From assembly GCA_965216315.1 (NCBI GenBank), contig CBDCFN010000016.1:1824001-1888000 (forward strand): DNA of 64,000 nucleotides, in the 5' to 3' direction. This document shows, one piece after another, positions 1-64,000 of this stretch. This DNA is from a bacterium (GTDB lineage: Bacteria; UBA10199; 2-02-FULL-50-16; JAJFLM01). The notes under the pieces are model-generated. The model worked only from the letters and a program-made list of their open reading frames with translations. It made no database searches and was not told where the DNA came from. Position numbers and translations under genes: made by a program. Position 1 is the stretch's first letter. Each line of letters opens with the position of its first letter.

Positions 1-116
1 TTGCCCCGCTTGACGACATCACCACAATAAGGAGTTATGCGATCATCACCTTTACAAAGGACTTCACCTTGAACAGGAACACCTTTTAGTGCCGCAGCAT
101 AAGAAGATATGTTCAT
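1..116 (-). CDS. Partial hypothetical protein running off the window start
   Basis: ATG at 116, 3 nt after the stop of 120..761; open frame MNISSYAAALKGVPVQGEVLCKGDD... to the edge. Confidence 0.45.
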   Translation of the reverse strand, partial: MNISSYAAALKGVPVQGEVLCKGDDRITPYCGDVVKRG

Positions 117-119
117 TGG

Positions 120-761
120 CTAGAAAAACTCAGGTTCTGCGACAGGGTCTTTAAAACCTTGATCTGACACAGGAACATTGCCATTCGCGTCTACGACATC
201 AATACGGTGGCCGGATTGCTCTTCCCAGCGCCGCAGGGCCTTTTCTAGCAGAGCATTATCCATAGACCATATTTCATTATGCTCCCCTTCAATCTTTTGC
301 TGGCTAAAAAGATTATAGGAAATGGAAAAACTCTGAAACCCGGACTCATCAGGGCCACCCCAAACGATGAAACTCGTTGGTTCCTGAATTTTGAGACGCA
401 CGGGATTGTCAGGATCGTGCGCGGTCCTTAAAAAACCAACCAGGGCTAAATTAATCCGAAGCGTCCAAAGTGGCTGCTTTAGTTTTTTCATCACCAACAT
501 TAATTCATCGAGAAAGGTCTGTTGATCCATCCCCTTCTTTTCAATGTGTTGGGTGGCATTATAGGTAATGACTTCGAGGCTATCTGGCATGACCAAACCA
601 AAGAAAGCCCGCAGAAAATAGAAGACCTGTTCAAAGAACCAGACGTTGGTTTCCTCGGACGACATATTGGTAAAATCAAGATTGGAGTGAAACCCCCAGG
701 TTCCAATAAGCTGACCTTGATCCGTCGCCTCATCCAATAAATCATCTAAGCCCTTAATCAC
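120..761 (-). CDS. Hypothetical protein (213 aa)
   Basis: Long ORF with natural composition; no motif recognised. Confidence 0.65.
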   Translation of the reverse strand: MIKGLDDLLDEATDQGQLIGTWGFHSNLDFTNMSSEETNVWFFEQVFYFLRAFFGLVMPDSLEVITYNATQHIEKKGMDQQTFLDELMLVMKKLKQPLWTLRINLALVGFLRTAHDPDNPVRLKIQEPTSFIVWGGPDESGFQSFSISYNLFSQQKIEGEHNEIWSMDNALLEKALRRWEEQSGHRIDVVDANGNVPVSDQGFKDPVAEPEFF

Positions 762-810
762 ATTTCGATAATAGACTTGGATGAAAAAAGGTGCAAGACG
801 GAAAGTTCAA

Positions 811-1218
811 TTATTCCGGTGCAATCATTCCGTCATCAACGAGCGCTTCGACGTGATTGTTTAGCAATTCGATCAGCTTCTCGTCATGCCGCCATTGTGC
901 CTCTTGCATGTCACCTGAATGCTTCATCGTGGCGATTTCTAGCTTGGTATCGAGCTTGCCTTGTTCCATCTGCTGCATACGCATTCCCATCAGGTTCATC
1001 ATATTTGTCTGCATTCTGGTCTGTTCGATTTGTCCCGCAGTGAACATCGCCATGTTGGCCTTACTCGCCTCGACCGAGGCATCGATCGCTGGATTGTAAT
1101 CAACCGGGTCGGGAGCGGCCGATGGCTCGTCTCCCCATACCTCATCCACTCCCCATCCTATCAAGGCCCCCGCGCTTCCGCCCAAGATCCCGCCAAGCAT
1201 CTTACCTAAAAAATCCAT
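811..1218 (-). CDS. Hypothetical protein, N-terminal glycine zipper plus Met/Gln-rich helical region
   Basis: GAGGAGG RBS upstream of ATG 1218; GxxxGxxxG segment LGGILGGSAGALIG. Confidence 0.7.
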   Translation of the reverse strand: MDFLGKMLGGILGGSAGALIGWGVDEVWGDEPSAAPDPVDYNPAIDASVEASKANMAMFTAGQIEQTRMQTNMMNLMGMRMQQMEQGKLDTKLEIATMKHSGDMQEAQWRHDEKLIELLNNHVEALVDDGMIAPE

Positions 1219-1328
1219 ACGCACCTCCTCATGCTACTATTATTATCGAGGGGGAGGCTTGGAGCGTTCCGAGTCGGACCTCAATCAGGCTGCTAATCGT
1301 ATTCCACAGAATACGGGCGGAATACGCC

Positions 1329-2009
1329 CTATTTTGACTTTTGGATGATCACCGGGATGATCACCGGGGGGATATCCGGGCTAATCTGGTCTCTAGCAGC
1401 TCCAGGAACCACCTCGGGACTTGTTTGCTCTTGAGGTGCTTCGATCACGCCTGGTGAGTGCTCTATCCCTGGATGGGATTGAAAGAGCTGATGGCATGAG
1501 AGCGGAAGATAGGCCAAGAAACCCTCTCCTGCCACGTCGTCACAATTTTGCCCCTCTATCGCGAAGAGACAGTCTGACAACTGAAACATATCGTAGGTGA
1601 GATCACCCGTGCCCATATGGGCCCGGACATATTCTAAATCGTGATCCGTAACACCGAGCGCTCCCAGAAATTCACTCTGCAGGGGCTCTTTATTAAGCGC
1701 ATCGCGACAATCCTCGCGGCTTATCTCTGGTTGACAGCGAGCTGCCGTCTCACAGACCTTATCGATGACATCATCGATCCCTGACTGACGCGTCGGAGGC
1801 TGCTCCGTCTCACCGTCCATTGTAGTTGGTGGTGGCTCTTCAAACTGTGGATTTCCGGTCTCAGTACCCAGCTCAAGCTCTTCACTGGGGGAAAGGATGT
1901 CGGGGGCAGATCCCGCCCCCAGGCTTTGATGGGCCTGGTTACAGCCCCAGAGGGCGGAAACCAGGCCCAATAAAATGATCAGAACGGCTCTTGCCTTACA
2001 CATACGCAC
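1329..2009 (-). CDS. Putative Cys-rich lipoprotein
   Basis: Signal peptide with lipobox-like LWGC; CxxxxxC...C...CxxxxxxxxC region; start may be 2003. Confidence 0.65.
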   Translation of the reverse strand: MRMCKARAVLIILLGLVSALWGCNQAHQSLGAGSAPDILSPSEELELGTETGNPQFEEPPPTTMDGETEQPPTRQSGIDDVIDKVCETAARCQPEISREDCRDALNKEPLQSEFLGALGVTDHDLEYVRAHMGTGDLTYDMFQLSDCLFAIEGQNCDDVAGEGFLAYLPLSCHQLFQSHPGIEHSPGVIEAPQEQTSPEVVPGAARDQISPDIPPVIIPVIIQKSK

Positions 2010-2061
2010 CAGAATAACATTATCGGCACGCTTCTTCCATTGAGTTGCCTATTCTCTGTCT

Positions 2062-2895
2062 TTATTCACGACCGCAATCGCCGGTATCATATTCGTCGCG
2101 ATCGACGCGAACTTCTTGGCCGCCATTGATCAGCTCCAAGGTTACGTTTTGGCTGTCGCCCGGGGCATGGGGAAAATACGCACAAAGGGTGTCACCACTC
2201 TGGCGGTAAATGCCATAATAGTCACGATTCGTGTTGTCGCGAATCTGAGTGCTCCAAAAAGCAAACCCAAACTGCGGTTGACCGAAATTAGGACTATTAA
2301 CCTGATCATTGACAGGGGCAAAGTCAAAGATGGGGTCCTCCCAATAATCACCATTGGGAATCACGTTGATGGTCGGACAATCGTAACGGGCAATCTCCGC
2401 ATCAAGGTCATATTGATGGTCGACGGCACCGCAGCTGACGAGTTCATTGCCATTATCATCTTCAAAAACAAAACGCGCTAACATTCCAAGCTGAACCTCG
2501 GCTTCAACGCTCGTTCGATCAAAGCTAATATTCGGAAGCACTAAGTGTATCTGATCATCCACTAATTCATAGGTTCCGACATCAGTGTTATTGACCTCAA
2601 CACCACCATTGCCGTTAAAATAAATTTCGCTGATGCCACCGGCCGCATCAATGCAACGATAGGTCACGTTATCCGAATCAGCTAACGTCCCCTCAAAATC
2701 ACCGCAAAGGGCGGATGGCTCATTGGCGGGTGGAACGTCGCCGCCATTATTGGCAGCATTATTTGCAGTATTGTTGTTGTTCCCAGCATTCGTATTGTTG
2801 TTTGAGCCGGTTTCGCCATTACAGGCAACCACACTCACGGTAAGTAAGATCATGGCTAAGTGGCCGAAGAAATTGATTGATTTGGTTTGTTTCAT
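2062..2895 (-). CDS. Putative lipoprotein
   Basis: GAGG RBS, lipobox-like VVAC, Asn-rich linker, several Cys. Confidence 0.7.
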   Translation of the reverse strand: MKQTKSINFFGHLAMILLTVSVVACNGETGSNNNTNAGNNNNTANNAANNGGDVPPANEPSALCGDFEGTLADSDNVTYRCIDAAGGISEIYFNGNGGVEVNNTDVGTYELVDDQIHLVLPNISFDRTSVEAEVQLGMLARFVFEDDNGNELVSCGAVDHQYDLDAEIARYDCPTINVIPNGDYWEDPIFDFAPVNDQVNSPNFGQPQFGFAFWSTQIRDNTNRDYYGIYRQSGDTLCAYFPHAPGDSQNVTLELINGGQEVRVDRDEYDTGDCGRE

Positions 2896-2962
2896 CTCAC
2901 ACCTCACAGTATTAAGGACAATTTTTAAATAGTGGATAGCTACGCTCTCAATGGTTGTTGTT

Positions 2963-2978
2963 TACAAGATTCATGCCA
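2963..2978 (-). promoter_or_regulatory. Sigma54-like promoter
   Basis: TGGCAT-N5-TTGTA (one mismatch to TTGC) upstream of the lipoprotein gene. Confidence 0.45.
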
Positions 2979-3112
2979 CGCTTAGAAAAAACCCCTAACT
3001 AGCTGATATAGCTAAGAAATAGTACTTTCAGGACTGGAGGTATGAAAGGTAATTACATGAATACAATGCAATAAATATATACTGCATCGCATTCTGATAA
3101 TCTGATTAATAT

Positions 3113-4603
3113 TTAGTATAAGAAGGAACGCACCGAATCACGGATCAAGAGCAGTATCTTGGACGGAAACAGGCCCCAATAGGCTGTCAGCAGCAAACAA
3201 ACAAATATCCCTGTTAAGAGGGAATAACCGCTTTGAAGCATCCTCTTTTCCGAAGCGGGTTTAAAAAAGAGAATTTGGATGATGCTAAGCGCTCCAAATA
3301 AGGAAAGCGCCCAGCCAATCAGGGCCAGTGAACCATAAATGATCAGGCCACCATCAAAGACGACCCGCAAAATAGAAAAAACACCAATAAAACCAGCTGT
3401 CATCGGAACCCCGGCGAGACCCAAGACAAATAAAGCCATCGAACAGGCGAGCCAAGGATGAATCCGCGCAAGCCCACTAAACTCCGTCAGCTCCAACGGC
3501 TCATCACCACGCCGGGCCGCAGCCATGATGACGGCAACCAAACCCATTATAAGTATCATATAAACGAGCACGTAATAGGAAAAAGCCACAAAGGCCTCTT
3601 CTTGGAGGCGTCCACTGCGACCCGCAACGGCGAGCGCCAGCAAAAGAAAACCAACATGCCCAATCGCCGCATAAGCCATCCTCCGCTTAAAGTGACTTTG
3701 CTGCAGTGCCTGCAATGGCCCGATAATGACCGCAGCACTGCCGGCAATACCCAATAAATGAGTCCATCCTAGGATAGTAGGACTCCATCCGGCGATAACA
3801 AGGCGCGACAAAACAGTAACGCCCACTAACTTACTGATGACGGCCATAAACCCGACAGAGACCGTATCTCCACCTTCATAGACATCCGGTTCGCTAAAAT
3901 AAAACGGAACCCACCCCATCTTAATGGCCACACCACCAAGAAACAGCAGTCGTCCCAGCTCCTGAATGTCATCCAATGACTGCGTTCGACCGACAGCAAA
4001 AACTTCAGCCAATTCCGTTTTGCCCAACGCTCCATAAATAAAAACAAGACCGACAAAGAGACAAAGAGACCCCAACCCCGTCGTCAAATAATATTTCGTC
4101 ATCACTTCATGACGATGGCGGGCAAATACTCCATTACCTAACCAGACAACCAAGGGCAAAATCGTTAATTCATAACCTATATAGATCCCAAGCAAATCAT
4201 GGCTATGAATCACCGCAACAGCACCCAACGCACTTAAAAGCGGTAATGAAAAAATTTCGTTTGCCTGGGATCGATCTCTACCATGAGTTTGGCAAAGCAC
4301 TAAAAGAAGCATGACTATCACGATAAGGCTGAAAAAGAGGGAGAAACGATCAATACTGAATATTCCCCATACTGAAGATCCGCCCCGCAGCCACTGCCAC
4401 GCCGTAAAAAACAATACCAATACCGATGCACTCAGGCTGAGATAAAAGCGAAACCGTGCACCCTTGCGGCTGGAAAATGACTCCCACATCGAAAGAAAAA
4501 CTGACGTCACCAGCCACGCACCACAACTTAACCACACGAAGGGAATCGAGATGCTGCGCATGGCCTGCCAATACGGCTCAATTATTTCGAGCGGCAAAAT
4601 CAT
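3113..4603 (-). CDS. nuoN: Divergent NuoN-like subunit (second copy)
   Basis: Multi-TM; KMGWVPFYFSEPDVYEG, KRRMAYAAIGH, LAGVPMTAGF; GGAGG RBS before ATG 4603. Confidence 0.8.
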   Translation of the reverse strand: MILPLEIIEPYWQAMRSISIPFVWLSCGAWLVTSVFLSMWESFSSRKGARFRFYLSLSASVLVLFFTAWQWLRGGSSVWGIFSIDRFSLFFSLIVIVMLLLVLCQTHGRDRSQANEIFSLPLLSALGAVAVIHSHDLLGIYIGYELTILPLVVWLGNGVFARHRHEVMTKYYLTTGLGSLCLFVGLVFIYGALGKTELAEVFAVGRTQSLDDIQELGRLLFLGGVAIKMGWVPFYFSEPDVYEGGDTVSVGFMAVISKLVGVTVLSRLVIAGWSPTILGWTHLLGIAGSAAVIIGPLQALQQSHFKRRMAYAAIGHVGFLLLALAVAGRSGRLQEEAFVAFSYYVLVYMILIMGLVAVIMAAARRGDEPLELTEFSGLARIHPWLACSMALFVLGLAGVPMTAGFIGVFSILRVVFDGGLIIYGSLALIGWALSLFGALSIIQILFFKPASEKRMLQSGYSLLTGIFVCLLLTAYWGLFPSKILLLIRDSVRSFLY

Positions 4604-6050
4604 ACCCTCCTTCAACCAGAATCTCAGGCTTTACTTTTGAGAGCCACAAAGTCGCTGCACGGCGCGTCTTATCCAAGAGAAGATGAGGTTGCAGTCCTGT
4701 CACAACCATCATCATCACAATGATAAGGGCTGCCGCCCAGTAGCGTAAAGAACGCCGCCAATACAGGGTTTGAGTACGCAAATCCTGACAACAAATCGCA
4801 ACAGCGCAAGCAACTATAATAAATCCAATTATGGTGATAATTGCCGCACTAAGATGCCAGGCGACAGCAGCCGACAAGAGCAAAATAATTCCCACAAAGA
4901 GGCCTGTTCCTGGCAAACCAAGAGCACTGGCCATGGCTATTGAAAGAAATGCTTTTCCTAGCGGCTGCACCTCTTTCAGTGGATCAGATGACTCGGTAGG
5001 AACTTGTTGCACATACATTACTAACGAAAAAATTATGACGATCAAGCTATGGCCGGTCAGAATCATGAACACACTCTGCGCAGCATCGACCGTCAAGAGG
5101 GAAACGCCCATCCAAAGCAGCCCCACATGCGCCACACTCAACCATACCAGACGCGCTGGCAATTTACTGGGAGCCAGACATAAGGCCGCTCCCCCTATTA
5201 CGGAGATTAATCCAATAATACTAAACAGAGGAGCATAAGTTTCCACAGCGACTGGGAATAACGGATAGGCAAAGCGGAACACAAAATAAAGACTTGCCTT
5301 GATTACCAGTGCCAACATGAGCAGGTAGGTGGCAGGCGTTGCTCCATGAAGCACGCGCCCAATCCACATCTGAAGTGGCATGGCGCCGGACTTAAGTAAA
5401 AGGCCTAATAAGAGTATCACCCCATATTTTTTTTGAACGTCCGGCGTCGCAACCCTTTCGATGAGGCTTGCCAAATCAGTAACATCACCTGCGGCGCGCG
5501 CTACGACAAATAAACCTAGCCACAGCGCCAAGCTTCCCACCAGGTTAATGGCCAAAAACCAAGCAGCACCTTCCGATTGCCGGCTTTCTCGACGAATAAA
5601 TATAAAGGTTAGTAATGTGGCGATCTCATAGGCTATTAAACAAAGCAACATATCAAGCGCCATAAAATAGAGGGCCCACACCGAGGCCATCAATAAACAC
5701 AGCGCCCCCGTAACACGGCTATCACCCTCTTTTCTCGACAAAAATGGGAGAAAAGGTGTTACGAGAAAGACCAGACCGACAAATAAAATGGAAATACCAT
5801 CCAGCCCGACCCAATAATGTATTCCTAACTCAGGTATCCACGCGGCAAACTCTGAAAATTCAAAGCCTATCGCACCGCGAAATTCCCGAAACAATCCGAG
5901 CCACCCGACAAATACCAGTAAAGATACAAGGAGACCCCAATTCCTAATCCAGGCCTTGCGGTGCTGAGCAAACAAGAAAAAACTACCGGCACCTAAGGCG
6001 GGAACAATGAGCAGGATACTTGAAATATGTCCTAACAAAATATCTTTCAT
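4578..6050 (-). CDS. nuoM: Divergent NuoM-like subunit (second copy)
   Basis: WIPELGIHYWVGLDGIS, LGLPGTG; ATG 6050 overlaps the upstream stop as ATGA. Confidence 0.8.
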   Translation of the reverse strand: MKDILLGHISSILLIVPALGAGSFFLFAQHRKAWIRNWGLLVSLLVFVGWLGLFREFRGAIGFEFSEFAAWIPELGIHYWVGLDGISILFVGLVFLVTPFLPFLSRKEGDSRVTGALCLLMASVWALYFMALDMLLCLIAYEIATLLTFIFIRRESRQSEGAAWFLAINLVGSLALWLGLFVVARAAGDVTDLASLIERVATPDVQKKYGVILLLGLLLKSGAMPLQMWIGRVLHGATPATYLLMLALVIKASLYFVFRFAYPLFPVAVETYAPLFSIIGLISVIGGAALCLAPSKLPARLVWLSVAHVGLLWMGVSLLTVDAAQSVFMILTGHSLIVIIFSLVMYVQQVPTESSDPLKEVQPLGKAFLSIAMASALGLPGTGLFVGIILLLSAAVAWHLSAAIITIIGFIIVACAVAICCQDLRTQTLYWRRSLRYWAAALIIVMMMVVTGLQPHLLLDKTRRAATLWLSKVKPEILVEGGYDFAARNN

Positions 6051-7888
6051 ATAATAATCCAAGCCATAATCATCGCTAGACCAAGAACCATCCAGAAAAG
6101 CGCATGTTGCACGAGGCCGGTCTGCAACTGAAGTAACGCACGTCCACTTAATCGCAGCCCCGATGCAATTCCTTCCGTCAAGAGTCCCCACTGAACCTTC
6201 TCGATGATAAATTTCTCTAGTACCTCTCGAGAAACAAACTGAATCGGCCGGACAATACAACATTCAACCAGCCCTTCCGCTATTAAACCATCGGTAGACC
6301 ATTGCCTCAGTTTCTTAAAGCGGGTTTTTGGATGATCATCCTGTTTGCGCGATATGATAAAAGTGGCTCCTGCCGCAACCATTAGACTCAATAAGGTTGC
6401 AAGCCCTAATACCAAATGAGCGGTAAATCCATAAACCTCTGATCGGATTGGCAAATGATCTTCAAAAACGGGAAACCAGAAACGATGGAGACTGCCAGGA
6501 CCATAAAAAACCTCCGGTATTGCAGGCCATGTCGCGAGAGCAAGTGGCAGACTGAAACCAACTAAAATTATCAGCCAGCGTAAGCGGCCTAACTTGTCAG
6601 AGCCTGACTCAACAGCACCAGCGGATCTCCAGAAAATCTGCACTACAAGACGACTCGCCGCAATTGCCGTCATAAGGCTCGCGCCTGTTAACAGCACCCA
6701 TGTGAAATAGCGCTGTTGGTTAAAAGCGTGCCAAATAATTTCATAACGCGTAAAAAATCCTGGGAAAGGAGCCAGGCCTATTAATGAAACCACCGCAATA
6801 ATCGCTAGTATGCGGACATGGCGAGACAAAGCCACGCACAACAAAGCGATTGCCCCAATAGAAACAGTCCAATGCGATAGCCCTTCAGGCACACCGCCGG
6901 TTCCAAAGGCCGCAATAGCAATGGCGACTTGACTCCAAGCCAACAATGACACGGTCCGATGCGAACCTGTTTGAAAGCACGCAAACAAAGCCGCCATAAA
7001 GGCGCTCACGGCTCCAACAATTTCAAGACCCAGCAAAGCCCAAGAATTCATGAGGGTAAGCGAATGAATGCGAGCCACATAATAGAGCCCAAGCAAGCCA
7101 AATCCAGCGCACAAAACCCAGGTCAGCACGGTCAATGAAGTCGTATCCAGGCGTCTCAACCAAAATGCAAACGGCCAGGCAAGCGTGATCAATAAAGGCG
7201 GAATCAACAGATACCAGAGCAACGACCGGCTAATAGCTCCGGCCTGATCAGCGAGCGATGCAAAACTAAGCACAATTTTTGCGTCTGCTGACGCCTCAAT
7301 TGATAACAAAGGAAGGAGCCCAACCATGGCAATAATCAAGGCGCCACTACACAGCTGTGTCAGCCATAACAACTTGTTATCACGGAAATGCCAACACAGT
7401 AAGAATGCGATTCCTTCCCACCCGAATATAAATATCGGCAGGCTTTCCGCCCACAATGCCGTGAGAAGAAAGAAGAGTCCCGCATTAAGCAGCGATGTAT
7501 CACGTGCCATTCGTTCCGGCTTATCAAGAAGCCAGAGATTCATAAAAATTGTCAGAAATGCGGCTATGACACTAAAAATAAGCGTCATTGGATCAATCCA
7601 GAAAGTGAGATCAAATTCGCCTAGCTCAGTATGAAACCAATCCGTATACGGCCCAATGACCAGGCCATCAGGGGCTCCGTCCGTCATGAATACAATGAGA
7701 CCAATCAGGAGAATAGAGATCAAAGGCGCCCCTATAGCCGAGCTAACGACAACAGGGATCGCACGTCCTTTGGCAGTGCCATCCGAAGCAAGCGCAATAA
7801 CCGCATTGATAGCAGCGCTTATAAGAGGTGCTAGCAAAACGATCAAGGTGAGATCGTTAATGGAGAAGCCAAAAAGAAGTGTCGACAT
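6047..7888 (-). CDS. nuoL: Divergent NuoL-like subunit (second copy)
   Basis: FWIDPMT, FGWEGI, PFPGFFTRYEI, C-terminal LQTGLVQH. Confidence 0.8.
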   Translation of the reverse strand: MSTLLFGFSINDLTLIVLLAPLISAAINAVIALASDGTAKGRAIPVVVSSAIGAPLISILLIGLIVFMTDGAPDGLVIGPYTDWFHTELGEFDLTFWIDPMTLIFSVIAAFLTIFMNLWLLDKPERMARDTSLLNAGLFFLLTALWAESLPIFIFGWEGIAFLLCWHFRDNKLLWLTQLCSGALIIAMVGLLPLLSIEASADAKIVLSFASLADQAGAISRSLLWYLLIPPLLITLAWPFAFWLRRLDTTSLTVLTWVLCAGFGLLGLYYVARIHSLTLMNSWALLGLEIVGAVSAFMAALFACFQTGSHRTVSLLAWSQVAIAIAAFGTGGVPEGLSHWTVSIGAIALLCVALSRHVRILAIIAVVSLIGLAPFPGFFTRYEIIWHAFNQQRYFTWVLLTGASLMTAIAASRLVVQIFWRSAGAVESGSDKLGRLRWLIILVGFSLPLALATWPAIPEVFYGPGSLHRFWFPVFEDHLPIRSEVYGFTAHLVLGLATLLSLMVAAGATFIISRKQDDHPKTRFKKLRQWSTDGLIAEGLVECCIVRPIQFVSREVLEKFIIEKVQWGLLTEGIASGLRLSGRALLQLQTGLVQHALFWMVLGLAMIMAWIII

Positions 7889-7896
7889 AGAGTATT

Positions 7897-8202
7897 TTAG
7901 TTCTTCAAAAAGTTCTGTTTGCTTACATCCACAGAACTTTGGTCCTTAGCAATACGAACAACAAGGCCCAAACCGATAAGGAACTGAGCCGTCATCGCAA
8001 CAAGCAAAACGATCAATCCGAGAGACCCAAGAGCATCTCCATGAAAGCGCCAACCAGCCACCCACCCTAAAGCCGTTCCCTGAAACATTAATAGTATCGC
8101 AAATACGAGGGTTAACAGGTTGCGACGTCCCAGCAGAACCATGAGACCAATACCAAAAAGTATCCAACTCAAAAGAAGACAAGCACCAAAACTCAGGCTC
8201 AT
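7897..8202 (-). CDS. nuoK: Divergent NuoK-like subunit (second copy)
   Basis: 101 aa, 3 TM, GIGL...RRN motif, position in the J-K-L-M-N order. Confidence 0.75.
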   Translation of the reverse strand: MSLSFGACLLLSWILFGIGLMVLLGRRNLLTLVFAILLMFQGTALGWVAGWRFHGDALGSLGLIVLLVAMTAQFLIGLGLVVRIAKDQSSVDVSKQNFLKN

Positions 8203-8687
8203 GTATCCTCCCTACTGCCGCGAAGTAGAAATCGCATGGAAATAAAAACCGTAAATAATAAAAGTCCTGCAAGACTCAGCAAAGTGATTCCGTTGGAACC
8301 GAGATTTAGAAAAAAAAGCTTGGGAGATACGCCGAACGCCGTTTTATCTGGCAGCAGGCTACTCATATGCAACAAGACAAGCCCCCCGAACAGCACGGAC
8401 AATAACAAACCTGTCAGTTGCGCAAAAGAAAGGCTCCGTTTGGTATAAAGTCTCTCAGGCCCGACCGCGCGAATAAATTGCACCGCTCCTGCCAAGAGAA
8501 GCATCATTATAATGAATTGAATCATGGCGAGTATGGGTGCCTGGAGGGCAACCAAAAGGATAATCATACCCAGCACATTGAGGAAAACTGCCAGTACGAT
8601 CTTGAGGGGGCTTCTCAAGACAAGTATGGCTACAGATGAACTTATGGCTGTAACAGCCCCAAGATTAAAGAGAATCCCCTCCCCCAT
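8199..8687 (-). CDS. nuoJ: Divergent NuoJ-like subunit (second copy)
   Basis: Five hydrophobic segments, LQAPILAMIQ resembling NuoJ LxAxFxAxxQ, gene order. Confidence 0.7.
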   Translation of the reverse strand: MGEGILFNLGAVTAISSSVAILVLRSPLKIVLAVFLNVLGMIILLVALQAPILAMIQFIIMMLLLAGAVQFIRAVGPERLYTKRSLSFAQLTGLLLSVLFGGLVLLHMSSLLPDKTAFGVSPKLFFLNLGSNGITLLSLAGLLLFTVFISMRFLLRGSREDT

Positions 8688-8749
8688 AGTTCCTTATAAA
8701 GGTGAAGCGCCTATGGATCAAGCTAAAGCTTGCTACGAAGGATCACGAC

Positions 8750-10240
8750 TCAGCGCAGCATTTGCGTCGAGGCCTGGACCCACTCGGCGACTGGCTGCCA
8801 GAAAACACCCAAGTAAAGGGTCAGGATGGCCAAGGCCCCCAACAGAGTCGAATAGGAAAGGCCGGGTTGAGCCAACAAATCCTCATTTTCGGCCTTATCG
8901 AAGAACATGACCTTGACGACATACATATAGTAATAGAGGGCGATAACGCTGTTAAGCGCGCCTATCACCGCGAGGACATAAAGTTCGCTCGAAATAACCG
9001 CCTTAAAAAGATATAACTTGCCGATAAAGCCGGCAGTCGGTGGCAGCCCTGTTAGGCTGAACATGAAAAGGGTCATCGCAACGGCAACGGCCGCCCCTCT
9101 GGGCCCACGAGAGCTGAGCCCCGCATAATCAGCAATCTTCTCTACACCGAATTGATTGGATACAATGATAACGACCAAGAACGCGCCGATATTCATGACA
9201 AGATAGACAACCATATACAGCATAACGGACTCGACGGCCGCCTGATTGAGCGCCGCAAGTCCCATCAACATGTAGCCGGCATGCGCAACGCTAGAATAAG
9301 CCAACAGGCGCTTCATATTTTGTTGGCGCAAGGCAATGAGGTTACCTACGGTCATTGTAGCTATAGCTAGATAAGATAAAACGTCACTGATACCAATCGT
9401 CTTGATATCTATAAACTCGGTCCCATCCGCAAAAAAGAGGCCTATTAAGAGATAACGAATCAATACGGCAAAACCCGCCGCCTTAGGACCAACAGACAGG
9501 AAGGCCGTAAAAGGCGTTGGCGCTCCTTCGTAAACATCAGGGCTCCACATGTGAAAAGGAAACGCAGCTACTTTAAAGCCAAAACCGGCGAGCGACATAA
9601 TCAACGCTAAAAACAGTACGGCTCGATCCGTCGCGTTGAATTGCAAAAATTCAGCAATCTCATTTAATTGCAGCGTCCCCGTCAGGCCAAAAAACAGTGA
9701 AAACCCGTAGATCATGACACCGCTCGCAACACCCCCATAAATCACGTACTTGAGCGCCGCTTCCGTCGAGCGCCGCGCTGACCCAGAATACCCGGTTAAC
9801 AGGTAAGAACTAATACTGACCATTTCAAGCGCCAGATAAATCATCAAAAGATTTGACGCCATCGCTAAAAAATTCATCCCCATCGTCAAAACAAGGATCA
9901 AAATGTAATAACTGGGTGAATCGCTCTGAGCTAAATCTTTGGATCGTTGTGACAAGATAACCGTCAACACCGCCGCCACGCCGAATATATATTTAAAGAA
10001 TAAGCCCATCCCATCAAATGAAGCCATCCCCATAAATATCATTGCCGATTCTTTTGAATGCAAAGTCGCGGCCACAGCCAGGGAGATAATGATTCCAATT
10101 AAGGTCAAGGACCCGTAGATACTCGTCGACGGCTGTTTTTCAGCGCCTTTAAAGAACGTCAGAAAAAACAGTAAAACGATAGTCCCCGCGAGTACGATCT
10201 CCGGAAGGATAAACTGGATGCTTTCTAAATTCCCTAACAT
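8750..10240 (-). CDS. nuoN: NADH-quinone oxidoreductase subunit N
   Basis: EAALKY, FKVAAFPFHMWSPDVYEGAPTP, KRLLAYSSVAHAGY, GFIGK. Confidence 0.95.
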   Translation of the reverse strand: MLGNLESIQFILPEIVLAGTIVLLFFLTFFKGAEKQPSTSIYGSLTLIGIIISLAVAATLHSKESAMIFMGMASFDGMGLFFKYIFGVAAVLTVILSQRSKDLAQSDSPSYYILILVLTMGMNFLAMASNLLMIYLALEMVSISSYLLTGYSGSARRSTEAALKYVIYGGVASGVMIYGFSLFFGLTGTLQLNEIAEFLQFNATDRAVLFLALIMSLAGFGFKVAAFPFHMWSPDVYEGAPTPFTAFLSVGPKAAGFAVLIRYLLIGLFFADGTEFIDIKTIGISDVLSYLAIATMTVGNLIALRQQNMKRLLAYSSVAHAGYMLMGLAALNQAAVESVMLYMVVYLVMNIGAFLVVIIVSNQFGVEKIADYAGLSSRGPRGAAVAVAMTLFMFSLTGLPPTAGFIGKLYLFKAVISSELYVLAVIGALNSVIALYYYMYVVKVMFFDKAENEDLLAQPGLSYSTLLGALAILTLYLGVFWQPVAEWVQASTQMLR

Positions 10241-10251
10241 TAACTTCTCGC

Positions 10252-11757
10252 CTACATTCCCAATGCTACGAGATACGGTTTCATAGCATCGTTAAGCCCG
10301 ACCAAAGACGTATTCATCAGATCCAACACGACCTTGGGATAGACACCCACAATAATGACAATAATCGCTAAGGGAGCGATCGACAGTATCTCGCGACCAT
10401 TCACATCGGGAAGACTCTTATATTTTTCATTAGGCGTCCCCAAGAAGACGCGCTGAAAGCACCAGAGCATATATCCCGCAGTCAAAACAACGCCACTGAC
10501 CGAAATAATCGTGTAGACACGCCAGGTCTTAAATCCACCAATGAAGCACAAGGCCTCGCTAATAAACCCTGATAACCCCGGCAACCCAAGCGCGGCAAAA
10601 AACGCAAGCCCGGTCAGAACGGCATAACGCGGCATAATCGACGCCAATCCCCCGAAACCATCTAAATTCCGATGATGCGCACGATCGTAAATAATCCCGA
10701 CTATCAAGAATAGTTGGGCCGTGATCGTGCCATGATTAAACATTTGCAGAACAGCGCCATTCATTCCCTCGGCCGTAAAAGAAGCCATGCCCAACATACA
10801 AAAACCCATGTGACTAATCGAAGAGTAGGCAATGAGTTTTTTGAAATCTTTTTGGGCCATCGCGCACAAGGCTCCATAGACGATATTGATCACGCCCAGG
10901 ACGACAATCAACTGAGCAAAAGTCGCCGTCGCGTCCGGCAAGAGCGGATAACAAATCCGCATGATTCCATAGATTCCCATCTTGAGCAAAATCCCGGCCA
11001 GGATAACCGAAATCGCAGTCGGCGCTTGCACGTGAGCATCTGGCAACCAGGTATGAAAAGGAAATGCCGGAATCTTAATTGCAAAACCGATGAACAGCGC
11101 CAGCCAAGCAACATTACGGAAGGTCGAATTAGTCAGAATCCCCGTATGCGTCTCCTGGTTGGCCAGCGTGACGAGATTAAATACGTTACCATCACTGTAG
11201 AGATAGAAGGCCAACATGACCAAAAGCATCATCACGCTGCCAAACAGCGTATAAAGAAAAAACTTAATCGCTGCATATTCGCGACGCTCTCCACCCCAGA
11301 TACCGATTAGAAAATACATCGGCAATAACATGACTTCCCAAAAGACGAAGAAAAGGAAAAAATCGAGCGCACAAAACACACCCATCATTCCTGAGCAAAG
11401 CATTAGGAAAAGCGAAAAATAGCCTTTAACGGACTTCTTAATATTCCATGACGCCAGGACACAGACAAAGGAGATCAGCGGCGTCAATAAAATCATCGGG
11501 ATCGAGACCCCATCGGCCCCCATAAAATATTCAATGTTAAAAGCCGGAATCCAGGGATAAGGCCCTTCGATGAACTGCAAGGATGTCGTGTTCGTATCAA
11601 ATGCCGCATAAAGCATAATAGCGGCAATAAGCGTAGGAATTGTCGTCAGCAATGCCGTCCAACGAATCACTTCTTCTTTTTCCTTGGGGATAAGCAAAAT
11701 AATTAATGCCCCGACCAAGGGAAAGAATGTTAAAAATGAAAGATAGGGGAAATCCAT
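10252..11757 (-). CDS. nuoM: NADH-quinone oxidoreductase subunit M
   Basis: FWEVMLLPMY, KIPAFPFHTWLPDAHVQAPT, LLKMG, GFISE. Confidence 0.95.
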   Translation of the reverse strand: MDFPYLSFLTFFPLVGALIILLIPKEKEEVIRWTALLTTIPTLIAAIMLYAAFDTNTTSLQFIEGPYPWIPAFNIEYFMGADGVSIPMILLTPLISFVCVLASWNIKKSVKGYFSLFLMLCSGMMGVFCALDFFLFFVFWEVMLLPMYFLIGIWGGERREYAAIKFFLYTLFGSVMMLLVMLAFYLYSDGNVFNLVTLANQETHTGILTNSTFRNVAWLALFIGFAIKIPAFPFHTWLPDAHVQAPTAISVILAGILLKMGIYGIMRICYPLLPDATATFAQLIVVLGVINIVYGALCAMAQKDFKKLIAYSSISHMGFCMLGMASFTAEGMNGAVLQMFNHGTITAQLFLIVGIIYDRAHHRNLDGFGGLASIMPRYAVLTGLAFFAALGLPGLSGFISEALCFIGGFKTWRVYTIISVSGVVLTAGYMLWCFQRVFLGTPNEKYKSLPDVNGREILSIAPLAIIVIIVGVYPKVVLDLMNTSLVGLNDAMKPYLVALGM

Positions 11758-11770
11758 AGAACACTCCTAG

Positions 11771-13822
11771 TTACAGCGCTAGTCGCCAAAACATAAATAC
11801 CAAAACGCCTACCACCATTACGTAGACGTAATTTTGAATCTTGCCCGTCTGGATTAGACGTAATTCCTTACCACTAATCTGAATTGAATCGGCAATGCGA
11901 TTCACAATGCCGTCGACAAAAATCCTGTCAAACCAACCACTGATCCAAGAAATTATTTTCGTGAGAAAAGCCGAAAAGTTAACTATGCCATCTACGACTC
12001 GATTATCAAAAGCGGCTAGAAAATTCATAAGTATCAACACCGATTTGACGAAAGTCGCCTGATAGATCTCATCGACGTAAAATTTATTATAGGCCAGCTG
12101 ATATAAGCGTGAGAAACGGCGAGCCAGCTTTTCGGGAATATCCTGGCGCTTGGTGTAGAATAAAAAGCCGACATAACAAGCGATACCGGCAACGGCCAAG
12201 GAAAGGCCCATTAGGATATATTCCGCAATTGGAATTTCATGGTGCCCACCTTTGGGCACAGCCATCGCCGGCGCCAACCAGTCGTGCAAAATGTGTGAAT
12301 GATCAAGCCCAACGAGATGCCCTAAGGCTGCCGGGACACCGAGAAAACCACCAAGAATAGAAAGACCCGCCAAGACGATTAAGGGCACGGTCATTGAACG
12401 TGGCGACTCATGAATATGCGATTGAACCTCTGCATCGGACCGATTCTTGCCTAAAAAGGTCATCCCCAGGAGGCGGAACATATAGAAGGCTGTCATCGCG
12501 GCAGCGACCAGCCCGACGGCCCAGAGGATCTTATTATGCTCAAAGGCATGCCACAGAATCTCATCCTTACTAAAGAACCCTGCAAACGGAAAAATACCGG
12601 CAATGGCCAGAGTTCCAATCAGAAAAGTGGAATAGGTAATGGGCATCTTCTTTTTAAGTCCACCCATCACGCGCATATCCTGATGATTACTCATCGCATG
12701 AATGACAGAACCGGAACCGAGGAAGAGTAATGCCTTAAAGAATGCATGAGTAATAAGATGAAAAATGCCTGCAACGAATGCCGCCACGCCCATGGCCCCC
12801 ATCATGTAACCAAGTTGACTGACGGTCGAATACGCCAGGACCTTTTTAATATCATTCTGAACCAGACCGATCGAAGCCGCAAATATCGCGGTCGCAAATC
12901 CAACGGTGGCAACAACCGCCATCGTCTCAGGCGCCAGGATGAATAAACTCGACATACGTCCGATCATGTATACCCCGGCCGTGACCATAGTCGCCGCGTG
13001 AATCAACGCCGAAACCGGGGTCGGACCCGCCATGGCATCCGGCAACCATACATATAAAGGAATCTGTGCCGACTTTCCTGTCGCACCGACAAAAAATAAG
13101 AGTGTGGCTAGACCGACCGCACTCACACCAAACAAAGTCACACCTTCGAGCAAGGGGGCATACTGCCTGATCTCAGTAAACTTCACAGTCGGGTGCCCTA
13201 AACTATGCAGGGTCCAGAAGAGAATAAACAGGCCAACCAGAAATGCAAAGTCGCCAATACGGTTGACGATAAAGGCCTTCATCCCGGCCTTGGCTTTTTC
13301 AATGTCCTTATGCCAAAAGCCAATAAGTAAATACGAGCAGAGCCCCACGCCTTCCCAACCGACAAACATCAACAGGACATTCTCTCCCATCACTAAGAGC
13401 AACATCGCAAAGCTAAAAAGATTTAAATAACAGAAATAACGCGAATAGCTCGGGTCGTGATGCATGTATCCCACGGAATAGACGTGAATGAGAAAACCGA
13501 CACCCGTGATAACCATCATCAAGGAGACCGAAAGAGGATCAAGTAAAAAGGCAATATCCGCCTGCACATTGCCGATATAAATCCATTGCCACAGGTCTAC
13601 CGTGATCGAACGCGACGTCGGCGGTAACCCCATAAGATGTATTAAGACGCCCAGCGAAAGCAAAAAGGAGAGTGCGATGCTGCCGCACGCAACCGTATGA
13701 ATGAAGCTCTTGACCTGCCGTGCGCCAGAAAAGCTATAGAGCCCGTTAATAAGGGCACCAAGCAACGGGAATAAAGGAATCAATCCCGCTAAATTAATAC
13801 AAAGTTGAGTAAAGCCTTCCAC
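11771..13822 (-). CDS. nuoL: NADH-quinone oxidoreductase subunit L with a lengthened lateral helix
   Basis: GWEGVG, NRIGD, GKSAQIPLYVWLPDAMAGPTPVSALIHAATMV, HAFFKA, FFSKDEI. Confidence 0.95.
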   Translation of the reverse strand: MEGFTQLCINLAGLIPLFPLLGALINGLYSFSGARQVKSFIHTVACGSIALSFLLSLGVLIHLMGLPPTSRSITVDLWQWIYIGNVQADIAFLLDPLSVSLMMVITGVGFLIHVYSVGYMHHDPSYSRYFCYLNLFSFAMLLLVMGENVLLMFVGWEGVGLCSYLLIGFWHKDIEKAKAGMKAFIVNRIGDFAFLVGLFILFWTLHSLGHPTVKFTEIRQYAPLLEGVTLFGVSAVGLATLLFFVGATGKSAQIPLYVWLPDAMAGPTPVSALIHAATMVTAGVYMIGRMSSLFILAPETMAVVATVGFATAIFAASIGLVQNDIKKVLAYSTVSQLGYMMGAMGVAAFVAGIFHLITHAFFKALLFLGSGSVIHAMSNHQDMRVMGGLKKKMPITYSTFLIGTLAIAGIFPFAGFFSKDEILWHAFEHNKILWAVGLVAAAMTAFYMFRLLGMTFLGKNRSDAEVQSHIHESPRSMTVPLIVLAGLSILGGFLGVPAALGHLVGLDHSHILHDWLAPAMAVPKGGHHEIPIAEYILMGLSLAVAGIACYVGFLFYTKRQDIPEKLARRFSRLYQLAYNKFYVDEIYQATFVKSVLILMNFLAAFDNRVVDGIVNFSAFLTKIISWISGWFDRIFVDGIVNRIADSIQISGKELRLIQTGKIQNYVYVMVVGVLVFMFWRLAL

Positions 13823-13826
13823 TCCC

Positions 13827-14135
13827 CTACCCCTTCAATAAAGTCGCAGCTTCCACATCAATATTGTGGAAGGACCTGTAGATTGCGACGACGATTGCCA
13901 GAGCAACGGCCGCCTCTGCAGCTGCCAAAACAATAATAAATAAAGTAAAGACCGTCCCGGCAACCACCTGTCCGCCATAATGAGCAAAGGCAACAAAGTT
14001 GATCGCCGCAGCATTCAAAATAAGTTCAACTCCCATCAAGATGGCAATCGCATTGCGGCGGGTCATGACCGTATAAAGTCCTAAACAGAGGATGAGGGCT
14101 GACAAAGCAACAAAATACCCCAAACCTAAAGTCAT
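13827..14135 (-). CDS. nuoK: NADH-quinone oxidoreductase subunit K
   Basis: RRNAIAILMGVELILNA, AAAEAAVALA. Confidence 0.95.
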   Translation of the reverse strand: MTLGLGYFVALSALILCLGLYTVMTRRNAIAILMGVELILNAAAINFVAFAHYGGQVVAGTVFTLFIIVLAAAEAAVALAIVVAIYRSFHNIDVEAATLLKG

Positions 14136-14635
14136 CGTACTGCCCTCCTGACCAACACTACGGCCCCCACCAACGCGCCCAACAGGAGCACTGAGATCAC
14201 TTCAAAAGGAAGCAAGTACTCCTTGAGCAATGCATTCCCGATCGGTGCCACAACTGACTGACTCGTCAGCGCTTCCGTAGCTAGCCAACGAGCACCGGGC
14301 AACACCGTCAACAAACCAATAAAAAGCAAAAAGATAATCGGCACAGCCATTTTCCAATGGGCCGGCTTATTCGTCACTGAACTATCCGCAATATCCGCCG
14401 TCAACATCACTGCAAACAAAATCAGGATTAAAATGCCGCCCACGTATACAAGCAACTGCGTCACAGCGACAAAATCCGCGGCCAGTAAACCGTAGAGCAC
14501 TGCTGTACCCAATAAGGTCCCCATTAATGCAAAGGCGGAGTAAATGAGATTATGTGAGAAGGCCACGACACAAGTAGACGCCACCATAAATAGGGCAACT
14601 AAAGTAAATACAACTAATTCAATCGATGGCATCAT
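14132..14635 (-). CDS. nuoJ: NADH-quinone oxidoreductase subunit J
   Basis: ADFVAVTQLLVYVGGI, YLLPFEVISVLLL; start placed just after the nuoI stop. Confidence 0.93.
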   Translation of the reverse strand: MMPSIELVVFTLVALFMVASTCVVAFSHNLIYSAFALMGTLLGTAVLYGLLAADFVAVTQLLVYVGGILILILFAVMLTADIADSSVTNKPAHWKMAVPIIFLLFIGLLTVLPGARWLATEALTSQSVVAPIGNALLKEYLLPFEVISVLLLGALVGAVVLVRRAVR

Positions 14636-14636
14636 G

Positions 14637-15116
14637 TTATTCGGTCTTTTCCGCTTTAGGTGCCACATAGGGCACGATTTTTTCCCCTTCCGGGACAAAA
14701 TTAAATACGAGCTCGCTCATGCTAAAGCTGGCTTTCTCAAATTCTTTGGTAAAATGAATCGCCCCGGTTGGGCAGGGTTCCGTGCAGAGCCCGCAATACA
14801 TACATTTACCGAGATCAATATCAAATTGAGTCAGAAAGCGTTCTTTAGTTTCTTTATCTTTATCCGTCTTGATCAGGATGCAGTCGATTGGACAATCCAT
14901 CATGCAGGCCAAACAGGCGGTACAAATTTCCATATCCACCTTAAGCAAACCGCGAAACCGCTCAGGCAAAGCTTCGGCAATGGGCTTCGGCGTCTTGTCC
15001 GGATACTGAACGGTTACGGGACGCCGAAACAAATGGGAAAAAGTAATACTCATCCCTTCAAAAATCGAGGTCGCCGCATCTGAAATATTTTTAAAATAGT
15101 TTGTTACTGCCGTCAT
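14637..15116 (-). CDS. nuoI: NADH-quinone oxidoreductase subunit I
   Basis: Two CxxCxxCxxxCP 4Fe-4S motifs, TVQYP, RFRG. Confidence 0.95.
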   Translation of the reverse strand: MTAVTNYFKNISDAATSIFEGMSITFSHLFRRPVTVQYPDKTPKPIAEALPERFRGLLKVDMEICTACLACMMDCPIDCILIKTDKDKETKERFLTQFDIDLGKCMYCGLCTEPCPTGAIHFTKEFEKASFSMSELVFNFVPEGEKIVPYVAPKAEKTE

Positions 15117-15134
15117 AGCAGCTCATCTCCATCA

Positions 15135-16340
15135 TCAAACAAACGGGTTTAAGTGTATTTCCGCCTTGGAAAAACGCAGCTGATAAATAACCCGATATAG
15201 AAAATAAACAATCGTCGCTACCGCCCCAAAAAAGAGCACGTAACTGGCAAACAAAGACCCTGCGGGCAGCAACAACATCCACACGGCGTTGCCAAGAACA
15301 CAGAAAAACCCGAAGGGGACAAAATACTTCCAGCAAAGACCCATCAATTGATCCACGCGCACCCGCGGCAAAGTCCAACGTATCCAGATAACCACGAAGA
15401 CCACCGCTAGCGCCTTAACCATAAACGTCGCTAGCTGCATCAGATTCAAAAGAACCACGCTCTTTTCCGTGGCCCAACTCGCCACGTCCGGCGGCAATTG
15501 CCAGCCACCTAGAAAAAGCGCCGTACTCACTGCCGCGATCAAGTAAAGATTTGCCCATTCTTCCAGAAAAAAAAGCGCAAAACGCATTCCCGAATATTCC
15601 GTATTGTAACCAGACACCAACTCACTCTCGGCCTCGGGTAAGTCAAAAGGTGTCCGATTCCCTTCTGCGAGCGCGGCAATAAAAACGATAAAGAAAGTAA
15701 TCACCGTAAACGGACTCTGAAACAAGTACCACTGCCAGGGATAAGCTCCCTGCCCGCCAATAATTCCTTGGAAAGAAAGAGTGCCGGACAACATTACAAT
15801 GACGAGAATCCCCAATGCCAATGGAATTTCGTAACTGATCACCTGGGCCGCAGAACGCATGGCTCCAAGTAGCGACCATTTGTTATTTGAAGACCATCCA
15901 CTCATGATCACACCGACCGTCACAATACTCGTCACCGCAATCATGTAAAAAATACCGACATTAAGATCGGCAACAATGACTTTGCTACTGAAAGGGATTG
16001 TAACAAAGGCCGCAAACATTCCGATCAATACAAGATAAGGCCCCAGACGAAACAGTAATGGATCCGCGGCACGCGGGATGATATCTTCTTTGAGTAGAGC
16101 TTTAAGTCCATCGGCAATCCACTGGAGTATGCCTTGGGGCCCCACCCGGTTCGGCCCAACGCGACTCATCATCCGCGCCGCGACACGCCTTTCGATAAAA
16201 CTCGTAATGCCTGCAAATGGCGCCACAAAAAGCATCAGCATGGCCAAGGCCGCCGCAAACTGCAGTCCGAGATGAATCGCCCACGACACATCCTTCAACG
16301 CAGGTGCCTTTTCGACAATGATGTTGACCAGTGCTTCCAT
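15135..16340 (-). CDS. nuoH: NADH-quinone oxidoreductase subunit H
   Basis: RVGPNRVGP, NRTPFDLPEAESELVSGYNTEYSG, PRVRVDQ. Confidence 0.95.
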   Translation of the reverse strand: MEALVNIIVEKAPALKDVSWAIHLGLQFAAALAMLMLFVAPFAGITSFIERRVAARMMSRVGPNRVGPQGILQWIADGLKALLKEDIIPRAADPLLFRLGPYLVLIGMFAAFVTIPFSSKVIVADLNVGIFYMIAVTSIVTVGVIMSGWSSNNKWSLLGAMRSAAQVISYEIPLALGILVIVMLSGTLSFQGIIGGQGAYPWQWYLFQSPFTVITFFIVFIAALAEGNRTPFDLPEAESELVSGYNTEYSGMRFALFFLEEWANLYLIAAVSTALFLGGWQLPPDVASWATEKSVVLLNLMQLATFMVKALAVVFVVIWIRWTLPRVRVDQLMGLCWKYFVPFGFFCVLGNAVWMLLLPAGSLFASYVLFFGAVATIVYFLYRVIYQLRFSKAEIHLNPFV

Positions 16341-16342
16341 AT

Positions 16343-17488
16343 TTACCTGTCTATCTCCGGAGCGACGACATCCAGACTTGCAATAAAAGCAATCAAATCA
16401 GCCACCATCATGCCGCGACTGATCTTTTCACATATGGCCATCGCCGTATAAGAGCTCGTTCTAAACCGGAGCCGATAGGGTTTGTCACTCCCATCACTGA
16501 CTAGATAGACGCCCAAATCACCGCGAGTACTTTCCGTCCTGACATAGACTTCACCCTTGGGGGGCCGTAATTTGCGGGGGACCTTTGACAAAAAATCCCC
16601 CGCCGGCATCAGCTCAAAACACTGTCGAAGTATCTTGACTGATTCGCCCATCTCACGAATGCGAACATCATAACGATCGAAACAATCGCCAACCGTTCCC
16701 GCATCTCCGCGACCCACCTGAACATCAAAAGCAAGTTCCGGGTACACCGAGTAAGGAATATCCTTACGGAGATCCCATTTGACCCCCGAACCCCTTAAGT
16801 TAGGACCTACTAGGTTGTAAGCAATCGCGTCTTCCTTGGAAATGACACCAACATTGCCTAAGCGTTTGCGAAAAATCTTATTACCGGTCAAAAACCGATC
16901 GTATTCATCGAGAATCAGCTCGAAACGATCGAGAGCTTTCAGAAGCCGCTCTGCAAAGCCATCCGGCAGATCAAAAATAACGCCACCGATACGCGCATAG
17001 TTGTACGTAATCCGTTGCCCACACAACTCCTCGATAAAATTATTAAAAATCTCGCGTTCTCTGAGAGCGTGAATAAAAGGGGTGTAAGCGCCCACATCCA
17101 TTCCGACGCTACCAACAGACAAAAGATGCGAAACGATGCGGTTTAATTCCGCCGCGATCACTCTCAAGAACTCACCACGCCGTGGCACTTCAATGCTGGC
17201 AAGCTTTTCGACCGCCATCGCATACGCAATATTGGCATTCATGGCGGCCAGATAATCCACCCGGTCCGTCCAGGGCATGAATCCATTATAGGTCGCTTGC
17301 TCGGCAATCTTTTCAATGGAACGATGGAGATACCCTATTTCCGGTACTGCTTTGCTCATGACCTCGCCATCGGTATGGACAACAAAACGTATCACCCCGT
17401 GGGTACTCGGATGATGGGGCCCCATGTTCAGGACCATGTCTTGTTCGCGATCCGCTGGCTCAGCGGTATTTGGCATTATTGTTGTCAT
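16343..17488 (-). CDS. nuoD: NADH-quinone oxidoreductase subunit D
   Basis: [27 protein letters not shown]-terminal EIDR; no NiFe CxxC motifs. Confidence 0.95.
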
Positions 17489-17493
17489 ATGGT

Positions 17494-17643
17494 TTATTGG
17501 AGTAATGATGTCCGTGTTGTGCTGATTCCGTGGTAGTCTTCCGCGGCTTTAATAGGGGCTTGCGTCGCCCCCTCCAGAAGCAAAGCTCCTGGAGCCTCCC
17601 CCTCTCGCTCGCGTTGCTCGCTATACGACATTCTGTAATCCAT
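17494..17643 (-). CDS. Putative 49-aa micro-ORF: in-frame repeat fused to a recoded NuoC tail
   Basis: Hand translation [49 protein letters not shown]; fills the nuoC-nuoD gap with 5-nt spacers on each side. Confidence 0.4.
17553..17623. repeat. 71-bp structured repeat, family A, copy 1
   Basis: TAGGGGCTTGCGTCGCCCCCTCCAGAAGCAAAGCTCCTGGAGCCTCCCCCTCTCGCTCGCGTTGCTCGCTA; four copies in the window. Confidence 0.9.
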
Positions 17644-17648
17644 GCCGA

Positions 17649-18176
17649 TCATTGCAGCAACGATGTCCTTGTAGTACTGATTCCGTGATAATCTTCCGCT
17701 TCCTTATAATCTTTTCTTAAGGGGTGGCCGGGCCAATCATCAGGCATCATGATGCGCCGCATATCGCTATGACCATCAAAAACAATTCCGAATAAATCGT
17801 AGATTTCACGTTCAAACCAGTTGGCTATCGGCCAAACGGCTTCAACTGTCGGGACTTTTGGAGTGCCCTCATGAGTCAAAACAACTTTAAAGGCAATACT
17901 ATGCCCGTGTTTATAAGAAAAAAGATTGTAGACAACTTCAAACGACTCTTTGCGATCAATCGCCGTCTGATCACTTAAGCAATCAAAGTCAAAGCTATCC
18001 ATCACTTTCATCAGTTCGCATACATCTTTGATTCGCGCCGCAGGAATAACGATGTATGTATCACCCGCATGCCCCGGCTCATCCTTGGCGGGGGCAGGAA
18101 TCTGCCCTTCGCAGAGTTGAAACTCATCGTCTGGAAATTTCTCTTTGATTGCTTTTAAGATTTCTTGAGTCATCAT
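17649..18176 (-). CDS. nuoC: NADH-quinone oxidoreductase subunit C
   Basis: WFEREIYDLFGIVFDGH, RRIMMPDDWPGHPLRKD; start placed after the nuoB stop. Confidence 0.95.
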   Translation of the reverse strand: MMTQEILKAIKEKFPDDEFQLCEGQIPAPAKDEPGHAGDTYIVIPAARIKDVCELMKVMDSFDFDCLSDQTAIDRKESFEVVYNLFSYKHGHSIAFKVVLTHEGTPKVPTVEAVWPIANWFEREIYDLFGIVFDGHSDMRRIMMPDDWPGHPLRKDYKEAEDYHGISTTRTSLLQ

Positions 18177-18193
18177 ACTCTGCAAATTCTTCG

Positions 18194-18688
18194 CTAAGCT
18201 GCTTGAGTCCGCCGCACCAGAAATTTTTCCTTGCGCATTTTTTCTTGTATCTTGAGTAAGCCTTCTGTCAGGGCCTCGGGACGTGGGGGGCAACCCGGCA
18301 CGTAGACATCAACCGGAATAATCTTGTCGACACCTTTCACAACTGAGTAGGCTGGTTGAAACAAGCCACCACAGTTAGAGCAACTGCCCATCGAAATCAC
18401 GTATTTTGGTTCAGCCATCTGGTCATATAAAAGCTTGGTTCGAAGCGCCATCTTGTAGGTGAGCGTTCCAGCAACAATCAATAGATCCGATTGTCGCGGC
18501 GTCGCCCTTGGCACGGAACCAAAACGATCCAGATCCGCTCGAGGGCCACCCGTCTGCATCAGTTCAATGGCGCAACAAGCAAGTCCAAAGAGGAGATACC
18601 ACAACGAAGAGGCCCGGCCCCAATTGATCACATCATCGAGTTTGGTTGTGATCAAAGTATCCGGCAGTTGATTCTTAAGCGTAAACAT
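18194..18688 (-). CDS. nuoB: NADH-quinone oxidoreductase subunit B
   Basis: [30 protein letters not shown]. Confidence 0.96.
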
Positions 18689-18703
18689 CTCGCACTCCCC
18701 AAC

Positions 18704-19147
18704 TTAGGCAGCCTTTGCCGCAGTGCCTTCGTCTTTAGAATCGTTCGTAGGCGCGGTCAGCTCCGACGATAGTTGCTTGATCCACTCCAAGTCTCCATGG
18801 ACCCAGACATAAATCAAACCCAGTAAAAGTATCCCTACAAAGACAGCAATCTCGCCTAACGCCAACCAGCCCTGACCATTCGCCATCCATTCTTTAAAAA
18901 CGACCCCAACCGGCAACATCAAAGCGATTTCAACGTCGAAAATGATGAACAGTAACGCGATCAGATAAAAGCGCATGTTGAAGTTGATCCAGGCGGGACC
19001 AACGGGGACCTCCCCACACTCGTAAGTCGTTAATTTTTCAGCAGTTGGGACGGAGGGACGCACCAGTCGGCCCAGACTGAGTGAGACCATCACAAAGCCG
19101 AAGCCAACAAGGAAAAAGACTAATATATTCGACAAGTTGAGAGGCAT
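18704..19147 (-). CDS. nuoA: NADH-quinone oxidoreductase subunit A
   Basis: KLTTYECG, RFYLIALLFIIFDVE; AAGGAG RBS before ATG 19147. Confidence 0.95.
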   Translation of the reverse strand: MPLNLSNILVFFLVGFGFVMVSLSLGRLVRPSVPTAEKLTTYECGEVPVGPAWINFNMRFYLIALLFIIFDVEIALMLPVGVVFKEWMANGQGWLALGEIAVFVGILLLGLIYVWVHGDLEWIKQLSSELTAPTNDSKDEGTAAKAA

Positions 19148-19211
19148 TTGACTCCTTGCATCAAACCGCGTCGTATACTTATCGAGGCCCCTGGGCATCG
19201 TCAAGGGCTTT

Positions 19212-19718
19212 ATGATTAGAATCATGAGGAAATGCCTAGTCTTTCTCCGAATGCGGAGTTTGACAAGCGTACGGATGCCCCGTAAAGAAAGCTCCGTGTC
19301 AGCAACTTGGACAAAAGTGGCCCTGGTGAGCCTCGGAATGCTTATTTTAGCAAGCCCTGCCGGCTATGCGCAAGAGGCAGAGCCGGCCGCCGCTCCGGAG
19401 GAAGCCGAGACCAAGATCCCCGGAACCGGCTCTGACACCTTCATCCAGGTCCAAGTTCACAAGATTCTGCTGACGTTCGTGGACTTTCATAAACACGAGC
19501 CACTCCGGGCCGCGAAAGAACAAATGAGATCCATCCCCGGGGTCACGGATTTCATTCCCCATACGGCGACCAAGGGGCTCATCACCTATGATGTCCGTTA
19601 TTCAGGAACCCCTCGCCTCCTCATGAAAGCCCTCAAAGACACTATCGGCGTAAAATATGAGTTGGGTCTCAAAGAAATAGCTAAAAAAGAGTGGGAAATT
19701 ACGGTTCGAAAATTATAA
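19212..19718 (+). CDS. Hypothetical exported protein
   Basis: Signal-peptide-like segment ending AGYA; true start probably downstream of 19212. Confidence 0.6.
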   Translation: MIRIMRKCLVFLRMRSLTSVRMPRKESSVSATWTKVALVSLGMLILASPAGYAQEAEPAAAPEEAETKIPGTGSDTFIQVQVHKILLTFVDFHKHEPLRAAKEQMRSIPGVTDFIPHTATKGLITYDVRYSGTPRLLMKALKDTIGVKYELGLKEIAKKEWEITVRKL

Positions 19719-19730
19719 ACCCTAGCTACT

Positions 19731-20099
19731 TTGCTTCCTGAACTCATCGACATTATCGCCAAGAGTCGAGAACCGTACGATCGACGCGACTTCAACTCGG
19801 TCTTCTTTAAGCTCGTGCTTTTCTCGATGGCACTCTCATTCTTGGCCTCCAAATTAGCCGGCCATCTCCCCCCCTGGCTTGATCAGGCCTTGATGCCTAT
19901 CCTCGGACTGATCTGGGCCTTTGTCTTCGTGTTTATCTTCGCCGCGATCATCAGGCGCCTTCGAGACCTCCACTGGTCGCCTTGGCTCGCACTCGTCATG
20001 ATGATTCCGTTGGCGAATTTTATCTTGTTGTTGTTTTTGCTCTTGAGGAAAGGGCCGCTGACTGCGCAGCCCAACAGAGAAGACGACCACGCCGGCTAA
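19731..20099 (+). CDS. DUF805-like membrane protein
   Basis: IRRLRDLHWSPW...IPLAN...LLRKG motif. Confidence 0.7.
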   Translation: MLPELIDIIAKSREPYDRRDFNSVFFKLVLFSMALSFLASKLAGHLPPWLDQALMPILGLIWAFVFVFIFAAIIRRLRDLHWSPWLALVMMIPLANFILLLFLLLRKGPLTAQPNREDDHAG

Positions 20100-20108
20100 A
20101 GTGCGATT

Positions 20109-20576
20109 TCACTTTATGACTTCATTCACATGTGCGGAAGCAGCATTGTATTTGTAAACGAGTTCCCCCCCGCTATGACCGACAAGAGCCGCTACTATCA
20201 GATTGGCGATGACTCCAGCGAAGCAAAGCCCCCTAATGAAATTTCCGTAACGCGGATGCGGCCAAAGACCGGCAACAAGCAACAGACAGAGAACTCCTGA
20301 GACCCACACAAAAACCTCTGCTTTCTCCTCATGCGCCTCTATCACTTGTTCGTTGACGACCCGCTCGACAATCTCTTCATCCTGCTCGCCCGCATTCATA
20401 GCCAGCAAACCGGTTCCAAATAAGATTAATTGCAACAGGATGAGAAATACCCACGTCCTGGAAGGGATCCACCTTTTAAGAATTGCAATCCAGATCCCGA
20501 GCACTAGAATAGGCATGATCAACGCAATACCTAGCGGAACATGAACAACGGCCGGATGCAGTGGAATATCAAACAT
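20109..20576 (-). CDS. DUF2231-like membrane protein
   Basis: LHPAVVHVPLG, GHSGGELVY; AGGAGG RBS. Confidence 0.75.
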   Translation of the reverse strand: MFDIPLHPAVVHVPLGIALIMPILVLGIWIAILKRWIPSRTWVFLILLQLILFGTGLLAMNAGEQDEEIVERVVNEQVIEAHEEKAEVFVWVSGVLCLLLVAGLWPHPRYGNFIRGLCFAGVIANLIVAALVGHSGGELVYKYNAASAHVNEVIK

Positions 20577-20654
20577 AAAAACCTCCTGGTTTCATCTTAT
20601 GATATTACCTCTGCTTCAAATTTCCGGCTATGATATCGCTCAGATTAAACGTAC

Positions 20655-20694
20655 AAAAAAGCTGCTAGACCACAGGGGCCTAACAGCTTTTTTT
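20655..20694. terminator. Intrinsic terminator after tRNA-Arg
   Basis: AAAAAAGCTG...CAGCTTTTTTT hairpin. Confidence 0.65.
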
Positions 20695-20695
20695 G

Positions 20696-20769
20696 CGCGC
20701 CCGGAAGGATTCGAACCTCCGACCCCCTGGTTCGTAGCCAGGTACTCTATCCAGCTGAGCCACGGGCGC
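20696..20769 (-). tRNA. tRNA-Arg(ACG)
   Basis: Acceptor GCGCCCG/CGGGCGC, anticodon arm CCTGG-CTACGAA-CCAGG, GGTTCGAATCC; CCA not encoded. Confidence 0.97.
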
Positions 20770-20773
20770 TTCA

Positions 20774-20844
20774 TAGGGGCTTGCGTCGCCCCCTCCAGAA
20801 GCAAAGCTCCTGGAGCCTCCCCCTCTCGCTCGCTCTGCTCGCTA
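20774..20844. repeat. Structured repeat, family A, copy 2
   Basis: Near-identical to 17553..17623; 4 nt from the tRNA-Arg 5' end. Confidence 0.9.
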
Positions 20845-20858
20845 GGGAAGGCTTCAAC

Positions 20859-20892
20859 AAAAGTAAGGGCGGTTCACGAACCGCCCTTACTT
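20859..20892 (-). terminator. Intrinsic terminator after atpE
   Basis: AAGTAAGGGCGGTTC/GAACCGCCCTTACTT stem followed by T residues. Confidence 0.7.
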
Positions 20893-20918
20893 CAATTCAA
20901 TATATCACAATAAACTAA

Positions 20919-21248
20919 TTAAATCTTGCCTTGGAGCAAGAATGCAATAACCAGCGCATAAATGACCAGCGACTCGATCAGGGCCAGCGCGATGATCATC
21001 GGGGTCTGCACCTTACCGGCAGCACCTGGGTTGCGAGCGATTCCCTCAAGGGCCGCCGTTGCCGCCTTACTCTGACCAAAGGCACCACCAACAGCGGCAA
21101 TCGCAATACCGAAACCAGCCGCCAGGGCCAGGGCTGACTTAACGTCGCCACTCGTGCCGCCCATCGCACCATGATCTTGAGCCCAAGCCATCGCCGGGCC
21201 TAAAGTTGCAACGAAAGATGCTACCAACATCCAAAAATATTTCCGCAT
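20919..21248 (-). CDS. atpE: F0 ATP synthase subunit c with a signal-peptide-like N-terminus
   Basis: [25 protein letters not shown]. Confidence 0.95.
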
Positions 21249-21280
21249 GAGAGTCTCCTTAAATAGTTCCAATTTAATAT

Positions 21281-21973
21281 CTAATGTTCATGCTCTGTGG
21301 CCAAGCCCACGTAAATGAGCGACAACAGAGAAAAAACAAAGGCCTGAATAAAGGCCACAAAAACACCCAAACCAAGAAAGATTACCGGAACCAATAACGG
21401 CACCAGATCTGAGAAAATTCCCAGCACCAAGTGATCCCCAGTAATATTTCCGAACAAACGCAATGACAACGAAACCGGCCGCACCACGTGTCCAATTAAC
21501 TCAATAACCAGCATTAAAGGTGCCAGCCAAATAATAGGACCCATAAAATGCTTCAGATAACCGGGTCCATGTTCCTTAAAACCTACGTAATTATAATAAA
21601 CAAAAACCGTTAGGCCGCAGGCCAGGTTGGTATTGATATTGTCCGTCGGGGGCAGAAAACCTGGAATCACCGACAAGAGATTACATAAAAAGATATAAAT
21701 GAAGAGTGACCCGATGATCGGCAAGAACCGTGGAGCCGACTTGCCCGCGATTCCTTCAACAAGACTCAAGAGCTGCTCGACGGCCACTTCAAAAATATTC
21801 GTCAGACTTCCCTTGGATTCGGGAACCAGCCGCGCCTCAACATTGCGCAATTTTAGATACACGGGAATCGTCAATAACGCGATCACGGCGACGACAAGCG
21901 TCGAATACATCATGTGGACATTATGATGATCGACTTTCTCAAAAAATAACTGCGCCCAAGTAAAATGATGCAC
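21281..21973 (-). CDS. atpB: F0 ATP synthase subunit a
   Basis: [23 protein letters not shown]; probable GTG start at 21973. Confidence 0.95.
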
Positions 21974-21974
21974 G

Positions 21975-22346
21975 TCAACTTTCCTCTTCGGTCTGAGGGC
22001 CAACAAGACCCCAAATACCTTCCAACACGATTCCGATGACGATACAGGAGAGACCCACTAAAAAGGGCACCACCACAATCGGAACTTTTAATACAACATA
22101 GCCCAGGACCCCGAACAATACCGCCGCCTTGGCGATAAAGATCAACAAGAGCCGCTTTGAACTCGTCTCTTCGCGGTTAATGAGTCCTGTTACGAGGCGC
22201 TCCAGGAGCCAAAAATTGGCTACGGCAATCGCAATCCCAATGGCAACGCTGAGAGTGGCCGTACGACTCACAAAGAACAGGCTCCCAACCAGTAAGAGGA
22301 GCCCCGCAACGAGGCTCTTTATCCAAATGGACCGTGTTCTTGTCAA
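21975..22346 (-). CDS. atpI: ATP synthase protein I
   Basis: Four TM segments directly upstream of atpB; TTG 22346 with AGGAAGG (alternative GTG 22439 would translate repeat copy 3). Confidence 0.75.
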   Translation of the reverse strand: MTRTRSIWIKSLVAGLLLLVGSLFFVSRTATLSVAIGIAIAVANFWLLERLVTGLINREETSSKRLLLIFIAKAAVLFGVLGYVVLKVPIVVVPFLVGLSCIVIGIVLEGIWGLVGPQTEEES

Positions 22347-22362
22347 GATTTTCTGCCTTCCT

Positions 22363-22434
22363 TTGGGGCTCGCGTCGCCCCCTCCACCGGCAAAGCCGGA
22401 CGGAGCCTCCCCCTGTCGCTCACTTTGCTCGCTA
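22363..22434. repeat. Structured repeat, family A, copy 3 (diverged)
   Basis: GGGGCTCGCGTCGCCCCCTCCACCGGCAAAGCCGGACGGAGCCTCCCCCTGTCGCTCACTTTGCTCGCTA. Confidence 0.85.
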
Positions 22435-22443
22435 AACACTGAT

Positions 22444-22707
22444 TCATGAATCGCCTTTACTATTATCTGAACGCCGTTGTTTCCAATTCATAATTCGGAT
22501 CAAGTTATAAAAACCGCCGGTACTGCCTAAAAGCAGACCAACCAGGGTCAACCAGGGACCCGTCCCCCAGTGTTCATCGGCTAGATAACCGACATACAAG
22601 CCCCCCACCACGGCAAAAGCGAGCTGAAAGCCTACGGCTCCGTAGATACCAAAGGCGACGATAAATGAATCCTTGTTGCCCGAATCATCCTTCTTAGGGC
22701 TCATCAA
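22444..22707 (-). CDS. AtpZ/AtpI-family (ATPase gene 1) protein
   Basis: GLYVGYLADEHWGTGPWLTLVGLLLG pattern at the head of the F0 operon. Confidence 0.85.
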   Translation of the reverse strand: MMSPKKDDSGNKDSFIVAFGIYGAVGFQLAFAVVGGLYVGYLADEHWGTGPWLTLVGLLLGSTGGFYNLIRIMNWKQRRSDNSKGDS

Positions 22708-23996
22708 AGCGACTCCAAGGCGCGACCGGCCGCCTCGATGGTCTGAGCAATTTCTTCCTCGCCGTGGGCGATGGACAAGAACCAGGCCTCATAGGGAGAC
22801 GGAGGTGGATAGACCCCCTGCTCTAGCAAGCTATGGTAAAAACCCTTGAAACGATCAGCACTTATCCCTTGAACCTCATCATAATTATCAACTTGTTTTG
22901 CAGCGGTGAAAAAGAAGGAAAACATGGAGCCGATGCGAGCCACGACCATAGGAACGCCGCAACAATCCGCTTCGGCCTTGACGCCATCGCAGAGCGTCTT
23001 GGCACTTCGATTGAGCTCCTTATAGGGATTAAGTGCCTGCAACTCCCTGACAGTTGCCAAGCCCGCCGCCATGGCCAGGGGATTTCCCGACAGCGTCCCG
23101 GCCTGATAGACGGGTCCTTCCGGCGCCAATTGTTGCATCAAGTCGGCTCGCCCTCCAAACGCCCCAACCGGCAGACCTCCGCCAATGACCTTACCCAAGC
23201 AGGTCAGGTCCGGCTCAATCCCGTACAATTCCTGGGCCCCACCAAAGGCCAAACGAAAACCCGTCATGACCTCATCAAAAATCAGCAGAACCCCTTCCGC
23301 CCGCGCGAGCTGCGAGAGCTCCTGCAGAAAAGTCCCCTGCGGCGCCACGAGGCCCATGTTGCCACAAACCGGTTCTATAATGATGGCCGCTACTGACCCT
23401 TGATTCTCACCCAAGAGTTTTTTCACGTGGTCGAGATCGTTGTAGCGCGCGAGCAAGGTATGGGCCGCAAAATCGGCGGGCACCCCGGCACTGTTCGGCA
23501 CCCCCAAGGTCGTTGCACCGGAACCTGCCTTGACGAGCAAATAATCCGCATGGCCATGATAGGCCCCTTCAAACTTGATAATCTTGTCCCGGCCGGTGGC
23601 TCCACGCGCCAAGCGGATCGCACTCATCGTCGCCTCGGTGCCCGAATTGACGAAGCGGACCCGTTCCATGCTCGGGTAGGCCTGCCGAATCAATTCTGCA
23701 AACGTGACCTCCTGAACGGTCGGTGCTCCAAAGCTCGTGCCTGACTCGGCGGCTGCATTGATGGCCGCCACCACCTTGGGATGCGTGTGTCCGAGTATCA
23801 TCGGCCCCCACGACCCAACGTAATCGATGTATTGATTGTCATCGACGTCCCAAAGGTAGGCACCTTTTGCCCTCGCGATGAACGGGGGCGTCCCGCCAAC
23901 CGAACCAAAGGCGCGCACCGGACTATTCACACCACCGACGAGGGACTCCTGAGCCCTCCTAAAGGCCTGCTCTGATTTATCAAAGGAATTCGACAT
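22704..23996 (-). CDS. hemL: Glutamate-1-semialdehyde 2,1-aminomutase
   Basis: GGVNSPVRAF, NSGTEATMSAIRLAR, FDEVMTGFR, LGKVIGGGLPVG, YQAGTLSGNP. Confidence 0.96.
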   Translation of the reverse strand: MSNSFDKSEQAFRRAQESLVGGVNSPVRAFGSVGGTPPFIARAKGAYLWDVDDNQYIDYVGSWGPMILGHTHPKVVAAINAAAESGTSFGAPTVQEVTFAELIRQAYPSMERVRFVNSGTEATMSAIRLARGATGRDKIIKFEGAYHGHADYLLVKAGSGATTLGVPNSAGVPADFAAHTLLARYNDLDHVKKLLGENQGSVAAIIIEPVCGNMGLVAPQGTFLQELSQLARAEGVLLIFDEVMTGFRLAFGGAQELYGIEPDLTCLGKVIGGGLPVGAFGGRADLMQQLAPEGPVYQAGTLSGNPLAMAAGLATVRELQALNPYKELNRSAKTLCDGVKAEADCCGVPMVVARIGSMFSFFFTAAKQVDNYDEVQGISADRFKGFYHSLLEQGVYPPPSPYEAWFLSIAHGEEEIAQTIEAAGRALESL

Positions 23997-24065
23997 GATA
24001 GGCTGAGCTAGCACTTTCACCGCAGGGGCGCAAGAGCCGTCCTCAGCAAAACCCCCTAGAATAGC

Positions 24066-24092
24066 GAAACATTTTCCGAAATACGCAGATAA
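24066..24092 (+). promoter_or_regulatory. Sigma28 (FliA)-like promoter
   Basis: GAAA-N15-GCAGATAA. Confidence 0.4.
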
Positions 24093-24106
24093 AGGCGTAA
24101 TCGATC

Positions 24107-25027
24107 ATGTTAATGGCAACCTCACCCATATTGGCAGCGGGCCAGCTTACGAGCGCATGTCGTCCCCTCGCAATCCTGCAAGAGTGGAGCCAAAGCCTCC
24201 AACAACTCGGTCCCGACTTACAGGACTCCGATGGCCTGAAAAATGCGCAGCGGCTTGTCCCGTCACTGCAGGCGCAAGGCTTGACGAAGCTCGCAAGACG
24301 CGTCAATGAACGCGGCGCACCCGCTCTGCTCGAACTCAGCCCGCAGTCACGTTTGGCAATTTTCTCAGACATCGCAACGACGCTCAGTCCTCACCATCAG
24401 CTCGACTTACGCAACGAAAGCACCCGCATCAACAACGCACGCGGCATCAAACGACCGATAAGTCTCTTAAGCTTTGGTCTCTTGGCAAAAGACAGTTCAC
24501 CGGAGGCGATATCTATTCTCGATTATCATTTTCCTTATGGGCACGGGATCGGCTTAATGTTGGAACCTGCTTTCGGAGGAGCGCAAGAAACGGGCCATCA
24601 GCTGTACTATGCGGCAGACACTCAACTTGACCCGGAAGGTTATGGAGTTCCTCGTGGCTTTACAGCACTCGATGGAACGAATGCTCTCGAAATCGGCGGA
24701 CTAAGGGTCATCGGCCTGGACAAAGCTTTGCACAAAAATCCACCACGCAGTCAAACGCCGGTTGATATTGTAATAACCAGCTCTCTCTTAAAAGAGCATG
24801 ACGACTGGAGTCTGCGCGTCATTGAGGCGCTTTCCCCGACACTCTTCTTACATCATACCCGCGAAGACACGGTTCATGCCATTCATCACGAGACCCGAAT
24901 ACTGGGACTGGGACCCGCCATGTATCGCTATGCCCACATCGTCTTCAATCCTCACTCGCCGGACGGACCCCTGCAAGTCGCCATCCATGCAACCGAGTCA
25001 GGCGAAGAACTATACGGATACTACTGA
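24107..25027 (+). CDS. Hypothetical protein (306 aa)
   Basis: Long ORF, no signal peptide or known motif. Confidence 0.6.
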   Translation: MLMATSPILAAGQLTSACRPLAILQEWSQSLQQLGPDLQDSDGLKNAQRLVPSLQAQGLTKLARRVNERGAPALLELSPQSRLAIFSDIATTLSPHHQLDLRNESTRINNARGIKRPISLLSFGLLAKDSSPEAISILDYHFPYGHGIGLMLEPAFGGAQETGHQLYYAADTQLDPEGYGVPRGFTALDGTNALEIGGLRVIGLDKALHKNPPRSQTPVDIVITSSLLKEHDDWSLRVIEALSPTLFLHHTREDTVHAIHHETRILGLGPAMYRYAHIVFNPHSPDGPLQVAIHATESGEELYGYY

Positions 25028-28000
25028 CCGACAGCCATCTCCGCGGGAAGCTCACCCGCTTCTAAATGGATTTCAAGCGTGAGTTCCATCCGACGTAATT
25101 CCGGACGAATCTTTCTAACCCGTGAGTTGACCGGAAAATCAACCATCAGTACCGGACGCCCATTCTGTGTCGTCTGAAAAACATAATAGCCTTGCGCTTT
25201 TATCCCCTCAATCAGACCGGTCAACTCGGCGGGATTTTTGACAAAGACATCAACCCCTAAGAAACTTTCCGGGCTTAACCAGAGGAAACTTTTCGCGGGA
25301 TTTGCCGGGTCGACACTGCCATGTATTTCCTGAATCGGTCGATAGTTCCATTCAAATTCCACTCCGCCCTTACTCCGTAATGAGTGACCAATTAAAAAGA
25401 CATCCATCGGCTCTGCTGCCCGTCGCGCAAACTGCAAGGAATTCATATATCGAATATCAACTTGATTATAGAGTGACGGTCTCAATCGGGTGGAGATATA
25501 GGCCTCTAATAAGGTCGGCACGTCTAGGGGCATCTCCCCCGCCTGCATGCGCCTGACGGCTTCGCCTATGCCACGATGTTGGATAGCAGAAAGATCCATC
25601 GCGGAGAGTTCACTGAAAATCTCCTGTGCCAAGGCCGCATCCTGTTTCATGAACTCCGGAGAGCTTTCGTCGAGACGAGTCAATTCACGCATGCGTTGTC
25701 CCCAGGACTCGGTCTTCTTGACCTGCCCCAGAAAAGTGCGAGCTTCGAGCTGGTAGTCGGCCACCTGCTCCGGGGTCCAATTGGTCTCTTGCTTCAAGGC
25801 TTCCGGTGTCATCTTAACAACGCGTTCAAGTTCAGCCCGAATCTCGGGATCCGCAAAATAGTCGTTGAAGGCATTCGCATCGCGGCGCCAGTCGCCGGCG
25901 GCCTGTTGAAGCTTGAGGGTTGGTATTTCGGCTAGTTTTTCACTGAGCGTCACTGCCGTCTCAGAAGTCCCCGACCTTGAAGGATCGGGCGGCGGCGGTG
26001 CGTCATTCGCGGCAACCTGCTTTTTGTTTCCTTTCCCTTCAGCAAAGGTAACATCTTCGGTAGAGGCCGGCACAGGCTCAACGATTTTACCCTCGGCTTT
26101 TGTCACCTCATCAGCACCACTTGACGGTGGTGTCTTCGCAACTTTGCCTTCGACTTTTGTCACTTCTGCAGGCTTCAGGCTTTCAGGCGCCGCTGGAGCC
26201 ATCGGCTTAACCACCTTGCCTTCGACAAACGTCACTTCATCAGGGGCAGCCGTTTCAACAATCGGTTTCGGGCGATCAACCACCGTTACTTCAGGAGAAT
26301 CTCCACCGTCCTTGATTGATACATCTTCTTTAATCTGTTGCGTCCGCTTCCAAATCACTTGTTCTGTCTTGGAATAACCACCGCTACGAACCTGATTATT
26401 CACCCAACGCCCGTAATGCATGCCCAGCAAATTGCGAATCGTCTCGCCGGCAAGACGCTCCGAAAATGTGTATGGACTGTCATGATCCATCACGATGTCA
26501 CCAGCATAGGTCATGGCCGTCGCCACACTTGTCTGCGTCGATAACTCACCAGCAAAATTAAACACGCGCCCTTCTGGATTCATCCTTAAGAAACGAGCGA
26601 CCTTTGGATTCACAACTTTCCAGCCCAAATGACCGCAATGGAAGGCCCGACTCATAATAGTTGCAAAGCCCGCGTTCTTCCAGCTGAAATCCCGTTGTTG
26701 CAACAGCGATGATGTCCCTTCGATCATAAGACCTTCAGTCGCGGAACCGGCCCATACAGTGACAAAACCCGCCCCAAAACGTCGCACCCCGGTCTGGGCA
26801 CTGAGCTTTAAGGCACTACCGACACCGACACGTACGAGTTGGCCGGCTCCCATTGCCAAGGGCAAAGTCACTGCCGTAATCACAACTTCGTCGACGATTG
26901 CATCGATACTATCATCCGAAAGATTCCAAAATTGATCGAGTGGATCTTTCATATCTTCGTAGATGGCCCACGCATCGGCCGCGATCGGATCATTCACTCG
27001 CATCTCACCCGATTCGTAATCGGCTTGAAGGCTCGCAAAAGCGATTTTGTGAAGTCGTCTCTCGATTTCAAGTTCGACGGACACATCAACCATCTGTTCA
27101 ATTTCAGCTTCAGTCGGTTGACCACTTGGAAATCGCTCGGCGTATTGACTTGGATTGGCTTCTTTCGCCTCCGCCAGACTGTCCATGACCTTGCTGTGAA
27201 AATCATTCCGGTCGCCTTCGACGGCATCCCGCACGTCTTGGCTCACTGTGTCCGGAATAACCGCTAGAGCCTCCTGCAAAGGCTCCGCAAACAACTGTTC
27301 GAGGATTTGACCAGCAACGGCATAAGAGCCGTTGCGATGACGTACTTGTTGCGCGACGGACAGAAGATGCTTACGCTTGCCATCCGGTGTCTTCATCGCT
27401 TCGAGACCTTCACGCGTCTCCAGCGAATACAATGTCAAAAAGTCTTTGTCACGAACGCCAATATTCGTCCAATGCCCATACTGACCGAAAAGGCCTTCAT
27501 AACGCAGCGGATTCTCGGCATGCGAAACATTCCCTGCAGCCGTTAATTTGCCGAATTCTTTCTGGATATCATCGCGATGTCTTAAGATTTGATAATCTCT
27601 ATTGAGCTGCATACTCGAATGAATACGCACACCACCGTCCCGCTCGATTAAAACAACCCGCTCGCCCTCGGCGGGTGGGAAATAATACGCCTTATGTGTA
27701 TCCGTCCGAATAATCCCACCTTCAGATCCAATCGAAACACGCACGATGCGTGGTTGATTACGACCACTCGAAGTCCGCAACATCCCACCGGAAACCGTGA
27801 CGTTCGTCACCTCAGGGTGTGTTGCCGAAGTATCGGCAAACCAATCGCGCAGGAAGGTAAGAGCTACACTACGTTCTTCCTTGTCCTGTGTCGATCCGTA
27901 CGATGGCGCCTCGTAAATCAGGTTGACATCCCATCCTCTTTGCACGACGGGATTCGTTGCAAACTGTTCTTGAAGCCGTTGATGCTCACTCTGCAGATAC

Positions 28001-29484
28001 GACATTGCTTCATCAAGCGTATCCGCGTGCCCGCTTTCGACTGCCTGCCTGAGTAACCCAATCAAGCCGCTATTCGCCTGAGCGGTTTTCTTATCATAAT
28101 AATTAAGTTCCATGCGTCCTAACCGTTGGGTCAGGAGTGAGCCATTTGCTTCATCGAGTCGATCCAATGCTATCAACGTGTAGTCACGCAATTCCGCACG
28201 CACCACCTCGCGCATGGCCAATAATTCAGGATCATCGGTCGACTCGGTCGCGGTCTTAAAATCCATCATATAGAGTCGTGCCTGTGGGATATTATTGTCT
28301 TCAATCAGCGCCAATCGACTCTGATAGAATAAAGTGCGCGCCGTATCGCCATTCGCTTGCGCCGTTTCAAGTCGACTGCGATTCATCGCGATGAGACCAA
28401 TCTGCTGCAGCTCCCCGAGAATGCGGAGTTTGTCACGATCTTCGAGCACATCGAATTCCGGCGTCATACTCATTGAATGCATGTGAACCAGATCGGAATG
28501 AAAGATTACATAAGCCGCATATGCATGAGTATTTTCCTCGGTCAAGAAGCCATTATCCGCCAATGTCGCCGTCTCATTGATAACAACTTCCAAAGAAAAA
28601 TCCTGCGTATAACTCATTAATAAAGGAGATAATTCCCGTGCAGCGGCTTCATCCCCCAATAAACGAAACACCTCAATTTCCTGGGATAATAGGAGCACCG
28701 TATCCGCCCTATTACCGCTCGTTTCCGCCAGCTTTCTTTGTATTGTCAATTCAGTTCGAATTTCTTCAAGGCGGCAGGGATAGGCATCCGCTTCCGCCCT
28801 AAAACTTGGTTCGAGTTGTGCAGCCATCCCATAGTCATAGAATGCTTCTTCATAGTGGCCCAGCATATGGTGTAATCGTGCGCGATAAAGATAGGCTTCG
28901 GCATCATTCGGATCATTCTGGATCTGACCATTCATGAAATCGATCGCGTAGGAGGTGTGCTTAAAAGCACTGGAATGCCCCGTCGCCTGTTTGGTTGCCG
29001 CACGCAAGAAGAATATCCGTCGCGTCAACTGAGGATCCAAAATTCTTTCATCTGTTTTAAAATTCTTGTAGGCCACTTTAAAGACCTTAAAGGCTTCTCG
29101 ATAGGTTTCTTTCGCTTGAACTGCATCACCGGCATCAAGCTGCCTTTCAACCGCGGCCAACCGATCATTGAGATAGGCAACTATACTCTCAGGATCATCC
29201 ATGTTGGGAGAAGCATAGATAGCAGTCGGTTGCGTGAAGAGTTGTGTGCCCGGAAGACTCGTAAAAAAGCCGAGAATAGTCGACGACGCCGGATCCGTGC
29301 TGCAATAGCCCCCCTCGTTCGCCTCGGGTTGCGACACGCTTTCTGGCGCACAACTGCCCGCATCCACCTCTCCGTACAGGAGAGCCGAACTAGAAGACGG
29401 GTCAGACCCGCACTGATTTATGGCTTCAAATGGCAGATCTGCAGACGCAGCTCCGCACACACATAGGGTATTAGTACCGCACAC
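25021..29484 (-). CDS. Large hypothetical protein with TPR-like region, hydrophobic central segment and Thr-motif repeats
   Basis: TPR-like DPNDAEAYLYRARLHHMLGHYEEAFYDYGMAAQLEP; GTG 29484 with GGAG RBS downstream of a sigma54 site. Confidence 0.75.
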   Translation of the reverse strand: MCGTNTLCVCGAASADLPFEAINQCGSDPSSSSALLYGEVDAGSCAPESVSQPEANEGGYCSTDPASSTILGFFTSLPGTQLFTQPTAIYASPNMDDPESIVAYLNDRLAAVERQLDAGDAVQAKETYREAFKVFKVAYKNFKTDERILDPQLTRRIFFLRAATKQATGHSSAFKHTSYAIDFMNGQIQNDPNDAEAYLYRARLHHMLGHYEEAFYDYGMAAQLEPSFRAEADAYPCRLEEIRTELTIQRKLAETSGNRADTVLLLSQEIEVFRLLGDEAAARELSPLLMSYTQDFSLEVVINETATLADNGFLTEENTHAYAAYVIFHSDLVHMHSMSMTPEFDVLEDRDKLRILGELQQIGLIAMNRSRLETAQANGDTARTLFYQSRLALIEDNNIPQARLYMMDFKTATESTDDPELLAMREVVRAELRDYTLIALDRLDEANGSLLTQRLGRMELNYYDKKTAQANSGLIGLLRQAVESGHADTLDEAMSYLQSEHQRLQEQFATNPVVQRGWDVNLIYEAPSYGSTQDKEERSVALTFLRDWFADTSATHPEVTNVTVSGGMLRTSSGRNQPRIVRVSIGSEGGIIRTDTHKAYYFPPAEGERVVLIERDGGVRIHSSMQLNRDYQILRHRDDIQKEFGKLTAAGNVSHAENPLRYEGLFGQYGHWTNIGVRDKDFLTLYSLETREGLEAMKTPDGKRKHLLSVAQQVRHRNGSYAVAGQILEQLFAEPLQEALAVIPDTVSQDVRDAVEGDRNDFHSKVMDSLAEAKEANPSQYAERFPSGQPTEAEIEQMVDVSVELEIERRLHKIAFASLQADYESGEMRVNDPIAADAWAIYEDMKDPLDQFWNLSDDSIDAIVDEVVITAVTLPLAMGAGQLVRVGVGSALKLSAQTGVRRFGAGFVTVWAGSATEGLMIEGTSSLLQQRDFSWKNAGFATIMSRAFHCGHLGWKVVNPKVARFLRMNPEGRVFNFAGELSTQTSVATAMTYAGDIVMDHDSPYTFSERLAGETIRNLLGMHYGRWVNNQVRSGGYSKTEQVIWKRTQQIKEDVSIKDGGDSPEVTVVDRPKPIVETAAPDEVTFVEGKVVKPMAPAAPESLKPAEVTKVEGKVAKTPPSSGADEVTKAEGKIVEPVPASTEDVTFAEGKGNKKQVAANDAPPPPDPSRSGTSETAVTLSEKLAEIPTLKLQQAAGDWRRDANAFNDYFADPEIRAELERVVKMTPEALKQETNWTPEQVADYQLEARTFLGQVKKTESWGQRMRELTRLDESSPEFMKQDAALAQEIFSELSAMDLSAIQHRGIGEAVRRMQAGEMPLDVPTLLEAYISTRLRPSLYNQVDIRYMNSLQFARRAAEPMDVFLIGHSLRSKGGVEFEWNYRPIQEIHGSVDPANPAKSFLWLSPESFLGVDVFVKNPAELTGLIEGIKAQGYYVFQTTQNGRPVLMVDFPVNSRVRKIRPELRRMELTLEIHLEAGELPAEMAVGQ

Positions 29485-29510
29485 GCACCTACTCCTCCAC
29501 CCCAATAGAG

Positions 29511-29526
29511 AGCAAAGACCGTGCCA
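29511..29526 (-). promoter_or_regulatory. Sigma54 promoter with upstream IHF site (29554..29566)
   Basis: TGGCAC-GGTCT-TTGCT; AATCAA-ATTG-TTA fits WATCAANNNNTTR. Confidence 0.75.
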
Positions 29527-29736
29527 GAGTGGCTTAGCGGGCGATATAAGCCGTAACAATTTGATTTTATATGATTTTTATCATATTGAAGGTGCGCGAT
29601 TTCCATGTGATCACCCTAAAATCACGGGTATAGACCCCCCATTTTTTGCGAAAATTTCCCAATTTGACATCAATTTTGTGGTTTTAACCCCTCAAATCGC
29701 GGCTTTTTTGAATTTTTTGCGGCTCTTATCTAATGG

Positions 29737-29763
29737 ACAACTTTTTTCGGCCGTTACCGATAA
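29737..29763 (+). promoter_or_regulatory. Sigma28-like promoter
   Basis: ACAACTTT-N11-ACCGATAA upstream of the S8 protease. Confidence 0.5.
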
Positions 29764-29813
29764 GGAAGGAACATCTGAACGGGGGTGAAGGATGAGAGAG
29801 AGGGAGAATATCT

Positions 29814-31406
29814 GTGAAAAAACTAGGGGTTTTTCTCGGCTTCGTAGGGAGCCTCGTACTCGGACAGACCAGCTTCGCCTGGGACTGCAACGATCCGGCT
29901 GTTGACTGCAATACACTCATTGTGCAGAGCCAACCTTCCGGCGCCGGTCTCGCTTCATTCCAATCCGCTGCGCTTACAACCCAAACGGACACGCATATTG
30001 TTAAGGTTCCATCCCGCGAAGATGCGCATGAAATCATGGATAACCTTAAGCAAAGCCCGGGAGTTAAGCTCGTCGAGCCGGCGATGGTGATCGAGTTGGA
30101 GCAAGGCACCTTTGATCCGATTCCCGAAGATCCTTATAGTCCCTCTACATCCACCAACGGCCCGCTGCCATCTGAATCCATCTTTAATGCACCGGATGAT
30201 CCCCTCTTTGATTTTCAAAACCATTTTACCGGCAGCATGGGTTCAGGTCTCAACATCGATGATGTCTGGGAACGATTTACGGCATCAACAATTGTCGTCG
30301 CAGTGATTGATTCGGGCATAGACTATGAACACGTTGATCTTGCCGACAATGTTTGGACCAACATCGGGGAAATTCCAGACAATGGAATTGACGATGATGA
30401 CAACGGCTATGTCGATGACGTCCACGGATACAATTTTTACGACGATATTGCGGACCCCTATGATGACCATATGCATGGAACGCATATCGCTGGGATTATC
30501 GGCGCCGTCGGAAATAATGGCATTGGCGTTGCCGGCCTGCTCTGGGAAGTCCAATTAATGGGGCTTCGATTTACCGATGAAAATGGGATTGGCAACACCG
30601 CCAAGGCAATCAAGGCGATTCATTATGCTGTCGCCAATGGTGCCCGCGTGATCAACATGTCTTGGACCGTCAAAGCCAGCTCCGGCTCAAGTGGAAGTCA
30701 GGCCTTAAGAAATGTTGTTGAGTATTACGAAAACCATGGTGTCATTTTTGCTGTTGCTGCCGGCAACGGAGACGCAAGCTACCAAGGGATCAACATTGAT
30801 GCTGAACCTGTTTACCCTGCAGCGATTCCAAGTTCTAACATCGTGTCCGTCGCTGCTGCCAACTTAGACGGTGAGCTGGCTTCCTATTCCAATTATGGAT
30901 CGAAAAATGTTCACATCATGGCTCCCGGCAGTGGCATCCTCAGTACCATTCCCGGTGACGCTTACGGCCGCATGACAGGAACTTCAGCGGCAACCGGCCT
31001 CGTCAGTGCCGCCGCAGCGATGATCCTCACTGAAGCGCCCGAACTAACCGGCACTCAGGTAAAAAACGTCCTGCTGAATACAGTTAATTTTCAATCCGAC
31101 TTACAAGGCTATGTACAGAGCTCAGGAAGTCTTGACCTCCATGAACCACTCTATGCGTTAACTAATAACCAAGATATTGCCAACCAAGCACCACCAAGTA
31201 GTGCCCCATCGGTTAGCAACAACAACGGCAGCAGCAGCAGCAGTGTCGCAACTTCGCTCGACGCCTATCCCGGTGCTAGCTGCGCACTTGTCGGCAAACA
31301 ATCTCGGGGCAATACTTCGACAATACCTGCTTTAATTCTTTTTGCGCTTTTTATTCTCACATTGAAACGTGCTCTTCCCTCCTCGACCCCGCGGGCTGGC
31401 ATTTAA
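29814..31406 (+). CDS. Secreted subtilisin-like S8 serine peptidase with C-terminal Cys+TM anchor
   Basis: Signal peptide; VIDSG, HGTHIAG, AAGN, GTS motifs. Confidence 0.9.
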   Translation: MKKLGVFLGFVGSLVLGQTSFAWDCNDPAVDCNTLIVQSQPSGAGLASFQSAALTTQTDTHIVKVPSREDAHEIMDNLKQSPGVKLVEPAMVIELEQGTFDPIPEDPYSPSTSTNGPLPSESIFNAPDDPLFDFQNHFTGSMGSGLNIDDVWERFTASTIVVAVIDSGIDYEHVDLADNVWTNIGEIPDNGIDDDDNGYVDDVHGYNFYDDIADPYDDHMHGTHIAGIIGAVGNNGIGVAGLLWEVQLMGLRFTDENGIGNTAKAIKAIHYAVANGARVINMSWTVKASSGSSGSQALRNVVEYYENHGVIFAVAAGNGDASYQGINIDAEPVYPAAIPSSNIVSVAAANLDGELASYSNYGSKNVHIMAPGSGILSTIPGDAYGRMTGTSAATGLVSAAAAMILTEAPELTGTQVKNVLLNTVNFQSDLQGYVQSSGSLDLHEPLYALTNNQDIANQAPPSSAPSVSNNNGSSSSSVATSLDAYPGASCALVGKQSRGNTSTIPALILFALFILTLKRALPSSTPRAGI

Positions 31407-31456
31407 GCCAAACCCGCGGAGCATGAGGGAGTGCGCCGAGAGGCGTTAGGGAAGTT

Positions 31457-31756
31457 CTACTTGCGTGCCGAATAAGAGACCGCCACATGTGGGCGTATCT
31501 TCTCTAAACTTTTCTCTCCAATCCCCTTAATCTCCGTCAATTCGTCCACGGACTTAAAGGGCTGGCGCTGCCTCCGCTGTACGATCAAGGCCGCTCGCTT
31601 GGGCCCGATAAACGGCAAGGCCGAAAGTTCTTCGACAGTGGCCTTATTCAGATTGACCGGTCCTGCAGCCACCTGAGGCTGCGCAGCCGACAAGGGTCCT
31701 GCCAACAACATAAGTGCCAACACAACAAATGGGATCGTTCGTTTGATATGATGCAT
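31457..31756 (-). CDS. comEA: ComEA-family helix-hairpin-helix DNA-binding protein
   Basis: Signal peptide; VNLNKATVEELSALPFIGPKRA...FKSVDELTEIKGIG. Confidence 0.9.
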   Translation of the reverse strand: MHHIKRTIPFVVLALMLLAGPLSAAQPQVAAGPVNLNKATVEELSALPFIGPKRAALIVQRRQRQPFKSVDELTEIKGIGEKSLEKIRPHVAVSYSARK

Positions 31757-31772
31757 GATTTTAACCTCGAAA

Positions 31773-31985
31773 TTAATTGGATGCGGGTGCGCGCCGCGGG
31801 GGACGACGGTCGCGTACATGTAAACGACCATTGACCGGCGTTGCATCCAGGATGATATTGAGTGAATCGTCACGATTGACGAAACAGATTCCGATTTTAG
31901 TCCAGCGTTCCTTACCGCCTTCGGCAGTCCCGCTTTCTCGTTCCGATATAGTGAAAACGTCTTTCACGATAACCGATGACTCCAT
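31773..31985 (-). CDS. Small beta-rich hypothetical protein (70 aa)
   Basis: AGGAG RBS; WTKIGICFVNRDDSLNIILDATPVNGRLHVRD. Confidence 0.75.
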   Translation of the reverse strand: MESSVIVKDVFTISERESGTAEGGKERWTKIGICFVNRDDSLNIILDATPVNGRLHVRDRRPPRRAPASN

Positions 31986-32012
31986 ACGAGCTCCTTTCGA
32001 AGCTGTTCCTAG

Positions 32013-32028
32013 AGCAAACGGCGTGCCA
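32013..32028 (-). promoter_or_regulatory. Sigma54 promoter
   Basis: TGGCAC-GCCGT-TTGCT. Confidence 0.75.
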
Positions 32029-32126
32029 ACTAGAGTCGGCTTGATTTCAATACGTTTTTTGGGAGAGCAGTTACACGGTGTGCAAATGAGGGTTCGATTA
32101 TTGGACTCGCGAGACGCAAAATGAAA

Positions 32127-33101
32127 CTACATGCTGCGATAAACAAAATAATCAGGAATCGCTAACAGGGAATCCTTGGCCAAGGAAGGCTTGAAAATGG
32201 CCAGTTCATCCTTGGCTTGCTGAGCGTATTTATGGGCCAGGTCGCGCGTATATTCCAAAGCCTTGTACTTTTCCAATATTCCGATCACTTCTTTAAACTC
32301 CATCTCACCAAGTCGCTCGGCCATCAGGGCTTGCTTGATCAACTTGGCTTCACCGTCCGCGGCCTCACGCAAGGCGACCATCAAAGGAAGGGTCAACTTT
32401 CCTTCACGCAAATCTTTACCTCGGGTCTTGCCAAGCTTGTCTTCTTCTTGAACATAATCGAGATAATCATCGGCCAACTGGAAGGCCATGCCAATATTCG
32501 TCCCATAGTTGCGCAAAGCGAGCTGGAACTCTTCCGGTGCCTTGGCGAGCAGTCCCGCGACACCACTGGCCGCCGCAAACAAAACCGCGGTTTTATCGTG
32601 AATAATCTGCAGATAGTCCGCTTCGGATAAATCAAAATCGTTTGACTTGACCGTCTCAAAAACTTCGCCTTCCGTCGTTTTCGTAATCGTATCTGTAATC
32701 AGTTGAACGATTTCTATCTGCCCGGTGTGAGTGAAAACATGTGACGACTTGCAATAGAAGAAGTCACCGACCAACACACTAATGTGATTCCCCCATTTGG
32801 CATTGGCCGAAGAACGCCCCCGGCGCAGTTCGGCGTGATCGATGACATCATCATGCAGCAAGCTGGCCGTGTGGATAAATTCGAGGCCCGCCGCACATTG
32901 AACCGCCTGTTCCCCATTATAACCCACCAATTTACAGGCCAATAAACAGAGAACGGGGCGCAAGCGTTTGCCCCCATTAGAGATAATGTAATCGGCCACC
33001 TCAGTCACTAACGAGACATTGGACTGACAATGCGCCCTCATCGCATCATCGAGGCGATCCAGATCATCTTTAACGGGTACGCATATTTGCTCTAACTGCA
33101 T
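32127..33101 (-). CDS. ispB: Polyprenyl diphosphate synthase (IspB-like)
   Basis: GGKRLRP, LLHDDVID...RRG, FQLADDYLD, DLREGKLTLP. Confidence 0.88.
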   Translation of the reverse strand: MQLEQICVPVKDDLDRLDDAMRAHCQSNVSLVTEVADYIISNGGKRLRPVLCLLACKLVGYNGEQAVQCAAGLEFIHTASLLHDDVIDHAELRRGRSSANAKWGNHISVLVGDFFYCKSSHVFTHTGQIEIVQLITDTITKTTEGEVFETVKSNDFDLSEADYLQIIHDKTAVLFAAASGVAGLLAKAPEEFQLALRNYGTNIGMAFQLADDYLDYVQEEDKLGKTRGKDLREGKLTLPLMVALREAADGEAKLIKQALMAERLGEMEFKEVIGILEKYKALEYTRDLAHKYAQQAKDELAIFKPSLAKDSLLAIPDYFVYRSM

Positions 33102-33183
33102 GGGCCGGCAACTTATCAGAGGCAAATTGGTTGTCAAAGAGAATCTGGGGTGGCAGGATGCTCCGCTGAGTTAGGGGGTTACT

Positions 33184-34665
33184 ATGGCAAAGGACTTAAT
33201 ACTAAGCATTGATCAAGGTACGACGGGGACTACGGTTCTCCTCATCAATAAGAAGCTGAAAATACTCGAAAAATGTAACCGTGAATTCCCACAATATTAT
33301 CCTAAACCCGGATGGGTGGAGCACAAACCCGAGGAAATCTGGAATTGCACCGTGCGTTGCATCCAAGATGCCCTGCGCGTCGCCGATATCGACCCCGGTC
33401 GCATCGCCGCTATTGGCATCACCAACCAACGCGAAACGACAGTCGTCTGGAATCGCAAAACCGGTAAGGCCGCGCATAACGCGATCGTATGGCAAGACCG
33501 TCGTACCGCGGCCTTTTGTGACAAACTCAAAAAAGCCGGACACGAAAAGAAAGTCCAAAGAACAACAGGGCTGCTGCTCGACCCCTATTTCTCGGGGACC
33601 AAACTCAACTGGCTGCTGACTCATGTAAAAGGCTTGCGTCAAAAAGCCGCCAAGGGCGAGGTGCTCTTTGGCACGATTGATTCGTTTTTAGTCTTCCGCC
33701 TTACCGGCGGCAAAGTTCATGTCACGGATCCTTCCAACGCATGTCGAACGATGCTCATGAATCTCAAGACGTTGCAATGGGATCCGGAGATGCTAAAACT
33801 CTTAAAGGTTCCCGCAGCTATCCTTCCCGAAATACGCTCCTGCTCTGAAGTTTACGGCACGACCAAAGATATTCCCGGACTGCCCGACGGAATTCCCATT
33901 GCGGGGATGGCGGGTGATCAACAAGCGGCCCTCTTTGGCCAGGCCTGTTTCAATGCCGGTGAAGCCAAATGCACTTATGGCACAGGGTCCTTCATGCTCA
34001 TGAACACGGGATCTAAACCGATACCATCGAAGAGTAAAATGCTGACGAGCGTCGGCTGGAAACTCAACGGCAAGACGACTTATGTCTTAGAAGGGTCCGC
34101 CTTCATTGCCGGGGCGGCAGTCCAGTGGCTGCGTGATGGACTCAAGATCATCAAGAACGCCCCAGATATCGAAGGTCTTGCTAAGAAGGTTAAAGACACC
34201 GGCGGTGTCATGTTCGTCCCTGGACTCGTCGGGTTAGGCGCGCCCTATTGGCGCCCGGATGCGCGTGGTATCATCACAGGCATCAATCGTGGCACGTCTG
34301 AATCACATATTGCCCGCGCAGTGCTCGAAGGCATTGCCCTGCTCCAATCTGACATTGCGCATTCCATGGAAAAAGATGCCCGCAAAAAACTCAAGACACT
34401 CAAGGTGGACGGAGGGGCTTCCAACAATAATCTGCTGATGCAGTTTCAGTCCGACATACTTGGTACGAAACTCGTGCGACCTAAAATGGTCGAAACTACC
34501 GCGTTAGGGGCCGCGTTTCTGGCCGGACTCGCCGTCGGTCTCTGGAAAGATCAGGCGGAGATCGCCCGGGCATGGAAAAAAGACAAAGAGTTTAAACCAA
34601 AAATGAAACCAGCAGAACGCAAATCGCGTTTAACAAACTGGCAAGATGCCATTGAACGCGCTTAA
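33184..34665 (+). CDS. glpK: Glycerol kinase
   Basis: IDQGTT, GITNQRET, WQDRRT, GDQQAALFGQ, KCTYGTG. Confidence 0.96.
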   Translation: MAKDLILSIDQGTTGTTVLLINKKLKILEKCNREFPQYYPKPGWVEHKPEEIWNCTVRCIQDALRVADIDPGRIAAIGITNQRETTVVWNRKTGKAAHNAIVWQDRRTAAFCDKLKKAGHEKKVQRTTGLLLDPYFSGTKLNWLLTHVKGLRQKAAKGEVLFGTIDSFLVFRLTGGKVHVTDPSNACRTMLMNLKTLQWDPEMLKLLKVPAAILPEIRSCSEVYGTTKDIPGLPDGIPIAGMAGDQQAALFGQACFNAGEAKCTYGTGSFMLMNTGSKPIPSKSKMLTSVGWKLNGKTTYVLEGSAFIAGAAVQWLRDGLKIIKNAPDIEGLAKKVKDTGGVMFVPGLVGLGAPYWRPDARGIITGINRGTSESHIARAVLEGIALLQSDIAHSMEKDARKKLKTLKVDGGASNNNLLMQFQSDILGTKLVRPKMVETTALGAAFLAGLAVGLWKDQAEIARAWKKDKEFKPKMKPAERKSRLTNWQDAIERA

Positions 34666-35411
34666 GCGGAAAAAGCGTTTACGATTCCTGGCATGACTTC
34701 AGCAATGCGTTTGCGGGCTTGTTTGGCCTGGCTCCCGAGTTTAGGGAGTTCCCACATGGCCTGCGGATTTTTGGCGACATAGCGCATGACCTTGCGCTTG
34801 GAAATACGCTTTTCGCGGTCGAAGAACTCGCTCGGGTCCGGCACTTTATCCGTAACCGGATCCAACACGACACGCATCACGGCAAAAGGGGTCTGCTGCT
34901 GGGCGCAAAAGCGTGCCAGCCCGGCACTCTCCATGTCCACCGCAACGGCTTCAAAATTCTGACCGGCCGCTTGTTTTTGCGCCGGGTCGGTAAGGGCCTG
35001 TGTCACCGATAGGACCCGGCCGACTTTGAGAGCGTTTTCGGCGTGAGAATGCTGGCGACACAGCTGTTGCAGCTTCGCATCCGCATCCCAAAAGGTTCCG
35101 GGATGGTTCGGTAAGAGGGCGCAGACGTCGGTTGCTACGACCAAGGTTCCCGTCTCCATATCGTCGGCTAAAGCCCCGCAATAACCGGTCCCCACGACGG
35201 CTTTAATTGGAACCAGCTCGGCCAGCATGGCCAAGCCGGCCTCCATCGAATCCGCACCAATGCCCGTATAACCGACGATGACCGGCTTTCCATCGATCTT
35301 GCCGTCAAAAAAATGGGCTCGATCCTGCCGATAGGTCCGCTCAATCCCCATTTGCGCCTTGAGCCCCTGAATTTCGTCTTTAAGCGCCGCAACGATCACA
35401 AGATTGGACAT
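34662..35411 (-). CDS. Nucleoside phosphorylase-family protein, probably hopanoid-associated HpnG
   Basis: TGIG, GYCGAL, AVAVDMESA, RVVLD; divergent from hpnH. Confidence 0.75.
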   Translation of the reverse strand: MSNLVIVAALKDEIQGLKAQMGIERTYRQDRAHFFDGKIDGKPVIVGYTGIGADSMEAGLAMLAELVPIKAVVGTGYCGALADDMETGTLVVATDVCALLPNHPGTFWDADAKLQQLCRQHSHAENALKVGRVLSVTQALTDPAQKQAAGQNFEAVAVDMESAGLARFCAQQQTPFAVMRVVLDPVTDKVPDPSEFFDREKRISKRKVMRYVAKNPQAMWELPKLGSQAKQARKRIAEVMPGIVNAFSA

Positions 35412-35504
35412 GGCGACTTCCTTAACACTTATCTTGACAAAATTGGCAATTTCTAAAGAATGCCGAGTAAATTAGTTGTATTTTAGTGCACTTTTACGAC
35501 TTGC

Positions 35505-35580
35505 GGCGGGTGGCGCGAGCGATCCTTTGGAACGTCTCTTCAGACGCAGCCAAAGGATTGCGTAGGCGACAGGACCCGCC
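35505..35580 (+). other. Long imperfect hairpin in the hpnH leader
   Basis: Nested pairs GGCGGGT/ACCCGCC, GCGATCCTTTGG/CCAAAGGATTGC, CGTCT/AGACG. Confidence 0.6.
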
Positions 35581-35598
35581 CATTCATTAAGGAAAACA

Positions 35599-36600
35599 AT
35601 GGCAGTCCCAGCTTCACAGGCACTTCGCGTCGCTTCCTACGTTTTTACGCAGAAGTACATCAAGCGTAACAAGCGCTATCCCCTCGTCCTCATGCTCGAA
35701 CCCTTGTTTCGCTGCAATTTAGAATGCGCCGGCTGTGGCAAGATCCAATACCCCAAAGAGGTGCTCGACAAGCGCTTGAGTCCCGCGGAGTGCTTCAAGG
35801 CCGTTGAAGAATGCGGCGCCCCGATGGTAAGCATTCCGGGCGGTGAACCGCTGATCCATCCCGAGATCAAAGAAATTGTCGACGGTTTGATTGAACGCAA
35901 ACGCTACATCTACTTATGTACCAATGCGCTCCTCTTGAAGAAAAAACTGGATCTCTTTACGCCCACACCTTTTTTGACCTTTAGTATCCACATGGATGGT
36001 CTTAAAGAGGAGCACGATGATGCCGTCTGTCGCGACGGCGTGTTTGATGTCGCCGTTGCGGCCATCAAAGAGGCCGTAAAACGTGGCTTTCGTGTCACGA
36101 CCAATACAACTTTATTCGATAATGCAGAGCCGGGCCGGGTACGCGCCCTCTTTGATTTTCTCATGGACCTGGGGGTCGAGAGCATGACCATTTCACCGGG
36201 TTACAGCTATGAAAAAGCCCCCGATCAAGAACATTTTTTAAAGCGGGAACGCACCAAACAACTCTTTAAACGCGTCCTCTTTAAACCCAAAAAAAAGTGG
36301 GAATTTAATCAGTCTCCCCTCTTCTTGAAATTTCTCCAGGGTGAAATCGAATACGAATGCACTCCCTGGGGCAACCCGACCTACAACGTGTTCGGTTGGC
36401 AAAAACCCTGTTACCTCATTGGTGAAGGCTACGTGTCGACTTTTAAAGAGCTGATCGAGGATACCGAATGGGATAAATATGGCACCGGTCGCAATCCCAA
36501 ATGCGCCAACTGCATGGTCCACTGTGGCTATGAAGCGAGCGCAGTCGATGATACCTTTGACTCGTTTGGGGGCCTGATCCGCACTGTGCGAGCTATGTAG
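35599..36600 (+). CDS. hpnH: Adenosyl-hopene transferase HpnH (radical SAM)
   Basis: [42 protein letters not shown]. Confidence 0.93.
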
Positions 36601-36628
36601 GCCCTCTCCTTAATTTCCACAGAAAAAA

Positions 36629-36655
36629 GCAACTTTAGCGACACTGAAACGATGA
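36629..36655 (+). promoter_or_regulatory. Sigma28-like promoter
   Basis: GCAACTTT-N11-AACGATGA. Confidence 0.4.
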
Positions 36656-36665
36656 ATCCGATATC

Positions 36666-39056
36666 ATGTCGGAGACCCTCCAATGGCGAGGCATTCGCCT
36701 GACCAACAACCAGCTTAATCAGGCCCTCCAATGGGGTGACAGCGACTCAAATGGAAGCCTACTAGACGCCGCGGACCGCCTCCCTCGAGTGGAACTAGGG
36801 CCTCGAGATGGACTCCTGCTAATCAATGCGGGTCTCGCCGCGCATTACCGAAGTCATTTTACATCACACGCGCCCGCGGTCTCACGAACGTTCAGAGCCG
36901 CCGTTTCTACCAACCGCTCGCTTATCGCGCGTGACGTCTTGCAGCAGGACCCTAGCAAGACAAACATCACCCCACAGGATTTGATTGAAATTATGCGCCG
37001 GAACGGTGGCCACCCCGTCCGTTTAGGAGACCTCGCCTGGCTTTACCCCAATGCGCGCATTCGGGGCGAAGGCGAACGGCTCCAAACACTCCAGGCACGA
37101 AGACTTTTTAGTGCATCGCACCCACAAGGAATAACCCTCGCCGATGCCTTGCTGGACCCAGGCGGCGAACTCATCGTCAGTCATTTTTATGCCACCGAAC
37201 TCCGCAACGCCGCTCCGAGTTTCACTCAATTCATGACGAACCGTCGCAGCCAATCTGGAACTCGCACAGAATGCCATAACCCTGCCCAGGCCTTCGGTCT
37301 TCAAGCTTGTCACCCAGACTCCTGGCCCGTCGGACTGGATACGCTCCTCGAACATGCAAGCCTCGACATTCCGCGCGAGGGATCCCGTGATTTCTCTGCA
37401 GTCTCACGGCGCCGGAGAGAAGAAATTATCAGTTTCTTAGCCTCGGAATCATTGGCCGGCATAACGAGCAATCCAGAACGCATCAAAATCAACCTCCGAG
37501 CGGCACCGAACTCAAGTGAAGGTCCGGCGCGTCACATTCTTGCGCGACTCAACACGAGATTTCCGAAACTTCATTGCGACCCAAACAATGCCGCAGACAT
37601 GGCATTTCATTTAGGGAACCGCGCGCCGTCCAATGGAACGGTCTCTGAACAAACACGCCGGCGCGTTCTCCTAGCAATCCTTGATGATCCCAGTGTCAGT
37701 GTCTCATTTAATAATACTGACGCTAACAACCCAGCCCTCTTTAATAGGACTGCTGGTCGTCCAGCACTCCATTTCATGGCTCGCATTGATCCATCGGCTC
37801 CGGAACAGGTTATCTTCGGCATCCTGCATATCGATGCTCAGAGCTATAAGCCACGAGGAACGACCGGACATGACCGCATTCTCGCTCCGGGGGAAGGCTA
37901 TGATAAGCATGCGCTGGCGCAGCATCAGGGAGAGGTCGAGCCACTCTACCTCCAATACCAACGCTCAGAAAATTCGCCGCATCTGACGTTACGAAGGGCT
38001 TTCCTGGGTGATCACCTGGTAGCGGAGCCCATTCGTCCCGGTAACTACACGGGTGAACTCGCGGTGGCCTACGGTTCGGGAGGTCGCATCCTGCGACGCG
38101 CGGATACAACCTGGCTCCCCGGTATGCAATACCGCACCGGTAGTCAATCAGCCGCCTCCACCTACTTTTCTACCGTAGGAAACAGTCCCCTCTTTCCATA
38201 CGTCGAAGTCTATCCGGGCCAGGCCGACACGGAAGGCGCTCACCCGACCGCGCATCGTTATTCCCCTGGTACCTACACTTTGATCATCGAGGGGGAAAAT
38301 GGTGACTTTCTCACGACAGGTCGTCTGCTCTCTAGAAACGGCGGCACCGGAGTCGAAGCTGACAATACAACGGGCCTTCCCTTCGTGCGCGGCAGCCGCG
38401 CTCCGGGCGACAGCGTAGAGCGAACCCGAACCGATGTTGGTTTCGGCGCCTTTCTACGACGAAATCAATCGTATCATGATAATCGACTGATGGGCCGTGT
38501 TGCTCGCATGCATCTTGTCGGCAGCGTGCTGCCGCCTTTTTGGGCCAGTACAGCACCGTCACCAATCTTTGCCGACGGTTCTTATCGCGTCGGCGCCCAC
38601 TACTCGCCGGTCAATGCAGCCTGGATCGGTCCTCACTATGCCGAAGGCTATCTCTACAATCCGTTCAGCTCAACGGTAGGAGAGCCCCCTCAGATGGGGC
38701 TCGATCTCTACACGCGGCCAGGAGAGAATCCACGCCTCAACCTATGGGCGGATATCGTTGGTGTCGGACTCGGGCTTCATAGCATAGACACCGGCTTCTA
38801 CCTGGGTTTCAACGTCTTTGCCGGACCGCAGCTCTATGTCGGTACCCAAGAGGAAGGCCCCTTCGGGGCCGGTCTGCAGGCCAGTCTCCGCGCCTTTGCC
38901 GGTTGGCAACGCGGCGCCTTCGAATTGCGCGCCGTCAGCGAAGCGCGCTGTGAGGTAGGCGGTGGTTATGCTGCCAATGACGGCTTTGGCCATGCCGGCT
39001 GCGCTTGGTATCCCTTGATGTTCGAGATCGGCGCCCGTTCGCGCATGCATTATTAG
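36666..39056 (+). CDS. Hypothetical protein (796 aa) with an amphipathic beta-rich C-terminus
   Basis: Long ORF; no signal peptide seen. Confidence 0.7.
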   Translation: MSETLQWRGIRLTNNQLNQALQWGDSDSNGSLLDAADRLPRVELGPRDGLLLINAGLAAHYRSHFTSHAPAVSRTFRAAVSTNRSLIARDVLQQDPSKTNITPQDLIEIMRRNGGHPVRLGDLAWLYPNARIRGEGERLQTLQARRLFSASHPQGITLADALLDPGGELIVSHFYATELRNAAPSFTQFMTNRRSQSGTRTECHNPAQAFGLQACHPDSWPVGLDTLLEHASLDIPREGSRDFSAVSRRRREEIISFLASESLAGITSNPERIKINLRAAPNSSEGPARHILARLNTRFPKLHCDPNNAADMAFHLGNRAPSNGTVSEQTRRRVLLAILDDPSVSVSFNNTDANNPALFNRTAGRPALHFMARIDPSAPEQVIFGILHIDAQSYKPRGTTGHDRILAPGEGYDKHALAQHQGEVEPLYLQYQRSENSPHLTLRRAFLGDHLVAEPIRPGNYTGELAVAYGSGGRILRRADTTWLPGMQYRTGSQSAASTYFSTVGNSPLFPYVEVYPGQADTEGAHPTAHRYSPGTYTLIIEGENGDFLTTGRLLSRNGGTGVEADNTTGLPFVRGSRAPGDSVERTRTDVGFGAFLRRNQSYHDNRLMGRVARMHLVGSVLPPFWASTAPSPIFADGSYRVGAHYSPVNAAWIGPHYAEGYLYNPFSSTVGEPPQMGLDLYTRPGENPRLNLWADIVGVGLGLHSIDTGFYLGFNVFAGPQLYVGTQEEGPFGAGLQASLRAFAGWQRGAFELRAVSEARCEVGGGYAANDGFGHAGCAWYPLMFEIGARSRMHY

Positions 39057-39073
39057 GAAACAACCTTAATAAT

Positions 39074-39877
39074 TTAACGCCCTTCAACAACTGTTGTCAT
39101 CATGACCGGATGAGTCCGACCGCGAGGAAAGGTCGTGACCCCCAGCCGAGCGGAGATGCTGTGCTTTCTGGCCCGACGCGCATCTTGATGTTTGTAGGTA
39201 TCATGAAAAAAATCCCGTAACGGACCGGCATCCCCATCGATGCGGCGGCCCCGATCGAGCAATTCTAGAATTTCTGTCTCCGTCTTCGAAATAAATCTTG
39301 GCGCATCAAGAACTTTGCTGGCATTGACGACAATTCGACGAACATCATGATGGGTCGGCTGTGAGCGCGCTACCCATTGATCATATTCATAGATAATCCC
39401 TTCAATGATTCCAAGATGTTCGAGACTGCAGAGCATTTTCAAATAGGGAATGTCCCCTTTCTCTAAACGAATTCGTCTTTCGTAAGGAAACTCAAGCCCG
39501 AGGGATTCCAGATCGTCGACCTCTTTGAGCAAGAGTAACGACACCAAATTATCCAGGGCAGAAAGAGGGATTTCATGGTTGCTCAATAAAACGCCCCCCT
39601 TCAACATCTGACGCACCTGAGGATTTTCTTCCATCACGATCGACCGCAATGACGTCAAGTCTTGGGGAGTAAAAAAATCGACGGCGAGCCGATGGGCACA
39701 GAGGGCATCGATGCGACGCTCCAGCTGAGGGAGATAATTCCCATCAATCTGCCGCACCGGCACACCAAAGCCCTGCTCGGCCACCTTGGGCAACCAAAAG
39801 GATGTCATGGTCTGGCTCTGGGGCAGCGACCCCGTCACGGCAGAGACGGAAACGACGGGCAAGGTATGAATGAACAT
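39074..39877 (-). CDS. Hypothetical protein
   Basis: ATG 39877 with GAGGG upstream; no motif recognised. Confidence 0.65.
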   Translation of the reverse strand: MFIHTLPVVSVSAVTGSLPQSQTMTSFWLPKVAEQGFGVPVRQIDGNYLPQLERRIDALCAHRLAVDFFTPQDLTSLRSIVMEENPQVRQMLKGGVLLSNHEIPLSALDNLVSLLLLKEVDDLESLGLEFPYERRIRLEKGDIPYLKMLCSLEHLGIIEGIIYEYDQWVARSQPTHHDVRRIVVNASKVLDAPRFISKTETEILELLDRGRRIDGDAGPLRDFFHDTYKHQDARRARKHSISARLGVTTFPRGRTHPVMMTTVVEGR

Positions 39878-39888
39878 CTCAGCCCTCA

Positions 39889-39915
39889 AATTCGGCCCAG
39901 AATAGAAAAAGTTGC
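39889..39915 (-). promoter_or_regulatory. Sigma28-like promoter
   Basis: GCAACTTT-N11-GCCGAATT. Confidence 0.45.
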
Positions 39916-39953
39916 GTCATAGCCGCTCTTCTCATATAAAGTGCCAGCTGAGA

Positions 39954-40071
39954 AGGTTTATAAAAAGCTCTGGCGACAAGGCAGGCGGAGGAGGCCGAGT
40001 GAGGCGTACTGGACGTACGTCGCAGCGAGCGTCGACGACGCCAACGCGGTAGACAGGCTTTTTAGGAACCT
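39954..40071. mobile_element. MITE-like repeat, family B, copy 1 (118 bp)
   Basis: Terminal inverted repeats AGGTTTATAAAAAGC / AGGTTCCTAAAAAGC (13/15); core CAAGGC...TACGTCG...CAACGCGGTAGA. Confidence 0.7.
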
Positions 40072-40079
40072 GATCTCCA

Positions 40080-40162
40080 GCCCAGGTGGCGGAATTTGGT
40101 AGACGCGCATGATTAAGGATCATGTGGGGCAACCTGTGCCGGTTCGAGTCCGGCCCTGGGCA
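40080..40162 (+). tRNA. tRNA-Leu(AAG)
   Basis: Acceptor GCCCAGG/CCTGGGC, discriminator A, D-loop GGTAGACG, arm CATGA-TTAAGGA-TCATG, long variable arm, GGTTCGAGTCC. Confidence 0.93.
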
Positions 40163-40311
40163 CATTTCGCAAACCGAAAGCGCAGCTTCCGCTTTGCTTG
40201 AGTCAAGGGGAGATACCGCGCTCCCCTTGACAATCCCCAACTGTAGAAATCCCACGCTCGCTCACATACTCTCTCCCCCTTAAACAATCTACCCATCGTA
40301 ATTTTCACAAT

Positions 40312-40342
40312 AAAAAAGCCTCGCGGGTAGCGAGGCTTTTTT
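40312..40342. terminator. Bidirectional intrinsic terminator
   Basis: AAAAAAGCCTCGC-GGGTA-GCGAGGCTTTTTT. Confidence 0.85.
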
Positions 40343-40376
40343 AAGAGTGTGTGGTGTGTGTGGAGTATGTGTATGA
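40312..40376 (-). ncRNA. Candidate sigma54-dependent CA-rich small RNA (about 65 nt)
   Basis: Promoter, then about 33 nt of CA-rich non-coding sequence, then terminator. Confidence 0.55.
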
Positions 40377-40386
40377 GGAACGTAAA

Positions 40387-40402
40387 TGCAAGCTATATGC
40401 CA
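40387..40402 (-). promoter_or_regulatory. Sigma54 promoter with IHF site (40429..40441)
   Basis: TGGCAT-ATAGC-TTGCA; TATCAA-TATA-TTA. Confidence 0.75.
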
Positions 40403-40542
40403 AATATTGTAAACAGATTTAATTAAGTTAATATATTGATATTATTAATTAATTTTATATATAGAGAATTTTAATATCTGGCTATAAACATGATAATTGT
40501 AAACAGGTGACCCCAGGCTGGGGTGCTGAGTCGCCGAATCAT

Positions 40543-40575
40543 AAAAAAAGGCGCGGCCTGTAGCCGCGCCCTTTT
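40543..40575 (-). terminator. Intrinsic terminator
   Basis: GGCGCGGC/GCCGCGCC stem with a T run on the minus strand. Confidence 0.8.
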
Positions 40576-40607
40576 GCAATCTATTAATCTATTGTAAGCG
40601 ATCAACC

Positions 40608-40925
40608 TTACTGCTTGATCACAGGATCATCGCATTCCGGCAAGGCGAGACTACAGGGAAACGTTTCCCCCCCGCAGTAGCAATCATCCGCGCTGGTCGT
40701 CTCACATACCTCCTGGCAAAACAGCAGGCAATCCCCACTAGATACTTGGGCTTTATCGCAGTCCACATTCTGTACTGTTACCCCATACTTATACACTTTG
40801 ATCAGTTCGCCCGTTTGTGTACGCATCTTTGCGCCAGGTTTAATTCTTTTTCCGGCCTCCGCCGTCGTCGCGAGAGCAAACGAAAAAATGATTGCGATAA
40901 CCAAGAGTTTGCTGATTCCCTTCAT
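40608..40925 (-). CDS. Small secreted Cys-rich protein
   Basis: AGGAG RBS; signal peptide ending AEA; 8 Cys in the C-terminal half. Confidence 0.75.
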   Translation of the reverse strand: MKGISKLLVIAIIFSFALATTAEAGKRIKPGAKMRTQTGELIKVYKYGVTVQNVDCDKAQVSSGDCLLFCQEVCETTSADDCYCGGETFPCSLALPECDDPVIKQ

Positions 40926-40993
40926 AGTAAGTCTCCTTTTAGTTGCTAAGCTTTGCTATTGATTCTCTTCGAACCCGATGGTGCGCTAGGGAT

Positions 40994-41009
40994 TGCAAGC
41001 CATGTGCCA
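40994..41009 (-). promoter_or_regulatory. Sigma54 promoter
   Basis: TGGCAC-ATGGC-TTGCA. Confidence 0.7.
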
Positions 41010-41150
41010 GGAAAGGGATACGAAACACGCAAAATATTCCTTTGCTAATTAGTTGGTTACAAAACCGAGCGGATAGAAAAACGCTTCCTAAATGTCAAAA
41101 TTTTGGCATTTTGCTAATGAGAGGCGGGAAAATGACATTCGGTGCCCCTG

Positions 41151-42110
41151 TCACTCGACGACACCGAGATGAAGAATGCGCGCTCCAGTCTGATTTTGAG
41201 GATTCGTACTCTTGCCGATAACCACCCCATCTTCAGGCGCAAAATAGTCTTCAACGAGGTCCCCGAAAATGTTCTTCACTCGGGCGATATGCTCTCCCTT
41301 TTTGATCAGCGTCGCAACATCGGGAAAGATCTCGAGGACACCTCCCTGGGAGGTGTAGATCCAATAGGACTTTTTGCACCAAATGGGCTGATGTTTAAAA
41401 ATTTTCTCTTTTTTAGGCAACATCTTGAGGTGCGACATTACATTAAGAATTCCTGTCGTAGAACTAGCAATCAGCTTCTTTTGAAATCTTTGGGGACCGC
41501 CGATCTCGATCGTAATCGCCGGAATGCCTTTCTTTGCGGCAGCACCGCGCAGCGTCTTATCACCGCCGACATTGTGAACAATAATCTGCGGATTCTGCAG
41601 TCTCGCCATAGTACGCGTTTCTTTATTGTCTAGGTTTGCCCGAACATAGAGTGAATTCATCCGGCCAAAACTCGCTGTATGTAGGTCAATTAAGTATTCA
41701 ACATGTTGGATAATACGATCCATGACGCGATAAGCGTAAATCTCGGCATTATCGCCCCCCCTCTTCCCGGGCATTATCCGATTGAGATCCGTGCCATCAT
41801 TAAAGTGTCTTGTCTGATTGAAGTACCCCGGGACGTTTAAGATGGGAATCGCGACAACCGCTCCACACAGCTTCTTGACCTCTATTTTTTCTATCAGACG
41901 ATGAATGGTTGGTAATCCATTGAGCTCATTACCGTGAACAGCGGCTGTGACCCCTAATACCGGCCCACGTTGTTTTCCTTTCGCAACCATAACAGGAACG
42001 TTAATTGGTTGACCAAAACCATCGCCGACAACCTTGATCCATAGACAAGTGATTCTAGCAGGCGACAGCTTGTCGACATTCAATCTATTCACAACTTCAT
42101 AAGTATTCAT
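41151..42110 (-). CDS. Succinylglutamate desuccinylase/aspartoacylase-family (M14) protein
   Basis: HGNELNG, DLNRIMPG, IDLHT, TIEIG. Confidence 0.9.
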   Translation of the reverse strand: MNTYEVVNRLNVDKLSPARITCLWIKVVGDGFGQPINVPVMVAKGKQRGPVLGVTAAVHGNELNGLPTIHRLIEKIEVKKLCGAVVAIPILNVPGYFNQTRHFNDGTDLNRIMPGKRGGDNAEIYAYRVMDRIIQHVEYLIDLHTASFGRMNSLYVRANLDNKETRTMARLQNPQIIVHNVGGDKTLRGAAAKKGIPAITIEIGGPQRFQKKLIASSTTGILNVMSHLKMLPKKEKIFKHQPIWCKKSYWIYTSQGGVLEIFPDVATLIKKGEHIARVKNIFGDLVEDYFAPEDGVVIGKSTNPQNQTGARILHLGVVE

Positions 42111-43564
42111 AAGACAATCTCATCCATTAGACTTTCGTCTTTATTCAACGATTGAAATAATTTTTTTCTAAATTTACCCTTACTCGTCACAAACGAGCTC
42201 GCCAATTTGTCAATCGCAACGACTGAAAAGATGGTCTGCAAAAAGGCTTCAATGAGATCATCAAGGCCAATACCTATTTTATTAAAATCTTTCCGATCCA
42301 TAAGAAGCAAGCGATTTGTATCACTCCCCCAAGATCCATCCTCCCGCCGTATAGACAAATTCGTCCCTAGCATATCCCAGGTAGATATATCAGAAGGCAG
42401 GTTCTCTACCAACGGGGTTCGAGACCTCCTGCTATAGATTGCAAGCGGCATAAACCCCTGCTGAGACGAACATATCATCATACGCAAATCGGCGACATAT
42501 ATGTTGCCCTTTTTACTGGGTACAGTACCAACATGATAGAAACGCGCTGATGAGCCCTGTGAACTCCAACGATTATTTCCAATTAAACTCTGCACAATAA
42601 ATTGATCATAATCGAATTCTCGTTGCATGAAATCATTAAGTTCATCTTCGTTTGTGATAGTAAAGACACCCTGACCGGCATTGCTATAGGGTACTTTTAC
42701 GACAGCGTGACCGCCCCACTTATGAACCCATAACGGAACTTCTTCTTTAGAGATATTCCAGATGGTCTCCGGGATCTGAATTGAAATATTACTGCCTTCA
42801 TACTCGGCATTGAAAAGGTCATAGGCCTTGGCGGCTAAAAGTTTATTACGACCACCAGCGAGACAACATAACACCGGATTTAATATCCTAGTCCTAGTAT
42901 CAATCGGAATCCTATTCCAGGGTTTCTGCGTCACATAACGAAAGGCACACCGAATCGGCACCCACTTGTCTTCGTAACGGACCTCCATTACTTTGTCTGT
43001 AAAGCGTACCCGGTCGCCGTTCGAACCAGCGGCTGAAAATTCCACTAAGAATATGTTTTCACTCGTCAAGTCGGCAAGAACAGCGGCATATCCGGACGCT
43101 TCTAAGAAATTCTTATCATAGATGACGGCTAGTTGGCCCCTGGGAAGTCTTCTCTGCTTTAAAAGCGGCAAAAAAGCCTTGGTCAAGAGACGCTTATAAC
43201 CGCCTTGATCGTCAACCTCCAAGAGTAGAGGCATTGATTTCTGACCCGACGGACAAGAATTGGTTTCAATCAGAACCATTTGCCCGATACCATGCTCGCT
43301 CGAGACTTTAAAGAGATCGGCACCGGCCCAATTTAAATATTTCGGTTGGTAGGTCAGAAGAGTTTCTAATGTCTCCGCATCCGCTTGGGGATGCAAGTGA
43401 AGGTAACGGCTTTGAATGCGTTCCAACTCCATATTGAGAAAAAACGCTACTAATGGATGGATTTGAGCATTCAGGACTCTGGAATAATAATGGTTCTCTG
43501 CTTCAAAGCTTCCAGGCTTTATGAGCTGGACAGACTGGCGCGTCCCCACCTTATCTTGTTCCAT
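42107..43564 (-). CDS. Putative circularly permuted ATP-grasp ligase
   Basis: N-terminal ADL...IETNS, then NKL, VVKVPYSNAGQGVF, FIVQSLI, DLRM. Confidence 0.6.
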   Translation of the reverse strand: MEQDKVGTRQSVQLIKPGSFEAENHYYSRVLNAQIHPLVAFFLNMELERIQSRYLHLHPQADAETLETLLTYQPKYLNWAGADLFKVSSEHGIGQMVLIETNSCPSGQKSMPLLLEVDDQGGYKRLLTKAFLPLLKQRRLPRGQLAVIYDKNFLEASGYAAVLADLTSENIFLVEFSAAGSNGDRVRFTDKVMEVRYEDKWVPIRCAFRYVTQKPWNRIPIDTRTRILNPVLCCLAGGRNKLLAAKAYDLFNAEYEGSNISIQIPETIWNISKEEVPLWVHKWGGHAVVKVPYSNAGQGVFTITNEDELNDFMQREFDYDQFIVQSLIGNNRWSSQGSSARFYHVGTVPSKKGNIYVADLRMMICSSQQGFMPLAIYSRRSRTPLVENLPSDISTWDMLGTNLSIRREDGSWGSDTNRLLLMDRKDFNKIGIGLDDLIEAFLQTIFSVVAIDKLASSFVTSKGKFRKKLFQSLNKDESLMDEIVL

Positions 43565-43641
43565 AGTTAGACGGAGGGTATTGAGAAAAAGGGGCTTCGT
43601 CTATCTATAATTGAGCTGGTTTCAGGGCTGACCGATAGAGG

Positions 43642-44805
43642 CTAAGCCGCTGCCGCTTGGGACTTCCATTTAGGCAACCTGAGCAATTTGGGCCGCTTCG
43701 GCAGTGAAGGCACCGACAGCTTGGCCAGGCGCTTCACCGCACCGGCGAGAGTCAGACCCCAGTTCCCCTTATTATAGCTTACTCCGTAACGCTCACATAT
43801 CGCCTGAACTTTGGGCTGAATTTCACGCAGACGATTGGGAGGCAGCTTGGGAAACAAATGATGTTCGATTTGCGTGTCTAGGGCCCCACAGAGAACACTG
43901 AGAGGCAGCGGCACATCATAATTGTGCGCCGCTTCGACCTGAGCCTTATACCATTGACCGCGTCCTTTCGGCTTAAAGTCATGGTCATAGTATTTCAGAT
44001 CATCACCAAAGTGACCGGCATAGATAGTCGCGGCACTATAAATATTGCGCAAGACATCCGCGCTGAGATTAGCGCCCAGTACCTTCCACCATAGTGGCCC
44101 GGCTAACACCGGCCAAAACACGAAATTGTAGAACGAATAAGGCACCATCTTCCGCAGCGTTTTATTTAAGGCCTGTGCAATTGAACTCGCCTTTCGATCT
44201 TTTAGAATTTTCGCGTAATTCTCATCTCTGTTCTTTTGGATGAGATCATTAACCCCCGTCGCATAGGTCGCAATGACCCAGAGAAAAATTGGTGCTGTCC
44301 AGAAAAATTGAGCGGCCTGAATCAAATGAATGGGAACCCATGGAATCTGCTCCGCTGAACGAATCGTCCCATAACTCAGATCCGGATCCTTGCCGATAAT
44401 ATTTGTATATTGGTGATGCAGAACGTTGTGCTCGTGCTTCCAACTTTCTTCATCGATCGGCGTCTTCCAATGAAAAGACGCGGATGCAAACAATTCTGCC
44501 CCGGCAATCCCATCCCATGACCCGTGCAGGGCTGAGTGACCGATTTCGGTCGCGTGCAACTGATTATGAATCGAAAGCGCAAAAACCCCTGCCGACCAAC
44601 TCAACGGATCGAGGCTGAAATGAATCAACAAGCGCCCGACAATCTCCGACAGGCGAGCAATGCGTTCAATCTTTTTGACGTAGGCCACATCCTCAGCACC
44701 GAGCTGCGCTTTGATGTCTTCGTGAACGGTATCGAGTTCCTTGGCGAAGGCATCATACTTCGCCTGGGTCCAGGGTGATAGAGCGGTCGCAACTTGAGTA
44801 GCCAT
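43642..44805 (-). CDS. Membrane acyl-CoA/fatty acid desaturase
   Basis: His boxes HSALH, HNVLHH, QIEHHLFP; AAGGAG RBS. Confidence 0.9.
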   Translation of the reverse strand: MATQVATALSPWTQAKYDAFAKELDTVHEDIKAQLGAEDVAYVKKIERIARLSEIVGRLLIHFSLDPLSWSAGVFALSIHNQLHATEIGHSALHGSWDGIAGAELFASASFHWKTPIDEESWKHEHNVLHHQYTNIIGKDPDLSYGTIRSAEQIPWVPIHLIQAAQFFWTAPIFLWVIATYATGVNDLIQKNRDENYAKILKDRKASSIAQALNKTLRKMVPYSFYNFVFWPVLAGPLWWKVLGANLSADVLRNIYSAATIYAGHFGDDLKYYDHDFKPKGRGQWYKAQVEAAHNYDVPLPLSVLCGALDTQIEHHLFPKLPPNRLREIQPKVQAICERYGVSYNKGNWGLTLAGAVKRLAKLSVPSLPKRPKLLRLPKWKSQAAAA

Positions 44806-44820
44806 TGAGTCTCCTTGGTG

Positions 44821-44844
44821 TTCAGTAAACAATTGTATACTGAA
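44821..44844. promoter_or_regulatory. Palindromic operator, FabR/DesT-like
   Basis: TTCAGTAAACAATTGTATACTGAA, one mismatched pair, just upstream of the desaturase RBS. Confidence 0.65.
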
Positions 44845-44920
44845 AACCACTCATTACCTCTCAAGTCAAGTGTAAAAACAAGGATCTCAACTGTAAACAC
44901 TTGTTATGTCTGTGGATAAG

Positions 44921-45292
44921 CTACTCGGGGCCTGACGGATCCGCCGGTGGAGAGGCCTCCGGAGCCGGGGCTTCCGCTTCGCTGGCAGGTTGTTCCACAG
45001 GCGTCGGCGTGACGGGAAGCTCTGCTCCGGTGGCCGGCACCGATTCCAAGACAGAACCGGCATCCTGCCGGGAGAAATAGGTCAGCGTAATCGAGGTGGC
45101 TAAAAAAAGCGTCGCCGCCACGATGGTCACCTTATGCAGCAAGGTCGCCGCTCCACGCGGACCAAACACCGTTTGGGAACTCCCTGCTCCAAAGGCTGCG
45201 CCGATATCAGCGCCCTTGCCGCTCTGGAGTAAAATTGTCGCGACCAAAAATATGGCGACGATCACATGAACAATAATAATTAATGTTTCCAT
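44921..45292 (-). CDS. secG: Preprotein translocase subunit SecG
   Basis: [25 protein letters not shown]; follows tpiA. Confidence 0.95.
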
Positions 45293-45311
45293 AATTTAAG
45301 TACCCTCTTGC

Positions 45312-46088
45312 TTACTCACCCGACTGGGCTTGACCTACATTTTGGATAATTTCAACAAACTCTTCCGGATCCAGGCTCGCCCCGCCTACCAGGAGTCCAT
45401 CCACATTACTGGATTGAATCAGACTCTTGGCATTGGTTGCCTTGACACTGCCCCCGTATAAAAGGCGGATGTCATTTGCCGTCGGCGCATCAAAGCGTTT
45501 GCCAAGAAAATTACGAATCCAGTCATGCACTTCACCGACTTGTCCCGAGGTCGCATTCTGACCCGTACCAATGGCCCAGACCGGTTCATAGGCGACTGAA
45601 AAAGCTTCGATGTCATGTATATGCAATTCTTGAAGTCCCACATTCAATTGATGCTCAATGTAATCAAACGTCTTGTTGGCCTCTCTTTCCTCCAACGTCT
45701 CACCCACGCAAAAAATAACTTCTAAATCGGCTGCCAGACCTGCACGCACCTTGCGATTGATCAGTTCATTATCTTCTTTGAAAATATGACGGCGCTCTGA
45801 ATGGCCCACAATAACGAACTCACAACCAACATCCTTTAAAAAAGGCCCTGAAATCTCTCCCGTAAAGGCCCCCTCATTTTCATAGTATAAATTTTGCGCG
45901 CCTAACTTAATATTGAAGTCCTGTAAGGCAATGCCCGCTGAATATAAGGCCGTAAACGGAGGCGCCACAACAACTTCAATGCCAGCCGAGTCTTCTAATT
46001 GACGTTCCAAAGCAGTCAGCCGCTTGAGCGTCTCGCCAATCATCCCGTTCATCTTCCAATTGCCAACGACTAGTGGCGCTTTAGCCAT
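45312..46088 (-). CDS. tpiA: Triosephosphate isomerase
   Basis: GNWKMN, GHSERR, AYEPVWAIGTG, LVGGASL. Confidence 0.97.
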   Translation of the reverse strand: MAKAPLVVGNWKMNGMIGETLKRLTALERQLEDSAGIEVVVAPPFTALYSAGIALQDFNIKLGAQNLYYENEGAFTGEISGPFLKDVGCEFVIVGHSERRHIFKEDNELINRKVRAGLAADLEVIFCVGETLEEREANKTFDYIEHQLNVGLQELHIHDIEAFSVAYEPVWAIGTGQNATSGQVGEVHDWIRNFLGKRFDAPTANDIRLLYGGSVKATNAKSLIQSSNVDGLLVGGASLDPEEFVEIIQNVGQAQSGE

Positions 46089-46093
46089 AAGTG

Positions 46094-47275
46094 TTATCCC
46101 TCCAAAGCACTCAGGCCGGGAAGTTCACGGCCCTCTAAAAATGCGAGTGACGCCCCACCTCCGGTCGAGATATGCGTCACCTGATCAGCCAATCCCAAGG
46201 ATTTTAATGCCGACACGCTATCGCCCCCGCCAATAACCGATTTGGCAGCCGACGCGGCCACGGCCTGCGCAATTTCCCGCGTCCCAACGGCAAAAGCATC
46301 GTTTTCAAAATATCCCAAGGGACCATTCCAAAAAATCGTCCCGGCCCCGCTGAGCACCTCAGCAAACTGCGCAACGGTCTTCGGTCCGATGTCCAGACCA
46401 AGTTGCGATTCCGGAACATCAATCCCCTCAGTCAGTTCGGCATTCGCTTCCAGGCTTAATTCCGCAGCCACTCGATGATCGATCGGCAAGAGCAACTCGA
46501 CTCCCTTAGTCCGAGCCCGTTCCAGTATCCGCTGGGCCAAATGCAGTTTTTCTTCCTCAAAGCGCGAACGGCCTATTTCATGTCCTTGCGCCTTGAGAAA
46601 GGTGTAAGCCAAACCGCCGCCTAAAAGCAAACCATCAACCTTATCAATGAGTTTTTCGATCAAGCCGATTTTGTCCGCCACCTTCGCACCGCCAATAACG
46701 GCCCAAAACGGCTTCGCGGGCGACTCGAGCAATTCCGACAGGACTTGTAACTCCTTCTGAACGAGAAATCCAGCGCCACGCTCGCGCAAATGGGGAACCA
46801 TCCCCACGGTCGAGGCATGAGCCCGATGGAGCGTCCCGAAAGCGTCATTTACATAAACATCGGCTAGCTCGGCTAATTGCAGTGAGAATTGCGGATCATT
46901 CGCCTCTTCTCCCGGATGAAAACGGAGATTCTCGAGCAGAAGAACACCTTTTGATCTCAGCTCATGCGCGAGTCGTTGCACGGCCGCACTCATCGTCTGT
47001 TCCGGGAAGATAACATCAAGCCCGAGACATTCGCTGAGATGCTCGGCAACCGGTAATAGAGAGAAGCGTTGATCCACTTGGCCTTTAGGACGGCCCAGAT
47101 GAGACGCAATAACCACGCGCGCGCCCTGATCAAGGAGGTATTGCAAGGTTGGAAGTGCGGCTTGAATGCGCGTGTCATCCGCAATGCGGCCTTCCTCCGT
47201 CAACGGGACATTAAAATCCACCCGGACAAAGACCCGTTTCTCATCGATCTCAAGCTGGTCTACCGAATGAATCAC
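46094..47275 (-). CDS. pgk: Phosphoglycerate kinase
   Basis: RVDFNVP, SHLGRP, LLENLRF, HISTGGGASL. Confidence 0.97.
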   Translation of the reverse strand: MIHSVDQLEIDEKRVFVRVDFNVPLTEEGRIADDTRIQAALPTLQYLLDQGARVVIASHLGRPKGQVDQRFSLLPVAEHLSECLGLDVIFPEQTMSAAVQRLAHELRSKGVLLLENLRFHPGEEANDPQFSLQLAELADVYVNDAFGTLHRAHASTVGMVPHLRERGAGFLVQKELQVLSELLESPAKPFWAVIGGAKVADKIGLIEKLIDKVDGLLLGGGLAYTFLKAQGHEIGRSRFEEEKLHLAQRILERARTKGVELLLPIDHRVAAELSLEANAELTEGIDVPESQLGLDIGPKTVAQFAEVLSGAGTIFWNGPLGYFENDAFAVGTREIAQAVAASAAKSVIGGGDSVSALKSLGLADQVTHISTGGGASLAFLEGRELPGLSALEG

Positions 47276-47281
47276 CGTTAA

Positions 47282-48292
47282 CTAGAGAGACTTTGCAACC
47301 AGTCGGGTCAAATCCACCATGCGGTTAGAAAAGCCCGTTTCATTATCATACCAAGACAGTACCTTAACGAGATTATTATCAATGACGTTGGTCGAAAGCA
47401 GATCGACTATCGACGAATAAGCATTACCGTTATAATCCGCTGACACCAATGGCTCTTCGCTGACCGCCAGGACCTCACCCAAAGGTCCCTTAACGGCTTT
47501 ACGGAAACTCTCATTGACCTGCTCAACCGACGTTCCTTCGTCAACCACCGCCACGAGATCCACCAAGGAAACATTGGGCGTCGGCACTCGAACCGCCAGT
47601 CCATCAATATGACCTTTGAGCTCTGGAAAGATCCCGCCAATCATGCGCGCCGCTCCTGTCGTCGTCGGAATCATCGACAAGGCGCCAGCACGGGCACGGC
47701 GCGGATCACTATGGTAAGAATCAATAATCCGCTGATCATTCGTATAAGAATGGACCGTCGTCATAAACGCGCTCTTAATCTTGAATTGTTCATGGAGTAC
47801 TTTCACCAACGGGGCAACACAGTTAGTCGTGCAACTTGCATTGGAAATAATATGGTGTTTGCCCGCATCGTATTGGTCGTCATTAATACCTATCAGAATG
47901 GTCATATCTTGATCTTTGGCCGGAGCCGAAACGACCACCTTCTTAACGCTATCCCCCAAGTGTCCTTCGGCGTCCTTGCGCTGGGTAAAACGTCCCGTAC
48001 ATTCCAGAACAATATCAACATCTCGATCCGACCAGGGAATCTCGCTGGGATGGCGCTGCTGACTCAGCGTCACCGGTCGGCCCCCGATCACTAATTCCTT
48101 ATCACGAGCCGTCACCTCTGCAGGCAAGATCCCGTGAACGGAATCATAACGCAGCAAATGGGCCGCTTCCGCGGGCTCCATCAGATCATTGGCCATGACG
48201 ATCTCAAAATCACTGGTACCCGATGTCAACCATGCCCTTAAAACACCCTTACCAATACGCCCTAGTCCATTAATTCCAACTCTCACGCTCAT
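47282..48292 (-). CDS. gap: Glyceraldehyde-3-phosphate dehydrogenase
   Basis: GINGLGRIG, SNASCTTNC, WYDNE. Confidence 0.97.
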   Translation of the reverse strand: MSVRVGINGLGRIGKGVLRAWLTSGTSDFEIVMANDLMEPAEAAHLLRYDSVHGILPAEVTARDKELVIGGRPVTLSQQRHPSEIPWSDRDVDIVLECTGRFTQRKDAEGHLGDSVKKVVVSAPAKDQDMTILIGINDDQYDAGKHHIISNASCTTNCVAPLVKVLHEQFKIKSAFMTTVHSYTNDQRIIDSYHSDPRRARAGALSMIPTTTGAARMIGGIFPELKGHIDGLAVRVPTPNVSLVDLVAVVDEGTSVEQVNESFRKAVKGPLGEVLAVSEEPLVSADYNGNAYSSIVDLLSTNVIDNNLVKVLSWYDNETGFSNRMVDLTRLVAKSL

Positions 48293-48418
48293 GATTATTT
48301 CCTTAGTTTATTAGAGGATTACGAGAATTCCGACGGGCTATAAATGGCGGCGTGGCTAAGATTTGTCAAGGCCCCAAGGGCCTTGCATCCTCAAAGGCCA
48401 TAAGTTACAAGACTCGCC

Positions 48419-48964
48419 ATGCGATTGACCGATGAGCAGATCGAGCGCCTCGCAGAGCGGGTCTTGAGAAGGCTCCAAAATGATTCCCTCGTTCAAACCA
48501 AGGTCCCAGGCCCCGAGATCGTCCGCGCCATCGCCGCCTGCATTGTCAAACATCAGAACGACGGCATCGCGGTCGAAAACGAGGTCCGCAAGCTCATGGA
48601 CCAATATTCGGCCCAGATGAGCTCAGGCCAAATCGATACCCAGCAAATGTACTCAATGATTCGCAAGCAGGTCGCCAACAAGCTCAAATACGAGCTCGAT
48701 CCCGAGGAGCAGGTGACCCATGTCTCTCATCTGGTCCACGACCGCATCTACAACGATGATCTCATCGACTACGAAGACGAAGACAAGGCCTTACGGGCCA
48801 TCAAACAGACCCTCCACCAGACTCTCCGGGCCGAAGACACCTTAGGTCAGAAGGTCCGCGACAAGATCGCCTCCCTCAAACGCGAGGTCCAGGAAGGCAG
48901 CCCGGAATGGGAAGTCCTCTATCGCAAGTATATGGACGAAGAGCTGAATAAAAGCGGCGTCTGA
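48419..48964 (+). CDS. DUF507-like protein, apparently two fused domains
   Basis: MRLTDEQIERLAERV...; second half HVSHLV...VRDKIASLKREVQEGSPEWEVLYRKY. Confidence 0.65.
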   Translation: MRLTDEQIERLAERVLRRLQNDSLVQTKVPGPEIVRAIAACIVKHQNDGIAVENEVRKLMDQYSAQMSSGQIDTQQMYSMIRKQVANKLKYELDPEEQVTHVSHLVHDRIYNDDLIDYEDEDKALRAIKQTLHQTLRAEDTLGQKVRDKIASLKREVQEGSPEWEVLYRKYMDEELNKSGV

Positions 48965-48968
48965 ACCC

Positions 48969-48996
48969 TTGACAAGGCGCGTAAAATGGCTATATT
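48969..48996 (+). promoter_or_regulatory. Sigma70-type groESL promoter
   Basis: TTGACA-N16-TATATT. Confidence 0.7.
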
Positions 48997-49008
48997 TCCC
49001 ACCGGTTT

Positions 49009-49035
49009 TTAGCAGTCTCGAATTGAGAGTGCTAA
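49009..49035. promoter_or_regulatory. CIRCE element (HrcA operator)
   Basis: TTAGCAGTC-N9-GAGTGCTAA, one mismatch to consensus. Confidence 0.92.
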
Positions 49036-49115
49036 ATCGGGCTCCCCTAGTGGGATTTTTTTCAATATATTTTTATTGATTTCAAACACTTATATCTCTT
49101 CAGGAGGAATTGATT

Positions 49116-49421
49116 ATGACAAAGAAAAACGGTGTCGGCATTCGCCCCCTGCAGGATCGCATCCTGGTAAAGCGTATCGTCGAAGATGAAAAGACGGCGG
49201 GTGGCATTATCATTCCGGACTCCGCCAAAGAAAAACCCCAAGAAGGCGAAGTCATCGCGGTCGGCAAGGGCCGGGTTACGGATGACGGCAAATCCATCCC
49301 CTTGGACCTTAAAAAAGGCGATAAAATCCTGTTCGGTAAATATTCAGGGACTGAAGTGAACCTTGGGGGTACCGAGCACTTGATCATGACTGAAGGGGAT
49401 GTCCTCGGGGTCATCGAATAA
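49116..49421 (+). CDS. groES: Co-chaperonin GroES
   Basis: [30 protein letters not shown]. Confidence 0.97.
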
Positions 49422-49455
49422 GTTATTTTAATGCATTTTTTAAGGAGGAATTCAC

Positions 49456-51117
<1,662 letters not shown>

Positions 51118-51146
51118 CGCTCAGCGTCACTTATCGAAGTCTTACA

Positions 51147-51188
51147 ACCCCGTGGGATGGCGACTGCGTCTATCCCACGGGGTTTTTT
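51147..51188 (+). terminator. Intrinsic terminator after groEL
   Basis: AACCCCGTGGGAT/ATCCCACGGGGTT stem plus T run. Confidence 0.85.
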
Positions 51189-51306
51189 ATGCGCAACCCT
51201 AAGCTGAATCATGCGATAAAGCGATTGACGGCAGAGGGGAGCCCCGGTTACTATCACCCAAATTACAAGGACTTAGGTCTCCTTTAGGGAGCAAAGAGGG
51301 AGTTCG

Positions 51307-53097
51307 TTGAGAGTGTCGTTACCCCGAGCCAGGACAACCCTGGCCCTTATTACAGCCATCGCTTGTCTTGTTTCAACCACCGAGGCCTGGGCCTTTTCTT
51401 TTGCTATTCATGGCTACCTACGCAATCGAGTTGAGTTCTATCAAAATCTCGACGCCCAAAAAGCCAATCCCAATATCAACCAGGGGGGACTCGGCGACAA
51501 TAACCGTTTTGGCAGCATCATGTTTGCCCAGCAGCGCCTGCGCGTGAGTCCCTGGTTTAAACTCAATGATCACTTATCACTCCATTCGTCGATCGATGTG
51601 ATCGACAACATCGTGTACGGGACCAATGCATCGCGCCAATTTGATTTTCATTCGCCCATTATCGGCACGATTCAGATTCCCGGAGCCGGTGGAGCCATCG
51701 GCGTGACGGGCCCCGAAAGCACCGGACAGTTTCAAGCCTTTAATCTCCGTCACGCCTATGCCGATATTCTCCTCCCGATCGGAAAACTTCGAATCGGACG
51801 TCAACCTTCTCATTTTGGTGTCGGCCTGTTCCAACATAATGGCGAAGGATTGGAAGATGATTTCGGCGTCAATAGTGACCGCATCCTATTCATCACGAGC
51901 GTCGAGCTTGCCCAGCTTGAAGGTGGCATCATCAAAAAAGAAGGTCATGTGATCAATACGGGGGTGTCAATCGATTTTGCCTTCACAGGCGCCGAAGACC
52001 CCCGCGACAAAGGGATTGGGGAAATCATCCGAGGGCCCTCGCGCAACATGTGGCAATTCGCTGCCTTTGGATTGTATCAAGCCCCGAAGTTCGAAGTAGG
52101 CCTCGCATCGGGGGTTCGCTTTCGCAATGGCGTCGAGGGAGATACGACAACGCAAGCACGCCCCATTCTCGTCGATGATACCGGCACACCAATCACGGAT
52201 GCCAACGGAAACTTTCAGGTCGGTGAGCTAGAAGATGCGGGCATTGATGGCAATACCCTGCTTTATTTCGCCGATCTCTATTCTAAATTCAACATCACGG
52301 ATGAGATATCCATTTCCGGTGAATATGTCTTCCTGAACGGTAATATCTCGACGGGGGTCGCGATTGATTCCATCCCCTTTAACGGGCTTCCGGCCGGGGC
52401 GCGCGGCGTCATTGAGCTCCCCGCCGAGAGCGGCATGCGTGTCCACATGGCGGCCCTGGAAGTCAAAGGAGATCATAGTTTTGGTGAATGGCTCTTCCAG
52501 GGTGGTCTCGCCAGTGGTGATGCCGAGCCCCTTTCGAGTCGCATCACGCAATTTGGTTTTCGACCTGATTATCAGATCGCCATGCTGATGTTTAACGTCC
52601 CGATTGGATCATCACCACGAATCACCCAAGGCAACCAAAATGGTGTGGGCGGCCGTGTCCTCGTTGGCGCCGAAGCGGTTTCCGGAAACTTCATCAATAA
52701 TGCCATATACGGCGCCCTTGGGTACAAGCACAAACTCAATATGTCCAAGGTCGCCAAGTTCATCAGTAATGCCAAAGTAGGCCTCAAGGCCATCACCGCC
52801 TTCGCCCCTAAAAGCAACTTCAACATCGATTTTGCTGAAATGACGGGCTTTGATGATCTTCCTAAAGTCGTGCAGCCCAGTAAATGGTACGGGGTTGAAA
52901 TCGATGCCAGCTTTGAGATGACGATGTTCGAAAATTTTATCTTCAGCCTCCAGGGGGCCTATCTCTTTGCAGGCCCGGCCTACGACGTCGAACTTGAAAT
53001 CTTTGATCCACTCAACCTCGGCCAAATCAATACGGTCCCGTTTGATGGGGCTAATGATGTCTGGGGTATTAAATCCTCCATGATCTGGCGATTCTAG
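51307..53097 (+). CDS. Putative outer-membrane beta-barrel protein
   Basis: Signal peptide ending AWA; alternating strands; LRIGRQPSHFGVGL; C-terminal aromatic WRF. Confidence 0.75.
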   Translation: MRVSLPRARTTLALITAIACLVSTTEAWAFSFAIHGYLRNRVEFYQNLDAQKANPNINQGGLGDNNRFGSIMFAQQRLRVSPWFKLNDHLSLHSSIDVIDNIVYGTNASRQFDFHSPIIGTIQIPGAGGAIGVTGPESTGQFQAFNLRHAYADILLPIGKLRIGRQPSHFGVGLFQHNGEGLEDDFGVNSDRILFITSVELAQLEGGIIKKEGHVINTGVSIDFAFTGAEDPRDKGIGEIIRGPSRNMWQFAAFGLYQAPKFEVGLASGVRFRNGVEGDTTTQARPILVDDTGTPITDANGNFQVGELEDAGIDGNTLLYFADLYSKFNITDEISISGEYVFLNGNISTGVAIDSIPFNGLPAGARGVIELPAESGMRVHMAALEVKGDHSFGEWLFQGGLASGDAEPLSSRITQFGFRPDYQIAMLMFNVPIGSSPRITQGNQNGVGGRVLVGAEAVSGNFINNAIYGALGYKHKLNMSKVAKFISNAKVGLKAITAFAPKSNFNIDFAEMTGFDDLPKVVQPSKWYGVEIDASFEMTMFENFIFSLQGAYLFAGPAYDVELEIFDPLNLGQINTVPFDGANDVWGIKSSMIWRF

Positions 53098-53100
53098 ACC

Positions 53101-53219
53101 GGCAACTCATAACACCTCGTCTGCTACGTTGCGTTCCTCGATCGCTCCTCGACGTAGGAGTACTACGACTGCGTCGCACCTCGGCACTCTGCCTTGCATC
53201 CGAGCTATTCTGAGCTGCC
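53101..53219. mobile_element. MITE-like repeat, family B, copy 2 (119 bp, reverse orientation)
   Basis: TIR GGCAACTCATAA / GGCAGCTCAGAA (10/12); minus-strand core CAAGGC...TACGTCG...CAACGTAGCAGA. Confidence 0.65.
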
Positions 53220-53264
53220 TCTTCATTGACAAGGCTGCTACTGCACCGATATAGACAGTTTTCC

Positions 53265-54911
53265 ATGTCGGACCCCAAGATTGAAGAAATTAAGGCCGCC
53301 TACGAGGAGGCCCTCGCGAAGGCCAAGAACCTCAAGGAAAAGTACGAAACCCTTTCGGGCATCCCGGTAGAACCGCTACAGCTTCCGGAAACGCTTGAGC
53401 AGGAATACGGCAATCAACTCGGATTTCCCGGTCAGTTCCCTTTCACCCGTGGTGTCTACCCCAACATGTACCGAGGCCGCCACTGGACCATGCGCATGTA
53501 TGCGGGTTTTGCCACCGCCGAAGAATCCAATGAACGTTATCGTTATCTCATTGACCAGGGAGGAACCGGTCTCTCGGTAGCATTCGATCTTCCGACTCAG
53601 ATGGGTTTTGATTCGGACGATGCGATGGCCTTCGGCGAAGTCGGCAAGGCTGGCGTCGCCATCGACTCGTTACAAGATATGGAAATTCTCTTTAATGAAA
53701 TTCCCTTAGATAAAGTATCGACATCCATGACGATCAATGCAACGGCTTCTATTCTGCTCGCCTTCTATATTGCCGTTGCGGAGAAACAAGGCGTATCAAG
53801 TCAGAAGATTACAGGCACAATTCAGAATGACATTCTCAAAGAGTATGCCGCGCGTGGAACCTATATTTTCCCTCCCTCCCCTTCAATGCGCATCATCACC
53901 GATATTTTTGCCTTTTGTAAGGAGAAAGTCCCCCGTTGGAATACCATCTCTATCTCCGGTTACCATATCCGCGAGGCAGGCTCTTCCGCGGTTCAGGAAG
54001 TCGCCTTTACCCTGGCCCATGGTCTTGCTTACGTCAAAGCAGCAACCGATGCAGGGCTTAACGTAGATGATTTTGCGCCGCGACTCTCCTTTTTCTTTAA
54101 TGCCCACAACAATTTCCTAGAGGAAATTGCCAAGTTCCGAGCGGCGCGCCGTCTGTGGGCCCGACTCATGCGGAAACGTTTTAAGGCCTCCGACGCGTCA
54201 TGCAAACTCCGTTTTCATACGCAAACCGGCGGCAGCACCCTCACCGCGCAACAAATAGACAACAATGTTGTCCGCGTCGCCTATCAGGCTCTCGCCGCCG
54301 TGCTGGGCGGGACACAAAGCCTTCACACCAATAGCCGTGATGAAGCCCTGGCCTTGCCGACGGAAGCGTCCGCACGCCTTGCATTGCGAACGCAACAGGT
54401 CATTGCGCACGAAACCGGAGCCTGTGATTTTGTTGATCCCTTAGCCGGATCTTATGCAGTGGAACAACTAACCGACGAGATTGAAAGGCGCGCGCTGGAA
54501 TACATTGAAAAAATAGATGCGATGGGAGGTGCTGTTAAGGCCATCGAAAGCGGATACACACAAAAAGAAATTCAAGATTCTGCCTTTAAATATCAGAAGG
54601 CGATTGAAGATAAGGATTTGATTATTGTCGGTGTCAATGAATTTCAAGTTAAGGAAGACGGCAGTCACGATATTCTAAGAATCACGGCGGAACAACAGCA
54701 ACGTCAGATTGATCGGGTCAAGCAGCTCAAGGAAACCCGCGATAATGACGCCGTCAATCGCGCCCGCGCCGCCTTAAAAGAAGCGGCGGCGGGCACTGAC
54801 AACCTCATGCCGCACATCCTCAATGCCGTAAAGTGCTATACGACACTCGGCGAAATTTCAAACACCCTTCGCGAAGTCTTTGGCGTTTACCGCGACCCTG
54901 TCGTTTTATAA
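53265..54911 (+). CDS. Methylmalonyl-CoA mutase, substrate-binding subunit (split type, no B12 domain)
   Basis: [19 protein letters not shown] (Tyr as in MCM), [18 protein letters not shown]. Confidence 0.88.
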
Positions 54912-54930
54912 AAACGGGGACGCAGTGACC

Positions 54931-55002
54931 TAGCGAGCAACGCGAGCGAGAGGGGGAGGCTCCGGCGGCTTTGCCGACCGGAGGGGGCGACGCCAGCCCC
55001 TA
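54931..55002. repeat. Structured repeat, family A, copy 4 (reverse orientation)
   Basis: TAGCGAGCAACGCGAGCGAGAGGGGGAGGCTCCGGCGGCTTTGCCGACCGGAGGGGGCGACGCCAGCCCCTA; terminal TAG is the hbd stop. Confidence 0.9.
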
Positions 55003-55851
55003 CGACGAATAGTCGTAAACGCCACGACCTGTCTTACGACCATAACGACCTGCCTCAACATATTTGCGAAGCAAAGGACACGGCGCGTATTTATCACTCC
55101 CCAGGTCGCGATGAAGGACCTCCAGGGCATTGAGCGTGACATCCAGTCCGACGAAATCGGCCAAGGTCAAAGGCCCCATCGGATGGTTACAACCGAGTTG
55201 CATGGCCTGATCAATCTCTTCAGCCGTCGCTACACCTTCATAAAGGGCGTAAAAAGCCTCATTAATCATAGGAATCAAGAGGCGGTTGACTGCAAAACCT
55301 GCCGAGTCTTTGACAGAGATCGCCGTCTTACCGAGAGACTCAGCAAATTCAGTTGCGGCTTTAGCTGTCGCATCTGAAGTCTGAAGACCATTGATAATTT
55401 CAACAAGCTTCATAACAGGGACGGGATTAAAGAAATGCATGCCAACAAAATTTTCTGGTTGTTTAATGTTTGCTGCTAATTGAGTAATCGAAATGCTTGA
55501 TGTATTGCTGGCAACAATAGCTCCATCTTTGACCTTATCTTTGAGCTCTGCAAACATTTTTTCTTTTGCATCGAGATCTTCCGTAATGGCCTCAATAATC
55601 AAATCGCAATCACTGAAATCACTAAGCTGCGCCGGTTGAATCTTTGCAATGATTTCATCTTTCTTGTCCGTTTCAATTTTCCCTTTTTCAACGAGACGGC
55701 CCAGATTTTTCTCAATGCGACCTATTCCTTTTTTAAGAATTTCTTCTGAAACTTCCGAAGCTAACACTTGATATCCGCAGGCTGCTGCCACTTGAGCAAT
55801 ACCGTGCCCCATCGTACCTAAACCGATAACACCAACTTTTTGTATGGCCAT
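55000..55851 (-). CDS. hbd: 3-hydroxybutyryl-CoA dehydrogenase
   Basis: [37 protein letters not shown]. Confidence 0.92.
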
Positions 55852-55907
55852 CTTTAAACTCCTTTTATCTCTAACTATTTGTATGAATTTATCCCGCGAG
55901 AGCTGAC

Positions 55908-56339
55908 TTATGGATTCGAAACATATTCCTCAAGCATTCTGAGGTCGTCTTCTTTACTGCGGAGGATATATCTCATTAAATCTCGTATCGAAAGCATGCC
56001 TACCGGTTTTCCCGCTGCAATAACAGGCAAATGGCGACATCCCTCACGTTCCATTTTTTGAAGACACAGTTCAGGATCATCTTCATCCAGCGCTATCACA
56101 ACCTGTTTTGTCATAACTTCAGCAATCAAAACCTCCGCAGGCTGCTTATTCTCCGCTAAGACACGACAGATGAGGTCCCGTTCGGAAAAAACCCCGACAA
56201 GCTCTTCTCCATCCAGAACCATCACAATCCCGATATTCTTTTCGCCCATTAACCTGGCCGCTGATTCGGCCGTGTCGGCCGGCTTAACCGAATAATTGAC
56301 TGGAGGATCCGGCATCAAATCTCTGATATGACGCGACAT
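55908..56339 (-). CDS. CBS-domain pair protein
   Basis: [14 protein letters not shown]...GMLSIRDL. Confidence 0.9.
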
Positions 56340-56439
56340 GTTTTAGTTTTATACGATGCGCTCGGACGCCGTCAACGAATTTTAGTCGTGCCTCCTCCGA
56401 CGCTTCGGCCCGATATTTGACGTAACTCGCTGATATCAT

Positions 56440-56829
56440 TTATATTTTACTAGAAGCTTCTTTGTCGATCGCCTGTTTGGCAATACGCACGACATCCTTG
56501 ATATTCGGCAGTGGTTTGGACAGATAATCATAGGCACCTAGCCGCACGGCTTCTTCAGCCGCCTCAATTGTCCCAAAACCGGTGATAATAACGACCTCCG
56601 TGCTGGGCGATACTTTCTTTACGGCTCGCAACACATCAATCCCACTGACATGGGGCATGCGAACGTCCGTTACAATGAGATCGAAATTCTGCTTGTTTAT
56701 CAGCGCGAGGGCTTCTCGGCCATCTCCCGTACTCGTAACTACAAAACGGTCTGCCTCTAAAACTCGCACGATTAGTGAACGGATATCCGGTTCATCATCA
56801 ACTACAAGTACTCTTGGTTGAGTTTTCAT
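56440..56829 (-). CDS. Single-domain response regulator
   Basis: VLVVDDE, TDVRMP, ITGFG, YLSKP. Confidence 0.92.
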   Translation of the reverse strand: MKTQPRVLVVDDEPDIRSLIVRVLEADRFVVTSTGDGREALALINKQNFDLIVTDVRMPHVSGIDVLRAVKKVSPSTEVVIITGFGTIEAAEEAVRLGAYDYLSKPLPNIKDVVRIAKQAIDKEASSKI

Positions 56830-58450
56830 TTAATTGTTCACCTATCCTTGCAACGCCATCTTTGATTACAGGTAGCATGATGATGAATTCCACCCCATTC
56901 TCAGGACCAGGCCTAACCCGAATTTCTCCATTATGGTCCCTGATAATACCGTAACTAATAGAAAGGCCTAAGCCCGTTCCTTTACCCGGACCTTTTGTAG
57001 TAAAGAACGGGTCAAATATACGTTCCATAATACTTTCTTGGATCGGTGGCCCATTATTTGTAAACGAAATAGAGACATAATCGTCATCATAAAAAGATTT
57101 CACTGAAATTTTCCCATTTTTTTGACCTTCAAGTGCATCACGTGCGTTGGCAATAAGATTAATAAATACTTGCTGTATTTGATTAGAATCGGCCCACACG
57201 GATGGAAGCTTCGCTTGGCTGTCAATTTTTACCTCAATGTCATGATTTTTAAGCTGAGCTTTCAGCAACATAAAGGCATCACTGATAATTCTATTGAGAT
57301 CAACCTTCGCAAATTCACTTTTTGACTCGCGAGAAAAAGTCCGGATGTTGTTAATAATCTTGCTCATACGCCCTGTCTGCTCTTCGATACGAAGCAAATC
57401 TTCCTTGACCTGATCATCGGCCTTCAGATCATCTAAAATAAGTTGGGAATAACCCCGAATGGCCGCAAGAGGCTGATTCAGTTCATGTGCAATACCCGCT
57501 CCAAGCTGCCCGATAGCTGTTAGCTTTCCTGCTTGAATCAACATATTCTGCGTTTCCTTCAACTGCATTTCGCGCTCTTCGACTTCTTTTCGCCGACGGT
57601 CTAAGTCTTCCATAATATTCAATGACGCATCCTGAGCCATCTCTAAATCAAGTTTACGTTGTTCTAATTCTTTTGTTTTTTGTCTTAGCTCCTTTGTCCG
57701 CTGCTCAACTAATTCCTCTAATCGTTCCCGGTGAGTCGCTAACTCCTCATCTCTTTCTTGAACCTGTTGAATCATATCGTTAAATCGTATCGTAAGTTCT
57801 CCCACTTCATCATGCGTTACCAGTGGAGCACGAACACTATAATCACGATCTCTAGAAATTTTTCGAGCTATGCTCGATAAAGAAAGAATTGGTCGGGTTA
57901 TAATTCTTTGCAACATAGACGAGAGCAAGAAAGCAACGATAATACTGAGCACTAATATACTTACGACAGTGACCGCGTTATACTGTATTTTTTCTTTAAA
58001 TCGTGCCTGATTAGCAATGAGGGCTGCTGACCCTATCTTCTTGCCATTTAAAAAAATAGGTTGCCTTGTCATGATAAGATCGGTGCGGCTCTCCAGCTTC
58101 GCGGCACTCATGTTTGCTATTTCTTCCTGATAAACCGACCCTTCTTTCGCATAATAGGCGAAGATTTTTCCATCCTTGTCCCAAACGATTACCGCATCGA
58201 TATCATCATAAGCTGCGTTGCCTTCCAATATCTCGTCAGCATTTTCATTATCTTTTTCCGCCAAGGTTAAAGCCATATTTTCCGCCAGAATCTCATTATG
58301 GAAATTAAGATTTTTTAAAACATTTTTTCTCATTGTAACTTGTTCAAAGCCGACAAATATTATCCCGGCCAATATGAGCGCAAGAGTACACACCGTCATC
58401 GTCAAGAATATCATCTTTGAACGAATCGACATTTTATTGAGGTACTTCAT
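56798..58450 (-). CDS. Membrane sensor histidine kinase with HAMP domain
   Basis: Two TM, DEVGEL, AHELNQPL, NLIANA, PFFTTK..GKGTGLGL. Confidence 0.93.
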   Translation of the reverse strand: MKYLNKMSIRSKMIFLTMTVCTLALILAGIIFVGFEQVTMRKNVLKNLNFHNEILAENMALTLAEKDNENADEILEGNAAYDDIDAVIVWDKDGKIFAYYAKEGSVYQEEIANMSAAKLESRTDLIMTRQPIFLNGKKIGSAALIANQARFKEKIQYNAVTVVSILVLSIIVAFLLSSMLQRIITRPILSLSSIARKISRDRDYSVRAPLVTHDEVGELTIRFNDMIQQVQERDEELATHRERLEELVEQRTKELRQKTKELEQRKLDLEMAQDASLNIMEDLDRRRKEVEEREMQLKETQNMLIQAGKLTAIGQLGAGIAHELNQPLAAIRGYSQLILDDLKADDQVKEDLLRIEEQTGRMSKIINNIRTFSRESKSEFAKVDLNRIISDAFMLLKAQLKNHDIEVKIDSQAKLPSVWADSNQIQQVFINLIANARDALEGQKNGKISVKSFYDDDYVSISFTNNGPPIQESIMERIFDPFFTTKGPGKGTGLGLSISYGIIRDHNGEIRVRPGPENGVEFIIMLPVIKDGVARIGEQLNENSTKSTCS

Positions 58451-58461
58451 TTAGGCGTGTC

Positions 58462-59184
58462 CTACCCGGATTTTGAACTGCGTCGGGTGCGCAACTGCGT
58501 CACTTGTTCAGGAACAGCGTATTTATTCGGAAGCCCTAATTTACCGCGCAACTCATTTACTTCATTTTTAAGGTCAATCATATCAAACTCTCTTCCAATC
58601 GTAAGGCGCTGAAACCTCTCCAACTTATCGGCTCTTTCTTGCAACTCATGCGCTGCTCGCTCGCGTTCCGTGATATCCCGGATAATGGCAATGCTCTTAT
58701 CCTCCAGCATAGGGACAAAACGTGCCTCGTAAAATTTCTGTTTACCGCCGATAATTATTGAGTATTCCATACTGACAACAGATCGTGTTTCATTTACTTC
58801 CTTCAGCACTTTCATAAATTTCTGACTGCCCACTGAACCAGGCGCGTCATGTATCATTTTACCAACGAGCTCTTCCCGCGGAATAAATAAGTCCCTATCC
58901 AAGCCAGCTTCACAGTCGAGAATTTTTCCATCCTTATCGAGACAAAAGAAAAGATCCGGTATGGCCTGAAAAACCGCACGCAATTGCGTATTGGCCTCCA
59001 ATAATTCTTGTGAGCTTAGATCAAGTGAACGCTCGAGCATATTACGATCATTATCAGATTGTTTATACGCCTCATTGACTGACGAAATAAATAACTGCCA
59101 ATTTTCAGGAATAACGAAATCACTATCAAAATGTCGTTTGAGTTGTCGTCGCAGCAGGCTATGCAATTCATTCATATCAGTCAC
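58462..59184 (-). CDS. PAS-domain protein
   Basis: HSLLRRQLKR N-terminus; PAS ending IRDITER; REFDMIDLKNEVN coiled coil. Confidence 0.8.
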   Translation of the reverse strand: MTDMNELHSLLRRQLKRHFDSDFVIPENWQLFISSVNEAYKQSDNDRNMLERSLDLSSQELLEANTQLRAVFQAIPDLFFCLDKDGKILDCEAGLDRDLFIPREELVGKMIHDAPGSVGSQKFMKVLKEVNETRSVVSMEYSIIIGGKQKFYEARFVPMLEDKSIAIIRDITERERAAHELQERADKLERFQRLTIGREFDMIDLKNEVNELRGKLGLPNKYAVPEQVTQLRTRRSSKSG

Positions 59185-60317
59185 TCCGATAATGTCGTTA
59201 TCGTCATCGTCTGATTATGCAGCTGGCAGCTGGCATTTGGTATCATTGGCGATATTTCACCGTAGGAATAGAATCCTGTCAGAGCGGTGTGTTCTCCCAA
59301 TACTTCTCTCACACCCTCGACTTCCTCTTCAATGCGTTGATTAAGAACCAATTTTCTGCCGACGCAGCTAATGAGGAGGGCTAGATCCGGCGAAGCTGAG
59401 CCAATCGTTTCATAGCTGTTTTTGGCAGCTGCAACCGCACCATCAATTAAACGGTCAAAATTCGCTCTCATGAGGCGTGCATAGCTACCTATTGGAACAT
59501 CGCCTGCAAAAGTCAGGCTCTGATCCGCTTCATTAATACCAAGTATGGTCCTGACAATTCGATTTTCACTTCCCGGTGTACGGATACAAAGAGGAAAAAG
59601 CAGACCCGTCGCAGGCAGCCCTGAGGCATGCTCACCTAAATACCGTTTATAAAGTTCCAATGCCGATTTACCATCCAATTCGTATAAAATATTTCCCTCG
59701 GCTTTTGTAATAACACGCTCCGGACCAAAGGGATCCCAGCCCCCCAATGAACCAAAACCTATCTTAAGCTTTTCACCGTATAACCCGATGACGGCCACGG
59801 TATCTTTTTCCGGTGCGTCATTTCCAATAACATAAGTTTCCTCAAATCGATCTCCATCTCCAGACAAACCGCCTGTTACCATGACACCTTCCGGAAGGTT
59901 AGCCGTAAGTCCTTGGGCAAGTTCGCTCCCGTTGATATTCAATCCATCTGATAACACAAAAATATGTCGCAAGCGCTCATGATCTAGCGACTCTGAAAGT
60001 TTACGGCCCACTTGCAAACTGCTGTCACAATCTCCAACCTTAATTTTTTTCCCTTTAACAACTGATTTATTAAAATGAACGGCTGTCACTACTACAGAGT
60101 CATCGTAAACACGTGTATCCATAATTTCACCCGCCGTAGAACACCCAATGACATAGGCATTAGGATACGTTTTTTTTATAAAGGTAAATTTTTCTGGATC
60201 TTTCAGAAGTGAGGTCCCTGCGAACACAAAGACGAGTTGCGCTTTTTTTGCCAGCTGACGCGGCTCCTGTGGCTGCCAACCTGACTCAGCGGTCCATTGG
60301 GTCTGTTCGATCTGCAT
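59181..60317 (-). CDS. FIST-domain sensory protein
   Basis: GCSTAGEI, TGGLSGD, ISCVGRK, GFYSYGEI, LHNQT. Confidence 0.9.
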   Translation of the reverse strand: MQIEQTQWTAESGWQPQEPRQLAKKAQLVFVFAGTSLLKDPEKFTFIKKTYPNAYVIGCSTAGEIMDTRVYDDSVVVTAVHFNKSVVKGKKIKVGDCDSSLQVGRKLSESLDHERLRHIFVLSDGLNINGSELAQGLTANLPEGVMVTGGLSGDGDRFEETYVIGNDAPEKDTVAVIGLYGEKLKIGFGSLGGWDPFGPERVITKAEGNILYELDGKSALELYKRYLGEHASGLPATGLLFPLCIRTPGSENRIVRTILGINEADQSLTFAGDVPIGSYARLMRANFDRLIDGAVAAAKNSYETIGSASPDLALLISCVGRKLVLNQRIEEEVEGVREVLGEHTALTGFYSYGEISPMIPNASCQLHNQTMTITTLSE

Positions 60318-60384
60318 AGAGCGCCTCCCCGAACGCCGCCAACATAACACAGCGCAGCATTGATATCTATCTTATTTAAACGAT

Positions 60385-60412
60385 AAAGGGGCTCGCCTTG
60401 GCGAGCCCCTTT
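60385..60412 (-). terminator. Intrinsic terminator after ccr
   Basis: AAAGGGGCTCGCC/GGCGAGCCCCTTT. Confidence 0.75.
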
Positions 60413-60440
60413 AGAAACTTCATCTAATTTTTATTTTGGC

Positions 60441-61691
60441 TTACAACTCAGTCTGTCCCTTTTCACGGGCATTAACGAGTATAGCCATATTGCCATTGGG
60501 ATGCTTGTTTTCGCGCATCAGTTGATGACAGGCCCCGGTTTCACTAAATTCAAATGTCTGCGACAGACACGGATCGACTTTCTTTTCCGCCACAAGGTTA
60601 TTGATCCCCATTGCCTGCTCATCATTGGCGAAATGGGACCCTTGAAAACGTTTCTGCCTCATCCAATGATAACGCAGATCGATCGTCGCATTGTAACCTG
60701 TCGTACCGGCACAGATGACAACCATGCCTCCCGTATCGGCGACGAAGATAGAGGTTGGGACCGTGGCCTCACCAGGATGTTCAAATACGATCGAAGGACT
60801 CTTCTTCTCTCCCAATGCCTCCCAAAAGGCTTTACCGAACGATTTAGCGCCCTTAAACCATTCACCGTACTTTTCAGCATCACGCCAATCAGGAAGAACG
60901 CCCCAATGTGAGAAGTTTTTTCGATTGATCACGCCAACGGCGCCCAGATTCTTGCAATAATCCACTTTGTCGTCGCTACTGACAACCGCAACCGGTTTAG
61001 CCCCGGCTGCCGCCGCAATCTGAATTGCCATACAGCCCAGGCCACCGGCACCTCCCCAGACAAGTACCGCATCGCCCTCTCTGACAACATGCGGGTCCCA
61101 ACCATGAAGCATCCGGTAGGCCGTTGCACCTACCAACATATAACAGGCGGCTTCTTCCCAAGACAGATGCTTAGGCTTGGGTAGGCACTGATGATCTTGC
61201 ACCTTAGTGAATTGCGCAAAACTGCCCCAGCTATTTTCGTAACCCCAAATACGGAATGTCGGGCTGTACATTGGATCGATTCCGGCCTCCACTTTGGGGC
61301 AGTCTTGCTTCCACTGCCCGCAATGGACGACGACCTCGTCACCAACTTTCAGGTTTTTGACGGCACTTCCCACTTTCCAGACAATGCCTGAGGCATCGCT
61401 GCCACCAACATGAAAACCGGACTCGTCTTTCCAGAAGGGATCCTTGGCGCGCGGGCGTATCACGTTGACGGGCACACCTAAGCCCGCCCATACATTATTG
61501 TAGTTGACCCCGGCTGCCATAACATAAACGAGCACTTCATCCGGCTCGAGAGATGGCACCGCTACTACTTCCTGTTGAAAGGCCTCTTCAGGTTCACCAA
61601 AGCGTTCCGGTCGAATTAACTGCGCATGCATTTTTTTAGGCACAACGCCCAGTTCTGGATGCTCACCAAGATCATAGATTTCTTTAGCCAT
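60441..61691 (-). CDS. ccr: Crotonyl-CoA carboxylase/reductase
   Basis: [38 protein letters not shown]2-binding Asn/Glu/His motifs present. Confidence 0.93.
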
Positions 61692-61701
61692 CTTTCTCTC
61701 C

Positions 61702-63675
61702 TTACAATAGTTTCGTAATTTCCATCATAATCTGATTTAAATCAAAATCCTTAGGCGTATAGATACCCGCTACGCCTGCCTCCTTTAAAATTTCTTCATC
61801 AGATTTAGGGATGATTCCGCCAACAATGACCGGAATATCACCGATACCGCGTTCCTTGAGTTGAGACAGAATCGACTTAACCAATGGAACATGCGACCCC
61901 GACAGGATGGATAGTCCTATCACATGGACACCTTCTTGCAAGGCCGCGCTAACAATTTGTTCCGGGGTCAATCGAATCCCTTGATAAATAACCTCATAGC
62001 CGACATCACGGGCCCGAATTGCAATCTGCTCCGCCCCGTTTGAATGTCCGTCGAGACCGGGTTTTCCGACCAACATACGGGGTCGCCCCCCCATTTTTTC
62101 AGCGAGCACATTAACCTGCTGACGAACGTTTTCAAGTTCCATATCGCCGGAAGCACGAAGTGGCTGACCTCCAACGCCAGTCGGAGCCCGATACTCACCA
62201 AAGACCTCACGCAAGGCGGCCCCCCACTCGCCAGTCGTCACTCCTGCATGCGCCGCCTTAATGGATGCGGGGACAATATTCTCATCCGATGCGGCCACGC
62301 GCTTTAGTTCGGCAATCGCTTCCTTGACGGCATTGGCATCACGTTGCTTGCGGAATTCATTTAAGGCCTGTTTCTCGCGCTCGTCGACTTTCGGATCAAT
62401 CTTAAGAAACCCCCCGTCCTGGCCACTGACTAATGGCGAGGGCTCCGCTTCTTGATAGCAATTGATACCCACGACCTTTATCTCACCGCTCTCAATACGG
62501 CGAATGCGTTCACTATGAGAAGCAACCAATCGCCCCTTCATATAATCAATGGCCTTCACCGCACCACCCATGGTCATCACTTTATCTATTTCTGCCTGAG
62601 CCTCGGCTTTGAGTGCCTTGACTTTTTCATCAATGACCGGAGACCCATCAAAAATATCTTCATATTCCAGCAAATCAGTCTCATAGGCGAGAACTTGCTG
62701 AAGCCGCAACGAAAGTTGTTGATCCCACGGCCGCGGAATTCCAAGGGCTTCATTCCAGGCAGGCAATTGGATCGCCCGCGCCCGCGCACCCTTTGATAAG
62801 GTTACGGCCAACATCTCATAGATAATGCGCGCGATATTATTCTCAGGCTGACATTCCGTCAGGCCCAACGAATTGACCTGAACCCCGTAACGAAAACGCC
62901 TATATTTTGGATCTTCAACTCCATAACGATCCTTGGTCAACTCATACCACATATCGGTAAAGGCGCGCATTTTGCACATCTCTTCAATAAATCGAACGCC
63001 GGCATTCACAAAGAAAGAAATACGCCCGACGACCCTTGGAAAGTCCTCTTCTGAAATAACGTCACGGCGCTTCACTTCATCAAGTACTGTCATCGCATTA
63101 CAAAGCGAGTAGGCTATTTCTTGGGCGGGAGTCGCACCGGCTTCCTGCAAATGATAACTGCAGATATTCATCGGATTCCACTTGGGAATATGCTGCACGG
63201 TATATGTGATCATGTCGGTCTGAAGTCGCAGGGATGCTTCCGGGGGAAAAATATAAGTTCCCCGCGACAGATACTCTTTAATAATATCGTTTTGAGTCGT
63301 CCCCTGTAGTTGCTCCGCCTTGGAACCCTGATCTTCAGCCGTCGCCACATAAAGGGCCAACAGCCACGCGGCGGTCGCGTTGATCGTCATCGACGTATTC
63401 ATCTGCCCCAGCTCAATCCCGTCAAAAAGCATCTTCATGTCTTCAATGTTCTTGATCGGCACACCGACCTTGCCGACTTCACCTGTCGCCATCACATCGT
63501 CGACTTCGTAGCCGGTCTGGGTCGGCAAATCGAAGGCCACGGAGAGCCCGGTCTGCCCCTTGGCCAAATTGGTCTTATAAAGCTCATTGGAGGCCTGAGC
63601 GGAAGAATGCCCCGAATAGGTCCGCATCATCCACGGCCTATCGCGTTTCAGCTTCTTTTTAGACTCATCAGCCAT
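61702..63675 (-). CDS. ecm: Ethylmalonyl-CoA mutase (MeaA)
   Basis: [21 protein letters not shown]12 motif GLDGHSNG; adjacent to ccr. Confidence 0.93.
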
Positions 63676-63765
63676 TCACGTATCCTTCCCGATCATGGGG
63701 TTGTCCCCAATGACTCATCGCATTATGACTGTTATAGGAGATGATCCGTAGCGGGGTCAAGCGGC

Positions 63766-63999
63766 CTAAGGACTAGGAGTCAGGCTTTCACGGAGCCCCA
63801 GATCGGTAATTTTGCTCATGATTAATTCAACAATGCGGGCTCGCTCCTGCTCATCCTCTATTAAAGAGAGCAGACTCCGTGCCTCTTGAAAGGTCTCGAG
63901 GGCCCATTCCTCAAATTCAGCCATCGCAATGCCTGCAGCGGTTTCCGCGAGACCTGCGGCGCGCGCTGCAGGCTCGTCCAGCGTGCGCGCATATTCGAT
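63766..63999 (-). CDS. C-terminal fragment of a helical-repeat protein entering from the window end
   Basis: Open frame ...IEYARTLDEPAARAAGLAETA...RESLTPSP*. Confidence 0.5.
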   Translation of the reverse strand: MEYARTLDEPAARAAGLAETAAGIAMAEFEEWALETFQEARSLLSLIEDEQERARIVELIMSKITDLGLRESLTPSP

Positions 64000-64000
64000 G

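Follow-up and report, generated by a model that had tools for sequence, protein, structure and literature searches.

A redox-orphaned nuoJKLMN gene set behind a complete complex I operon probably encodes a non-pumping membrane subcomplex

The JKLMN subunits of complex I form an antiporter-derived module. Mrp (Mnh/Pha) antiporters have NuoL/M/N-like and NuoK-like subunits and work without a redox module; they depend on the MrpB, MrpE, MrpF and MrpG subunits and on an MrpA that is extended by a C-terminal domain. In the cyanobacterial NDH-1MS complex, NdhD3, NdhF3 and CupA serve as alternative distal subunits on one complex I core and change its function. According to one report, Gilliamella and other Orbaceae kept only nuoJKLMN after the catalytic subunits were lost, and the genes are conserved across the clade (PMC11325843). 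A second source describes a Streptomyces nuo2 cluster (SCO4599-4608) that retains A, B, H and I-type genes and has neither NuoCDEFG nor L (PMC9239103). The gene set analysed here resembles that of Orbaceae in that five distal membrane genes alone remain of one complex I. However, the Orbaceae genes are described as the sole nuo genes of a reduced genome (PMC11325843), whereas the present set lies behind an intact complex I operon, with another elsewhere in the genome. Like nuo2, it is a second, incomplete nuo set near a canonical operon, but it consists of J to N only, without the A, B, H and I-type genes reported there (PMC9239103).

We analysed a 64,000-nucleotide stretch of bacterial DNA (the window). 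Its minus strand carries five coupled open reading frames, J2, K2, L2, M2 and N2, whose translations showed neither stops nor frameshifts. They lie directly 3' of nuoN, the end of an 11-subunit nuo operon, here called Y. The features are as follows.

8750..19225, minus strand: operon Y, 11-subunit complex I without nuoEFG (open reading frames; Pfam and NCBIfam scores well above cut-offs)
18704..19225, minus strand: nuoA of Y
18194..18688, minus strand: nuoB of Y
17649..18293, minus strand: nuoC of Y
16343..17488, minus strand: nuoD of Y
15135..16340, minus strand: nuoH of Y
14637..15116, minus strand: nuoI of Y
14132..14698, minus strand: nuoJ of Y
13827..14135, minus strand: nuoK of Y
11771..13822, minus strand: nuoL of Y
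10252..11757, minus strand: nuoM of Y
8750..10240, minus strand: nuoN of Y
8688..8749, minus strand: 62-nt spacer between nuoN and J2, with an AAGGA ribosome-binding-like (Shine-Dalgarno-like) site
8199..8687, minus strand: J2, NuoJ-like, 162 aa
7897..8202, minus strand: K2, NuoK-like, 101 aa (PF00420, 50.6 bits)
6047..7888, minus strand: L2, NuoL fold, 613 aa
4578..6050, minus strand: M2, NuoM-like, 490 aa (PF00361, 94.8 bits)
3113..4603, minus strand: N2, NuoN-like, 496 aa (PF00361, 138.9 bits)
2908..3112, minus strand: AT-rich spacer 3' of N2 (read by eye)
120..761, minus strand: d3, conserved 213-aa protein used as a synteny marker, with no Pfam match

These open reading frames and their spacing bear out the initial annotation, which had described a complete J-K-L-M-N set of intact frames 62 nt after nuoN. 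A terminator scan found no terminator-like site in that spacer, between the nuoN stop at 8750 and the J2 start at 8687. The J2/K2 junction is an ATGA overlap with GGGAGGA in front, K2 and L2 are spaced by 8 nt, and L2 and M2 again overlap in ATGA. The N2 ATG at 4603 lies 23 nt ahead of the M2 stop and is preceded by GAAGGAGGG. The most likely start of M2 is 6050 (490 aa), rather than the longest-frame start at 6263, in agreement with gene call P0110, and that of N2 is most likely 4603 (496 aa), as in gene call P0108. The transcription unit probably ends after N2, at 2908..3112, a spacer in which the scan likewise found no terminator-like site.

The position and gene order of the set, directly downstream of the canonical genes, would suit a recent tandem duplication of the adjacent nuoJKLMN followed by divergence, and the initial annotation had implied that the five genes are paralogues of the adjacent canonical copies. 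Phylogenetic analysis did not agree with this. In the tree of N subunits, the N2 sequences fell together in a single clade (100/100) that lies outside that of Y (100/99), with a branching order that mirrors that of the family's Y genes, and grouping N2 with the family's own Y nuoN was rejected (delta lnL 105, AU p 1.4e-6), which refutes such a duplication for N. We compared the five proteins with three operon types: Y; X, a second operon with nuoA-H and J-N, including nuoEFG; and Z, a third, 14-subunit type. Median phmmer scores against X, Y and Z were 6.7, -3.0 and 5.0 bits for J2; 41.5, 30.8 and 32.4 for K2; 91.5, 35.0 and 22.1 for L2; 91.7, 76.1 and 63.1 for M2; and 188, 114 and 107 for N2, so that all five scored highest against X.

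Synteny points in the same direction. In all nine genomes examined from the phylum but outside the family, an X-type nuoA directly follows Y nuoN; X is on the same contig as Y in four of these and split in five, and two of the four same-contig operons carry 2.4-5.2 kb inserted between nuoA and nuoB. The J2-N2 set occupies the J-N slot of operon X. A d3 homologue follows X-type nuoN in G017, G024, G031 and G006 (58-72% identity to d3), and in G001, a relative within the family, it directly follows N2 (82% identity to the window d3). For d3 itself, an Atlas protein search returned unnamed clusters only, and its AF2 model had a pLDDT of 58.2. The type X nuoJ-N genes of sister lineages in the phylum (for example in G003, G010, G027 and G076) thus share with the window set the slot between Y and d3 and the gene order, and are its closest sequence match for all five subunits. 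They differ in having their own nuoA-H with nuoEFG and in keeping all the canonical Glu, Lys and His residues, and the window set evolves far faster. The backbone of the tree admits more than one placement, as AU tests did not reject the set as sister to all Y (p 0.43) or to Z (p 0.20), so that the case for an X origin is carried chiefly by synteny and similarity scores; the tree of L subunits was built by a quick method only and contains long branches. On this evidence, J2-N2 are what is left of J-N from another complex I operon, arranged in tandem with Y, and not copies of the adjacent genes, and a recent tandem duplication is almost certainly the wrong account.

Orthologues of L2 were found in three of the 93 genomes of the phylum; these are all three genomes of one family, with none in the other 90, and the synteny with Y nuoN is kept in each. 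The family also carries a third complete operon, Z, elsewhere in the genome, and both Y and Z have a complete arm. An orthologue of its Z-type NuoM (68% identity) was confined to the family, with other genomes reaching at most 48%; G002 holds a partial one. The present genome has two NuoD, two NuoH and two NuoB genes, all belonging to Y and Z; a homologue search found no spare NuoB, NuoD or NuoH in it, and X-type nuoA-H is absent. J2-N2 thus lack a cognate NuoA, NuoH or quinone module (NuoB, C, D and I), and the set is an orphan nuoJKLMN, with J-N of one operon kept and A-I of the same operon absent. Wider searches recovered seven further cluster representatives of full-length L2 relatives (616-648 aa). 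Word-index protein searches returned, for L2, itself and four weak NuoL matches; for N2, a single partial relative, P0109; and for M2, canonical-type matches only, at about 26% identity. Metagenome contigs scanned with the L2 family motif gave 55 pattern matches, none of them a relative, and a scan of genome contigs returned only the two relatives that were already known. A search for sequencing runs listed four DNA runs from one study and no RNA run, and contigs from those four runs showed no informative polymorphism for a close-range dN/dS. No published description of this lineage's module was found in the literature searched.

Pairwise alignments showed 21-27% identity between the five proteins and their adjacent Y counterparts. 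The top NCBIfam matches of K2, L2, M2 and N2 were NuoK, NuoL, NuoM and NuoN, respectively, but none of the five proteins reached the curated cut-off of any NuoJ-N model. The Pfam gathering score was passed by K2, M2 and N2 and missed by L2 (16.3 vs 21.5 bits, PF00361) and J2. J2 is the least recognisable subunit, with no Pfam or NCBIfam match at E 1e-3 (PF00499, E 0.4), 21% identity to the adjacent NuoJ and 46% to its G001 orthologue; outside the family its top BLAST matches were X-type NuoJ. The VY(V/A)G segment of TM3 is gone from J2 in all three family genomes. The initial annotation was correct that the tyrosine motif is lost, but had read as a substitution what the alignment shows to be a four-residue deletion. 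In G002, J2 has also lost its C-terminal part and is fused to K2. K2 scored below the NCBIfam NuoK cut-off (50.6 vs 57), and both of its conserved glutamates are replaced in all three genomes, by Leu (GVEL to AILL) and Gln (AAAE to MTAQ). The E. coli residue numbers given for such sites in the initial annotation are provisional.

In L2, the family alignment showed that GWEG is kept, that the GKSAQ, HAATM and HAFFK motifs are absent, and that FFSK has become FFTR; the TM7 Lys, the His motifs and the TM12 Lys are gone, and most channel residues are lost in all three genomes. L2 has also gained a family-specific conserved loop motif, (V)FE(D/N)xLPIR(S/T)(E/Q)x(Y/F), and a new conserved membrane Glu at residue 289. 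Its NCBIfam NuoL match covers mainly residues 359-612. The AF2 model of L2 (pLDDT 86.8) has a NuoL fold, with a lateral helix (535-588) and a terminal TM (593-612). A Foldseek search of the PDB gave E. coli NuoL as the best match (7z84_L, TM score 0.73), and the best 50 matches listed were all NuoL/ND5/NdhF-type chains of complex I or NDH-1. M2 scored 153 bits against TIGR01972 (cut-off 263.8), and its best sequence match of solved structure was ND4 (E 6e-20). Four of its residues (TM5 Glu, TM7 Lys, TM8 Lys and TM11 His) are retained in every one of the three genomes, and the TM12 Glu is missing from all of them. N2 is the best conserved of the five proteins and scored 237 bits against TIGR01770 (cut-off 332.6). 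In this genome its Glu in TM5 and its Lys in TM7 and TM8 are present and the TM12 Lys is lost, a loss limited to this genome and its nearest relative, P0109, with the residue kept in the two other genera. The TM7 Lys is present in all four N2 sequences; of the other three residues, one lineage has lost the TM5 Glu, another the TM8 Lys and another the TM12 Lys. The alignments thus uphold the residue changes previously noted by eye for K2, L2 and M2. Those noted for N2 hold for this genome and not across lineages, which argues against a single fixed design. The conserved charged axis comprises two Glu in K and, in L, M and N, a TM5 Glu, a TM7 Lys, a TM8 Lys or His and a TM12 Lys or Glu. None of K2, L2, M2 and N2 has the complete axis of its canonical counterpart and, because these key proton-pumping residues are lost, the five proteins probably no longer pump.

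Could the set nevertheless work as an exchangeable arm? In line with a suggestion of the initial annotation, J2-N2 might replace the canonical J-N on the NuoA, NuoH and quinone module of Y or Z, giving a non-pumping or low-stoichiometry enzyme from the same transcript. The set is co-oriented with Y nuoN at 62 nt, without a terminator-like site and with coupled junctions, and the synteny with Y nuoN is maintained in all three genomes. Cyanobacterial NDH-1 offers a precedent for a swap of membrane-arm subunits; however, in NDH-1MS the swap is limited to M- and L-type subunits, comes with an added Cup protein and leaves redox coupling in place, whereas here J and K are duplicated as well, there is no Cup-like gene and the coupling residues are lost. 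Hybrid machinery has also been suggested for the Streptomyces nuo/nuo2 clusters (PMC9239103). Against this, the original partners of J2, the X-type NuoH and NuoA, are gone, J2 itself is the least recognisable subunit and has lost part of TM3 and, in G002, its C-terminal part, and Y and Z already own complete arms. We regard such a hybrid as unlikely.

A different possibility is that the orphan module is a stand-alone Mrp-like cation/proton antiporter, or an ion leak through M2 and perhaps N2. The antiporter ancestry of JKLMN and the four charged M2 residues would suit this, and the window set shares with Mrp the NuoL/M/N- and NuoK-like subunits and the lack of a redox module. However, no MrpB, E, F or G-like genes adjoin the set, a complete Mnh/Mbh-type (Mrp-type) cluster is present elsewhere in this genome (G000:C16:1925353-1932733), the set has lost both K2 glutamates and the channel residues of L2, the lateral helix of L2 is that of a NuoL, and conservation within the set is lowest in the core of M2 (0.25 vs 0.58 in X). 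Such a transporter appears improbable.

Membership in known families was considered separately. The cluster consists of five genes only, with no Mrp family matches among the flanking open reading frames, and an Mrp-type antiporter was rejected for want of MrpB/E/F/G and the extra C-terminal domain of MrpA. An Ehr or group 4 [NiFe]-hydrogenase was rejected as well, with no NuoB/D-like or NuoH-like genes between nuoN and d3 and none extra in the genome. Clustering with an Mrp, Ehr or hydrogenase arm, which the initial annotation had named as an outcome that would refute its reading, was not seen; the best solved matches were NuoL and ND4/NuoM of complex I.

We then considered whether the set is under selection. 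It is open in three genera despite saturated synonymous sites (pS 0.72-0.80). Values of pN were 0.39-0.50 for the set and 0.12-0.22 for Y nuoM and nuoN, nonsynonymous change being 3-6 times faster than in Y, and pN was below pS, which at such divergence may be partly an alignment artefact. Because dS is saturated between genera, dN/dS is not estimable and pN and pS are reported instead. Second codon positions of the set differ less than third. Conservation of L2 relative to X was 0.30-0.36 over most of the channel core (residues 101-275) but 0.93-1.28 at the N-terminus, around the beta-hairpin, in the TM14-15 loop motif, and at the end of the lateral helix together with the last TM; M2 showed a similar pattern. 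This distribution indicates that constraint has moved to the clamp elements of the arm. Intactness in three genera at saturated synonymous sites, with pN below pS and seven further L2 clusters, indicates that the open frames reflect selection, as the initial annotation had argued. That annotation had also named disrupted copies in relatives as a sign of a decaying duplicate; the frames are open in all three genera, and the truncated, fused J2 of G002 goes the other way.

The fast nonsynonymous change, the lineage-specific N2 losses and the G002 J2 might instead mark a functionless relic on its way to loss, its frames open by inertia or through polar effects on downstream genes, and the Orbaceae set has been interpreted as a remnant of genome reduction (PMC11325843). 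A relic would hardly be expected to stay open in three of three genomes past synonymous saturation, to have seven further full-length L2 clusters, to acquire new conserved L2 motifs, or to keep clamp elements as conserved as those of X. Moreover, since the three genomes carry different genes downstream of the set, polarity cannot be a general constraint. We consider a functionless relic very unlikely.

Taken together, these results suggest that J2-N2 are probably a redox-orphaned, non-pumping membrane subcomplex under relaxed selection, derived from X. The ancestral state would have been X in tandem right behind Y, as is normal in this small phylum. In one family of three genomes, nuoA-H of X would have been deleted, with a complete Z present elsewhere, and the five leftover genes would have stayed co-transcribed with Y. 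Quinone reduction could no longer drive the module, which would be left without a cognate NuoH, NuoA or quinone module. Such orphaning is consistent with the absence from all three genomes of the coupling elements, namely the K2 Glu pair, the J2 TM3 segment and the L2 Lys/His chain; the M2 Glu-Lys-Lys-His set would have been retained and N2 would be eroding lineage by lineage. Selection would still maintain the open frames and the membrane topology, and would most of all preserve the parts that hold the arm together, namely the beta-hairpin loops and, in L2, the lateral-helix end with the last TM. The truncated, fused J2 of G002 and the N2 losses that differ by lineage would, however, be compatible with slow decay as well. 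Judged from their sequences, the five proteins would still assemble into a complex-I-like membrane subcomplex without redox-dependent proton pumping, in a structural, accessory or other non-pumping role. Since the M2 set persists in all three genomes, some ion movement is conceivable.

The locus can be regarded as a natural deletion experiment, in which the redox half of one complex I was removed and the pumping half has evolved for long beside two intact enzymes. What was kept (the lateral-helix anchor, the beta-hairpin straps and the M-type Glu-Lys-Lys-His) and what was dropped (the K glutamates, the J TM3 segment and the L channel) would separate the parts of the arm needed for assembly from those needed for redox coupling alone. 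A new function of the module would mean that the complex I antiporter unit has been put to a novel use, whereas a functionless module would give dates and an order to the decay steps of a multisubunit membrane machine. A broader and rather doubtful reading is that charge-stripped orphan JKLMN arms make up a class of membrane complexes that recurs, is selected and has its own task. If so, such an arm might serve as a scaffold, either strapped onto a working complex I or forming a dimer with it; alternatively, it might be swapped in and convert the co-transcribed 11-subunit enzyme to a quinone reductase that does not pump. In both cases its new functional sites would be the L2 periplasmic-loop motif FE(D/N)xLPIR(S/T)(E/Q) and the new membrane Glu of L2.

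Open reading frames and family searches placed an 11-subunit complex I operon in the window, followed on the same strand by five NuoJ/K/L/M/N-like genes (J2 to N2, hereafter the set). The features of this region are as follows.

25021-29559, minus strand: ORF of 1512 aa
19225-8750, minus strand: Y operon nuoABCDHIJKLMN, 11 subunits, without nuoEFG (ORFs and family searches)
8199-8687, minus strand: J2 (ORF)
7897-8202, minus strand: K2 (ORF)
6047-7888, minus strand: L2 (ORF)
4578-6050, minus strand: M2 (ORF)
3113-4603, minus strand: N2 (ORF)
2062-2907 and 1329-2009, minus strand: two ORFs between N2 and d3, with signal-peptide or lipoprotein-like N-termini and Asn- or Pro-rich low-complexity linkers
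120-761, minus strand: d3, an acidic 213-aa protein, 56-83% identical across the phylum and usually encoded right after X-type nuoN

The 62-nt spacer between nuoN and J2 showed an AAGGA resembling a ribosome-binding site; no terminator-like site was seen in it. ATGA overlaps joined J2 to K2 and L2 to M2, a gap of 8 nt separated K2 from L2, and the ATG of N2, preceded by GAAGGAGGG, fell within M2, 23 nt before its end. ORFs, junctions and spacer agreed with the initial annotation, which had described five tightly spaced ORFs 62 nt past nuoN with no evident terminator.

The host genome, G000 (2.96 Mb), belongs to a small phylum of 93 species genomes in one class. Annotation of the nuo loci in 14 genomes defined three operon types: Y, with 11 subunits; X, with subunits A, B, C, D, E, F, G, H, J, K, L, M and N; and Z, with a fused CD, an 870-aa G, H and I, found in G000 at about 302-316 kb of contig C16 (locus L026). 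In all nine genomes examined outside the window's family (G000, G001 and G002, three genera), an X-type nuoA follows Y nuoN, with the remainder of X on the same contig in four (G003, G010, G027 and G076) and elsewhere in five; 2.4-5.2 kb are inserted between X nuoA and nuoB in G010 and G076. The d3 gene comes after X nuoN in G017, G024, G031 and G006, and directly after N2 in G001, where it is 82% identical. The synteny of d3 and X nuoA thus indicates that the set occupies the J-N slot of X.

All five set proteins scored higher in phmmer comparisons with X than with Y or Z (median bits for X, Y and Z: 91.5, 35.0 and 22.1 for L; 188, 114 and 107 for N). In the N tree, built by a careful method, the set formed a clade of its own (100/100) and fell outside that of Y (100/99); the internal order of the set, (G002,(G001,(G000,P0109))), P0109 being the closest N2 relative, mirrors that of the family's Y genes. 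Forcing the set and the family's own Y nuoN into one clade cost 105 lnL units (AU p 1.4e-6), which rejects a recent duplication of the neighbouring genes; we give that origin practically no weight. The initial annotation had implied that the five genes were paralogues of the adjacent copies, a view that this test, the higher X scores of all five proteins and the X-slot synteny speak against. AU tests did not reject a sister relation between the set and all Y (p 0.43) or between the set and Z (p 0.20), and the L tree was made by a quick method only and has long branches, so that the main support for the X origin comes from synteny and similarity scores.

Orthologues of L2 occurred in 3 of the 93 phylum genomes, namely in all three of the family and in none of the other 90. 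The order in G001 (N-J2-K2-L2-M2-N2) is identical to that in the window; in G002, J2 and K2 form a fused, truncated ORF on one contig with L2, and M2 and N2 lie on a second. Among 1.84 billion protein representatives, L2 had seven further clear relatives (E 3e-88 to 5e-51), all full length (616-648 aa), and P0013, a G002-like protein, was also recovered.

Identity between the set proteins and the adjacent canonical subunits was 21-27%. J2 and L2 did not reach Pfam thresholds and none of the five reached NCBIfam cut-offs, the top matches of K2, L2, M2 and N2 being NuoK, L, M and N. In the AlphaFold2 model (pLDDT 86.8), L2 adopts a NuoL fold that includes the long lateral helix and the terminal TM; E. 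coli NuoL (7z84_L, TM 0.73) was the top match of the model in the PDB. K2 carries Leu and Gln at the positions of both NuoK Glu, fixed in all three family genomes, and in J2 four residues of the TM3 VY(V/A)G segment are deleted; the K2 replacements and the J2 deletion go back to the family's ancestor. L2 keeps GWEG, has lost the TM7 Lys motif, HAATM and HAFFK, and has Arg in place of the TM12 Lys. In M2 the TM12 Glu is gone, and the Glu of TM5, the Lys of TM7 and TM8 and the His of TM11 are still in place; N2 of G000 has lost the Lys of TM12 and retains the Glu of TM5 and the Lys of TM7 and TM8. The alignments confirm the loss of charged-axis residues that had been claimed for all five proteins. 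The key residue lost from N2 differs by lineage (TM5 Glu in G002, TM8 Lys in G001, TM12 Lys in G000 and P0109), a sign that selection no longer maintains proton transfer in this subunit.

The residues kept in M2 would favour an Mrp-like secondary transporter working through this subunit. The closest solved sequences to M2 are ND4/NuoM (E 6e-20), before MrpA (7e-11), and G000 has a separate complete Mrp/Mbh-type antiporter cluster (C16:1925353-1932733; L059 3353-10733) about 37 kb past the window end, comprising MnhE, MrpF, MnhG, MbhD, MbhE, MnhB, a NuoK-like subunit and three antiporter-like subunits. We consider such a transporter improbable.

Between G000 and G001, identity was 81% for canonical NuoM and 66% for NuoN, and 46, 45, 33, 28 and 41% for J2, K2, L2, M2 and N2. 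Synonymous sites were saturated in all genes (pS 0.72-0.83), so that no dN/dS could be obtained; pN was 0.39-0.50 in the set versus 0.12-0.22 in Y and lay below pS throughout, and the set had fewer differences at second than at third codon positions. Divergence of this extent might suggest a functionless relic, but the long ORFs have stayed open across three genera and in seven more lineages, and we regard a relic as very improbable. Such persistence, as read from the sequences, is incompatible with neutrality; together with pN below pS, it upholds the earlier proposal that selection lies behind the intact ORFs. Contigs from the low-depth run X3 (a related strain or species) gave 15 listed differences in L2, K2 and J2 (window 7793-7850, 8158-8212), nine of them at third codon positions by hand count, a weak hint of close-range purifying selection.

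Conservation of L2 relative to X-type NuoL was 0.30-0.36 across most of the channel core (residues 101-275), where X-type NuoL itself peaks (0.62-0.90), and 0.93-1.28 at the N-terminus, the beta-hairpin region, a loop motif, and the lateral-helix end and last TM. The loop motif, (V)FE(D/N)xLPIR(S/T)(E/Q), is new in L2 and lies ahead of TM15. M2 likewise retains the beta-hairpin region, and N2 is the best conserved overall. In complex I structures, the lateral helix and beta-hairpins are straps joining the antiporter-like subunits. We infer that the set proteins have been kept since they still assemble, and not for pumping.

NuoD, NuoH and NuoB are each encoded by two genes in G000, those of Y and Z, so the set is without a redox partner of its own. 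That the set serves as a swap-in arm on Y or Z we think unlikely. A set with no redox partner could presumably not be driven by quinone chemistry. The reading that we hold to be probable is a redox-orphaned J2K2N2M2L2 membrane subcomplex, co-expressed with Y, from which the coupling path and the L channel would have been lost and which would serve some non-pumping role. Among the 93 genomes, Z was found only in the family: its NuoM has a counterpart of 68% identity in G001 and a partial one in G002, and identity elsewhere reaches 48% at most. Z may have been acquired horizontally and have replaced X, the source operon of the set, whose role it may have assumed.

The set is a variant of orphan nuo membrane-arm remnants. 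One study notes an orphan nuoJKLMN without nuoA-I in each of its 95 Gilliamella genomes and interprets it as a remnant (PMC11325843). Streptomyces is reported to possess an incomplete nuo2 cluster whose function is unclear (PMC9239103), and nuoL is described as retained next to an acquired nqr operon in SAR116 genomes (PMC8547437). The set stands in tandem behind an intact complex I, stems from a second operon whose role has possibly passed to a third, and bears new family-specific motifs.

The d3 protein had no Pfam match, matched only unnamed clusters in an Atlas search and gave an AF2 pLDDT of 58; it may act as an accessory factor of complex I or merely be a neighbour. The two ORFs between N2 and d3 had no family matches and no homologues in the fetched loci, being present in G000 only. 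Downstream of the set, G001 carries a gene of the Na+/Ca2+ exchanger family (PF01699; L009 3387-4358); in G002 such a gene (L049 526-1494) comes directly after N2. The second nuoA-like gene, lost from the window's family, persists after Y nuoN in all nine other genomes (loci L027, L028, L030/L031, L032, L035, L037, L039, L041 and L043), even where other X genes lie elsewhere, and may belong to the Y transcription unit. The X operon shows no nuoI between nuoH and nuoJ in G003 (L011), G027 (L030) and G076 (L033), where the two genes abut or overlap; at this position, G010 and G031 (compare L029 and L042) have an unannotated gap of 0.9-1.25 kb. X-type NuoH is long, at 415-441 aa.

Follow-up and report, generated by a model that had tools for sequence, protein, structure and literature searches.

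The window analysed here is a stretch of 64,000 nucleotides from a bacterial contig (CBDCFN010000016.1, positions 1,824,001 to 1,888,000). Its minus strand carries an 11-gene complex I cluster, nuoABCDHIJKLMN, that runs from 19225 down to 8750 and that a preliminary description of the DNA had called the canonical set (Table 1). Pfam searches on each ORF found no nuoE, nuoF or nuoG in this cluster, and a single nuoM lies between nuoL and nuoN, just as that description had it. NuoL itself carries PF00361, PF00662 and PF01010 (E-values 1.1e-82, 2.2e-21 and 2.3e-10, respectively). Adjoining the cluster on the same strand, with its frames intact, is the divergent J2-K2-L2-M2-N2 set.

Table 1. Complex I genes and features of NuoL in the window, with positions counted from its first letter.
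Feature	Positions	Strand	Description
nuoL	11771..13822	-	683 aa, GTG start; antiporter-like subunit L with lengthened lateral helix
NuoL repeat unit 1	11933..12010	-	residues 605-630 (FDNRVVDGIVNFSAFLTKIISWISGW); in the lateral helix
NuoL repeat unit 2	11855..11932	-	residues 631-656 (FDRIFVDGIVNRIADSIQISGKELRL); in the lateral helix
Lateral helix HL	11852..12085	-	NuoL residues 580-657; one continuous 78-residue helix (AlphaFold2), block pLDDT 62-82
TM16	11777..11839	-	last transmembrane helix, NuoL residues 662-682 (H662-682 in the AlphaFold2 model); preceded by cap motif Q658-T-G660
nuoM	10252..11757	-	501 aa, the cluster's only nuoM; Pfam PF00361 and PF01059; start 13 nt past the nuoL stop
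nuoN	8750..10240	-	496 aa; Pfam PF00361 and gene order
nuoA, B, C, D, H, I, J, K	13827..19225	-	Pfam families per ORF; nuoE, F, G absent among them
J2-K2-L2-M2-N2 set	3113..8687	-	divergent, downstream; context, outside the lengthened-helix feature; NuoL2 helix of standard length

One motif occurs twice in the lateral helix of NuoL, as FDNRVVDGIVN from residue 605 and as FDRIFVDGIVN from residue 631, a spacing of exactly 26 codons (78 nt). The two units agree at 10 of 26 residues, at 8 of 11 positions within the motif and at 33 of 78 nucleotides, and not one of 200 shuffles of NuoL held any pair of 11-mers with at least 8 matches at offsets of 12 to 60. What had been described as an exact 26-residue duplication is therefore exact in spacing but not in sequence, and with units so far diverged the duplication must be old. 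A span marked earlier, 11900-12010, takes in unit 1 together with the motif of unit 2. The extra length can also be read from the distance between the NKFYVDE motif and the Q of QTG, which is 79 residues in NuoL, 56 in NuoL2 and 50 in the third NuoL of the genome; across the standard-length NuoL proteins of the host genome and its relatives it is 50-56. These counts bear out the earlier statement that NuoL2 is about 23 residues shorter over the same span.

The best solved relatives of this NuoL are NdhF1, NuoL and Nqo12 (phmmer E 2.6e-143 to 1e-113), and the comparison drew on structures of NuoL, Nqo12, NdhF1 and ND5 such as 4he8, 3rko, 7z7r, 6hum, 8qby and 8e9g. With these standard subunits it shares family, fold, domain set and the QxG cap before TM16, but they have one motif unit where it has two, and the NKFYVDE-QTG distance is 53 in NdhF1 (by alignment count) against 79. 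Six PDB sequences matched the C-terminal 110 aa, with one motif in each; where alignments were displayed this single motif pairs with both NuoL copies or with one, and none of the PDB sequences matched is a solved chain that spans both units. In NdhF1 of T. elongatus (6hum_F) adjacent positions of the chain align to NuoL 598-623 and then to 649-679, so that residues 624-648 are an insert relative to that chain. Judged by its place before QTG and TM16, it is unit 2 that corresponds to the single unit of solved NuoL and NdhF. A lateral helix longer than that of standard NuoL had been set beforehand as a test of the lengthening, and the helix is indeed longer, by a 26-residue insert relative to the matched solved chains.

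Solved NuoL, Nqo12 and NdhF chains match an AlphaFold2 model of NuoL, made from an 85-row alignment (mean pLDDT 88.9), at Z of about 50. The model superposes on 4he8_F with Z 50.5 (rmsd 4.7 Å, 591 residues aligned) and on 7z84_L with Z 50.0 (rmsd 1.7 Å, 547 residues aligned). The low-rmsd alignments of the model to solved NuoL (1.7-2.0 Å) end at about residues 603-607, which is where unit 1 starts. The preliminary description had considered that the insertion might loop out of an ordinary three-antiporter complex. The modelled helix runs from residue 580 to residue 657 without loop or break, which speaks against this, but the model is that of an isolated subunit and so is not decisive. At 1.5 Å per residue, one extra 26-residue unit would add about 39 Å, roughly the width of one antiporter module.

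In an alignment of 85 homologues both units are retained. Invariant positions are D606 and V614 in unit 1, D632 and D637 in unit 2, and Q658 and G660 in the cap and TM16 region, while G638, V640 and N641 of unit 2 and Y665 of the cap and TM16 region are conserved in at least 90%. The column spacing between D606 and Q658 is 52 residues in 68 of the 85 homologues, 53 in 16 and 51 in one; unit 1 has no gap across the set, and the two units together show at most one gap per column. The commonest residue has a mean frequency of 0.59 in unit 1 and 0.53 in unit 2, compared with 0.55 in TM15 and 0.58 in the preceding helix (85 rows). The 26-residue doubling of the NuoL lateral helix is thus confirmed as real and conserved, and the fixed length of the helix together with the conservation of both units means that the extra unit is functional and not a neutral relic. 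Similarity between the two units does not separate NuoL proteins from single-nuoM loci from those with two nuoM genes: the median identity is 8.5 of 26 in the former (62 proteins) and 9 of 26 in the latter, which number only three.

A wide scan, with one genome per species and patterns taken from six long-helix C-termini, yielded 532 relatives, the best 80 of which were kept. All 80 of these loci have the lengthened helix, at 79-83 residues. The genes from nuoL through nuoN were visible in 70 of the 80, with one nuoM in 66 and two in four; since the loci were drawn with long-helix patterns, and are thereby biased toward the query type, 66/70 is not a population frequency. The remaining 10 have no nuoN after nuoM, eight of them at a contig end and two (L080 and L101) with none within 10 kb. 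The 66 single-nuoM loci among the best 80 bear 11 phylum labels, besides unlabelled records, and include those of Sorangium cellulosum So0157-2 (L035) and Minicystis rosea DSM 24000 (L082). The four double-nuoM loci come from Anaerolineae (L069, L070 and L104) and Nitrospiraceae (L109), and their NuoL helix distance is 79-81 residues, against 79 in the window. Within the same best 80, a nuoG-like gene accompanies all four double-nuoM loci and is absent from all 48 single-nuoM loci where nuoD and nuoH could be seen; the cluster in the window differs from the double-nuoM loci in the same way. Other antiporter-like genes flank only five of the 66 single-nuoM loci (L033, L034, L067, L078 and L084), and none was found in the flanks of the other 61.

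Some GC-rich genomes have 'nuoM' frames of 600 to 1,580 aa that were considered as M-M fusions and rejected; each holds a single NuoM-like stretch, so these frames are over-extended. Among database homologues of the C-terminal part, the best 120 range from 388 to 750 aa in length and mostly from 655 to 750. The doubled region can be made out by eye in their tails, the first motif being degenerate in some. A strict pattern caught both copies in only part of these 120.

The preliminary description had taken the insertion for an extra-pump signature and had judged that any way of filling a fourth antiporter place here would make an unusual architecture. The wide scan supports neither idea: the insertion is not a specific signature of that kind, and a long helix with one nuoM is the norm of the family (66 of 70 loci, among the best 80 of 532 relatives). 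The window carries the tandem 26-residue units (FDxxV[VI]DGxVN) and the fixed helix length of long-strap NuoL, and its gene order, nuoABCDHIJK-L-M-N with one nuoM and without nuoEFG, matches that of long-strap single-nuoM operons. Its NuoL belongs, as an ordinary member, to a large and old multi-phylum family of long-strap proteins found in nuoEFG-less single-nuoM operons.

A NuoL tree was inferred with the repeat region removed (IQ-TREE quick, LG+G4, 82 rows), leaving out partial rows of less than 600 aa as well as L023_1, which is truncated, and L031_6739, whose branch is very long. The window NuoL falls in a 13-row clade of its own class (support 99), and its nearest rows are same-class, long-helix, single-nuoM proteins with 61-66% identity. 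The four double-nuoM NuoL proteins lie apart from it in one clade of their own (SH-aLRT 97), nested in a 37-row long-helix clade that is mostly Acidobacteriota and mostly single-nuoM (98). On this tree the number of nuoM genes changes once and the helix state three times, and a FastTree with all columns agrees. In a FastTree of NuoM the Anaerolineae copies are sisters (support 100), those of L069 and L070 forming two separate pairs, and L109 has its second copy on a long branch. The sister copies fit a nuoM duplication that came later, on a long-helix background, although trees with one outgroup as their only root do not distinguish gain of nuoM from its repeated loss.

A lengthened NuoL is already known from the '2M' complex I, attributed to Chadwick, Hemp, Fischer and Orphan (2018, ISME J 12:2668). 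As described in papers that cite it (PMC6606698, PMC7117926, PMC7300363, PMC12342949, PMC7419157), that enzyme combines a lengthened NuoL with a second nuoM adjoining the first. On that description the window shares the lengthening but differs in the second nuoM, since it has one nuoM and its genome has no orphan copy. Closer to the window are two single-nuoM complexes of 'Ca. Manganitrophaceae', Complex_I_1 and Complex_I_2, which according to Yu et al. (2022, mBio, PMC9040806) have the same NuoL insertion and lack the extra subunit. Those authors call the mismatch curious and suggest that the complexes are already able to take an extra subunit or are in transition. The Manganitrophaceae belong to a different phylum from the window, and it is the wording of Yu et al. 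(PMC9040806) that equates the insertion point. A literature search, with most subscription journals and supplements outside it, found no report on how widely the lengthened helix occurs in single-nuoM operons and no structure that contains four antiporter-like subunits. Since none of the solved chains matched has a lengthened strap, even the accepted interpretation of the 2M enzyme is a model.

What, then, does the extra length do? The lateral helix straps the antiporter-like subunits together, and an ancient tandem duplication made it longer by one 26-residue unit; as both units and the exact length have been kept since, the added unit does a structural job. The reading that I consider most likely, and hold tentatively, places NuoM twice beneath the strap, in a putative L-M-M-N arm. 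The strap would act as a ruler for four modules, and the NuoM that the operon encodes would take the extra place as a second copy. TM16 would dock on NuoN as in standard enzymes, and where a lineage has two nuoM genes, nuoM would have been duplicated later, within a long-strap background. In solved structures TM16 reportedly packs on NuoN (Efremov, Baradaran and Sazanov in 2010; Efremov and Sazanov in 2011). When C-termini are compared by eye, the Q-x-G...Y cap before TM16 is alike in long and standard-length NuoL, which suggests the same kind of docking site.

Two computations were directed at a doubled NuoM. A complex prediction with two copies of NuoM (residues 1-500, 13-row alignment, no controls) gave scores of 0.00 and 0.00 against a mark of 0.42, and so speaks neither for binding nor against it. 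Divergence was also compared between the long-helix and standard operons of the same seven genomes, over 21 non-independent pairs in which the standard operons may not be orthologous across phyla. The ratio dM/dN was 0.89 in long and 0.90 in standard operons, being lower in the long operons in 12 of the 21 non-independent pairs, and dM/dL was 0.94 and 1.03, lower in 17 of these 21. There is thus no clear signal of extra constraint on NuoM in the long-helix operons of these seven genomes.

A longer brace without an extra pump is one alternative to a second NuoM, and I regard it as unlikely. Here the arm would be an ordinary L-M-N, unit 2 would lie along NuoN, TM16 would dock beside NuoK/NuoJ, one module closer to the quinone end, and more of the membrane arm would be clamped. 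This requires no unusual stoichiometry, fits the one nuoM of 66/70 loci (among the best 80 of 532), and agrees with a helix that AlphaFold2 models as straight and continuous. However, NuoK/J would be a different docking surface, whereas the cap and TM16 look alike by eye in long and standard NuoL. Furthermore, the helix is equally long in the double-nuoM clusters, which would require TM16 to have switched partners when nuoM was duplicated.

It is similarly improbable that unit 2 binds something other than an antiporter module, be it a non-Nuo membrane protein, a neighbouring complex (a supercomplex contact) or lipid, or that it bends back, there being no fourth module in any of these cases. 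Such a partner or path would require no candidate gene in the operon, and a pLDDT of only 62-82 leaves the true path of the helix uncertain. However, the length is fixed within one residue across the 85 homologues and amounts to one repeat of a docking motif, which points to the spacing of antiporter modules, and the model predicts neither a loop nor a break.

The preliminary description had offered the degenerate downstream set as a source of the fourth module, which would make the arm a hybrid special to this lineage, containing NuoM2 or NuoN2. In favour of this, the set lies next to the cluster, shares its strand and has intact frames, and G002, a relative from the window's own family, keeps a NuoL2-like gene after nuoN. 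Same-class relatives tell otherwise. Forty close relatives were searched with NuoL and 20 regions were fetched; about 15 of the 40 have a long-type orthologue, the doubled motif is present wherever the C-terminus is present in the fetched relatives (distance 78-79 residues), and 13 loci have the gene order nuoL, one nuoM, nuoN. At nine same-class loci (G010, G031, G038, G024, G017, G027, G020, G034 and G003) a second nuo operon beginning with nuoA' follows directly after nuoN, and in those fetched further (G010, G027 and G003) this operon is complete and includes a separate NuoL' whose helix is of standard length (56 residues). In G018 there is no second arm within 7.6 kb after nuoN. Because long NuoL and one nuoM stand ahead of a complete second operon in some of these relatives and of no second arm in another, the lengthening is older than the degenerate arm and independent of it. 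Moreover, the strap of the L2 in the downstream set is itself of standard length, and no other antiporter-like gene flanks 61 of the 66 single-nuoM loci (among the best 80 of 532). The proposed tie between insertion and degenerate arm thus falls away, and a hybrid arm is very unlikely. The window contributes one more carrier of the long helix together with a negative result, namely that the degenerate second arm adjoining it is unrelated to the lengthening.

The same description had also allowed for a gene elsewhere. The host genome has 12 PF00361 matches, all within three clusters. The window accounts for six of them, three more lie in another complete nuo cluster (contig C16:302456-311995) that has nuoG, an adjacent nuoF and a 613-aa NuoL with one motif, and the last three belong to an Mrp-like cluster (C16:1925352-1932732). 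The NADH-type nuo cluster of the host, with nuoG and nuoF, therefore sits outside the window, and no orphan nuoM was found among the 12 matches of an assembly that is 98.3% complete by marker genes and comprises 16 contigs. Whole-genome PF00361 searches in five other carriers found all matches clustered in four, the exception being G042 with one isolated match; G043, G044 and G045 have clustered sets only, and G045 has exactly two L-M-N triplets. Although a small gap in the assembly could hide a gene, a fourth module from an unlinked one is extremely unlikely when all 12 matches are accounted for by the three clusters and the three other genomes likewise have clustered sets only.

I therefore rank a second copy of NuoM first, a longer brace or another partner next, the degenerate arm after these, and an unlinked gene last, because the length is fixed, the docking motif is repeated, the 2M clusters have the same length, the cap is unchanged and there is no spare gene. 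If NuoM does occupy both places, a broader generalization, possible but rather doubtful, is that the number of pump modules depends on how long the strap is and not on how many genes there are. In the many phyla whose nuoEFG-less operons combine the doubled helix with one nuoM, L-M-M-N would then be a four-pump enzyme made from eleven genes, and in the 2M clusters a later gene duplication would have divided the two places between specialised copies. A ferredoxin-type donor is plausible for an enzyme that lacks NuoEFG, and since such a donor would yield more energy per electron pair than NADH, a fourth pump would be energetically reasonable.

Genome papers have read a lengthened NuoL as the mark of a complex I with a fourth proton pump. 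In this sample the lengthening is far wider than the second nuoM, so a lengthened NuoL alone cannot be used to call a '2M' enzyme. If NuoM does sit twice under the strap, the complex I of many bacteria from soil and sediment (Acidobacteriota, Myxococcota, Binatota and others) would be a five-proton enzyme, probably linked to ferredoxin, in which a molecular ruler fixes the number of pumps. Otherwise the accepted interpretation of the 2M insertion should be re-examined.

The framing of the duplicated unit in the window's long-helix NuoL, in which the lateral helix is lengthened by tandem 26-residue units, was compared with residues 547-602 of NdhF3 from the cyanobacterial NDH-1MS complex (PDB 6tjv_F). 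NdhF3 carries the motif only once, and the stretch immediately before it resembles the end of unit 1 followed by the start of unit 2; therefore, the true frame of the duplicated unit may differ from the 26-residue cut used here. In a relative of the same order (G003), the long-type operon is highly divergent, with a NuoL identity of 33% and degenerate repeat motifs, and the second operon, which lies in tandem with it, is ordinary. Among standard-length proteins, the NuoL frames of Minicystis rosea and Sorangium cellulosum extend about 100 or more residues past TM16, the last transmembrane helix. This additional sequence, encoded in standard nuo operons, does not look membrane-embedded, and may be either a genuine C-terminal domain or the product of an open frame called too long.

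Two related Acidobacteriota MAGs have a long-helix nuoL and one nuoM, and no nuoN-like gene was found within about 10 kb downstream of them. In a Symbiobacterium sp. MAG, the genes directly following the long-helix nuoL-nuoM-nuoN on the same strand are a pair of MrpD-like genes and a single MrpA-like one; these could be a neighbouring Mrp operon or additional modules of the same machine. The window's own genome also encodes an Mrp-like cluster, whose two MrpD-like proteins measure 492 and 497 aa and whose single MrpA-like protein measures 616 aa.

Coordinates of the regions and genes discussed
Feature	Location	Remark
NuoL segment compared with NdhF3	window 11855-11960
nuoC frame as listed	window 17649-18293	TTG start
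nuoB	window 18194-18688	overlaps nuoC frame by 100 nt
Mrp-like cluster	own genome, contig C16, 1925352-1932732	about 37 kb past the window's end; small subunits and MrpD-like/MrpA-like genes
Second NuoF-like gene (PF01512)	own genome, contig C16, 2091188-2091703	outside the window, apart from both nuo clusters
Divergent long-type operon, G003	L031:6739-8826
Long-helix nuoL-nuoM-nuoN with the Mrp-like genes after it, Symbiobacterium sp. MAG	L067:10001-20306

Because the Pfam match of the nuoC frame is limited to residues 82-199, the actual start of nuoC probably lies further inside the listed frame. Finally, the second NuoF-like gene may provide the electron-input partner of the complex encoded without nuoEFG, or else belong to another enzyme.
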